A stretch of 39,796 bases of DNA from assembly GCA_002269645.1 (NCBI GenBank), contig NIVC01000066.1, positions 1 through 39,796 on the forward strand, given 5' to 3'. The notes under the pieces are model-generated. The model was not told where the DNA came from. It searched no databases and saw only the letters and a program-made list of their open reading frames with translations. This stretch comes from Macrostomum lignano. Lineage: Eukaryota. This document shows positions 1-39,796 of the stretch, piece after piece; the stretch's first letter is position 1; each line of letters begins with the position of its first letter. The position numbers were made by a program, and so were the translations under genes.

Positions 1-126
1 TAGCGACGTTCGCCAGCCGACTTTTGCGAGACGACGTTCGCCATCAGACGTTTGCCAGCCGACGTTTGCCAGCCGGACATTAGTGTGCGGCAATGGGTTA
101 AAGAATTATGCCCTCTCTAGGCTTAC

Positions 127-3100
127 ATGTACTTGCATTTGAAAACTGCTAAAAAAAGCCCTGGCTGTCCTGGTCCAGATCAGGCGCGCCGTGGGCATCA
201 CCTGGGGGCTCACCCCAGGAAGCTGTGGTGGATTTACACTGCCATAATCCGCCCCTCGATCAGTTACGCCAGCCTCGTGTGGGCCAGCGGTCTGAGCGTC
301 AAGAGCAGCCTCGACGCTCTCTACAAAATCCAGGGCAGAGCCTGCCGCATGACTATGGGCGCTCCACCCTCTACTCCTTTTGAAGGCATGAATTCCTTCC
401 TCTGTGCCCCTCCTCTGGATATTTACATCAAATGATGGGTTTCGACCTTCGGGCTCCTTGTTAGGGGAGCCGTCGGGCCTCAGGCTCAGAAATAAATCAA
501 TTAGAGACCTGGCCCCCACTCCTGTCAGATGGTCAGCCCCATGGTAGCTTGATCGTGTGGCGAGCAGTCTAGGTCCTATAGCTAAGAGAGGGACAGCGAG
601 AGACGAGCAGGGAGAATTTTGAAAGTAGAAATTAGCTAATCCGTAGATCAACTAACTTGCTGCCACCAGCCCGTGCGCCCTGGCTCACCACACCGGGACT
701 CTCGAAATCGGGCTTCCGACTAGAAGGGGCTTTGCACTTACCTGCCAACTAGTGTCTTTTTGCTGTCAATCTCGAAGTCATAGCCGATGATAAGGGACAC
801 TGCTGGGACTAGATCGCATTGGCCATGCAGGTACAGAGGGGACTTGTGCATGGGATTCTTGCGGGGGCGAGACTATGGGGTAGCTACATGTACTATTACA
901 TTGCTAAATACGAAGATATGTACTTTTGGCCTTCAACGCGCCAACTAGCCTCTCATAGCGCTGATGATAGACTAACTCGAACTTCAGAGACCACATGATT
1001 CATTTACCCGAGCCGCTTGGCTACCCTAGAGTGCACAAAGTACATCTCTGGCGCCGATTCTGCACTTCTGGCAGTTTTGCTCACTAATTTGATAGATTGG
1101 TCGACTGAGAACTGCCTTGCCATTGGTCCACTGTGACCGGCGCCTACTAGCTTAGCTACTCATCTGAGCCATCGGCGAACAAAGAAATAAAACCGATAAA
1201 AATAACTGTTAGATCTAACCTTCTCCTTAGTTCACTTCACACTTCAGATTTAATTGGAGTCTTAGACTACTAGCAGTATTATTAAATGATTTCTGCCTCA
1301 GCAACAGCACTACTGAACAAAATGAGCAAAAGTGTGCGCCTAATTCAGCTACTGCAACAGGGGACAGATAAGGGATCACCCAATCAAGCAAGTCTAGGTA
1401 GCCTCTCACCCAAACAATCAGAAACTCAACAGCCGGAGACCAGGCAATCCACAGTGACCGAATCGGCTTGATGCTTCGCAGCTGTAGACTCGGGATGATG
1501 CTGTCACGATCTTCGCTGATAGCTAGCAGGTGATGATCTTTGCTTGATGTTCGCTGCTGTCGACCGGGGGACTCGTCCTTGATGATGATGGGGGAAGTCG
1601 CAATCCGGGGATCAAGAAACGACGGTCGTGCTCCGGGAACCAGAAGTTGCGCGCTGGGCCCGAGCCAAAGTTGAGTCCGAGCGGGCCAAAAACTCCGGTT
1701 TAAATAGCCGCCAACTGGACCGCAGTTTGTTATAATGGAACACGTCGATTCTGATTGGCTGAGCCGTTTTGTTAAAATGAGCGCCGAATTTTCTGATTGG
1801 CTAAGCTTGTTGCTACCCAGAATCACGTGACCGAGAGATCCTATCAGTTCCCACAGGGTCGTAAAAAGATGACAGGTGCGGCCATAAATCACTCAAAATC
1901 GCAACAAAATGATTTATGACTTTTCGCGTAGGATTGACAGAAATTAACGAAAAAATATACATTAGAAAGCTCTTATTAAATAGAAAGTGAAGATAATGAA
2001 GAGAAATCGCTAATCGCTAATCCCAAGGTACTTTTAGGGGTAAAACGCATAGCTGTCAAAGCTGTCACACGCTTGAGTGAACACGAACAATAGGCTCTGA
2101 CCTCATAAATCTTGATGGCCTGTCAAAATGATGAGAAAAAAAAGCTACCGCCCGCATCCTCTCAGACCATCTGGCGCCCACCTCAACACTGAGTGAGGCG
2201 CAGGTGGCTGTCAGACCAGCTTCGCAAGCGATGATTTATGACCCAAAAAGCTGCGCCTATGTTATTATGACTACTAGTATGGCCAGACATTATATCTAGT
2301 ATAGATTCTATGAAAATTCGCAGAAAAAGGATAAAAATGCCCATTGCCCACTGTTAGTAGGCAAGTAAGTTCAGAGCCCATGTGCTAGCGCGGGATTTGG
2401 GAAAAAGTGCGTCCTCATCACAAAGTAGAGACGGCGAAGAGCACTTGGCGTCTTCTGGATGCTGGGGTGGCCTTCAAGAAAGTGCGGGCCTTTAAGAAGC
2501 GGTCGCTTATCACGCACTCTGACCTCTGCCTCAAGACTCTCGAGGAGTGTGGCGGGCTCAACATCCTTACGGACTCGATCCCAGCCACCCTTCTCCTCCC
2601 AGCCGATCCCAGACAAAGGTATATGGTCACTATTCAGCCTCGACACGAGGCAAGTGACAGCTGGAGCGATTCTGAAGTCCACTGTTACACTGACGGCTCT
2701 ATGAGGCATGGTCTTTTAGGCTTCGGAGCTTGCGTCTTCTTCAAGGGAGAAGTGGTGTGGAGCTACTCCCAGCACACTGGGCTCAACTGCAGTGTTTTTC
2801 AGAGCGAGGTGCTTGCCATCAGCTCCTGCGCGGCAGAGCTGCGCCAAAGGCAGCTTCTTTCAGGGCCAAGTACCCGAGGAGCGGTGCCCCTTCTGCCGCT
2901 CAGGCAGTGAAAACGCCGAGCACTTTATATCTGTCACTGCCCGGTTTTCACCAGGGCCAGGCTTACTCACCTCGGGCCAAACCCCGTTCCCTCCGACGTT
3001 TGCAGGCCCGAGAGCATCCCGCTGCTTGCCTGGTACCTCAGGGACACGGGACGAGCTTATTTCTTCCCCACCGCCGGTGAGAAGGACCGCGCTGCAGGCG

Positions 3101-3234
3101 AGACCGACGGGTCCCCTGAGCGACGTCACTTCGATGGAAGTCATTGGTCGCCAGGGGCTAGCGGAATCGCGGTCTCCTCCGCCTCCTCGCTGCATCCGCC
3201 GGATGCCCCCTGCAGCTAAATCAAGTTAAGTCAA
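127..3234 (+). mobile_element. 5'-truncated, internally deleted non-LTR retrotransposon (LOA/R1-like ORF2: RT C-terminus, RNase H N-half, C-terminal Zn knuckle, 3' end), interrupted by the 433-2420 insertion
   Basis: WWIYTAIIRPSISYASLVW and QGRACRMTMGAPPSTP (post-RT region), CYTDGS and SVFQSEVLAI (RNase H), CPFC...E.AEHF (Zn knuckle). Removing 433-2424 rejoins LDIYIK-VETAKSTWRLLDAG in frame. Ends CCCCCTGCAGCTAAATCAAGTTAAG. Confidence 0.85.
433..2420 (-). mobile_element. Probable solo LTR (1988 bp) of an LTR retrotransposon
   Basis: Starts TGATGGG, ends CTCATCA (TG...CA, 6/7 terminal inverted match). CAAA duplicated at 429-432 and 2421-2424. Minus strand has two AGCCAATCAG boxes (~1750-1805) and TATTTAAA (~1699-1706). 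No recognisable protein. Confidence 0.7.
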
Positions 3235-3715
3235 CCTCCCTGGCGATCAATTCACTTCTTGAAATCGGTCGCGCAGCGCCCGGATGTCGCTAGTGTACAT
3301 GTATGTGTACGTGTAGAACTCAGAACTCTGCCGATTGATTCTCCAGCCACTGGTTGGCAAGGTTCCTAGAGACTTAGCTCTTCGTTAGACTCGAAATGGG
3401 GCCCACGGAGCAGCCGCTTATTTGCATGCAAAAGTTGACAGAGCAGCTTACATGTAATTATAAAGTTGGAGGGTGCCAGGTCTGGTGAATTGGCCAGGGC
3501 CGCGTCGCCATGGATTTTATGGTGGGGGGACAAAGCCGGGAATTCTACATGTACATGTACATGACTGAATTCGTACACGTACATTTTTTTTCAGAATCGG
3601 TGTTCTCATCGCTCATTTTGGCGCCGCAGGCATTTAGCAACAGTAAAAGGTATCAAAGCAACCGGTGTAACCAAAAGTGTCCGAACTACATGTATCTACT
3701 AGCAGCATCAAAGCG

Positions 3716-4886
3716 TGGCATAGCTGCTGAGGCTGGACCTGGAGCTGCGGTCTCAGGTTCTCTGAGTCTAAAACCGTGGCTATTATGTTCACCAGTCGCC
3801 GAAACTGGAGGATCGAACCGCTCTCCCTCTATGGCAAACCCGTTGCCATGGAAAAACAAACCAGATGTCTGGGCATCACCCTCTCGACCACAGGTTGAAC
3901 TGGACTCCACACGTCCAAACCAAAGCCCGCAAAGCTCTCGCGATTCTCGCGCAGATCTGCAGAGCTTTTGGCGCTACCTGGGGCCTCACACCCCGTCGCC
4001 TCTGGTGGATTTACTCTGTCATCGTGAAACCGGCCATCTCCTTCGCCGGCTTCATTTGGAACAGTTCCCTAGAGGTGAAAGGGGTTCTCGATGCTCTTAA
4101 CAGGGTGCAAGGCCGCGCTTGTCGAACTATCATGAGCACGGATCCCTCTACACCCTGTGCTGGTATGAACTCCTTCCTGGACATCCCCCTTAACCTCTTT
4201 GTCAGAGGGCAGGCAAAGAAGACCAACCCGACCCGCCGTCTGCTTGACGCGGGTGTCCCCATCCAGAAGCAGTTCGCCTTCAAAAAGCAGAACCTCTGGC
4301 CGCACGAGACCTGGAAGCAGTAGGAAGCATGCTGACCCTCTCGGACGGAATCCCGCCCACGCTTTGCCCTCCGCTGAAATTCAAAACCAGCATTCCACCA
4401 CGCCATGAGGCTAGGGACAACCGGAAACCCCGTGAAATCAACTGCTTCACTGACGGGTCCCAAATCAACTCCGCCTCTGGCTACGGCTACTGCTTCGTGT
4501 CCATTCTGGAGGGAGAACTGTTGTGGCCTTCTTCCCAGCACACCGGCACCTGCTCCACCGATTTCCAGAACGAAGTTCTCGCCATCAGCTCCTGCGCCAT
4601 CAGCGCGTCTGGGGGAAGGAGATGATCTTCCACTCGGTCAAGCGGCGATCCACGCCCTTGAGCGCACACCATCACCTGCTCTCGTACAGTCCTCGACTGC
4701 ATCAGGCAGCTCAACCGCTTAGTCGCATCTAACAAGGTGTCCCTATCCCCGGGCACTCGGGCCACCCTGGCAACGAGCTGGCCCATCGCCTGACCAAGGC
4801 TGGCTCGACAGGTTCCTTTACTGGTCCCCTTGCCCGTGGCCCCCTCCCCCAGATGCACGGAGCCCCCTGCAGCTAAGTCTAAGTAA
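3716..4886 (+). mobile_element. Second degenerate copy of the same LINE family (end of RT, RNase H, deletion, 3' end)
   Basis: Across frameshifts: RFSESKTVAIMFT, CLGIT(L)DHRLNWTPHV, WGLTPRRLWWIYSVIVKPAI, CFTDGS, QNEVLAISSCA, PGH...GNELA-like segment. Same CCCCCTGCAGCTAA 3' motif at 4863-4876. Confidence 0.85.
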
Positions 4887-5079
4887 AAAATTCCCTCTAA
4901 GATGTACATGTTACACCACGGGAGAGCTCTAATCGGACTCATCTTCACTTCCCCATCCCCATGCCGCTTCGAATCCATCTTGGAGGAAAGACATTAATCT
5001 AGGAGGAAAATTCTCTTTTAGAAATTTATTTATGCATGCGAATAACAGTGAAAAAGTTGGACTAAAAACGGTTTTTGAC

Positions 5080-5275
5080 GCTGAGACATGCGTCGAGAAT
5101 GATTGATAAAAGTTTCAGAGCAATTGATTGAAGCATTGAGACGCAGCGATAAATCAAACTTTTTGTTGATCAACGATCTTCAACCAAGATCAACCAAAAC
5201 TTTGATTTATCGCTGCGTCTCTATGCTTCAATCATTTGCTCTGAAACTTTTATCAATTCTTGACGCTGTCTCAGC
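5080..5275. repeat. Long foldback inverted repeat (MITE-like or hairpin RNA)
   Basis: 5103-5171 is the reverse complement of 5188-5256 with about 4 mismatches and a 16-nt loop; pairing extends imperfectly to 5080/5275. Confidence 0.85.
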
Positions 5276-5892
5276 TTTGCAATGACATCTTAGACACATG
5301 GTTGCCTTTTGTATTTTTCGAGATATTCGCTTCCAAAATGTGTTTGTAAGGGGTGCCAAATGAATTCGTCTTTCGACATAATTTGCATTCGTGCCGATGT
5401 TTTTTCCTTTGGGACAGAAAATTTCTGCTCACAAATTTTTAAACCTGAATATGGCGTCAGAATAAGGAATATATCCCGAAACATGAATTCATTTTTTGTT
5501 TGAACTATCTGTTCGAAGGAAAAAATATCTGTCGGGAGAATATTGAGGCTTTTCATATTACCAATTCCAGAAACAGAACCGGTTCGGATCTTCCAAGAAA
5601 AACAGCAGTATAACTATTTAATTCTGTTGAATGTTTGACTGCCTTAACAGCCTCACTTTGCACGATTTTTCACTTTCTTCTTGGCGATTATCATTCAATA
5701 ATAAAAACTTTATAGCACGTATCTCCCTCGACCCTCTAGTTATGGAGACAAAAAGTTATACTTCACAAATTGCTTCTGGTTCTGGAACCAGAACAAGCAA
5801 TATGAAAAGGCCCTATCTGTCGGGGAGAAGAACCCACACATAGGGGCCTATCACAGCCTTAGCAACTTTAGGCCTACTGGCGATCCTGAAGA

Positions 5893-5975
5893 TTCCCGCG
5901 TTTAATTATTTTACGGAATTATTTCGCCCTCTATTCAAGGGTGGTGGGGGGTGGGGTTATAATTAAACGCGGGAA
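5893..5975. repeat. Small element bounded by 17-bp perfect inverted repeats
   Basis: TTCCCGCGTTTAATTAT (5893-5909) and ATAATTAAACGCGGGAA (5959-5975). Confidence 0.7.
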
Positions 5976-8900
5976 AGTTAATGATCGCCGGCCTACTTTT
6001 TTATTTTTTTTTGATATTTTTTGTTTTTATTTTTGTATAATGTAACAAAGAGAATATTATTTTTTGAAATAAAAAACTATGTAAAATTATATTATTTTGC
6101 TAATTTTTATGCTAGATTCATAGATGGTTGACAGTTTGACCTTTTCTCCCCTTGGCCTCTCAGTCCATTGTACTAGGCCTAGGTCTAAGCCTAGTATAAG
6201 TCCTAGAGAAAGAATAACACATTTTATATAAACCATGCAAAGTTAATGTTCTTGGTGTTATTCTGTAGATTTCTCTTTTTTTTATATTCTAAAGGCCTAT
6301 TGGGAGAATAGAATTTTTTTTACCAATTTAGGCCTAATTTCATTGATAGGCCTATATAATATAGTATACTAAATAAAATATCTTGAAAATTCTGTATAAT
6401 TATAAATTTTATCTTAAATATTTCTATTTATATAGCATTAGCCGTAGGTGTTACAATTTCTATGTTTCTGTTATAGGGCTACTTTTCTAATTCCTATTAT
6501 TGAATGTCCTAAAGCTGCCACCAAAGTTGTCCTAGGGTTATTTCTTCTTATTAATCTTACTGGTTATTACTTGCCTTTTACTAGTAGCACATGTACCGAT
6601 GTATATCTATTGGTAGTGTATCTGTGTATGTACTTTTATTGGTAGCATCTGTACTTCTATTGGTAGTGTATGTACTTCTACTAGTAGCATGTGTACTTCT
6701 ATTGTACTTTCTGGCCTGAGCAGTCTTTTAGGCACTGTCTATCCTATTCCTATACCCTTCTAAAGATATTATTCTCTCAGTCCTGGGCATTCCTGGGATC
6801 AGAGGGTCACAGCTTACTTGCTGGGTATTCTGCCCTGAGGCGGGTTTCTTAGACTCTGAGTCTGGACTTCTCTACCTTGTGGTAGAATTTCTGCTTTCTA
6901 AAGGCGAATTCTCAGATTCTAGATCTGGATTTCTTGTTCTTCTAAGAACGGTTTGAACTCTCCCAATTTTGGGGCTTCTTAATGCTTTTACCTAAATAAC
7001 TAAATCAATAAGTATTGAATAAGGCTTCAATTTCAAGATACTAGAACAATTTCAAGCTTAAAGCAAGAGGACAGACAAGGTAAACTGAAACAAAAATGAA
7101 GACGAAAATGATTCATTTTTCTTGGCATCCAGCAGGCTCCCTTTTATAGTAAAGTTTTGTGATACAGTTTATAACAAATGATAATATTCAAAATATACAG
7201 AATATTTTGCTTATGGAAAATGTTTATAATTTTTGTACAGTATAACAATAGTAGTACTTTCAAAATGCACAATTCCTAGAAACTAATGGCATAAAAATGA
7301 GGCCTATTACATTTTTTATAACTCATTAAGATAGCCTATCTTAATTCTTATCTTTCTTTCAATTCAGAGAGATAAATAGGCCTATTTATTCTCAATATAA
7401 ATGAAAAGAGCTATTTAATTCCCATGGCCATGGTTTAAGATTCTAGGTCTATACTTATATAGTATAAATAATAAATACTAGGCCTATGTTCTAAATCATA
7501 TAGTGTGTATATGCCAAAAAAATTGGGCATGCATTGGCCTTGCATGCTAAAAGTAGGCTAAGCATACACAGTTGGTATGCATCACTCAAAAGAAAATAGT
7601 ATGCATGCATACCTGGTGTGCACTTTATAGAATCACGTAGAAGAGTTAGTGTTAAGTAGAAAAAAGATGCAAAAAGTTTCTTTTTAAGTTCAATTTCAAG
7701 CTTTCAAGCTTTTAAGCTTATATTAAAGTATTTAAACAAATCTTTGCATGTATCAATTTTCTACTATAAATAGTATCCTTGAAAAACTATAAAAATCAAC
7801 CAAATTATCTGCCAAAAAGGTTTTTATACAATTCAAAAACTTATTTAGTGTCACAACACTGACATAATTTTCAGAATAGGCAGGCAAGCAATTTTTTGGC
7901 ATACATTTATAATTATTCAATTTTTGTTTAGGCATGCACCTAGCATAATCTGGACTATGGGATAGATATAACCTTAGCCATTCTTGTTTCTTATACAATA
8001 TATAAATTAGATATTGTTAATAAGTGATAGGTTAAACTATTATTGTTATTCTTTATTCTCCCATTATATTATAGTAAATAATGAAGAAACTATTGGTATT
8101 ATTATAGTACTATAGGGCAAGTTTTAGGAAATTAATTAGCTTTAGATATAGATTTGCTATAGGAAAATTAGATATAGCTATAGATATAGATGTCAGTAAT
8201 TTTTGCATTTGTAACTCTAAGTGACCTTCATGAAATTTTCATATTGTAGGATTCTATCAAAATCTAAGATAAATTTTTAACCTTTACTTGTTGCAATATT
8301 ACTAATGTTTTTACTCAGGAAACATGTCTATAAATAGACTAATAAAATAACAAAATCTTATCTATAAAACATTTTTGCTTTCAGATATAAGACAATAAAG
8401 GTGGACACTAAAGACAATATGACATTAAAGGTTGTGGCACTTTTGTTTGTGCCATTAAGTAAAAGGACTTTGTAGTATATGATCATACAGTATGATTGTA
8501 AATTGTTAAATATTGGATTTTGTTTATGGCTGTATATAAATACTGTATTAATCATATTAAAATCCCAATTTTGTTTTTTTAATAATATAATTTTATTGAA
8601 GGTTCCAATTTTTGGTTTAAACTATTTGTTTCTTAGCTGTGGTATTTTCTGAGCTTATTTATTCAAAATTAGTTTTTTGTATATATAATTTGTTTAATAT
8701 TATCAGTGTCCAAATACTTTTTTCTATTCATTTTTAGAAAAAAAGTAAGGTTTTTGTTTAAAATGTTTTTTTTGCAATAATTGTCTGTACAAATCCTTGT
8801 TCAATTTTTTTCTGCTGAACACATTTATGTAGGCATATGTTTGCTGTTGTGTACTTTGTTGTTGAAATCTCTTCTGTGATTCAAGATTCTTTCCTTTTTT

Positions 8901-9109
8901 AACTGATAAATTTAGTGCATGGTGTCCTTGTTTTTAGATTTTGTTCATAATCTAATTGTTTGTTAATACATGCTAACAGGGATCTGTTGGTCAGTCTGGC
9001 TGCATTGACATTCCACCTTGAGATTAGAATTGGATTTTTATCACTCTGGTTATACAGTCGCCCTAGTAAAAATTATCATCCCTAGTTGCTGGGCCACCAC
9101 CACCCACCT

Positions 9110-10228
9110 ATATCCTCAGTTGCTGGGCCAGCCTCCCAGAACCTCAGTTGCTAAGCCAGCCTCCCAGATCCTCAGTTGCTGGGCCAGCCTCCCAGATCCT
9201 CAGTCGCTGATACAGCCTCTCAGATCCTCAGTTGCTGAGCCAGCCTCCCAGATCCTCAGTCGCTGAGCCAGCCTCCCAGATCCTCAGTTGCTAAACCAGC
9301 CTCCCAGATCCTCAGTTGCTGGGCCAGCCTCCCAGATCCTCAGTCGCTGATACAGCCTCCCAGATCCTCAGTTGCTGAGCCAGCCTCCCAGATCCTCAGT
9401 CGCTGAGCCAGCCTCCCAGATCCTCAGTTGCTAGGCCAGCCTCCCAGATCCTCAGTTGCTATGCCAGCCTCCCAGATCCTCAGTTGCTAGGCCAGCCTCC
9501 CAGATCCTCAGTTTCTCAGTTGTTGGGACAGCCTCCCAGATCCTCAGGTTCTTAGTTGTTGGGCCAGCCTCCCAGATCCTCAGTCGCTGAGCCAGCCTCC
9601 CAGATCCTCAGTTGCTAGGCCAGCCTCCCAGATCCTCAGTCGCTGAGCCAGCCTCCCAGATCCTCAGTTCTTGGCCAGCCTCCCAGATCCTCAGTTTCTT
9701 AGTTGTTGGGCCAGCCTCCCAGATCCTCAGTTGCTAAGCCAGCCTCTATGATCCTCAGTCGCTGAGCCAGCCTCCCAGATCCTCAGTCGCTGAGCCAGCC
9801 TCCCAGATCCTCAGTTGCTAGGCCAACCTCCCAGATCCTCAGTCGCTGAGCCAGCCTCCCAGATCCTCAGTTCTTGGCCAGCCTCCCAGATCCTCAGTTG
9901 CTATGCCAGCCTCCTAGATCCTCAGTTGCTAGGCCAGCCTCCCAGATCCTCAGTTTCTCAGTTGTTGGGCCAGCCTCCCAGATCCTCAGTCGCTGAGCCA
10001 GCCTCCCAGATCCTCAGTTGCTAGGCCAGCCTCCCAGATCCTCAGTCGCTGAGCCAGCCTCCCAGATCCTCAGTTCTTGGCCAGCCTCCCAGATCCTCAG
10101 TTTCTTAGTTGTTGGGCCAGCCTCCCAGATCCTCAGTTGCTAAGCCAGCCTCTATGATCCTCAGTCGCTGAGCCAGCCTCCCAGATCCTCAGTCACTGAG
10201 CCAGCCTCCCAGATCCTCAGTCGCTGAG
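9110..10228. repeat. 28-bp minisatellite, roughly 39 units, with variant units
   Basis: Unit CAGCCTCCCAGATCCTCAGTTGCTGGGC with variants (TCGCTGAGC, TTGCTAGGC, longer TTTCTCAGTTGTTGGG). Confidence 0.95.
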
Positions 10229-12417
10229 CACTTCCAACTGTACAGACCCCTGGATGTTTAGCCGGTACTCAGATAGATCCTCAGGCTGCAACAACGCCCC
10301 TAATCAGCATTTATTCCCTTAGAAGCAGCAAAATGCACGCCAACTGTGCTGTCAGATTCCGCTGTACTCAAGAGGCCCTGTGTAGGCAGCTCATTTGTAC
10401 ATAAATGCAAATGTTTTCTTGCTGTGTACCTGGATTGATTTTGTTTATCAGACCAAGTATTGTAACCGAAGATGAAGAATATAATGATTATAGAGTTTCT
10501 GCGTTGTTTAAACTTACACAGATTTTTTTCACGTCCTTTTGCGTCAATTTTTATGCAGATATGGTTTTTAAAATGTTATTGTTATACTCAATAAAAAAGT
10601 TAAAATAATTTTTTTTTCTCTATTAAGATTGAAATTTTGACTTTCAAAATAGTTTTTTTGTGCAATTTTTTCTCTGCTGGAAAAGCCACAAGGTACTTTA
10701 AAATGACTGAAGAAAATTGCACAAGATCACTTGTTTGGTTCGTGTAAGGCAAAATACAGTTTAAGTTAAGTGAAAGGTTAGTCATTGTATTGTGTATTAT
10801 AAGCATCATTTTAATAGCCAAATGAAGAGGATTAATTATTAAATATAAAAGTGTTTCCCACTATTACACTAGTGTTAATGCTCTTTATAACAAGTATTCA
10901 ATCAAGGTTACAGAGCAGTGTTGAAGTGTGTTGAAACAGCAAATCTTGAGACAGTTTCACATGAAAGACCAATATCTTGTGTGTGTGCACGATTTAGAAC
11001 TTAGTAAATAAAAACTTGGGCGTTTAGCATAAGAGTAAAACAAATAATAAAGCAGCAAGACTCATGAGAAAAGGTAGTCATTTCGATGCAAAAGTACATG
11101 CACCCAGAAAATTGCTTAGTGAGCTACACAGCTTTTCATAAATAAAAAGGGTTCCATTGTAATATTAATTGTCGTTAATGATGCTGAATGGTCTTAATGA
11201 AAGTGCAAAACATTTTTTAGTTTAGCCATCTCATTTTTTACACGGGGTCTAATTAAAACAAACAACGTTAACTTAAGTTGTAAATATCTTTGTTTTCATG
11301 TTTTGTATGTGCTAGTTTTTCTTACTCTTAATATTAAGAAAAGTTATCTTAATTTATAAATTTATTTCCATCCATCTATCTATCTTGCTAATTTTGTTTA
11401 CATTTTCACCATAATTCTTGTTTCGTGTCAAGAAGACATTTTCACCTACGTGTACAATACAACGCGTGTAGCACCAATGAAAACACAGCGTTGAATCAGC
11501 GAAACATGTAATAATGTCGTTTAGACTGCAAAAACGCGTTTCATTGGCGCAGAAGTGTAACTATTAGCATGACTATAATTGGTGCTAGTGTAGTCATATA
11601 AACTAAAAGAGGTACGAATACAGTACTTACATGCAATTTGAAAACGGAAAATACCAAACACACACAAATCTGTTGCGGCTACTATCTAGTATATGCACTC
11701 TTAAAGCATATTACAGCTTGGTCACTTGGATATAATTTGTGTGTCTTCACATTTATAAGAAGAGAAAAAGCACATTCTGTCAAACTTATTCACGCAAGAC
11801 ATTGGCCGCTAAGCAACAGCTGTATTGGTTGGAAGGATTGACTGCACAGCATTTTCGGATAGCTGCTAAATGGAGGATCACTTGGGTGGCCGTTTTTTAT
11901 TATTCTATCCTCAGTTTAACGTTTCACATGTACATCAAAAGGCACTTAATTAATGCCACAGGTACATTTTGTACACATGTAGCTCGTATACTCAAATACG
12001 GCGCCTATGGCTGGCCTCAACCCTTTTGCATCCCCCATACTTGCTGCTATACGGGAGCATAGGAATACACAATTCGCTTAGGGACTCTGTGTCCGACCCC
12101 GCCGCCGCTGCCCGCAGCGCCGCTGTTCCGTGGTCGATAGGTGGCAAAGTCAGCTGCAGAGGACCTTGAAGTGTGTCTCCTGTTGTGCGATCTGGGCTGG
12201 TGAATTTTCTCCATTTTGAACGAATTGCAGCTGGTGTAACCGCCGTACGGAGAGGTCGCCTCGTACTGATCTCGCGAACGGTGGCTCCAGAAGTAGTCTT
12301 CGTAGTCCAACCGATTGGCTTGGCAGTCCGTGAACTCGTCTGGAATTGGTTGCGATTGTTTTTATTTGAATCAGTATTCAAATGGCTCTATACTGTACTG
12401 GGCACACTTGACACAGA

Positions 12418-13040
12418 ACTAGACACATTCCTGGACACAGCTCCGCATGGCACTAGACACATTTCTGGACACAGCTCCGCATGGCACTAGACACATTTCT
12501 GGACAAAGCTCCGCATGGCACTAGACACATTTCTGGACACAGCTCCGCATGGCACTAGACACATTCCTGGACACAGCTCCGCATGGCACTAGACACATTC
12601 CTGGACACAGCTCCGCATGGCACTAGACACATTCCTGGACACAGCTTCGCATAGAACTAGACACATTCCTGGACACAGCTCCGCATGGCACTAGACACAT
12701 TCCTGGACACAGCTCCGCATGGCACTAGACACATTCCTGGACACAGCTTCGCATAGAACTAGACACATTCCTGGACACAGCTCCGCATGGCACTAGACAC
12801 ATTCCTGGACACAGCTCCGCATAGCACTAGACACATTCCTGGACACAGCTCCGCATGGCACTAGACACATTCCTGGACACAGCTCACGCGGCACTAGACA
12901 CATTCCTGGACACAGCTCCGCATGGCACTAGACACATTCCTGGACACAGCTCACGCGGCACTAGACACATTCCTGGACACAGCTCCACATAGAACTAGAC
13001 ACATTCCTGGACACAGCTCACGCGGCACTAGACACATTCC
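12418..13040. repeat. 34-bp tandem repeat, about 18 units
   Basis: Unit GGCACTAGACACATTCCTGGACACAGCTCCGCAT with 32- and 35-bp variants; no unique spacers. Confidence 0.95.
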
Positions 13041-13319
13041 TATTCAGCTAATTCATGCAGCCGATCAAATCTCGCCTGAATCCTGTCCACCTTCATTGGC
13101 TCACCATCAAAATAGTCTTCGTCGTTCAGGTCGTCAAAGGCGTTCTGCTCGTCGAATTCAAAGCTCCCGCCTGGCGCCGTATTGGCCAGATGGTGCATGC
13201 CCAACTGAGCGTAGGCGTCCGGCGCCGCGAATCTAAACTGATCTGTCGGGTAATAGTCCTGCCGGATGTCCGACGGTAGGTCGACCTGTTTGAGAAGATT
13301 AAAAAGGCGAATTGAGGAG
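13040..13319 (-). pseudogene. Possible 3' part of an unidentified coding sequence abutting the Polinton left end
   Basis: About 92 open codons of protein-like composition (IRLFNLLKQVDLPSDIRQDYYPTDQFRF...RLHELAE*) running from the element terminus; no family recognised. Confidence 0.3.
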
Positions 13320-13908
13320 AGTAGAAGGCATGAGGGGGCTTCTGGGACAAAATTTTTCACCTCCTCCATAATCCCATTAAATCCATCCATATTATCCCTG
13401 ACAGAATCAGAAAAAAAGGGGGGTCGCACCTGCTCACAAAACATCGTCCATAATCCCATTAAATCCATCCATATTATCCCCGACAGAATCAGAAAAAAAG
13501 GGGGGTCGCACTCGCTCACAAAACGTCCTCCATAATCCCATTAAATCCATCCATATTATCCTTGACAGAATAAGAAAAAAAGGGGGGTCGCACCCGCTCA
13601 CAAAACGTCCTCCATAATCCCATTAAATCTATCTATATTATCCCCGACAGAATCTTGAAAAAGGGGAGGGGTTGCACTTGATCCGAAAACTTTAATCCCA
13701 TTAAATCCATCCATATTATGACTGACAGAATATGGGAATATGGGTCCACTGACACCTGTTATGCTCACTGACACCGACATCCACCCATAGCATGTTCGAA
13801 ACAATCAGAAAATAATCTGCATTCTTCTCCCCACATTCAATCCGCAACGTGCTACCACATCCCTAAGACTTTAAATCATCAGCGCAGGGTCCTCACCCTT
13901 TGAAAAAA
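13320..13908 (+). repeat. Left terminal inverted repeat with 82-bp internal tandem subrepeats (4 plus a partial)
   Basis: Reverse complement of 29121-29587; subrepeat heads CCATAATCCCATTAAATC at 13366, 13448, 13530, 13612. Confidence 0.92.
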
Positions 13909-13926
13909 ATTAAATTCTCAATAAAA

Positions 13927-14163
13927 ATGTTTCCAGTTGTCTCTCCAGGTTCTTATTATACTCAGCCTAATCCATTGTACAAATCCAAGTACCAATGCAA
14001 ACTTGAATGCAGCGAATACATGAGAAAATATTGGCCCAGCGATGATATCAATGTCCCTAATATTAATCAAGCACTTAAATCTCACTGGTTTGAAAAACAC
14101 GGAGTAGTCATTAACAATTTTGACAGCTATTATAACTTTGCTGAAGTTATAAGGCAGTTGTAG
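13927..14163 (+). CDS. Small Polinton ORF of unknown function (78 aa)
   Basis: ATG preceded by AAAAA like other genes of the element; fills the gap between TIR and penton gene, convergent with it. Confidence 0.45.
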   Translation: MFPVVSPGSYYTQPNPLYKSKYQCKLECSEYMRKYWPSDDINVPNINQALKSHWFEKHGVVINNFDSYYNFAEVIRQL

Positions 14164-14224
14164 TAGCCAACTACACGGTTGTACCTGGCGGCTTATATCG
14201 TAATTTTACAAGTCTGAAGACGAC

Positions 14225-15082
14225 TCACATTCTCTCAATAATAATTGTTAGCACAAACTCTTCCCCGTTAAAATCAACACCAACGCCATCCTCTGTTTCA
14301 AACTGCAGAATGATTTCATGTATCTCTCTATTACTCAGAATCACTCTTTTCACGGGGTTTGGCTTTTGCACAAGCATTTTGCCACCAGCAACAGAGTTTG
14401 AAATGTTAAAAAGTATGTTGCTTCGTTTGCCCTTGAATATCCAATCATGGCTCAGATTGCTGCGAATTAATATATTCAAACCTTTGACAATGTCAGCGAT
14501 ATTTGGCGCCAAGTACATACCGGATATTAGCCGGGACACAGCAACAGTGCCAGGCGCCTGCAGCGGGCTTTGGTCTGTGGCGCCACCATAAACTCTCTTT
14601 TCAAATCCCAACTCGCGATACCAAGTGCCATCTTTAAACTCTACCTCTGCGTCCTTATGAACTTGCAAGACAACTCTCATGACAGTTAGATCATAAGTTA
14701 ATCTAACAGGGAACAGTTTATTTTCTGGTTTGCTTTCATCCGGTATCTCAAAATGCTTTCGTTTAGTGAAGACGTTCTCCAAGAAGTAATTATAAGTATC
14801 CACGCTCTGTGTGCTGACTGGAAATATCACAACCTCTGTTGTAGTACGCTTCCATTTGTAATAAAACTTGTTATTTTCCGCTGTCACATTGGGAACATTT
14901 GACCACCCAGTGAAATCATTGAGATAGACGTGGTAATTCGCCTCGGGATCCAAACGAAGTGGTTGCTCCAATTTTTGAATGAAGATTCCGTTTGACTCAG
15001 TAATGCGACCCGCTACAGTGATTGGAATGCTCTCCTTAGAGTGTGAAACAATGTTGTTCAGTCTTTCGGCTATGGCTTCCAT
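14225..15082 (-). CDS. Minor capsid (penton, single jelly-roll) protein
   Basis: 285 aa, beta-rich; NVPNVTAENNKFYY, LNILIRSNL, C-terminal EIILQFETEDGVGVDFNGEEFVLTIII resembling Polinton PX/penton; adjacent to the MCP gene. Confidence 0.8.
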   Translation of the reverse strand: MEAIAERLNNIVSHSKESIPITVAGRITESNGIFIQKLEQPLRLDPEANYHVYLNDFTGWSNVPNVTAENNKFYYKWKRTTTEVVIFPVSTQSVDTYNYFLENVFTKRKHFEIPDESKPENKLFPVRLTYDLTVMRVVLQVHKDAEVEFKDGTWYRELGFEKRVYGGATDQSPLQAPGTVAVSRLISGMYLAPNIADIVKGLNILIRSNLSHDWIFKGKRSNILFNISNSVAGGKMLVQKPNPVKRVILSNREIHEIILQFETEDGVGVDFNGEEFVLTIIIERM

Positions 15083-15104
15083 TTTTTTATTGAAAAAAAA
15101 TTAT

Positions 15105-16400
15105 TCAAACTTTACTAGACGAGTTATTGATCATATTGACCTTGATCTTCCTCTCAAATGCATAGATAATAAACAGATCAACAGCCGTTGCGGCACCAAA
15201 TTCTTTCCGCTCGATATTAGTCACAATGTTAACAGGGCTATTGTCTGTAGGCATTTGTCTAGCAGTCACATCAACACCAAATATTGGATATAGTTTTTTA
15301 TACTGCAAGGTTGTCAAAACAATACCGTTATTCTCTTTGACAGCCAAGTCCGACAGTTCATTGTAAAACTTACTAATCTTGTTCTCCGAGAAATTCCCAT
15401 TTTGTGGCAATGCAGGGTATAAATTGTCACTGATCTCATGTTGAATCGATCGAATGTTTCCATGTAGATATCTACCTACATTAGTTGTATTCCTCATAGT
15501 GACAATAATGTACCTTGGATTGCTACAGGAGCCTTCTTTAATGCAAATATTGTGTCTTGCGTCATTCCGCTCATCTCTGCACATATAAGCTGTATAAGCA
15601 ACATCAATGTCTTTCTCAATCGCCTTCAAGTATTCAGCTTTGAGTGCAGTCTTGGGCTCAATAATTTCTAAGTACAGCTCCACGCTAGTTAGCTTAATCT
15701 CCATCGATGTATGATTGGCCCCCGACCAAATTCCTCTGTTCCGATCATCTCTAGTCAGTCTAAATGTGTAGCTAAAGTTGCTTGTCAACCGATTGAAACT
15801 ATTACAGAAACCACTCATAAACCTCAAAGGTACAAAAATATCTACAGACCTAAACAGCGGATTCTTAGCAGCATCGTTCTCACCAGCAAGAGCATAGTTG
15901 TATCTCTCCTTTCTCTTTTTGTAACCAGGGTCATTCTCATCTCCTGTCTGTTCATTGGGGATGAATCCAGCACCGCTCCCCATCTGAATAAAATCCGGGT
16001 TCTCAATCAAGCACTGGGTATCATAGACCACACCAAAGTTTGCTATTCTTTCCAACTCTGTACTTCCATTGGACACATTAAACTCTTTGAACATATAAGC
16101 CCAGAAATTACTGGTTAGTGCGACATCCGCATTGTGTAGATCATCATTAGCATGAGCGGCGTCTGCGCCTCCTTTAGTTTTGAATTGAAACGTCATATAG
16201 AAGCCGCTCCTTAGACTGTGGACACTGACCAAAGACGAACATCCATTGTATGTAAATGTCAGTGTTTGGCCAGGACCGAGATTAGTTTCATTCTGATTTT
16301 CCTGACTGGGAACTCTTACCTGAGTCGCTTTGATTGTGCTATCATCACTCAAAATAGGCTTGTTAATTTTGTAGAAAACTGGTGTCAGTGGGTCGTTCAT
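15105..16400 (-). CDS. Major capsid protein (double jelly-roll, Polinton PY/hexon-like)
   Basis: 431 aa; IFVPLRFMSGFCNSF, NPRYIIV, LYP...NF, YKKLYPIFGVDV and YAFERKIKV motifs match the Polinton MCP pattern. Confidence 0.85.
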   Translation of the reverse strand: MNDPLTPVFYKINKPILSDDSTIKATQVRVPSQENQNETNLGPGQTLTFTYNGCSSLVSVHSLRSGFYMTFQFKTKGGADAAHANDDLHNADVALTSNFWAYMFKEFNVSNGSTELERIANFGVVYDTQCLIENPDFIQMGSGAGFIPNEQTGDENDPGYKKRKERYNYALAGENDAAKNPLFRSVDIFVPLRFMSGFCNSFNRLTSNFSYTFRLTRDDRNRGIWSGANHTSMEIKLTSVELYLEIIEPKTALKAEYLKAIEKDIDVAYTAYMCRDERNDARHNICIKEGSCSNPRYIIVTMRNTTNVGRYLHGNIRSIQHEISDNLYPALPQNGNFSENKISKFYNELSDLAVKENNGIVLTTLQYKKLYPIFGVDVTARQMPTDNSPVNIVTNIERKEFGAATAVDLFIIYAFERKIKVNMINNSSSKV

Positions 16401-16430
16401 TTTTTAACTAAAAATAAAATAAAATAAGAA

Positions 16431-17657
16431 ATGAAGCGAAAAAGTACACAGCAGATATCTGAACTAGAAAAGCTGGCGCAGGCAGAAAAGAGAGTTACCA
16501 AGCTAATAAATAAGGAGCAACAATCCTACAATGAGTTTGTCCAAGCAGCCACAGAGTTTCATAAACCCGGGTATGGAGAAGCTAAGAAAAATATTGATCA
16601 GGTCAAAGAAACTATCGACGACATACAGGAAACCCAAGTGCAAAAGGTTTTGGGCAAAATTCCAGAAGCACCACAGATACAACCGCAACGACAGATACAA
16701 CCGCAACCACAACAATCACAACCACAACAATCACAACCACAACAGCAACTAAAAGTGACAGATAACATTTTTGGACCAGTAGAGCGTGTCGAACATGATG
16801 GGAAATATGTATTTGGAATAAGTATGTGGAGAAAAAACATTTATAATGAACCAGTGGAATATTATATCGACATAAATAAGGAAAATATTTCTGTTGTCAA
16901 AGGCTCAGAAGCTATGAAAATTCCTTTCACAGACGCCTTACTGACTTTTATGACCAAGAACCAAGAGAGAATCTCGGACAAGCAGCTAAAGAACTACAGA
17001 GATCTAGTGACTTTTTCTCTTGCTAGAGATATAGAAATACTAAAGGTCCCAGAAGTTCTGAAACACATGTACAATGGCGGTGTCAACCTGACTAAATTCA
17101 AAAAGTACAAGCACTTTAAACAATGGTTTGGTTTGCCAGATCAGGCGGAAGTCATAAAATATCTAGAACAACAACAACAACAGCAACAACAACCACAACC
17201 ACAGCAGCAGCAACATTTCACAGAAGTACTCAGGCAACTGGAAAATGCAGATCCGACTCAAGTAGCTGAATATAAGAAACAAAACCCAACAGATTGGCAA
17301 CACTTAGAACAACACTCTCCAGATCGAATGAACAGAATCAAGCAAAGAGTTTTCACACCTCAACAAAGACAGGCACCACATGACAGTTCCATCTCTGAAA
17401 GTGAGCAGTCTTTTGCATCACCTCCCCAGCAGCCACAAGCCCAACCAACTCCACAACCTCAAGACCAACCGCCCTCAACTGGAAAAGGAATTTCTGAAAT
17501 CTACAAGCGAGTAGCGGTTCTTCTAGGAGCGGCAAAGACCGGAATGAAAGATGAAAATAGAAAAGAATTTGTCAACATCCTGGACAAAATGCTTGAGAGA
17601 AAATACATCGATAAGAGGGCGAGAGAGCTTCTGCTTTCGCGGTTCAACAAAAAATAA
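16431..17657 (+). CDS. Polinton accessory/structural protein with Gln-rich tracts and a C-terminal helical domain
   Basis: 408-aa open frame; C-terminal TGKG-ISEIYKRVAVLLGAAKTG...EFVNILDKML resembles a recurrent Polinton ORF C-terminus (recalled, not searched). Confidence 0.75.
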   Translation: MKRKSTQQISELEKLAQAEKRVTKLINKEQQSYNEFVQAATEFHKPGYGEAKKNIDQVKETIDDIQETQVQKVLGKIPEAPQIQPQRQIQPQPQQSQPQQSQPQQQLKVTDNIFGPVERVEHDGKYVFGISMWRKNIYNEPVEYYIDINKENISVVKGSEAMKIPFTDALLTFMTKNQERISDKQLKNYRDLVTFSLARDIEILKVPEVLKHMYNGGVNLTKFKKYKHFKQWFGLPDQAEVIKYLEQQQQQQQQPQPQQQQHFTEVLRQLENADPTQVAEYKKQNPTDWQHLEQHSPDRMNRIKQRVFTPQQRQAPHDSSISESEQSFASPPQQPQAQPTPQPQDQPPSTGKGISEIYKRVAVLLGAAKTGMKDENRKEFVNILDKMLERKYIDKRARELLLSRFNKK

Positions 17658-17673
17658 TTTATTTCAAGTAAAA

Positions 17674-18063
17674 ATGCCTCTTATTTTCGAAAAAGACATT
17701 GACAAATACTATGACAAAGAGGAACTTAATCTCATTAAACGCGGATCTGGACTTTTCCCTGCAGGCCACTATCCAAGAAAAGAACGCTCTGGGAATGGCC
17801 TTGCTGATTTGATCGCTCAGGGGGCTAAGATTTTTAAGGTCATTGGAGAGAACAAAGAGAACATCAAGAACGTTGCCGAAGCGGCTGGCAGTGTAGCCAC
17901 AGCAGCCAAAAAGATAAAGGATACTGTAACACCTAAACAAGAGATTCAACCTCCACTGGCCCCGCTGGCCCCGCTGGCCCCAAATCCAGACAGTGTGGAC
18001 CCTGCAGTCTATGAGAAGATGAGAGCAAGCATTAAAAAAGGAAGTGGTTTCAAATTTGACTAA
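17674..18063 (+). CDS. Basic core-protein-like ORF with GxG maturation-site motifs (129 aa)
   Basis: ATG after AAAA; KRGSG-L, RSGNG-L, KKGSG-F motifs and an amphipathic segment. Confidence 0.65.
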   Translation: MPLIFEKDIDKYYDKEELNLIKRGSGLFPAGHYPRKERSGNGLADLIAQGAKIFKVIGENKENIKNVAEAAGSVATAAKKIKDTVTPKQEIQPPLAPLAPLAPNPDSVDPAVYEKMRASIKKGSGFKFD

Positions 18064-18105
18064 AGGTACTTTCCGAGGGTACAAGAAATGTAAAGGTACA
18101 AGACT

Positions 18106-18210
18106 AGTCCCGAAATGACACATCTAAGTCCCAAAATGACACATCCAAGTCCCAAAATGACACATCTAAGTCCCAAAATAACACATTTAAGTCCCGAAAT
18201 GACACATCTA
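18106..18210. repeat. 21-bp tandem repeat, 5 units, intergenic
   Basis: AGTCCC(G/A)AAATGACACATCTA x5, ending 35 bp upstream of the ATPase ATG. Confidence 0.92.
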
Positions 18211-18245
18211 AATGATTTATTATTTAATTTTTTTTCATAGAAAAA

Positions 18246-19046
18246 ATGGACTTTTCAAACGACTTCAATCCTCACTGGACGCGTAATCAGATTAAGTTTT
18301 CTCATCATGAGTCAATCCCGAGTCACTTCAGATGCATTGTTGTTGGTTCATCAGGTTCAGGTAAAACATTCAGAGTCTTTAACATGCTTCTTAGACCTGG
18401 CTTTATCGACTATGACACTCTGCACATCTACTCTCCCACACTGTATCAAGATGAGTATAGAATGCTGATTGCAGGGCTTCAAAACAAGCTGAACAAAGAG
18501 GACATTATTGCATGTTTTAATAACCAAATGAGCCTTCCCAGTAACCCTGAAATTGTAGCTGCCGAATATGCAAAGCACCTCAAAGACAATGAAAAATGGC
18601 AGAACATTAAAGTGTTCACCTATGGAGATCCACAGGCTGATCCAAAGACCAAACTTCTACCCCAACCAGATGAGCTAGAAAAGGGGAGAAAGCATTTGAT
18701 CGTCTTTGATGATTGTATGACAGGCCCACAGAAGCAGATAGAAAACTATTTTACAAGAGGGCGACATAACAATTGTAATGTAATTTACATTGCACAGAAC
18801 TGGTTCGAGCTCCCGAACAAAACAATTCGTGGGAACTGCAATCTGATTCTCCTGTTTCCAACCATTCCACAGGACAGGTTAAAAAGATTTTACAATGAGG
18901 TCATTGCGCCTGCCTATTTCATAAATCCAACAAAAAACTCAAGCAGAAAGATTTCACAAGAGGAATTCGTTAATCTTTGCTATGACAAGTGGAATCAGCC
19001 TTACCAGTTTGTGATTATCAGCAAAGAAAAAAGAACTGTAATTTAA
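18246..19046 (+). CDS. Genome-packaging ATPase (A32/FtsK-HerA family)
   Basis: Walker A GSSGSGKT, Walker B LIVFDD, FTRGRHNN arginine motif, IYIAQ. Confidence 0.93.
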   Translation: MDFSNDFNPHWTRNQIKFSHHESIPSHFRCIVVGSSGSGKTFRVFNMLLRPGFIDYDTLHIYSPTLYQDEYRMLIAGLQNKLNKEDIIACFNNQMSLPSNPEIVAAEYAKHLKDNEKWQNIKVFTYGDPQADPKTKLLPQPDELEKGRKHLIVFDDCMTGPQKQIENYFTRGRHNNCNVIYIAQNWFELPNKTIRGNCNLILLFPTIPQDRLKRFYNEVIAPAYFINPTKNSSRKISQEEFVNLCYDKWNQPYQFVIISKEKRTVI

Positions 19047-19062
19047 AATTTGCTATTAAAAG

Positions 19063-19800
19063 ATGTCAATAAACTTTGCAGGTGAATCCATTTCTGGCAA
19101 CAGCGCTCTTACATCAGCTCAATATCCATCCTTGACAGGCGATATATCAACAGCGACGAAAAGATCCCAGAGATCAAACTGAATAAAAACAGACTGAAAC
19201 AATTAGAGCGCTCCATGCACCAGCTACAGATAAACATGAAGATCTCAGGCTTAAAGTAGCTAGGCAGAAGTTTGAAAGTGATAAGCTTTATGCCAGTTGT
19301 CACGCAACTAATGAACTTAGGTCAGAAATAACTTCGATAGTCTCGCAAATCAACGGTTTAAGAACAAATTTAGCATCGACAATTAATCTTCTGAGAAACT
19401 CCATTGATAGGCGGATGCGCATTCTTGAAGAAGGAGTTTTCACAAACACAGCTAAAGTGAGAATTTAGAAGAGTTCATGAACCAGTCAACAGCATTGCAT
19501 GATAGAATTAAAGAAAACGTCGCAACCAACACATGTAAAGTGAGGAATTTAGAAGAGTTCATGACTCAGTCAACAGCGTTGCATGATCAAATCAAAGTAA
19601 GAATTACTGCAAATAAAGTCTTTGTAGATTTAGTTTTTACCGAATGGCAGAAATCGGTGAGAAGAATCGGTCGTCTTGAACGCTTGCATAATCTCAAAAA
19701 CATTGACGCTGAAGAGGCACCACAGACCACAAGGGAAACAAGTGATCCAACCGACTTGTTTGAGATCATGCGTAGAATGGAGCTCACAGATAATGAATAG
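19063..19800 (+). pseudogene. Frameshifted coiled-coil ORF, possibly fibre-like
   Basis: MSINFAGES / LDRRYINSDEKIPEIKLNKNRL / APATDKHEDLRLK...RILEEGVFTNTAKVR / NLEEFM(N/T)QSTALHD(R/Q)IK x2 read in successive frames; the ORF track shows only the last 107 aa. Confidence 0.5.
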
Positions 19801-19908
19801 GCAGATTCAGAGACCTGTTGCCGTCACTGCAGACGAAGCAATCAACCGTAAAACAAATCTAACCACCACCAACTAGTTGCCGATTTTTTTTAAAAAATTC
19901 CCTTAAAA

Positions 19909-20565
19909 ATGGATGCTCAAAATTCTCTTTATGATCCGAACGCTCCCACAACACCTAGTGCACCTAGTGCACCCCAATATGAGCAACAAAAACTCTACCC
20001 CGTCATTACTTGTAACTCTCAACAGTTTCGACTAGTGGAGATTCAAAAAATGCGCGATGATCTTGAAAAAAATATTTTCCACAACACAAAGAAAATTAAG
20101 CGCTATGACAACCACTGTAAATTTTTCGACTACAGCAATATGATTCTAGGATCTGTGTCTGTTCTATCTGGATCTGCTGCAGCTGTCTCAGTGTTGCCAG
20201 TCATCACAGCCCCAATCGCAATCCCGCTCGGCTCTGTGGGTGCTGCATGTGGACTTATTTCAGCAATTACTGGAGCATTAGCGCGAAACAGGCGAAAAAA
20301 ACTAAAGCAGCTACAGGAGAAGCAAGTAAAAGAGAAAGGGGTGCACACTTCAATCATAGGGTACATTTCAAGGGCAATCGAGGATAAGTTCATTTCAGAG
20401 GATGAGTTCAAAACCATTCAGGATCTTTATGAACAATCAATTCGAATGAACTTGAACATGGTCGGTACTGATGACATGAGTCAGCTGAGAAATGAACTCG
20501 AGAAAGTTCTTCAACATTATGTGGAAAGAAGGACAACGAGAAGGACAACGAGAAATGCACAATGA
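19909..20565 (+). CDS. Polinton accessory protein with a hydrophobic hairpin
   Basis: 218 aa; LYP...FRLVEIQ, a ~45-residue hydrophobic Gly/Ala-rich stretch, basic RNRRKKLK, and DKFISEDEF. Confidence 0.8.
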   Translation: MDAQNSLYDPNAPTTPSAPSAPQYEQQKLYPVITCNSQQFRLVEIQKMRDDLEKNIFHNTKKIKRYDNHCKFFDYSNMILGSVSVLSGSAAAVSVLPVITAPIAIPLGSVGAACGLISAITGALARNRRKKLKQLQEKQVKEKGVHTSIIGYISRAIEDKFISEDEFKTIQDLYEQSIRMNLNMVGTDDMSQLRNELEKVLQHYVERRTTRRTTRNAQ

Positions 20566-20568
20566 ACC

Positions 20569-20968
20569 CTATGAAACACAGCCAAGAATAATTTCCTTGT
20601 AGGTCTTTCGTGTTTTGGTCATTGCATACAAAACAGTCATGCACAGCTCACCGCAAATATCACTGCTAAGACCTTGGAGAATAAAGTCTGAGCGATAAAT
20701 TTTTTTATTATTTTTCCCTTCATATAATTTCTTAGCTCTTCTGGTACTGCCGTCCCATAGCTATCGAAGTAATAACACTTGTGCTTGCGATCGGGATCAA
20801 TCACCCAGCAAACCCAATGAGATCCTGGCTTATCGGTGGTGTCAAAGTTCATGATGCCGCATTCTTTCTTAGAGGAAAATCAGGCAGAGTGTCCCTCATA
20901 AATATTCCTCTAAAGTTTGGGATTTCCAGTTCGTTAGCCAAATCTTCAAGAAAGTTATTTGTCGTCAT
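20569..20968 (-). pseudogene. Adenain-like cysteine maturation protease, two frameshifts as assembled
   Basis: FRGIFMRDTLP / ECGIMNFD...GSHWVCW...YYFDSYG / IYRSDFILQGLSSDICGELC: catalytic H, D, Q and C all present. Confidence 0.9.
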
Positions 20969-23900
20969 TTTTTATGAGGTTTATTAAACTTTCTCTCAAA
21001 CCTAAACCCAACTCCACCTCCTAAACCTAACCTCCAGTGCCCGAACGGTAGACTGTTGATATTGTCATCAAAAATGAATCTCTTGTTATCTGCACCTGAC
21101 AGTCCAATCTTCTTTTGCTGAATTGTGTGAATAATATGGTTTTTAGATTGTAGCTTTGAGAACTCATGTGATGTCTTTTTGTTGCAATTCAAGGCGTCTC
21201 TGTATTCAGCTTCATTAATTTCCTTCCTAACCACACGTTTCGGAATTCCCTTTGATTTTTTATTGGGTCTGACGACTCACATTTTATAAAATAGGACTTT
21301 GCTCTCAACCCAATGAATTCAGTGATTATGTCACCAGCAATCTCGTCCTTCATTTTCCCAATCACTTTCTTGTTAGTGGCGTCAAACACTTGATCGCCAT
21401 TCTGTGTCCTGCAAGATTCATCATACTCAGACAAGTCAAACAAATCTTTTTGCTGCAGCATGTCCTGATAAATGTCTTCTGTTTGAATGTCCATAATAAA
21501 ACTGTCTGTGTCAGTGTACAAGAGTTTCATTTTATCCTTGTACTGCTGCTTCATGCCATAGAAGAACTGGTACATCAGACGTTTTGATTCGTCGAGAACA
21601 GTGACACCTGTATAGATCGGCTTGCGCAGCGTCACCTTGGTTTTGTAAAATATGATCACACCTAAGTAGCTATTAAAGATATGGAGTTCTTTGAATGTTG
21701 GCTTTGACATATTTGCCTGAATAACAGCAGGCTCTGATGAGGTAACAAGTTTCAGGTTTGTTCTTTTCCGCTCATTCTCAAGAGTCTTGCCATAGACAGA
21801 GTTGTTGGCCAACTTAAAGAGGTTCTTGTCAAAGTCGTTGGTTGCTTTGGTCCTAAACTGGGTGTTCTTATCAATGTAGGGTTTCATCCACGCTTCCTCT
21901 GTAAATGTAAGAGCCCTGTGAACTTTGGTGACCCTGCAACCAAGTGAGATAAAATACTGAAGCAGTTTGTAATGGATTTTGTAACGTGTCTTGTTGTTTA
22001 GATTCTGTGTTAGTTTCTCTGTATGTTCTTTTTCTGTTCCTGACAGGTGCCAAGTTCCATTATTATCATTGGGAGTTTCGATTATTTTCGGGCACTTGAT
22101 GTTCTCTGGGAAGGGTGGAAAGTCAGAGAAATAGTCGTGAAGCTCTGGTGGAATGTAAACATCAACCTCATAAATGGCAGCCAATGAAAAGTCCCATTTG
22201 AATTCTGATGAGGGTAGCCATCGAAAATCTCTAACTGGAAGATCTTGACTCATCGCCCACCCGTAGAGATTATTAGCGTCCAAGTAAGTAATGTAGTTTG
22301 AGGGCTGCTCCTTATTGTAAGATTCAATGTAGGGATTGTTTGCTTTTGCATACCTGTTAACGCAAATTGAGATCCCCCTCGCTTTGACGATTCGACAAAA
22401 TTGTACATGTCAATGTCTGTAAGAAGTTCAATGTACCAATCTGGATCTTGATCCCATTTCATTTTAAGCAAAGATTCCCAGCTAGTGGCAGGCAGAGACA
22501 CATAATGTGCTGGATCGAGGCCATATGCTGTGTACCAGGTGTATCTGAAGGTTTCAAACACATCGGCCAGCAGAAACACATCTGTGAAGAGGTAAAGCAG
22601 GTGATACTGGAAGAAGTTTTGACAATTAAAGTAATTATAGACATGCTTCGCGTGCTCATAGTCTTTGTCAGAGATTCCAGAGTCTGTTAGCTTTGAAAAG
22701 AACTTCTCCTGTGGTGGTAAACCTTCTTCAAATACGTGATACCCAGTAATATTTTCATAGGGGTAGAAGCCTTTCTTTCTTAAAAGTTTAAATGATTCAT
22801 CACTGTTGTTAATTTTACTTGCAAACATCTTTGTATATGTACATTGTTCATCTTTTAGATTCTTGCTTAGTTCGTCTAGACTGGCAGCTAGAAATTGATA
22901 TGAATCCTTCAGTCTTATTTTACCTGTACCCGAATTATCCTGTTTAATATCAACACACTTAAACTTCTCCTTGTTCTCTGCGATGCAATCAAGGTGTATG
23001 TCTGGAATCATGCCGATTTTTTCAACTATTAAATGCATGTCATAGTTCTTTGCGTTGTGACAAAATATCGTTAGATCATGAATGTTCGATTTTAGCTTTA
23101 GATTACAGGTGTTATGCGCTGCACCTCTAAATTTCCCAGTAAGTGGCAGTGGTCCCTAACGGTGGGGTTTTTAATATTAGTGCAAGTTAAATGTTTCCTG
23201 CAGATGTGGCAATGAGTTGCTGATAGGAAATTGCTTTCATCCTCCTCAGTCATCATTATTGGAACAGGTTGAAGGGTGCTAATCACTTTTTGCAACTCTA
23301 ACATTCTGGCAATAAACTGCTCCACACACTGCTCTCCAAAGAAATAATTATACTCAACAAGTCCTTTTGTATTAATAAAGGCATATGCTACTGAATTGGG
23401 GATATGTTTTTGAGTTTGAGTTTGTTTTTGAGTTGGAGTTTGTTTTTGAGTTGTTTTTGAGTTTCTGGCACGATTGAGCATTCGAAATCAGCATATACAA
23501 CAAATGGGAGCTTCTCCATCTTGTGATAGTTCTTAAACCGGAGATACTTCTCTTCAGCTGAAGGAAGAGAGCAGTTTGTCGGGTGATCCTCGCATGATAA
23601 TTCATGCTCTGTTAGTTTTTCAAAGCGTTCAGGTCCACTGTAATGCTTAAGGCACAAGCGGCAGATGGCAACAGCCTCGTGATGATTATTCAACTGCTTG
23701 TGAATGAGTCTTGAAAGATCTTTAATCCAAACATAGTGAGCCTCCTCTAGTAAATTACCAATCACTAGAAGATCCACTTCAGTCCGCCTTTTCCCCTCGG
23801 ATCTAAAACGTCTTTGCTACATCTGACCGGTTGAACTTTCTCAGTTTTTCACTCCACTCAAAGACTGTGATTCTAATTTTGTTATTAAACACTTCTTCTA

Positions 23901-24862
23901 GCTTTGGGATCTGAGAGATCGCCAAGCCTCCTTTGTCAAACCTGATTCCCTTCTTTTCGCATTCGATGAGATAGTAGTTGAAATAATTTTGATAATTTGA
24001 GGTTCTTTCGGGGTGGTGAGGTACACTAAAAAGTGCAGAAAGAACTGCCCATAGAGCACAGCAATTGTCTTTATTTTTAACATTTATGCAAGCTTTTTTG
24101 CCGGCTAGCTTATGCGGGAGCTCTATATAAGAGGAGGCTTTAAGTGGGTCATATTTCATGACCATGACAGTCGCTCTTTGAATCCCTCCCACGACCCATC
24201 CGGAACCTCTGGATGTAAACGCTTCAATTTTCTTATTGACATCTTGAAGGAAAGGATCCAGTGTGTCTGTTGGGGTGAATGGCTTTGCCTTTGTTGTCAT
24301 GTAATACTCGAGATGCTCAGTGGGTTTTGCAGGCATATAAAACGCAATCTTGAATGATATCTGTAGTTTAAAGGTCTTGCGTGTTTTGAGTGTGTGATCA
24401 ACAACTGATTGGATGCTGTCTTTATAGTCGTAGATGTTTGCGGTGGTATCCGTTAATTGGGATTGTGTACTCTATGTAATGTTCTGTAAACTTCGTCTGT
24501 GCAAAATTAATCTCTTCAGTGGCAAGCTCCGACTCTTTTAAATGGATTAATTGCTCTAATTTCTCTTGTTCCTGCTTATTTTGTGGGTACTTTGCTTTTT
24601 CACCAGTGAGAGTTTCATATTTGTTAACTAAGTTGCGACTCCTCTCTTGGTGTTCCTTTGCAGAATTTTTTATAGGCGCATACTGGTTTGATTCTAATTG
24701 ATTGATGATTTCCAACTGTTTTTCATAGCTTCCCAGGTGACCAGGGTCGGTGTTGAACTTTTGTTTGCATGCTTCTCTTAGTGAATTACTTTTGTCTTGA
24801 AATGAGACGCCTTTTGAAAAATATTTGTTGACTAAATCTCTTGCTGGATTAGCTTTTGGCAT
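20965..24862 (-). pseudogene. polB: Protein-primed family B DNA polymerase, fragmented by about 7 frameshifts as assembled
   Basis: VVYADFE (ExoI), CHIC...VRDHCH.TGKFRGAAHNTCN, HNAKNYD (ExoII), KGFYPYE, DVFLLADVFE (ExoIII), YLDANNLYGWAM, KLANNSVYGK, YTDTDS, GKMKDE. Confidence 0.96.
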
Positions 24863-24984
24863 TTTTCTCGAAAATATAAAAAAAATTTTGAGGGTGACCA
24901 CCCTGATAGAAAAGTTGAACTGTTTCTACATCCTATAGTAGTATTAGGTTTATGAAGCTGGATAAAGTGGGGTTTTAAACCTCA

Positions 24985-25429
24985 TCACATCCGCATTATT
25001 GTAAACCCAGCATTGTGCAGTGTCATGATGGCTTTGACAATGTCAGACTTGCTTACAGAATTTTCATTCTCACAATCATCACGATCGGGCAGCCCTCTCC
25101 TGCCTTAATTGTTATACCTTTGTCTCTTGCAATCTTTTGCAATTCCAGCTGGTGGGCTCTATCATTCCCAGCTTTAACAGCAGTTGCTACACCTCCAGCT
25201 ACACCACCTGCGGCACTTACAGCGCCTGCAATGATCGGAATAAGAGCTGCTAATGGTAGGATTCCTCCTGACTTTTCATCTGTGATGCTGTGTCTTTGTC
25301 ATTACACTGAACTATTTGCTGCGTGGGATCGATTTTTACTTTGACACCTTTAATTGATATAATACCTGGTTTCTTTGATTCAATGATTTTATTGAGTTTA
25401 TTGATGGTTCTGGTTTCAATCTTTGTCAT
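24985..25429 (-). pseudogene. Adenovirus pX/mu-like core protein precursor, two frameshifts, absent from the ORF track
   Basis: Manual translation: MTKIETRTINKLNK... / ...EKSGG-ILPLAALIPIIAGAVSAAGGVAGGVATAV...KAGEG / ...KAIMTLHNAGFTIMRM*. Confidence 0.75.
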
Positions 25430-25445
25430 TTTTTATTTTAATATT

Positions 25446-26480
25446 TTAATTAATTTCTGTGTCAGCTGGTATCACTAGGAGTTCAGCTCTAGTGAATGAC
25501 CGCGTGGGGGATTTAGGGTTAAAGGCTTGAGATAAAAAGTAATAGTCACCGGAGTCGGAGGTAAAATGTCTGTCTATTTTATGCACATCAAGGCTGAAGT
25601 ATGGATCTGTAGCTCTTCTTTTGGTGTCTTCTCTAGCTCTCCAGGTAGATATAAAAAGCGTAGAAACTCAGAGTTTGTCAGTATGTATGGTGATTCAACT
25701 CCTGGAAGCTTAGGGTAGTTCGAGGTGTGTTTTGTGTTGTGTGTGTTGTGTGGGGTTGTCGTGTTGTTGTCTGTTCTATGAGATGCCTTAAGTTCGACAG
25801 TGTCTTGTTTAATTGCATGGGATGGTTTCAATCCAGTCATGCGTGTGACTTCATTGTTCAGTTGCTCTATAACAGTGGGGAGTCTTTCTGTCCACTTGGT
25901 ATAGTACTGCCCCGCACTCAGTTTGAGTTCTTGCGCTGTCTGCTTAGTGAATAGTCTCTTGGCTAGAGTTAGATTGAATCTTTCCACAAAAGCCTGGTCT
26001 CTGTGCAAGTTTGTTCTGCCATAGCGAATCTCTGTGTTTTTCTTTTCCATAAGGGATTTCACTACACCCATGAATTCCTTACCCGGGTCGGTCATAAAGA
26101 TTTGGGGGTATGTGAGCGGAGAGTTTTTATAAATATCTTGCAGTGCGCTGGCAACAACCTCTGACTTCTTCGTCTTGAGTGGGCGAGCTTCCTTATATCT
26201 GGAAGCAATGTCAATAATTGTAAGAGCATACTTGTAGCCTGAGTCGTTGGGGAGAAACAAAAGATCTGCTTGGTGCGCTTCATTAGGTTTATAAATACTG
26301 AAATGGGGCCTTTCAAATTTTACTGGTGGGAAATAGACTTGAAAGACAGCCTGCTTAGAGAGCCATTTTTCTACTGTAGCTTTTGGCTCTTACTCAGCTC
26401 CATGAGTTTACTAACGCATTTTTGCCTACAAAGAATCCTTTGTCGCTGTAGTAGAGTTTTTTAAGTTTCTGATCTGTCAT
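25446..26480 (-). pseudogene. int: Retroviral-like (rve) DDE integrase, three frameshifts as assembled
   Basis: KKLYYSDKGF N-terminus; HQADLLFLP (D), FMTDPGKEF (D), AFVERFNLTL (E); C-terminal GELE...RRATDPYFS...RSFTRAELLVIP. Confidence 0.93.
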
Positions 26481-26510
26481 TTATTTAAAAAGAAAATTTT
26501 AAATAAAATA

Positions 26511-27011
26511 ATGCAGCGCTCTGGTGGTAAAATAGATTCACATGGACTGATAGAAAAGCTTCCTCATCCAAACAAAGGCTGGACACTTCCCGGCTATAAA
26601 TATTGCGGGCCTTTGAATCCTCTTGAAATACAGCTGGATGGAAACAACAACCCAAATCCTGGGCATGAGCCTGTGAATGAGCTAGACTCTGTCTGCATGT
26701 GGCATGACGTTAAATATAGAGATTTTCCTGAGGAGAAGAATCGTTGGGACAAAGAAATGCTTAAGAGACTAGACAATATAGGGGCTTCAAGCGGATTTCG
26801 TGAGTCGATCGCTCGGAAGCTAGTTAAAGCTGTTATTTTTAGTAAGACAAAACTGGGGTTGGGGGTGTACGCCGAGGGCGGGTGTTTGGGGAGAGAGGGC
26901 GAGTGCACGGGGAGAGAGGGCGAACGCACGGGAGCAGAGTTTATTTTGTGCGCTCCTAACAATGAATTGGGAAGACTGCTGAAAGAGCTGGGGGTAGAAA
27001 GGGGCGCTTGA
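26511..27011 (+). CDS. Parvovirus VP1u-type phospholipase A2
   Basis: GWTLPGYKYCGPLN (Ca-binding loop) and PVNELDSVCMWHDVKY (HD catalytic motif), followed by DKEML. Confidence 0.9.
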   Translation: MQRSGGKIDSHGLIEKLPHPNKGWTLPGYKYCGPLNPLEIQLDGNNNPNPGHEPVNELDSVCMWHDVKYRDFPEEKNRWDKEMLKRLDNIGASSGFRESIARKLVKAVIFSKTKLGLGVYAEGGCLGREGECTGREGERTGAEFILCAPNNELGRLLKELGVERGA

Positions 27012-27853
27012 ATCGGGAAGGGCATGAGCAAGTGTGGATTTGAGTAAGTACAGTTTTTTATTCCCTAAAGAGTTGCGCACAAGAGAGATTCTCATTCTCC
27101 AGAGAGCTAAGAGCAGAAAATAAAAAGTCAACCGCTTCGCCGCCATTAGCATGCATGGACTGTGTATGTTGAGATTCCCTCCTTGATTGATATTGATTAT
27201 TGGCCAAATTGCGAGGCCAGTTGGCCCGCCGAGTTGGCCTCGGCCCGCCGATTTGGCCTCGGAATGTGGCCCGCCTAGTTGGTCTCTACGGTATGAAGAT
27301 ATGGGGCGGGGTAGAGAGAGGCGCTTGAGTCGGGAAGGGTAAACTATTATTCTCAGCCCTAACCAAGCGCAACAGCTGCATTTTGAAAAGTAGAAGCAGA
27401 AGGGGGGTGGGGTAACTGCTATTTGCTGAGGGAGCGCAGCCCTCTAATCGATTTTGCGAATGTACAAGTTCCACGCGTGCTTTCCTTTCCGCTTTGACAA
27501 ACCCAATCAACCAAGGAAATGTATGGGGACTTCAAGCGGGTGGAGGGAATCAATCGCTCGGAAGCTAGTTAAAGCACCCTCACATTCACACGCCTCATGT
27601 TCTATCGTTCACTGAGCTATATCGATTATTTTTTCCCTGCTTGACTCCAAGATTGTACAGTCTAAGAATTTTCTGGAATTTTCTAGCTGTATAGCTGTAT
27701 TTAAGCAAATGCAGAAACACTCGGGTTGATTCTCCCCGCATATGCCATCAACTGCGACTGAGAAACGACGACTGCAGGAACTTAAGCACGCTGAAAGCGA
27801 TCTAAGAAATTGTCCGCCAAACTAGAAGATTAGAAGACAAGAAGATTTAGAAA

Positions 27854-28531
27854 ATGGAAGTCGAGTGGAATCTTCATTTGACAGATAAGCAAGGCCTTTG
27901 TGCCATGCTACAAAGAGTTTTACAGGATATTCCGTCACATCTACAAGCAAGAAGAAGAGAGGAACTAACCACCTTTTTCGGTCTAGAAACTGGCGACCTA
28001 CCAATCGAGTTTTTCGCCATGGCCCCTGATGATATCGCCGCAGCGAATGAAGCGCAAAATGTGAGTAGCGAAGAGAAGAAGGCGGCGGCTCTGCAGAAGA
28101 AGATGGCGGATCTGCAGATATTCAGGGAGAAGTTGTACGCATCCCGCGTAACACTAGCTGATCAGCTGATGGACGCTGTTGATCACCAGCTTCCATCTGG
28201 CGAGCAGAACATCATCACTAGGGTGAAGGCGGCTCTAGCAAAATACAAGAAGACTCAAATTGGAGGTCTACATTGGATTCTCGAAGTTGGGCGGCTGCTA
28301 AAAACTTATCGCACCGAGAACTTTGGACAAGATGTTAAAGTGCGGTTCGCCCATTTGTGTAAAAATGTAAACATCCAGGAATCAACTGGCTATTTGTACA
28401 TTCGTCTGTACAAACTGTCTGTTACCTACCCAGGCTTGAGACAGGTGTCAATGCCAATTAGGGAACTAAACTCTAAGATGAAGTTTCTAGAAGAAATTTT
28501 GGCCAGTGATCCTGCGTGGAAAGTTGTGTAA
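27854..28531 (+). CDS. Helical accessory protein, possibly DNA-binding
   Basis: 225-aa open frame; ILEVGRLLK...F...NIQESTGYLYIRLYK resembles the DUF3102-like helical pattern (by eye only). Confidence 0.6.
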   Translation: MEVEWNLHLTDKQGLCAMLQRVLQDIPSHLQARRREELTTFFGLETGDLPIEFFAMAPDDIAAANEAQNVSSEEKKAAALQKKMADLQIFREKLYASRVTLADQLMDAVDHQLPSGEQNIITRVKAALAKYKKTQIGGLHWILEVGRLLKTYRTENFGQDVKVRFAHLCKNVNIQESTGYLYIRLYKLSVTYPGLRQVSMPIRELNSKMKFLEEILASDPAWKVV

Positions 28532-28558
28532 TTTTTAAATTCAGTTCATTTAGAATTT

Positions 28559-28998
28559 TTCTAACGCGTTAGAATTTCAAAGAGAAGATTCAACAACTGG
28601 AGACAGCCGATTGGTTAAGTAGAGGAGGGTAGCAATTTTCTCAGTACTGTGTGCAACTCAGTCGGTGGGTTTTAAATTCTAACGCTGTTAGAAATTTCTA
28701 TGTGAAAAGTTTCCCGCAAGATAAGCTTGGGCACACCAAATTTTCACATAGAAAATTCTAACGCGTTAGAGAATCTAGCTGCTGGCTCAAAGGAACGCTA
28801 GGCTGGCTCTGTATGGTTAAAAGAGGGGGGTAGAAATTTTCTAACGCCGTTAGAATTCTCTATGTGAAAAGCTTCCCGCATGATAAGCTTGGGCACACCA
28901 AATTTTCACATAGAGAATTCTAACGGCGTTAGAGAATCTAGCTGCTGGCTCAAAGGAACGCTAGGCTGGCTCTGTATGTTGTTGAAGAATTCTAACGC
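28559..28998. repeat. Array of TTCTAACG(N)CGTTAGA palindromes within a 162-bp tandem duplication
   Basis: Palindromes at 28559, 28677, 28756, 28839, 28918, half-site at 28990; period 162 bp; internal CTATGTGAAAA...TTTTCACATAG stem. Confidence 0.9.
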
Positions 28999-29120
28999 AG
29001 ATCCTACATAGTGTCTGTTTTTTCTACCATTTTTGATACTCTTGTAATAGTTAATACATATCCTATCAGCTGTGCAACCGTTAATAAATATATAATTCTT
29101 ACTAATGAATAATAAAATTA

Positions 29121-29587
29121 TTTTTTTTTTCAATGGGTAAGGACCCTGGGTCAGGGGATTTAAAGTTTTAGGGATGTGGTAGCACGTTGCGGATTGAATG
29201 TGGGGAGAAGAATGCAGATTATTTTCTGATTGTTTCGAAGATGCTATGGATGGATGTCAGTGGATTATGTCTGTGTCAGTGAGCATAACAGGTGTCCTAC
29301 TGTTATGCTCTGATTCTGTCAGGGATAATGCTCTGATTCTGTCAGGGATAATATGGATGGATTTAATTGGATTATGGAGGATGTTTTGTGAGCGAGTGCG
29401 ACCCCCCTTTTTTTCTTATTCTGTCGGGGATAATATGGATGGATTTAGGTGGATTATGGAGGACGTTTTCGGAGCGAGTGCGACCCCCCTTTTTTTCTGA
29501 TTCTGTCAGGGATAATATGGATGGATTTAATGGGATTATGGAGGAGGTGAAAAATTTTGTCCCAGAAGCCCCCTCATGCCTTCTACT
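29121..29587 (-). repeat. Right terminal inverted repeat with 82-bp subrepeats (2 plus a partial)
   Basis: Reverse complement of the left TIR; GGATTATGG heads at 29369, 29451, 29533. Confidence 0.92.
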
Positions 29588-30358
29588 ATGGTACGACCTC
29601 AGCTCACTCCTTTTATTTTTTTTAACCTTTTATGCCTATGGCCATTGTTGCTTACTTTCCCAATATTACTGATTAATTTTATATTATTAACGTGTTGTTG
29701 CTAAGACCCTCTGTCTAGCTTAAACTTTCTATTCTTCAGCATTAATTGGAGTGTCTCTAATAAACGTTGTTCAAAGTTTGCCGTGCGCAAAATTCGTATT
29801 AAGCGCTGAATAGAAACTCAAGTATTGCACAAATAAGAATACAGTATTATAATTGGTATGCGGTCAAAGCCTTTCCTACTACTCAATAACTCGTACTTAG
29901 CCAAATGTTCAACCTACTCCAATGCACTACCCTTAATCGAAGCCCACAAGCTACGTACACTCCCTCTCGCTACAAGACAAGGCTCTTAAAAAAGCTCCGA
30001 AGCAGCGCACTGGAAAAAATCACCAAGACAATTCTTGGCTCAACTTGCCAAAAGAAACAAAAGACACAAGTTTTCAATTTAAGACTGTATAGTGGGTGCT
30101 TGTCTACCAATTTTCTACCGTTATCAACCACACCTATATATTATGCGTCTTTTTCCTAATACGTTTTGCTTGCATTGCTTACATTTTTTACTAATTAAAT
30201 TTATTTTGCGGTTTACTCGCTTTACTTTAGCTATAGAAGAAATATACAAGAAACTAAAAAAACAGCTTACGTACAACAGTTGTTTTTCAAAGCCTCTATT
30301 AAATTACATAAAAAGCCCAAAGTTTAAAGTATCAATTCAAACCTCAGCCTTTCTTCAC

Positions 30359-30556
30359 TTAATTGTCCATCGTCAAATCAAAGTATTCCTCCGACTTTAT
30401 TTGAGCACTTCCTTCCTCGTGGATATTCAAGCGATAGCCGTTACTCCCGTTACTCGTTGAGATCAGAACAATCTCCACGCCTACTTGTCCTCCTTCAACC
30501 CTTCCGATCGTGCTTTCGTAGCCCGGTGGGGGTCTGTTAAATACCCCGTTTTTTGG
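30359..30556 (-). CDS. Coding exon of an unknown small-protein family (copy A)
   Basis: PPGYESTIG...VEIVLISTS...GYRLNI...EEYFDLTMDN*; paralog at 37641-37838 differs at many synonymous sites; preceded by an 81-nt GT-AG intron (30557-30637). Confidence 0.65.
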   Translation of the reverse strand, partial: PKNGVFNRPPPGYESTIGRVEGGQVGVEIVLISTSNGSNGYRLNIHEEGSAQIKSEEYFDLTMDN

Positions 30557-30867
30557 CTGCAAGAAGTAGAAATGCAGGGCATTACTGCAAGATCATTTAA
30601 AGATTTTTGTTAAACACAAAGTCAAATAATTGCTTACCTTCTTTGACATACCGCTCGGCTAAGGCCTTTTTATGCCGACTTTTCCATACATTCGCCCGTA
30701 GTATTCGCTCGAAGTATTGTAATTGATAAAATATTCTTTTGGAACGCGGCTAAGTTGGATTTGTTAGACTCCATCTCCTCTCCTTTTTATATAGAGTTGG
30801 CCCAACAGAGTGGGCCATCACGACCTGCAAGTCTAGCGATATCGAACCGGGCGTGCGGTTTTTTGTT

Positions 30868-31062
30868 TCAGAAGAGATGAGCGATCACCCCATCTTCTTT
30901 AGTCCTTGCTACAACTGACTTATTCTTCTTAACCCCACTAACTTTTGTATATACAACAGCTGACAGTTCTTTGAAGACAGCCGTGAAGTCGGCAGATTTA
31001 GCAATCTCGCTTTGCAGATCGTCCACAACCAAAAGATCTCCCGATCGTAAGCTCCCCAACAA
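30868..31062 (-). CDS. Unknown ORF, paralog of 38091-38342, probably frameshifted near its end
   Basis: SAVVYTKVSGVKKNKSVVARTKEDG versus SAVVYIKVSGVKTKKTVVARDKDDG. Confidence 0.5.
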   Translation of the reverse strand: MLGSLRSGDLLVVDDLQSEIAKSADFTAVFKELSAVVYTKVSGVKKNKSVVARTKEDGVIAHLF

Positions 31063-31098
31063 TGCGCCTGTAAAACCCCGAATAAAATGCGAGCGTAT

Positions 31099-31202
31099 AT
31101 GATGTGTTCCTTACTACCAAGACTTTCTTAGTAATCAAGGAACAATCACTTCTAGCTACTGCTAGGCAACCCAGTAATCAAACGAAGGTATTTATTACCT
31201 TG
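31099..31202 (-). ncRNA. Three-hairpin motif, copy e
   Basis: AAGGTA-N5-TACCTT, invariant ACTGGGTTGCCTAGC, CTAGC-N4-GCTAG, 52-nt hairpin with 23 pairs. RNA function and strand are inferred. Confidence 0.45.
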
Positions 31203-31215
31203 AGTCCTGACTAGT

Positions 31216-31320
31216 GTGATGTGTTCCTTATTACCCGACTTTCGATAATCAAGGAAAAATCACTTCTAGCTCAGTAGCTAGGCAACCCAGTAAGTCAACA
31301 GAAGGTATTCAATTACCTTG
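31216..31320 (-). ncRNA. Three-hairpin motif, copy d
   Basis: Same architecture with different loop sequences. Confidence 0.45.
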
Positions 31321-31463
31321 AGTCCTTTGGAGATCTCTCGGAGTAGCTCTCGATTAGTTTCAGTTGATCTCGTACAGTCACTTCTGACTATCGTTTGTAG
31401 ATCGGGTCCGATTCTTCTTTCTTCTTCAAATAGTTCCGGCCGGATTCTGTCGCTCGGACCAAT

Positions 31464-31566
31464 TGATGTGTCCCTTATTACCCGACTTATGGTAATCAAA
31501 GAACACTCACTTCTAGCTCAATAGCTAGGCAACCCAGTAAGTCAATTAAAGGTACTTCTTACCTTG
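31464..31566 (-). ncRNA. Three-hairpin motif, copy c
   Basis: Same architecture; G-U-preserving changes in the long stem. Confidence 0.45.
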
Positions 31567-32114
31567 ACGTCGCTTGGAGATATCTCTTCTGTAGTCTTCG
31601 AGTAGATCTCGCTTGTCTCTATGTGATCTCGTAGATCAGGCGCCTTGATTCTTCAGTTGCTCTGGTCCTGGTTCCTCTTGTACAGTACTTCCGATAAGTT
31701 CCTCCGGCCGGTATCTTCAGTCAGGACCAATCAGAGGCCTCGTATCAACAATGGGTACCCTGCGCCGAACAGCGGTTTGAATTAAGCCTCCTTCTTCTAG
31801 CAGTGCCTTTATGCACTCTAGGTATAGCTCCGGAAACCACTGATAGTCCTCTAAGATCTATCAGGGGCAGTCCTTCTGGAGACTGCAACCAATGGAGTCT
31901 AAACAGACTCAAGAGTCTCAACAGACTCAAATAGACTCAAGTCTCAATAGACTTGAGCGAGACGTCTCTAACACAACGGGCGCAAATAAGGAAGGCTTAC
32001 CGCAACAACTCGACCGAGTCTCGATTGCCTTGGTGATCAGGAAGTCCTAAGGCTTCCTCTTCGGAGCTTCTCCTCTCGTCGGGAGTTGGCTCCTGGTCCG
32101 CTTCGGACCGCTTG

Positions 32115-32122
32115 TATTTATA
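32115..32122 (-). promoter_or_regulatory. TATA box of unit B1
   Basis: TGCCTATAAATACAAG on the minus strand in all three units, followed by a GGTCC-N5-GGACC hairpin and a CG/GTAAGC donor 110-120 nt downstream. Confidence 0.55.
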
Positions 32123-32841
32123 GGCAACTTTTTGATCCAAAATAGCATCATTACAAACCACGTGTTGCGCTAAAAGGGGAAAATGGCTCATGGCGTATCA
32201 TTTTGGTAACATCTTTTCCTGGTAGCGTGATTCATTCAAAGCTTAGGCGCACATGCGTGTACTTACTTACTTGTAGTAGCATTATACGATTATCTTCTTT
32301 TAACCTTTTTTTAACGGGAGGTAGAACACTCTACAAGTGCTCTTCCTGTGAGTTGATCTCGCAATAGGATTCAGTTAGATCAGTTGATCTGGCGCCTTAC
32401 TTCTTGTCTCTGTTCCGAGTCTTCTTTGTGCTCCTTGACTTCTTGCCGGCCGGTGTGGTATCTGTAGTTCGGACCAATAGGAAGCTTCGAATTAACAATG
32501 GGATCCCTGTGCCTTACTTTGGTTTCTAGAAAGCCTTTTCCTTCTAGAGCGCTGCTATGCACTCTAGGTATGGCTCCGGTAAGCTCTGATAGTCTTCTAA
32601 GATCTATCAGGGTTAGTCCTTCTGGAGACTACGACCAATGGATTCTTAATGGATTCAAGAGTCTTAACAGACTCTAACTCAACAACAATACGAGTCGACT
32701 CTAAAAACGGGTGCAAATGAGAAAGGCTTACCGCAAGAACTCGAACGAGTCTAGGTAGGAAGTCTCCTGATGGCTTCCTCTTCGGAGCTGCTCCTTCTGG
32801 AGTCTAAAATCTGAAGCTCCGGGTCCGCTCTGGACCACTTG

Positions 32842-32849
32842 TATTTATA
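32842..32849 (-). promoter_or_regulatory. TATA box of unit B2
   Basis: As for B1; donor at 32726-32731. Confidence 0.55.
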
Positions 32850-33290
32850 GGCAATCGGACCCCACATGAGGTTCATTGTCTTAAATGTCAAAGGTTCACG
32901 GATTGGTTGCTGTCAAACATGGCATGGTAGAAAGTTACTTCATTGGTTTAGTGTAAGCGCGCATGATAGGGTACAGCAGCTCAGTTATTTTTAGATATTT
33001 GATCACTTCTAGGTTGATCAAATTATTTGTATGGGTTAGTGCATATCTTTATACATGCTACTTGTCTTACTACTATATAAGTAGTACGTTAACAATTTTA
33101 TGGATTTTTGAGAGAGGCTGAATACTCTACAAAATCTCCCATGTTACAAAAAACTCGTCCCGAGTTTGAATAATAATATAAATTTACAGAAACCTCTTGA
33201 ACTTGATATGGTATATATTTATATTGTCGGTATGTTACATTGTATACATTAGTAGTGGATAGTTCTGTCACAGTTAATGGAAAGTTATCA

Positions 33291-33593
33291 TCAGATAAAT
33301 GCAGATGACACTTGCCCCTGTGTTGATGCCGCTCGGACGATCAGCCGAAACCGATTCTGAGTACGGCTGTTGTCTGGCGCGCAGCATGCCACCGCCCAGA
33401 ATGTCGGCTGAAAGCGTGTGAAGCGCGGTTCCTCTGTGCGCTCGAGTATCATCAGGTAGGCGTCAATACTCGTGAGCCCAGGGTGCTCGCGAGCCAGGCT
33501 CCTGGCAATGCCAAGGACGTGACGCCACGACTCCTGATGCCGGTGCGGCCACGGCCACGACCGGACGGCGATGGACAACTGCTCGAAGGTCAA
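33291..33593 (-). pseudogene. N-terminally truncated paralog of the C-terminal domain of the RING protein
   Basis: TFEQLSIAVRSWPWPHRHQESWRHVLGIARSLAREH...IDAYLMILERTEEPRF aligns with 35118-35380; no ATG; joined directly to motif copy b. Confidence 0.65.
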
Positions 33594-33596
33594 GCT

Positions 33597-33698
33597 TAAT
33601 GTGTTTCTTATTACCAGATTTTCTTTGTAATCAAGGAACCACCACTTCTAGCTCGATGCTAGGCAACCCAGTTATCAGTAATGGTACTGTTTACCTTG
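33597..33698 (-). ncRNA. Three-hairpin motif, copy b
   Basis: Same architecture; most divergent copy. Confidence 0.4.
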
Positions 33699-33861
33699 AC
33701 TTCAGTTGAGATATCCCTTAGTTGTTCTCTGGTAGGTCTCGTGTCGATCTCTACGTGAGTAGTTCTCAATCTTCTTCTTCGTACACGTCGATTGATGACC
33801 AGGTCCGAATCTCTGGTAGTCCTTCGGGTGAAGTAGTTGAAGTAGTTGGTCGTTCGGACCA

Positions 33862-33966
33862 ATGATGTGTTCCTTATTACTAGACTTTATCTGTAATCAA
33901 AGAACACTTACTTCTAGCTCTTTAGCTAGGCAACCCAGTAATCAAATGAAGGTATCTGTTACCTTA
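33862..33966 (-). ncRNA. Three-hairpin motif, copy a
   Basis: Same architecture. Confidence 0.45.
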
Positions 33967-34487
33967 ACTCCGGAGTAGTTTCCTCAATACTTCTTGGGTC
34001 GACCTCGAGCGTAGATCTCGATGTAGATCTCGTCAACTTCTAGACGTCTAGGGTTAGTAGACCAGGTCCGAGTTCCTTTCACTTCTGGTTAAGTAGTTCC
34101 GGCCGGTATCTGTAGTTCGGACCAATAAGAAGCTTCGTATTAACAATGGGTACCCTGCGCCAAAACTGCGGTTTAAGTCAAGCCTACTCCTTCTAGCAGT
34201 GCCTCTATGCACTCTAGGTGTAGCTCCGGTAATCACTGATAGTCTACCAAGATCTATCAGGGTAGTCCTTCTGGAGACTGCTGCCAATGGAGTCTCAATA
34301 GACTCAAGAGTCTCAACAGACTCTAACCCAACACAAGTGAGACGTCTCAATCAACGGGCGCAAATGAGAAAGGCTTACCGCAAGAACTCGAGCGAGTTTA
34401 GCTAGGAAGTCCTCTAGTGGCTTCCTCCTCGGAGCTGCTCCTTCTGGAGTCCAAAATCTGAGGCTCCGGTCCGCTCTGGACCACTTG

Positions 34488-34495
34488 TATTTATA
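34488..34495 (-). promoter_or_regulatory. TATA box of unit B3
   Basis: As for B1; donor at 34373-34378. Confidence 0.55.
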
Positions 34496-35117
34496 GGCAA
34501 ACGGACCCCACATGAGGTCACGTGAGTTCGACTTCTCAACTGTCAAAGGGTCACGGTTTGCTTGCTGTCAAACATGGCAGGTTAGAAAGTTACTCCATTG
34601 GTTTAGTGTAAAAACGCATGATTGGTTACCGCATTTGAGTTATTTTTAGTTAAATTTGATTGATTGGTTCACTTGAGTGCATGCTGAATGATGCATTTCA
34701 CCTGCGGTTTAAGCTGACAAGCGCGGGTCACACGAGATTGGGTGATTTCTAAAATTCGCATGCTCGAGATTTCTCTCTTTCTATTGGTTGATTCAAATAT
34801 ATATATGGTTCAGCGCATCTCCTTATTCATGCTCCTCATTTTACTACTATATAAGTAGTACGTTAACAATTTTAAAAAGCTTTTCTGGGGGGTATAATAC
34901 TCTACAACATCTCCCTTTTTTACGAAAAAACTCGTCCCGAGTTTTAATAATGACAGAAAATGCATGAGTAAAGTTTCTATATAGGGAGTATATTTAGCAC
35001 TGTCAATTTTACACTGAATATGTCAGTAAGGGTTAGTACTAGTCTAAAGTTATTAACAGTGAAATGGAGCTGGCCTTTTTCTCCGCCGTCTGTCCGATGT
35101 TTGTGCTACCGAGACGT

Positions 35118-35753
35118 TCAGCCGAATCCAAGCCTGAGCACGGTGGAGACCTGCTGCGCAGACCGCGCAGCCAGGCATGCCACGGCCCAGGTCAACGACT
35201 GAAACCTGACGAAGCGAGGGTCTTCTGTCCGCTCCAGCAGATACAGGTAGGCGTCGACGGCGGTGAGCTCCGAGTGCTCACGCGCCAGGTCCCGTGCGAT
35301 GTTGAGCACGGTACGCCACGACGCCTGGTGCTAGGGCGGCCAGGGCCACGACCGAACGGCAATCGCCAACTGTTCTAACGTCATGAGGTCGGGATTGGTG
35401 AGCGACAGCTCAGGCACTGCTGACATAGAAGCCAGCAAAAGGACTGTCGAGTGTGTCACCGCCTCCATACACACGGTGCACGTTTGAATGTCGCGTGCAC
35501 CGTACTTTCGAAGACAGTCAGCACAGACCCAGTGCCGGTTCGCACAAACCCGGAACTGGGGCTGTTCGCCGCACAGGGCACAGGTGACCCTCGCTCTGCG
35601 ACACGTTGGACACGTCGTTACCATCGTGACTGTGCCTTCTAGTTGCCGGGCTGCTGTGTCGCAGGGGAGACACACTTGGTGTCCCCACTCGCAGGTCGGG
35701 AGCATGAAATCCCGCATCTCGAGGCAGCATGGACATGGTGTGTTCTTGGCCAT
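35118..35753 (-). CDS. Tandem C3HC4 RING-finger protein with a C-terminal domain beyond an in-frame TAG
   Basis: C-x2-C-x10-C-x3-H-x2-C-x2-C-x16-C-x2-C and C-x2-C-x8-C-x3-H-x2-C-x2-C-x11-C-x2-C; TAG at 35331-35333 is in frame with 35118-35330; ATG directly preceded by TTTCACCCGCAG. Confidence 0.8.
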
Positions 35754-35822
35754 CTGCGGGTGAAACGTATTGTTATTATAAAATAGTCAGGGGCTATCCT
35801 GCATACATAACCAGCACATATC

Positions 35823-36179
35823 TTAGTAGTCAGATCGTAAAAGCCATATAAAATAACTACGTGACCTAATTAACCGTTGTAACGCATGACAATAGATATG
35901 CAATGTCCAATGAAACTCGTTATGAGCCTGCAAAAACTGTCTTAGATGACGTTCTATGTCAAAAGGTAACATGTGTCGCAATATGCCTTGAGCGTTATGT
36001 GCGTAAAGAAGCAGTTCGTTACGTGATCGTCGAGTGAAGCGAGGGACTGGCCAAAACTCCAGTCGCTGCTCGATACTTATAGCGGTTAGGGTGCGAATAT
36101 GGTGAACATTTAAACATCGCGCGGCGTCGGGTTTGATACGGCACCATTTCTTACATGTAAAGGTGCGGCTACATGACAT
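35823..36179 (-). CDS. Unknown 118-aa protein
   Basis: ATG-initiated, helical-looking, collinear with and immediately upstream of the RING gene. Confidence 0.45.
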   Translation of the reverse strand: MSCSRTFTCKKWCRIKPDAARCLNVHHIRTLTAISIEQRLEFWPVPRFTRRSRNELLLYAHNAQGILRHMLPFDIERHLRQFLQAHNEFHWTLHIYCHALQRLIRSRSYFIWLLRSDY

Positions 36180-37640
36180 ACTACGCTCGTACGACTTTTC
36201 CTATCACCCCGCCCCAGCACAAATGTACATTATTCAACAGTCTGCCTCTCGCCTGCGCCAGCGTACACCCGCTGTTATTCTTCGTCCCCTGTTATCGATC
36301 TCATAAGAAAGACCTCTTTCGCTCTCTTTAAAATCGCTTAAATCACTGTGTTAAGAAGTTTAGGAGTGTAGCCGTGTAGGACAGGAGTATTTCGCTAAAA
36401 TCGCATTTAAAGCAAGACAATGATTCAACAACAGATTATCATTGCATTAAGGAACCAGGCTAACCAGATGCGCGCACTCACTCGAGCTATTGTGGCACTC
36501 CAGTCAAAATTCAATGGCTCTACACAGCCGCTGAGTCGCACTTCAAAGCACCAGTTGCAGTCCGCACCATTCAGTGGCACTGAAAAACCAGTCGGACTGC
36601 TAACAGCAACAAAGTTGTTGTTGTGTTCATCTATTCGCTAGTATCGTGGGTTGTTCGCTGCTACAAGTTTTGGTAGGTTTAAATTGCCTATGTGAATATT
36701 TCAACTCATGTTCTCCAGTTTTGTTTCATTGTTTCATCCTTTTTAACATCAGCGCATCGCGCGCGGCTCGATCAAGAACGCCACCGCAGTCGCCTTCAAT
36801 CTCAGCAAGTGGACAACCAACCCAAGAGACAGGTCTGCACTATCCCCGGATCGACCCCTCAACGCGAATGGCACGCGATTCCCCTGCAGAGTATCAATGA
36901 GGGATGAGAGTCGCCAAACCAAACTGGAGAGTCAATAGAATTAGATAGCGTTCCATCGCAGCGGATGCAAGGCCTCACTGCCCAGGCTCTGGTGTGATAG
37001 GAACCACAATTTATTGAACTACAAGACAAGACGAGGGTAAGATAAGACAGGATGAGATACATGTACGACAGGGTGATAAAAAGAACGTATAGACGACCGA
37101 AATAATCATTTTAGGTTCAGTTCCTAAAATCATGTAAAAATGAATTGTTGGCATCATACTACTAAATTGCATAAGTAGAGTAGTTTGCGAAAATACAGTG
37201 TAAGCAATAGTTACTAGATTGGCATTTCCAATGGAACGGTACTAACAACAACACGGTGCAAATTTTTTTACATTTTTTTAATATTTTTGTATCTGCGATC
37301 AGCAGACCCGCCTATCTTCTGTAACTCTTCATACTGCTTAAATTTATTTTAAATTGTAGCTTAATGCTTAAATGTAATTTCCGTGTGCTTGATGCTATGT
37401 CATTTGCCCATTCTTCATTTTTAACACTTTATCGCCATCGATGCTAACTTTCCCATTATTATTTGGGAAATTTAAATTTAAATTTTAGAATTTTAAATTT
37501 ATTTGCGGTTTACTCGTTTTACTATAGATAAAAAATACACAAGAAACTATAAAACAGCGTACGTACATCAGTTGTTTTTCAAAGATTATATGCTATTAAA
37601 TTACATCAAAGTTCAATGTTCCGATCAAACCTCAGTTCAG

Positions 37641-37838
37641 TTAATTGTCTGTCGTTAGATCAAAATACTCCTCTGTCTTTATCCCAGCACTTCTTCCATC
37701 GTCGATGTTTAACCGATAGCCGTCCCTCCCGGTACTCGTCGACACCAGAACGATCTCCACGCGTACATTTCCTCTTTCATATATTCCGACCGTACCTTCG
37801 TAGCCAGGTGGGGTCTGTTAAATACCCCGTTTTTTTGG
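37641..37838 (-). CDS. Coding exon of the unknown small-protein family (copy A')
   Basis: PPGYEGTVG...VEIVLVSTS...GYRLNI...EEYFDLTTDN*; 87-nt GT-AG intron at 37839-37925; the first codons are disrupted as assembled. Confidence 0.6.
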
Positions 37839-38090
37839 CTGGAAGAGGTAGAAATGTAAAACATTACTGTAAGATCGTTTAAAGATATTTGTTAAACATA
37901 AAGTCGAATATATAACTGTGCTCACCTTCTTTGACGTACCGCTCAGCTAAGGCTTTTTGTTGAGCCGTCTTGTCCATAGCTTTGCTGGATAAAAATAATC
38001 TTTTTATCTTTATATTCAAAAATTCTTTTGGAACGCGGCTAATTTGGATTTGTTAGACTGCATCCCCTCTCCTTTTATATAGAGTTGCTG

Positions 38091-38342
38091 TTATCGAACG
38101 GAGCGTGCGGTTGTTTGATTCTGAAGGAATGAGCGATCAGCCCCATCATCTTTATCCCTTGCTACAACTGTCTTCTTCGTCTTAACCCCACTAACTTTTA
38201 TATATACAACAGCTGACACAGTTCCCCTAGTGGCATTTTCAGCCTTGGCACCAACTGTTTCAGTCTTGACTGCATTTATCATCCCCCTTTCCATTAGTAG
38301 ACCATTCCTATTTAAAGGATTTCTAAGAAGACCAACTGTCAT
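38091..38342 (-). CDS. Unknown ORF, paralog of 30868-31062
   Basis: Shared SAVVYxKVSGVK...VVARxKxDG block. Confidence 0.5.
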   Translation of the reverse strand: MTVGLLRNPLNRNGLLMERGMINAVKTETVGAKAENATRGTVSAVVYIKVSGVKTKKTVVARDKDDGADRSFLQNQTTARSVR

Positions 38343-38959
38343 TCGCCATTAAAATGAAAAAATTATCGTCTTGCTAATTGCATGCAAAATTTGAAAAAAT
38401 CTGGGCGCGGGTTGTCCCTTTGACATTTTGGTAAAAGCATGCGGAATGTTGTTTTTTCATCCGGGCTACAGCTGCATGCCATTTGCTGAGGCTTATATAA
38501 GGGACTAGTCCCACAGCCGCCTAGCAACAACGAAGTGTCTCGAAGGAGGCCCTCGAATGCAAGGATGCCGCAATTATCTTCGGCAGGGCAGAAAAGTGGA
38601 ACAAACACGAAAACGGACTGCGAACTCTGGCCTGGAGACCCAGTTCTACATGCCGGGAGCTGCTGCCGCTCGTTTTTCAGACCACAAAGCCGGTAGAGGT
38701 CTTTCGCGGCATCACCCGAATATAAGTTTCCTAGTTGGCCGCAAACTAAGAACCTTACATATGATTAATAGTAATTCAAACGAGGTAGAATATGCTTGGA
38801 TGTTATTTACCGATCAACCATATAATTATATTTACTACTGCATTTTCAACGTTTGTATTAATAAGTAAATAAGCAAATAAGCGAGCTACAAGCTACAAGC
38901 AGGAGAATAAGTCTGAGACACTACGGTATAACTAAGCTACTCAAATACTCCTATTAATC

Positions 38960-38979
38960 TATATATATATATATATATA
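38960..38979. repeat. (TA)10 microsatellite
   Basis: Direct reading. Confidence 0.95.
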
Positions 38980-39796
38980 AATTACGCCTATCTACCTGGT
39001 CTGAGACCGATACGCCACTATTCATAAATCTATAGTCATGGCAGTGCTCAGTCTTACCCTCCGGTCACAGGGTCTGCAGAAGCGGTCGTCGTGATTTAGA
39101 AACTATTAAGCAATCCAAAAGTTAATACAAGGCGTGTAAAAGAGAGTGAAAAGAGAGTGAGAAAAGGGGTAAAGTTTTTAGCATTTAACCCCTCGCTTAT
39201 TTATAGTAAATTTCCCCGATGAAGTCCCTGTGAAACTGTCTGCGTTATCATTTCCCACGTCTTCCAGCCACCGCGCAATTCCGGCCGATTCTCACGGTTC
39301 CCCTTTCTCGTGCGATTACTGAAATGCCTCTGTTAAAAATGTAATTGAACCCCGCCCCACATAAAGCATACAACCCCTCTAAAGTGGAAGCAGACTTTTA
39401 GGGCGGCCTGCACTCGCCCTTTGCAATGCCGTCATCAAGCACTTGTGGCTTTTTGTAAGAGTGCAGCTGTCCACAACTGCTACACTCCACCACGCTCTGA
39501 TAACAATGCAATTCCCTAATTATTGCCTAATTTAGTCCCTAATACTACTTCCTAAAATAGTCCCTAAATAGTCCCTAAGGCCTACATGCATATGAAATTG
39601 AATCCTTATAATCACCATACAGAACATTAGGTGCTGCATGACGGTGACGCGCTCTGCATCAACTGATAACTTGCCACAGAGCAGCGGTGCGGAGGAATCA
39701 CCGATACAAAAACCGATGGCAGCGAAAAGAGACCTCCGATGCGAAAGGCGAAACACCAGAGCCGGCAGCTGTCCGAAAACGCAAAAAACGGACTAG

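Follow-up and report, generated by a model that had tools for sequence, protein, structure and literature searches.

The Polinton/adintovirus-type element at 13320..29587 of Macrostomum lignano contig NIVC01000066.1 (16,268 bp; the window denotes the whole analysed stretch of 39,796 nucleotides) is a new member of the Polinton/Maverick kind, a class that is already known. There is considerable confidence that it is an integrated Polinton/Maverick in which two insertions were most likely joined by the assembler, and that the family to which it belongs is large and young, likely replicates in the form of free linear DNA, and is likely still to package its genomes in capsids. The copy in the window is itself ordinary and in part an artefact, and the selection acting on its family is better evidence for virion formation than this copy.

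The inverted repeats that bound the element start exactly at 13320 and stop at 29587. Their outer arms of 256 nt are 95% complementary, and the similarity extends inward to about 13909 and 29125, giving repeats of about 0.5-0.6 kb that start with AGTAGAAGG and contain an 82-bp tandem unit. This end motif is a looser AG-N repeat when compared with the (AGT)2 or (AG)3 of Polintons/Mavericks. The latter are delimited by terminal inverted repeats of 100-1500 bp, an element size of 13-25 kb, and a target-site duplication of 5-8 bp; the repeat length and the size found here lie within these ranges.

A target-site duplication is absent from this copy, the left flank (GAGGAG) and the right flank (ATGGTA) being unmatched. 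Both ends carry the 6-bp duplication of their own insertion, termed X on the left and Y on the right, which is recovered on a partner contig (Table 1). The left repeat, over its first 500 bases, has 0 substitutions relative to either end of insertion X (C2634, C1707); the right repeat has 0 relative to C3805 and 2 in 267 relative to the second end of insertion Y, on C3943. The window is identical to the left part of X over 1.7 kb (0 substitutions) and differs from the right part of Y by 0-1 substitutions per 500 bases over 4 kb. In between, X is the nearer partner as far as about 20 kb (1-6 vs 6-34 substitutions per 500) and Y the nearer one at 20.3-21.3 and 24.3-25.2 kb; between 21.3 and 24.3 kb both partners are about equally near, so that the switch point is approximate. 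The copy is thus very probably a hybrid of two insertions. Its inverted repeats differ by 5% because the ends belong to these two insertions; this divergence does not measure age, and dating from it was rejected on that ground.

How the hybrid arose is less certain, an assembly mis-join being fairly probable. The alternative, a real chromosomal recombinant in which an ectopic crossover between two integrated copies rearranged the host genome, is possible though doubtful. Such a crossover would give the identical pattern of flanks and sequence, 1 further copy among 17 sister copies has wholly unmatched flanks, and ectopic recombination between Mavericks is described as an expected risk in excerpts of PMC8097293. 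Against it, the contig is short, all four of the partner contigs break off inside the element, and the window flanks are duplicated on two of these. Moreover, all the frameshifts fall in the middle of the element, which is an exact match to neither partner contig (0-9 substitutions per 500) and resembles a low-quality pooled consensus.

Table 1. Features of the hybrid element and its flanks (window coordinates; X and Y, the two source insertions)
Position	Strand	Feature	Basis or remark
13314..13319	+	Left flank GAGGAG, target-site duplication of insertion X	Hexamer recurs outside the second X end (C1707); one copy at empty site C1069
13320..13909	+	Left terminal inverted repeat	Starts AGTAGAAGG; 82-bp unit x4.6; from insertion X
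13927..14163	+	Small ORF at inner edge of left repeat	ORF list; no Pfam match
14225..15082	-	Minor capsid protein (penton), 285 aa, open	Predicted fold; dN/dS 0.05-0.29
15105..16400	-	Major capsid protein (MCP), double jelly-roll, 431 aa, open, allele A	PF21738 E 6e-9 and fold
16431..17657	+	Q/P-rich ORF, 408 aa, open, kept across family	dN/dS 0.18-0.46; no Pfam above cut-off
17674..18063	+	ORF of ~130 aa, open, amphipathic-looking	ORF list
18106..18211	.	21-bp unit x5, upstream of ATPase gene	
18246..19046	+	A32/FtsK-type packaging ATPase, 266 aa, open, Walker A GSSGSGKT	PF04665 E 4e-6; dN/dS 0.02-0.28
19063..19800	+	Coiled-coil, fibre-like candidate gene, broken, 3 frame changes	Coiled-coil Pfam matches, all below cut-off
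19800..20300	.	Approximate switch from X to Y sequence	Substitutions per 500 bases vs C1707, C3943
19909..20565	+	218-aa protein, hydrophobic hairpin, open	ORF list, Pfam, protein atlas
20572..20968	-	Adenain-type (C5) maturation protease, broken, 2 frame changes	PF00770 E 1e-3, fragment, below cut-off
20965..24862	-	PolB, protein-primed family B, broken	PF03175 E 2e-10; two sister copies give PF02945, below cut-off
24988..25429	-	pX (mu)-like core protein gene, broken, 2 frame changes	PF05829 Adeno_PX E 2e-7
25449..26480	-	Retrovirus-like integrase, broken, 2 frame changes	rve PF00665 E 2e-8
26511..27011	+	Parvovirus-type phospholipase A2 (PLA2), open	PF08398 E 1e-13; dN/dS 0.07-0.24
27854..28531	+	225-aa cargo gene in variable slot	74 genome matches
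28545..29000	.	Short inverted and direct repeats adjoining right terminal repeat	
29125..29587	-	Right terminal inverted repeat	82-bp unit x2.6; ends CTACT; from insertion Y
29588..29593	+	Right flank ATGGTA, target-site duplication of insertion Y	Hexamer recurs ahead of the second Y end (C3943); one copy at empty site C1704

Six Pfam families (PF21738, PF04665, PF00665, PF03175, PF08398, and PF05829) were called above their curated cut-offs. The predicted MCP model (pLDDT 61) matches the MCPs of Sputnik, PBCV-1, and an iridovirus at E 1e-13 to 1e-11 (Foldseek E 1e-13 for Sputnik); its best structural matches, an adintovirus entry among them, are only 8-12% identical. The penton has no Pfam match, and its model (pLDDT 64) has the mavirus and PBCV-1 pentons as top matches, with Z of 9.8 each (rmsd 12.4 over 202 aligned residues and 2.7 over 110, respectively). 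The predicted fold also resembles the pentons of EhV-201, adenovirus, and Sputnik, and the model matches minor capsid proteins in BFVD; the single jelly-roll penton typical of Polintons/Mavericks is, as modelled, present. The protease reaches E 4e-4 for PF00770 in one sister copy, likewise just below cut-off, and HW and YFDSYG motifs are visible in its ORF, while the putative fibre-like gene owes its label solely to weak sub-cut-off coiled-coil matches. The first-pass annotation stands in part: its assignment to the Polinton/adintovirus class agrees with the Pfam matches, predicted folds, and inverted repeats, the ORF layout shows the gene blocks that alternate in orientation and are separated by short gaps, the virion gene set including PLA2 and a pX-like gene is recovered by Pfam or predicted fold, and the structure prediction that it had proposed as a check yields jelly-roll models for both capsid proteins.

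The polymerase scores only 41-59 bits against PF03175, one sister copy being without a match, and its named nearest relatives carry no PF03175 call; 5164 of the 7987 relatives scored lie at E<=1e-60. No OTU domain was matched by Pfam in PolB, in the window or in the sister ORFs scanned; the N-terminal part, where both adintovirus classes have an OTU-like domain, contains a CINVKNKDNCC-type stretch that may resemble it. The PLA2 ORF contains no pX domain (PF08398 alone by Pfam) and no group I intron by Rfam, and pX occupies a gene of its own on the opposite strand, so that there is no PLA2X fusion of the Alpha adintovirus kind. Pfam detected no gasdermin in any ORF scanned (window and sisters) and no TBP-like gene, and Rfam matched no group I intron in the window or 11 loci.

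Among the remaining genes, the 408-aa ORF shows no likeness to the one coral protein with which it was aligned pairwise. The ~130-aa ORF, possibly an internal virion protein by likeness, has a dN/dS of 0.00-0.22 in comparisons with enough synonymous change, with a single exception of 0.53. Look-alikes of the 218-aa protein are eukaryote and virus clusters (atlas score 0.94, with recognition below the reliable range). The cargo slot holds one of several swappable genes, probably distantly related to each other; the 225-aa gene found here belongs to no Pfam family, has inconsistent atlas matches, and finds, apart from itself, just 1 relative in a set of 1.84 billion representatives. A likeness of this gene to DUF3102-type helix-turn-helix proteins was supported by no analysis, and avoidance of GGNCC was likewise discarded (16 observed vs 18.7 expected).

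Frame changes number 15 over PolB, the integrase, the pX gene, the protease, and the fibre-like gene, with one more in the N-terminal part of PolB according to the ORF list. The lesions are frame changes, stops occurring in 1 of 23 aligned segments, and the same insertions on other contigs differ mostly by single-base gaps (15 gaps and 4 substitutions in 9.2 kb; 60 and 30 in 10 kb). The frameshifts are probably for the most part sequencing errors. Of the 146 polymerase matches, only 4 have an uninterrupted frame of at least 1200 aa, which real decay could explain. Programmed frameshifts or introns in PolB were rejected, the open-frame lengths of the 146 matches being scattered between 219 and 1310 aa.

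The family is large and young. The genome yields 97 scored capsid and 146 scored polymerase matches, counts that are not copy numbers; some loci are present twice in the assembly. A perfect 6-bp duplication is found at 20 of the 24 two-ended sister copies (13/17 in one set and 7/7 in a further set), full-size copies cluster at 14.8-17.1 kb, and no stop interrupts 94 of the 97 scored MCP matches, a set biased to best scores. The dN/dS between alleles is 0.08-0.10 for the MCP, 0.05-0.09 for the penton, and 0.02-0.06 for the ATPase. Within the narrower comparisons, it is 0.08-0.18 for the MCP among near-identical copies and 0.11-0.29 for the penton among same-allele copies, whose synonymous sites differ by only 2-5%. 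High ratios for the middle piece of PolB, reaching 0.93, were disregarded, the window ORF being out of frame at its end. Judged from these ratios, the capsid genes are under purifying selection, which between the old alleles reflects past rather than present function. Spread at least partly via particles is, on balance, the favored reading. Four sequencing runs are uninformative on expression: three cover the element nearly throughout, including non-coding parts, and may be DNA, and the fourth covers 9 of 30 bins.

In the 15 duplication-matched copies with both genes, the capsid and ATPase alleles, which are deeply diverged (about 20% apart), occur in all four combinations (4, 2, 6, and 3 copies), and the C-terminal part of the polymerase is 98-100% identical in 16 of 16 copies. 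In addition, four sister copies (C975, C1584, C1652, and C633) are fold-back palindromes with arms of 1.75-5.4 kb that are 98.8-99.9% identical, an apparent identity that a collapsed assembly can raise, and each has a perfect direct 6-bp duplication. Three of the four were chosen for their paired matches and say nothing of frequency; a fifth candidate, C1330, was discarded, its extra penton piece being only 73% identical. In adenoviruses and other protein-primed replicons, fold-back defective genomes carry one end duplicated as a long inverted arm and have lost the other. Fold-back copies with perfect duplications point to replication outside the chromosome, and, as far as the sequences indicate, both an exchange of gene blocks and replication as free DNA are likely among the sister copies; gene conversion between integrated copies could also mix alleles. 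In the model proposed here, the polymerase would prime from a terminal protein at the AG-repeat ends and copy by strand displacement, template switches would give rise to fold-back genomes and to recombinants between co-replicating copies, and the integrase would insert anything with two correct ends. The ATPase, protease, pX protein, penton, MCP, and PLA2 would then serve the building, maturation, and delivery of particles.

A contrasting view holds that the family now spreads only as a germ-line transposon, with the capsid genes as relics and the allele mixing as chromosomal gene conversion. The family is known here from assembled contigs alone, its high copy number favors conversion, and the near-monomorphic polymerase could be a conversion sweep. 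This view is nevertheless unlikely; against it stand the low dN/dS of the MCP and penton even among same-allele copies, the stop-free MCP in nearly all scored matches (with the same best-score bias), and the clustering of full-size copies. Beyond the preferred reading of a likely free-replicating family, it is tentatively suggested that this is a living, recombining Polinton virus population, in which hundreds of young copies exchange two old capsid types, alleles of the ATPase, and cargo genes around a recently swept polymerase, and fold-back defective genomes re-integrate. If true, protein-primed strand-displacement replication by an animal Polinton would have left a direct genomic record in the fold-backs, and particles could be found in this host. 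With its youth and size, selected capsid genes, reassorting modules, and integrated fold-backs, the family allows both the replication model and the question of virions to be tested in a single host.

The earlier reading of this copy as one complete, intact provirus from a single insertion, with all hallmark genes between matching inverted repeats and at the usual size, is highly improbable, since there is no target-site duplication, the ends pair with different partner contigs, and five genes are frameshifted. Of the claimed complete genome with a full virion module, the gene set is retained and the completeness is not. In a genome with near-identical copies, matching inverted repeats are no proof of a complete provirus, and it was the target-site check that revealed the hybrid. 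Near-identity to a described element, which the first-pass annotation had said would remove novelty, was not found in a search that did not include Repbase: the nearest database polymerases are 42-48% identical, and the nearest MCP, on a short contig, is 76% identical. An MCP alignment scan of IMG/VR returned no relative. A preprint, in the part available, describes Polinton-order insertions in flatworms, and its supplements may list the present family; flatworm terms are absent from one supplement file of PMC8502044.

With group I of the vertebrate Mavericks, as portrayed in excerpts of PMC8097293, the element shares the core genes, a size of about 16-17 kb, AG-type repeat ends, 6-bp duplications, and purifying selection on the capsid, and two snake proteins are among the named polymerase relatives (44%). 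It differs from them in its ends (AGTAGAAGG here, (AGT)2 or (AG)3 there), its gene order, and its stand-alone PLA2 and pX genes. The same excerpts give 96% of vertebrate Maverick copies as defective, with at most 38 intact per genome, and make no mention of allele reassortment or fold-back copies, both of which are present here. They also state that particles of animal Mavericks were unobserved at that time, and a literature search by title returned neither reports of such particles nor papers on fold-back Polintons. With the Alpha and Beta adintoviruses, the element has in common PolB, the rve integrase, the FtsK-type ATPase, an adenain-like candidate, hexon, penton, PLA2-like and pX-like genes, and an animal genome as its location (PMC8502044, in part). 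Its polymerase, with the weak PF03175 score, resembles the divergent Beta class (the Beta/group I criterion being under 30% identity to the PF03175 type). PLA2, in turn, marks Alpha virion modules according to the same portion of that paper, and the PLA2 of the present element has no fused pX. GasderminX and Cupiennin are accessory genes of the Beta/group I kind, and no gasdermin domain was matched here by Pfam. The mosaic polisuviruses and nematode Polintons (10.64898/2026.10.13.758929, 10.1101/2023.08.22.554363, both in part) likewise re-associate replication and capsid modules and have endonuclease inserts in pPolB; there, however, the swaps occur between lineages, whereas here they involve alleles ~20% apart among the young copies of a single family in one genome. 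Stony coral polintoviruses also reach hundreds to thousands of copies in invertebrate genomes and, according to excerpts of PMC11131425, their expression has been demonstrated, whereas the present family is known from genome sequence alone. Coral proteins are among the nearest named polymerases (42-44%), and one of these gene models also has PLA2 and rve domains. In contrast to the fold-back genomes of adenoviruses, to which they are compared by analogy, the fold-back molecules found here would have become fixed in the chromosome with a target-site duplication.

The significance of this element rests on its family, that is, on the youth of the copies, selection on their capsid genes, their reassortment and their integrated fold-back genomes. 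The inverted repeats start AGTAGAAGG, have an 82-bp unit as their building block and outer arms that are 95% complementary, and lie where the first-pass annotation had placed them. Between them, Pfam matches above cut-off were obtained for a double jelly-roll capsid protein, an A32-type ATPase, an rve integrase, a family B polymerase, a parvovirus-type phospholipase A2 (PLA2) and an adenovirus pX-like peptide, with the C5 protease match just under cut-off. The 285-aa ORF adjoining the capsid gene gave no match in the Pfam search; its model from a 13-sequence alignment (pLDDT 64) is nearest to the mavirus and PBCV-1 pentons (Z 9.8 each; rmsd 12.4 over 202 residues and 2.7 over 110, respectively) and is also near minor capsid proteins in BFVD, while the MCP model (pLDDT 61) finds its matches among the capsids of Sputnik, PBCV-1 and iridoviruses. 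The models are both of moderate quality, but two search methods agree; the jelly-roll folds proposed earlier are supported for MCP and penton at the level of predicted structure. The hallmark gene set is thereby largely confirmed by Pfam or predicted fold, and the element fits the Polinton/Maverick definition, in line with the earlier class call of Polinton/adintovirus. Coiled-coil matches under threshold are the sole indication of the fibre-like gene.

Of 13 gene starts inspected across 13927-27854, 12 have an A-rich ATG, mostly preceded by a tract rich in T/A, and the remaining one had been given a wrong coordinate; a simple AT-rich criterion picks out just 12 of the element's 583 ATGs, which are not necessarily gene starts. 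Neither a group I intron nor GGNCC avoidance was found in the element. In sequencing run X21, one contig each terminates in an A run or T run near 27840 and 25429, which hints weakly at transcript ends.

Coordinates of features in the window and in sister copies
Feature	Location	Strand	Remark
Terminal inverted repeat, outer arms	13320-13575; 29332-29587		
Cargo gene, 225-aa ORF	27854-28531	+	between PLA2 and right repeat
Likely host exon	13285-13043	minus	
Likely host exon	about 12340-12050	minus	
34-bp satellite	12418-13041		fills next intron
Retrotransposon-like fragments, 70-bp hairpin, 28-bp satellite	121-4700; 5102-5257; 9112-10229		left flank
Degenerate duplications, 0.75- and 1.65-kb spacing	31100-36200		right flank
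RING-like ORF	35331-35753		right flank; Pfam match under cut-off
82-bp unit expansions	C3826:56322-59543; C1830:23827-26566; C67:335659-337087		other contigs (sister copies)

The hexamers outside the window copy do not match (GAGGAG on the left, ATGGTA on the right), whereas a perfect 6-bp duplication was found in 13 of 17 two-ended sister copies (5/6 matching in two, shifted in one, unmatched in one; three further copies without a second end in the stretch examined are not among the 17) and in all seven of a further set. The left flank is found again on two contigs, next to the same element end on C2634 and element-free on C1069; the stretch after GAGGAG in this empty site abuts, on C1707, another element end, whose duplication is GAGGAG. 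The right flank likewise recurs with an element end on C3805 and without an element on C1704 and C3804, and the sequence preceding ATGGTA in the empty site borders an element end on C3943, also with ATGGTA. Each end is thus paired with a different insertion, and therefore the window copy, as judged from these flanks, is the left end of one insertion (X) joined to the right end of another (Y). Over 1.7 kb it is free of substitutions relative to X-left, and over 4 kb it has 0-1 per 500 bases relative to Y-right; it is closer to X from 16.9 to ~20 kb and to Y at 20.3-21.3 and 24.3-25.2 kb, and is about equally close to both in between. The 5% difference between its repeats is ruled out as a measure of age, because the repeats at the two ends of each parent insertion are near-identical. 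Insertion X probably sits in an intron, since a CAG acceptor rich in pyrimidines follows 34 bases downstream of its left end. The left-flank fragments resemble a non-LTR retrotransposon; two pieces tested by Pfam gave zero matches.

The junction is probably an assembly mis-join; a real ectopic crossover between X and Y is a reading to be kept in mind, albeit of lower probability. All four partner contigs break off within the element, and the window flanks are duplicated on two of them. With no matching duplication, ends from two insertions and frameshifted genes, the genome does not bear out the description "apparently complete", and the window copy, a hybrid, is unsuitable as a reference genome.

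Counted against the natural open frames of one sister copy, the polymerase has six frame changes in the compared part (the ORF list adds one in the N-terminal part), the integrase, pX gene and protease two each and the fibre-like gene three, with one stop in 23 aligned segments; the frames of penton, MCP, a 408-aa and a 130-aa ORF, ATPase, a 218-aa protein, PLA2 and the cargo gene are uninterrupted. When the window is compared with other contigs that carry these insertions, most differences are gaps of one base (15 gaps to 4 substitutions in 9.2 kb, 60 to 30 in 10 kb), and of the 12 best-supported of the 60 gap rows from short-read contigs, which mix reads of the whole family, 11 are of a single base. 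This is the pattern of long-read consensus error. Real decay is a less likely explanation, in line with the fact that just 4 of the 146 matches to the polymerase lie in a frame of 1200 aa or more.

In the 764 Mb searched, 97 of 670 MCP candidates (all at ≥83% identity, 94 without a stop) and 146 of 992 polymerase candidates were scored; these counts do not equal copy numbers, but would put the floor for close copies well over a hundred, minus loci present twice in the assembly. The window stretch is present in 20 runs from seven studies, all of one organism. Pairwise Nei-Gojobori dN/dS of 20 sister copies against the window, a common reference that makes the comparisons non-independent, is 0.08-0.10 for MCP when the copy has the other allele (dS above 1) and 0.08-0.18 when it has the same one, correspondingly 0.05-0.09 and 0.11-0.29 for the penton, 0.02-0.06 for the ATPase between alleles, 0.07-0.24 for PLA2 and 0.12-0.39 for the integrase. 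In some sister copies the 82-bp unit has grown to an array of roughly 17 to 39 units. Copies that are nested, in tandem or rearranged occur on C1098, C2829, C1316, C2787 and C1462, the last having two element ends that point the same way, with flanks that are reverse complements of each other. An ORF with hexapeptide (left-handed beta-helix) repeats lies inside or beside a sister copy at L136:285-1016.

Two alleles that differ by about 20% in DNA exist for the capsid genes, and likewise two for the ATPase. In the 15 duplication-matched copies that contain both genes, each of the four pairings is present, in 4, 2, 6 and 3 copies, and the C-terminal part of the polymerase is 98-100% identical in 16 of 16 copies; of the copies typed, one is missing the ATPase and another is mosaic inside it at 95%. 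On this typing, capsid and ATPase modules are reassorting among copies, an assembly origin of the mixes being unlikely because the flanks match. Sister loci also differ in the length and gene content of the slot that separates PLA2 from the right repeat (PLA2-to-end distance 1.2-3.9 kb in 24 of 25 examined); the cargo genes are of three or more types, with a loosely shared C-terminal pattern. Searching the genome with the 225-aa cargo gene gave 74 matches, and a search of 1.84 billion representatives gave one relative apart from the gene itself.

In four copies of 8.5-13.1 kb (C975, C1584, C1652, C633), one end is repeated as a long inverted arm replacing the other end, the capsid end in three and the integrase end in one. 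Their arms measure 1.75-5.4 kb, compared with 0.4-0.5 kb in three controls, and are 98.8-99.9% identical. C1584 comes from an unselected set, the others having been chosen for paired search matches; a fifth candidate, C1330, was dropped. A read artefact should also invert the flank, yet each of the four carries a perfect direct 6-bp duplication. The simplest cause would be that a free linear genome switched template while replicating by strand displacement and then integrated in the normal way. We take these copies to resemble adenovirus defective genomes; our literature search found no paper on fold-back Polintons.

For this class, passages in PMC8097293 and 10.1101/2023.08.22.554363 describe protein-primed replication that starts at repeated end motifs, integration that leaves 6-bp duplications, and selection on virion genes. 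In the scheme proposed here, family copies would replicate as free DNA, on which recombination between copies would take place; the ATPase would package DNA into shells of MCP and penton, which the protease would mature, pX being a putative core protein and PLA2 possibly serving entry.

Two features of the polymerase point tentatively to the divergent Beta/group I class: its weak PF03175 score and its nearest named relatives, which are corals, a sponge and two snakes at 42-44% identity (48% for the best match of any kind in the 7987 candidates scored). Passages in earlier publications already report large Polinton expansions in invertebrates (PMC11131425), module mosaicism between lineages (10.64898/2026.10.13.758929), endonuclease inserts in pPolB (PMC11071308; 10.1101/2023.08.22.554363) and Polinton-order insertions in flatworms (10.1101/2025.04.19.649669). 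According to PMC8502044, Alpha virion modules typically carry PLA2, in fusion with pX, whereas here PLA2 and pX are separate genes; a coral gene model has PLA2 beside this polymerase type.

What the first reader, a model, noticed from the sequence alone, without database searches (positions are those of the whole stretch)
31099..33966. Five copies of an unrecognised ~104-nt three-hairpin motif: candidate structured-RNA or miRNA cluster
On the minus strand each copy reads AAGGTA-N5-TACCTT (loops all differ), an invariant 15-mer ACTGGGTTGCCTAGC, CTAGC(T)-loop-(A)GCTAG (loops differ), then a ~52-nt hairpin. In copy e that hairpin has 23 pairs, two single-base bulges and ~21-nt arms; its apical pairs covary between copies (AAGA/TCTT, CGA/TCG, AGAT/GTCT, AGA/TCT) around an AAG/AAA loop. 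Conserved stems with variable loops point to selection on RNA structure. The geometry fits pre-miRNAs, but the two extra hairpins and the 15-mer are unexplained, so a new ribozyme or processing element is possible. I recognise no known family.
Basis: partly seen in the sequence, partly recalled or inferred. Interest (0 to 1): 0.82.

Follow-up and report, generated by a model that had tools for sequence, protein, structure and literature searches.

The report
Repeated hairpin module in AUG-free leader
Five copies of a conserved ~104-nt three-hairpin element are real, but they are the conserved cores of a repeated module inside a long, start-codon-free leader RNA behind a duplicated TATA promoter in a eukaryotic genome, and they do not look like ordinary microRNA genes.

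Summary
Five minus-strand copies share an invariant 15-mer, and a covariance model finds these five and nothing else in the window. The claimed covariation is not supported: no aligned stem pair has a change on both sides.

New context changes the reading. The copies lie 1.5 kb outside a Maverick/Polinton. Each is the conserved core of a ~250-nt tandem module. The modules sit downstream of a TATA/CCAAT promoter unit that segmental duplication has triplicated. From about 20 nt upstream of each TATA box, the minus strand has no ATG for 1255, 1061 and 585 nt (about 32 expected), while the plus strand is normal. That marks a transcribed, ribosome-scanned leader.

The long hairpin has 14 G:U pairs on the minus strand and 1 on the plus strand. 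The motif and a ~200-nt leader core are 75-93% conserved where the spacers are only 30-60% identical.

Most likely this is a cis-acting structured RNA module in a Pol II leader. It has a 5'-splice-site sequence held in a hairpin, a single-stranded docking 15-mer, and a 17-23-bp helix.

It fails the canonical pri-miRNA criteria: the stem is far below ~35 bp and the loops are tiny. A tailed-mirtron-like small-RNA origin is not excluded. No match was found in Rfam, viral, metagenome or prokaryote-genome collections, or in full-text papers. Interest is moderate.

The parts
31099..31205 (-). Motif copy a (last copy of unit P1). Hairpin 1 AAGGTA-ataaa-TACCTT at 31201-31185, 15-mer at 31175-31161, hairpin 2, and hairpin 3 (23 bp, -23.4 kcal/mol).
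31215..31321 (-). Motif copy b. 15-mer at 31291-31277. Hairpin 3 has 17 bp.
31462..31568 (-). Motif copy c. 15-mer at 31538-31524. Hairpin 3 has 18 bp and begins with GTGAGT.
33597..33703 (-). Motif copy d, the most degenerate copy. 15-mer at 33672-33658. Hairpin 3 is only -8.8 kcal/mol. The copy abuts the truncated G' fragment.
33863..33969 (-). Motif copy e. 15-mer at 33939-33925. Hairpin 3 has 18 bp and begins with GTAAGT.
31322..31461 (-). Spacer of module b. With spacers 31569-31735, 33704-33862, 33970-34130 and ~32300-32482 it forms the variable part of the ~250-nt tandem module. The spacers are unstructured and hold conserved islands ATTGGTCCGA, CCGGCCGG, TCGGACC and CGAGATCTAC. The stem GGTCCGA/TCGGACC becomes GGTCCTG/CAGGACC in P1.
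30894..32147 (-). ATG-free zone of unit P1 (1255 nt). It starts 26 nt upstream of TATAAATA (32122-32115) and spans the leader, copies c, b and a, and the 3' splice site ttttacag|g (AG at 31069-31068).
32283..32866 (-). ATG-free zone of unit P2 (585 nt). TATAAATA lies at 32849-32842. This unit has a leader and one spacer but no motif copy.
33453..34512 (-). ATG-free zone of unit P3 (1061 nt). TATAAATA lies at 34495-34488, CCAAT boxes at 34601-34787, and CACGTG at 34524. The zone contains the leader and copies e and d.
31727..31925 (-). Conserved leader core, 85-90% identical between P1 and P3 (homologues at ~34122-34320 and ~32470-32675). It is a chain of short hairpins: GAGTCT/AGACTC twice, GCAGTC/GACTGC, CTGATAG/CTATCAG and AGTGC/GCACT.
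31996..32003 (-). GCG|GTAAGCC, a 5'-splice-site-like sequence conserved in all three leaders within a 75-85% conserved block.
33291..33593 (-). G', a 5'-truncated copy of the 3' half of gene G. It is joined directly to the end of copy d and marks a breakpoint of the segmental duplication.
35118..35753 (-). G, a GC-rich double-RING orphan ORF with an in-frame TAG at 35333-35331. It lies upstream of P3 and has no homologue.

Best explanation
The five copies are the conserved cores of a ~250-nt tandem module (variable spacer plus 104-nt motif). The modules lie in the long 5' leader of an RNA polymerase II transcript made from the minus strand. The transcript starts at a TATA/CCAAT/E-box promoter unit that segmental duplication has triplicated (P3, P2, P1).

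Shown by the sequence:
- The promoter grammar.
- The complete, strand-specific lack of AUG over 1.0-1.25 kb from each promoter. This means the whole leader, spacers included, has been selected as RNA that scanning ribosomes traverse.
- Conservation of the motif and a leader core where the spacers between them have diverged nearly to saturation.
- Minus-strand-specific G:U pairing in hairpin 3.
- Variable spacing between the arms of hairpins 1 and 2.

Inferred: the motif acts in cis on this RNA.
- Hairpin 1 holds a consensus 5' splice-site sequence (AAG|GUAA) in a 6-bp stem.
- The invariant single-stranded UGA-UUACUGGGUUGC between hairpins 1 and 2 is a sequence-specific docking site for a protein or snRNP.
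- Hairpin 3 is a stable 17-23-bp helix.

My preferred mechanism is that the modules set how the leader is processed and read. This would work through regulated use or masking of the repeated donors towards the acceptor 31 nt after the last copy, and/or through multimerised binding of a factor that gates scanning. The logic is that of repeated protein-docking RNA modules. They are not Drosha-type miRNA genes.
For: Leader and promoter:
- ATG on the minus strand is 0 against 31.7 expected across the three zones. Every other trinucleotide lies at 0.57-1.97 of expectation, and the plus strand has 11, 12 and 7 ATG.
- Each zone begins 18-26 nt upstream of TATAAATA. CCAAT boxes and CACGTG lie upstream.

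Conservation:
- In the P1cb versus P3ed alignment the motif is 75-93% identical, the leader core 85-90%, and the spacers 30-60%.
- The five copies are star-like at 78-87% identity, with 69 invariant positions.

RNA structure:
- Hairpin 3 has 14 G:U pairs on the minus strand against 1 on the plus strand.
- All five copies fold better on the minus strand.
- Arm spacing varies (5-6 nt for hairpin 1, 4-6 nt for hairpin 2) while the stems stay invariant.
- Short hairpins are enriched through the whole leader: 15, 9 and 5 against about 2, 2 and 1 expected.
- The spacer stem GGTCCGA/TCGGACC has two adjacent compensatory changes in P1.

Splice signals and coding:
- AAGGTAA is invariant in 5 of 5 copies.
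- A pyrimidine-rich CAG acceptor follows copy a.
- The motif has stop codons in all three minus-strand frames and no consistent plus-strand frame, so it is non-coding.
Against: - There is no expression data, and no homologous locus from any other genome. Everything rests on five paralogues at one locus.
- Formal covariation is absent in the aligned stems, so constraint on sequence rather than structure cannot be excluded for most positions.
- No convincing coding sequence follows any of the three leaders in the window. P3 runs into a truncated G' fragment, P2 into promoter-upstream sequence, and P1 into a 2-codon ORF. The RNA may therefore be non-coding, or the units may be decaying.
- Positions +5 and +6 of the AAG|GTAA sites vary (T, T, G, A, C at +5). 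The constraint may be on the stem rather than on splice-donor function.
- Global folding z-scores of the leader are unremarkable outside the motif and parts of the core.
Confidence: 0.5

Rival explanations
1. Splicing-derived small-RNA precursors (tailed-mirtron-like). An intron beginning at AAG|GTAA, or at the GT that opens hairpin 3 (GAA|GTGAGT or GTAAGT), is spliced out and debranched. Its tails are trimmed back to the stable 52-nt hairpin 3, and Dicer cuts that hairpin into a ~22-nt duplex.
For: - Hairpin 3 is 52-55 nt with 17-23 bp, G:U wobbles and single-base bulges, which suits a Dicer substrate.
- Its first paired bases are the GU of GUGAGU (copy c) or GUAAGU (copy e).
- Its 3' arm is the more conserved arm: 5 mismatches in total against 10 for the 5' arm.
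- Copy a is followed after 31 nt by ttttacag|g, a 3'-tailed-mirtron layout.
- Tailed mirtrons are an established class (PMC4556696, PMC4513878).
Against: - Only copy a has a convincing acceptor downstream.
- No copy ends in AG at the 3' end of the hairpin.
- The second donor is weak in copies a, b and d (GTGATT, GTGGTG).
- This model does not explain the invariant 15-mer and hairpins 1-2, which would be a discarded tail.
- It does not explain the absence of AUG in the spacers.
- No complementary target lies in the window.
- There is no small-RNA data.
Confidence: 0.15
2. A canonical polycistronic pri-miRNA cluster processed by Drosha/DGCR8 and then Dicer.
For: - Hairpins are repeated on one strand of a Pol II transcript.
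- The arms are more conserved than the loops.
- The MFE z-scores of the whole copies are -1.9 to -4.5.
Against: - The stem is 17-23 bp, with no extension into the flanks, against a ~35-bp requirement.
- Apical loops are 3-8 nt and lack UGUG (PMC6298569).
- No Rfam miRNA family matches the copies.
Confidence: 0.04
3. A double-stranded-DNA element: an array of palindromic transcription-factor or origin-binding sites, like the hr enhancers of large insect DNA viruses. In this reading the 15-mer is a further binding site and no RNA role exists.
For: - Hairpins 1 and 2 are perfect palindromes with free centres.
- TCAAGGTAA resembles a nuclear-receptor extended half-site, and GTTGCC resembles an RFX half-site. 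Both resemblances are recalled from my own knowledge and were not tested.
- Loop-less palindromes such as GAGGCCTC/GAAGCTTC stay palindromic between units.
- Palindromic 8-mers are mildly enriched, z about 2.
Against: - Mismatches in hairpin 3 are strand-asymmetric, 14 G:U against 1. A duplex binding site does not predict this.
- Half-site spacing varies by 1-2 bp.
- The element lies inside a strand-specific AUG-free zone downstream of a TATA box.
Confidence: 0.08
4. A functionless relic: a tandem repeat or small mobile-element fragment carried along by segmental duplication. Its apparent conservation would come from gene conversion or from recent common origin.
For: - The neighbourhood is a graveyard of duplicates: G has an in-frame stop, G' is truncated, and A' is frameshifted.
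- Copy a is a local 116-nt duplication.
- No statistical covariation was found.
Against: - The copies are equally distant from one another (78-87%). Neighbours are not homogenised and positional counterparts (c/e, b/d) are not closer, so recent conversion is not evident.
- The 69 invariant positions contrast with spacers at 30-60% identity inside the same duplication.
- AUG avoidance has been kept independently in diverged spacers.
- The motif has no terminal inverted repeats or target-site duplications.
Confidence: 0.12
5. A new self-cleaving ribozyme or self-processing RNA.
For: The only evidence is the invariant unpaired stretch between helices, with conserved flanking nucleotides.
Against: - No hit to any ribozyme family even at E<=10.
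- All loops are variable, so no loop-mediated tertiary contact is conserved.
- No complementary partner for the 15-mer exists in the window.
Confidence: 0.03

Closest known systems
Repeat-module regulatory RNAs (Xist A-repeat, NORAD repeat units, hsr-omega 280-nt repeats). Comparison from my own knowledge.
   Same: Each is a Pol II RNA that carries several tandem units. Each unit has a short, strongly conserved core, with small hairpins and/or a single-stranded motif, and variable spacers separate the cores. The logic is multimerised docking of a factor.
   Different: There is no sequence similarity. Here the core begins with a consensus 5' splice-site sequence. There are only 2-3 units per transcript. 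The host RNA is completely AUG-free, which is not a described feature of those RNAs.
Tailed mirtrons (PMC4556696, PMC4513878)
   Same: A ~50-nt hairpin whose 5' end coincides with a GU, lying near splice signals. For copy a, a tail leads to a good 3' splice site. The helix length suits Dicer and not Drosha.
   Different: The hairpin ends do not coincide with a 3' splice site or a clear branch point in four of the five copies. The conserved 50-nt region upstream has no counterpart in mirtrons. No small-RNA evidence exists.
Canonical animal pri-miRNA clusters
   Same: Tandem hairpins on one strand of a Pol II transcript, with arms more conserved than loops.
   Different: The stem is 17-23 bp rather than ~35 bp. 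The loops are 3-8 nt. No UGUG motif is present. No family match was found.
Retroviral or retrotransposon 5' leaders (own knowledge)
   Same: A long AUG-free leader behind a TATA promoter, a splice donor held in a stem-loop, several short hairpins and palindromes, and sometimes tandem repeats.
   Different: There is no conserved primer-binding site: the candidate TGG... segments differ between units. No gag or pol lies nearby. The repeated units are tandem segmental duplicates that include part of a neighbouring gene, and they are not LTRs.
Spliced-leader RNA genes (own knowledge)
   Same: About 100 nt, three stem-loops, with the splice donor inside stem 1.
   Different: No conserved leader exon lies upstream of the GU. 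No Sm site is conserved between the hairpins. The copies have no promoter of their own: a and b are 9 nt apart.

Membership tests
Canonical pri-miRNA (Microprocessor substrate) | ~35-bp stem (lower plus upper stem) flanked by single-stranded RNA | tested here: not met
   Hairpin 3 has 17-23 pairs and no extension into the flanks. The requirement is taken from PMC6298569.
Canonical pri-miRNA (Microprocessor substrate) | Sizeable apical loop with a UGU/UGUG motif; basal UG; downstream CNNC | tested here: not met
   Loops are 3-8 nt (AAG, GAAAG, CAUAAGUCG...) with no UGUG. CNNC-like CGAC occurs after copies c and e, but it is too common to count.
Canonical pri-miRNA (Microprocessor substrate) | Discrete ~22-nt 5p/3p reads with 2-nt 3' overhangs | not testable with these tools
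   No small-RNA data are available for the unknown source organism.
Any curated RNA family (Rfam 15, including miRNA, snoRNA, ribozymes, SL RNA) | Covariance-model match | tested here: not met
   There were 0 hits at gathering score over the whole window. No hit overlaps the copies at E<=10. ARAGORN finds no tRNA-like gene.
Mirtron (conventional or tailed) | The 5' end of the hairpin is a functional 5' splice site | tested here: inconclusive
   Hairpin 3 starts with GUGAGU (c), GUAAGU (e), GUGAUU (a, b) and GUGGUG (d). The exon side is GAA rather than AG. No junction data exist.
Mirtron (conventional or tailed) | The 3' end of the hairpin is the 3' splice site (conventional or 5'-tailed), or a tail leads to one (3'-tailed) | tested here: inconclusive
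   No copy ends in AG at the base of the hairpin except d (AUUAAG) and b (CACUAG). Only copy a has a pyrimidine-rich CAG acceptor 31 nt downstream.
Spliced-leader RNA | Conserved leader exon 5' of the GU, an Sm-binding site, and one promoter per gene | tested here: not met
   The sequence upstream of GU varies (GGACUCAAG, CGACGUCAAG, UGAAGUCAAG, CGGAGUUAAG). The segment between hairpins 1 and 2 is not a conserved RAUUUUGR. Copies a and b are 9 nt apart.
5' untranslated leader of a scanned Pol II transcript | Strand-specific depletion of AUG starting at a core promoter | tested here: met
   There are 0 ATG against 31.7 expected in 2.9 kb. The zones start 18-26 nt upstream of TATAAATA, and the plus strand is normal.
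5' untranslated leader of a scanned Pol II transcript | A coding sequence starting at the first downstream AUG | tested here: not met
   The first AUGs are at 30893 (ATGGGGTGA), 33452 (a 54-codon remnant of G') and 32282. None opens a convincing gene. The coding sequence may lie outside the window or may be lost.
Duplex-DNA palindromic enhancer/origin repeats (hr-like) | Symmetric palindromes with fixed half-site spacing and no strand preference | tested here: not met
   G:U pairs number 14 on the minus strand and 1 on the plus strand. Spacing varies: 5-6 nt and 4-6 nt.
Repeat-module protein-docking RNA (Xist A-repeat / NORAD type) | Tandem units with a conserved core and variable spacers in one transcript | tested here: met
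   The core is 75-93% identical and the spacers 30-60%. Unit spacing is 247 and 267 nt.
Repeat-module protein-docking RNA (Xist A-repeat / NORAD type) | A factor that binds the repeated core | not testable with these tools
   This needs pull-down or CLIP in the source organism.

The most novel reading that the evidence does not exclude
The 104-nt unit is a new kind of non-canonical small-RNA precursor. A conserved 5' platform (5' splice site held in a hairpin, invariant 15-mer, second hairpin) directs splicing- or nuclease-dependent release of a 52-nt Dicer-ready hairpin. The host is an AUG-free RNA, and the route bypasses Drosha differently from known mirtrons.
Probability: 0.12. Interest if true: 0.75.

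Novelty: new variant of a known kind. Interest (0 to 1): 0.45.

Why it matters
If the modules are functional, this is a compact natural example of repeated structured RNA units placed in a leader that has been purged of every AUG over more than 1 kb. Each unit combines a splice-donor hairpin, a sequence-specific single-stranded platform and a long helix. That would make it a tractable system for asking how repeated RNA modules control leader splicing, scanning or small-RNA release.

The AUG-desert criterion used here is also a cheap, annotation-free way to infer the transcribed strand and the extent of a leader from raw sequence. As it stands the case rests on one locus in an unidentified eukaryote, so its importance is potential and not demonstrated.

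Tried and rejected
1. Known RNA families. Rfam at gathering score over the whole window, and at E<=10 over 30500-35500, gave nothing on the copies. There are no tRNA or tmRNA genes.

2. Homologues elsewhere.
- The 15-mer alone in viral contigs gave 17 single, chance-level hits.
- The 15-mer plus hairpin 2 in metagenome contigs gave one hit. It lies in a bacterial contig, lacks the rest of the motif, and scores E 0.024 over 26 nt only.
- An 18-mer from the 3' arm and a leader hairpin pattern, both in viral contigs, gave chance hits or nothing.
- The prokaryote genome collection gave nothing.
- Plasmids gave nothing.
- Full-text papers gave nothing.

3. Protein routes to related loci or to the organism.
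- The double-RING protein G has no homologue.
- A leader ORF used as a proxy for DNA homology has none in 1.84e9 proteins.
- A LINE reverse-transcriptase fragment has none.
- Polinton capsid relatives (<=76% identity) come from unnamed Logan and ENA contigs and did not reveal the host.
- Exact-protein look-ups failed.

4. Coding. The motif has stops in all three minus-strand frames, and indels break the plus-strand frames. No consistent donor/acceptor phase joins the spacer ORFs. A short run of synonymous-looking differences between spacers b and d did not extend.

5. Part of the Polinton. Rejected, because the terminal inverted repeats end at 29587.

6. LTR retroelement leader. Rejected for lack of a conserved primer-binding site, gag or pol. 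The repeats include part of gene G.

7. Spliced-leader RNA, snoRNA boxes, Pol III A/B boxes with terminators, and a U12-type branch site were compared by eye with consensus sequences I know. None was conserved in all five copies.

8. Targets of putative small RNAs. No complementary site for either arm exists in the window.

9. Globally structured leader. Sliding-window z-scores are unremarkable outside the motif and the core. A two-sequence RNAalifold run does not favour one strand.
Full report
**Observation**

The region contains five minus-strand copies of a ~104-nt element:
- a: 31099-31205
- b: 31215-31321
- c: 31462-31568
- d: 33597-33703
- e: 33863-33969

The 15-mer ACTGGGTTGCCTAGC occurs five times without a mismatch, where 0.09 occurrences are expected. 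A covariance model built from the five copies recovers them at E 3e-25 to 3e-21. With filters off it finds nothing else in the 39.8-kb window; the next hit is E 0.14.

Each copy has four parts:
- Hairpin 1, AAGGTA-loop-TACCTT.
- A single-stranded stretch ending in the 15-mer.
- Hairpin 2, CTAGC(T)-loop-(A)GCTAG.
- A long hairpin 3 with 23, 17, 18, 19 and 18 pairs in a-e.

The stems of hairpins 1 and 2 are almost invariant and their loops are hypervariable. The claimed covariation does not survive a formal count. None of the 32 aligned pairs has a change on both sides, and the covariation score equals the shuffled mean. Only the apical CGA/TCG of copy b is a possible double change.

**Where it lies**

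The window is eukaryotic. It holds:
- Fragments of a LINE-like reverse transcriptase and RNase H.
- A 16-kb Maverick/Polinton bounded by inverted repeats at 13320-13877 and 29157-29587. It carries a double-jelly-roll capsid gene, an A32-type ATPase, a protein-primed polymerase, an rve integrase and a parvovirus-type PLA2 domain.

The finding lies 1.5 kb outside that element.

A self-comparison shows that the copies belong to a triplicated unit read on the minus strand. The order is:
- Gene G, 35753->35118. It is an orphan double-RING ORF with an in-frame TAG at 35333-35331.
- An upstream region with five CCAAT boxes and a CACGTG.
- TATAAATA of unit P3 (34495).
- A ~420-nt leader, then module e and module d.
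- A 5'-truncated copy of G (G', 33593->33291).
- The same upstream region, then TATAAATA of P2 (32849) with a leader and one spacer.
- TATAAATA of P1 (32122) with a leader and modules c, b and a.
- A pyrimidine-rich acceptor ttttacag|g, with AG at 31069-31068.

The motif is therefore not a free-standing gene. It is the conserved part of a ~250-nt tandem module with start-to-start spacing of 247 and 267 nt. The spacers of these modules share only short islands: ATTGGTCCGA, CCGGCCGG, TCGGACC and CGAGATCTAC.

**The decisive new feature: no AUG**

On the minus strand there is no ATG from 32148 to 30893 (1255 nt), from 34513 to 33452 (1061 nt), or from 32867 to 32282 (585 nt). Each zone begins 18-26 nt upstream of a TATA box.

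Over these 2.9 kb a first-order expectation is 31.7 ATG. Every other trinucleotide lies between 0.57 and 1.97 of expectation. The plus strand has 11, 12 and 7 ATG. The only comparable ATG-free runs in the window are a minisatellite and a second promoter-proximal zone at 1885->1172.

The spacers of P1 and P3 are nearly saturated with substitutions (30-60% identity), so AUG avoidance has been maintained independently in them.

I read this as the signature of a transcribed minus-strand leader that scanning ribosomes traverse. It fixes the strand, the approximate start and the extent of the RNA that carries all five copies.

**Evidence for function and for RNA**

Conservation:
- Within the single duplication that produced P1-c-b and P3-e-d, identity is 75-93% over the motif and 85-90% over a ~200-nt leader core, but 30-60% over the spacers.
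- The five copies are equidistant at 78-87% identity. Neighbours are not homogenised and positional counterparts are not closer to each other. 69 positions are invariant.
- This pattern looks like purifying selection. It does not look like recent gene conversion.

Pairing:
- Hairpin 3 has 14 G:U pairs in 95 on the minus strand and 1 in 86 on the plus strand. Summed energies are -82 and -57 kcal/mol.
- Counted as events, about ten transitions gave G:U and two gave A:C.
- The spacing between the arms of hairpins 1 and 2 varies (5-6 and 4-6 nt). A hairpin tolerates this, but a dimeric duplex-DNA site would not.

Wider leader:
- Short perfect hairpins are enriched through the whole leader: 15, 9 and 5 against about 2, 2 and 1 expected.
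- A spacer stem shows two adjacent compensatory changes, GGTCCGA/TCGGACC to GGTCCTG/CAGGACC.

Caveats:
- Covariation in the leader hairpins is not statistically significant.
- Sliding-window folding z-scores are unremarkable outside the motif and the core.
- A two-sequence consensus fold does not prefer one strand.

The motif is non-coding. Stops occur in all three minus-strand frames, and indels break the plus-strand frames.

**What it is not**

- Not a known RNA family. No Rfam family matches, even at E<=10.
- Not a canonical pri-miRNA. The helix is 17-23 bp with 3-8-nt loops and does not extend into the flanks. Microprocessor substrates need a ~35-bp stem with basal UG, apical UGUG and CNNC determinants (PMC6298569).
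- Not a spliced-leader RNA. It lacks a conserved leader exon, an Sm site and a promoter per copy.
- No snoRNA boxes, Pol III boxes with terminators, or ribozyme cores are conserved.
- No target site for either arm is present in the window.

**Most likely mechanism**

I favour a cis-acting RNA module in a Pol II leader, with confidence about 0.5. The main features the module combines:
- An invariant AAG|GUAA sequestered in a 6-bp stem.
- An invariant single-stranded UGA-UUACUGGGUUGC presented between two hairpins.
- A stable helix.

Shown by the sequence:
- The promoter grammar.
- The AUG-free leader.
- The conservation pattern.
- The strand-specific pairing.

Inferred: the repeated donors are masked or used in a regulated way towards the acceptor after the last copy, and/or the 15-mer multimerises binding of a factor that gates processing or scanning. 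The logic resembles repeat-module RNAs such as the Xist A-repeat or the NORAD units; that comparison comes from my own knowledge.

Weak points:
- Positions +5 and +6 of the donors vary.
- No convincing coding sequence follows any leader in the window.
- The neighbourhood is full of decaying duplicates.

Rivals and my confidence in each:
- A tailed-mirtron-like small-RNA origin, 0.15. For it: hairpin 3 starts with GUGAGU or GUAAGU in c and e; copy a has a 31-nt tail to a good acceptor; the 3' arm is the better conserved. It does not explain the conserved 5' half or the AUG-free spacers.
- A functionless relic, 0.12.
- Duplex-DNA binding sites, 0.08.
- A canonical miRNA cluster, 0.04.
- A ribozyme, 0.03.

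**Searches for relatives**

Every route failed:
- DNA patterns in viral, metagenome and prokaryote-genome collections gave only chance hits.
- Plasmids and full-text papers gave nothing.
- Protein proxies from the locus had no homologues.
- Relatives of the Polinton capsid come from unnamed contigs.

The source organism could not be identified, so neither comparative nor expression evidence was available.

**Verdict**

This is a real, non-random, conserved element that does not match any Rfam family. Its context in an AUG-free, promoter-proximal, triplicated leader is the more informative discovery. I score interest as moderate (0.45) and rate it a new variant of a known kind (repeated structured modules in a regulatory RNA or leader). 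I leave a 12% chance that it is a new non-canonical small-RNA precursor.

Noticed in passing
window 13320-29587: A Maverick/Polinton of about 16.3 kb. Its terminal inverted repeats contain 82-nt sub-repeats. It carries a DJR capsid gene (15105-16400), an A32 ATPase (18246-19046), a pPolB split over several ORFs (21189-23777), an rve integrase (25574-26260) and a parvovirus-type PLA2 domain ORF (26511-27011). The closest capsid relatives are 70-76% identical and come from unnamed contigs.
   Followed up: partly
window 1172-1885 (minus strand): A second ATG-free zone of 713 nt. It lies behind CACGTG, two AGCCAATCAG boxes and TATTTAAA, and contains a GTGAGA...TTGCAG intron-like segment. The promoter-plus-AUG-free-leader grammar is the same as in the P units, without sequence homology.
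   Followed up: partly
window 35118-35753 (minus strand) and 33291-33593: G is a GC-rich (~60%) ORF with two C3HC4-like RING motifs and an in-frame TAG at 35333-35331. Its coding exon starts directly after an acceptor (cccgcag|ATG). It has no homologue among 5.8e9 proteins. G' is a 5'-truncated paralogue, 68-73% identical.
   Followed up: partly
window 30195-30965 and 37493-38218: Two direct copies (A and A'), ~770 nt long and 76% identical, flank the whole G/P cluster. Each has a TATATAAAAAGG box and an ~80-nt intron-like segment. The reading frames differ by frameshifts, so at least one copy is a pseudogene.
   Followed up: partly
window 31196-31191 (minus strand): The only AATAAA in the three leader units sits in the loop of hairpin 1 of the last copy (a). 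It overlaps the AAG|GTAA sequence and lies upstream of the GU-rich 15-mer. This could be a U1-controlled poly(A) site, or it could be chance.
   Followed up: no
window 9015-10250 and 12305-13041: Two GC-rich minisatellites with periods of 28 nt and 34 nt, lying to the left of the Polinton.
   Followed up: no
window 5102-5257: A near-perfect palindrome with 70-nt arms that are 94% complementary and a 16-nt centre. It sits at the border between a GC-rich LINE-like region and an AT-rich region.
   Followed up: no
window 18106-18231: Five tandem copies of a 21-nt unit (AGTCCCRAAATGACACATCYA) inside the Polinton, just upstream of the ATPase gene.
   Followed up: no
window 13040-13319 (minus strand): An acidic ORF immediately outside the left end of the Polinton, behind an acceptor-like tcttctcaaacag|G. 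It reads ...DYYPTDQFRFAAPDAYAQLGMHHLANTAPGGSFEFDEQNAFDDLNDEDYFDGEPMKVDRIQARFDRLHELAE*. It may be a host exon next to the insertion site.
   Followed up: no
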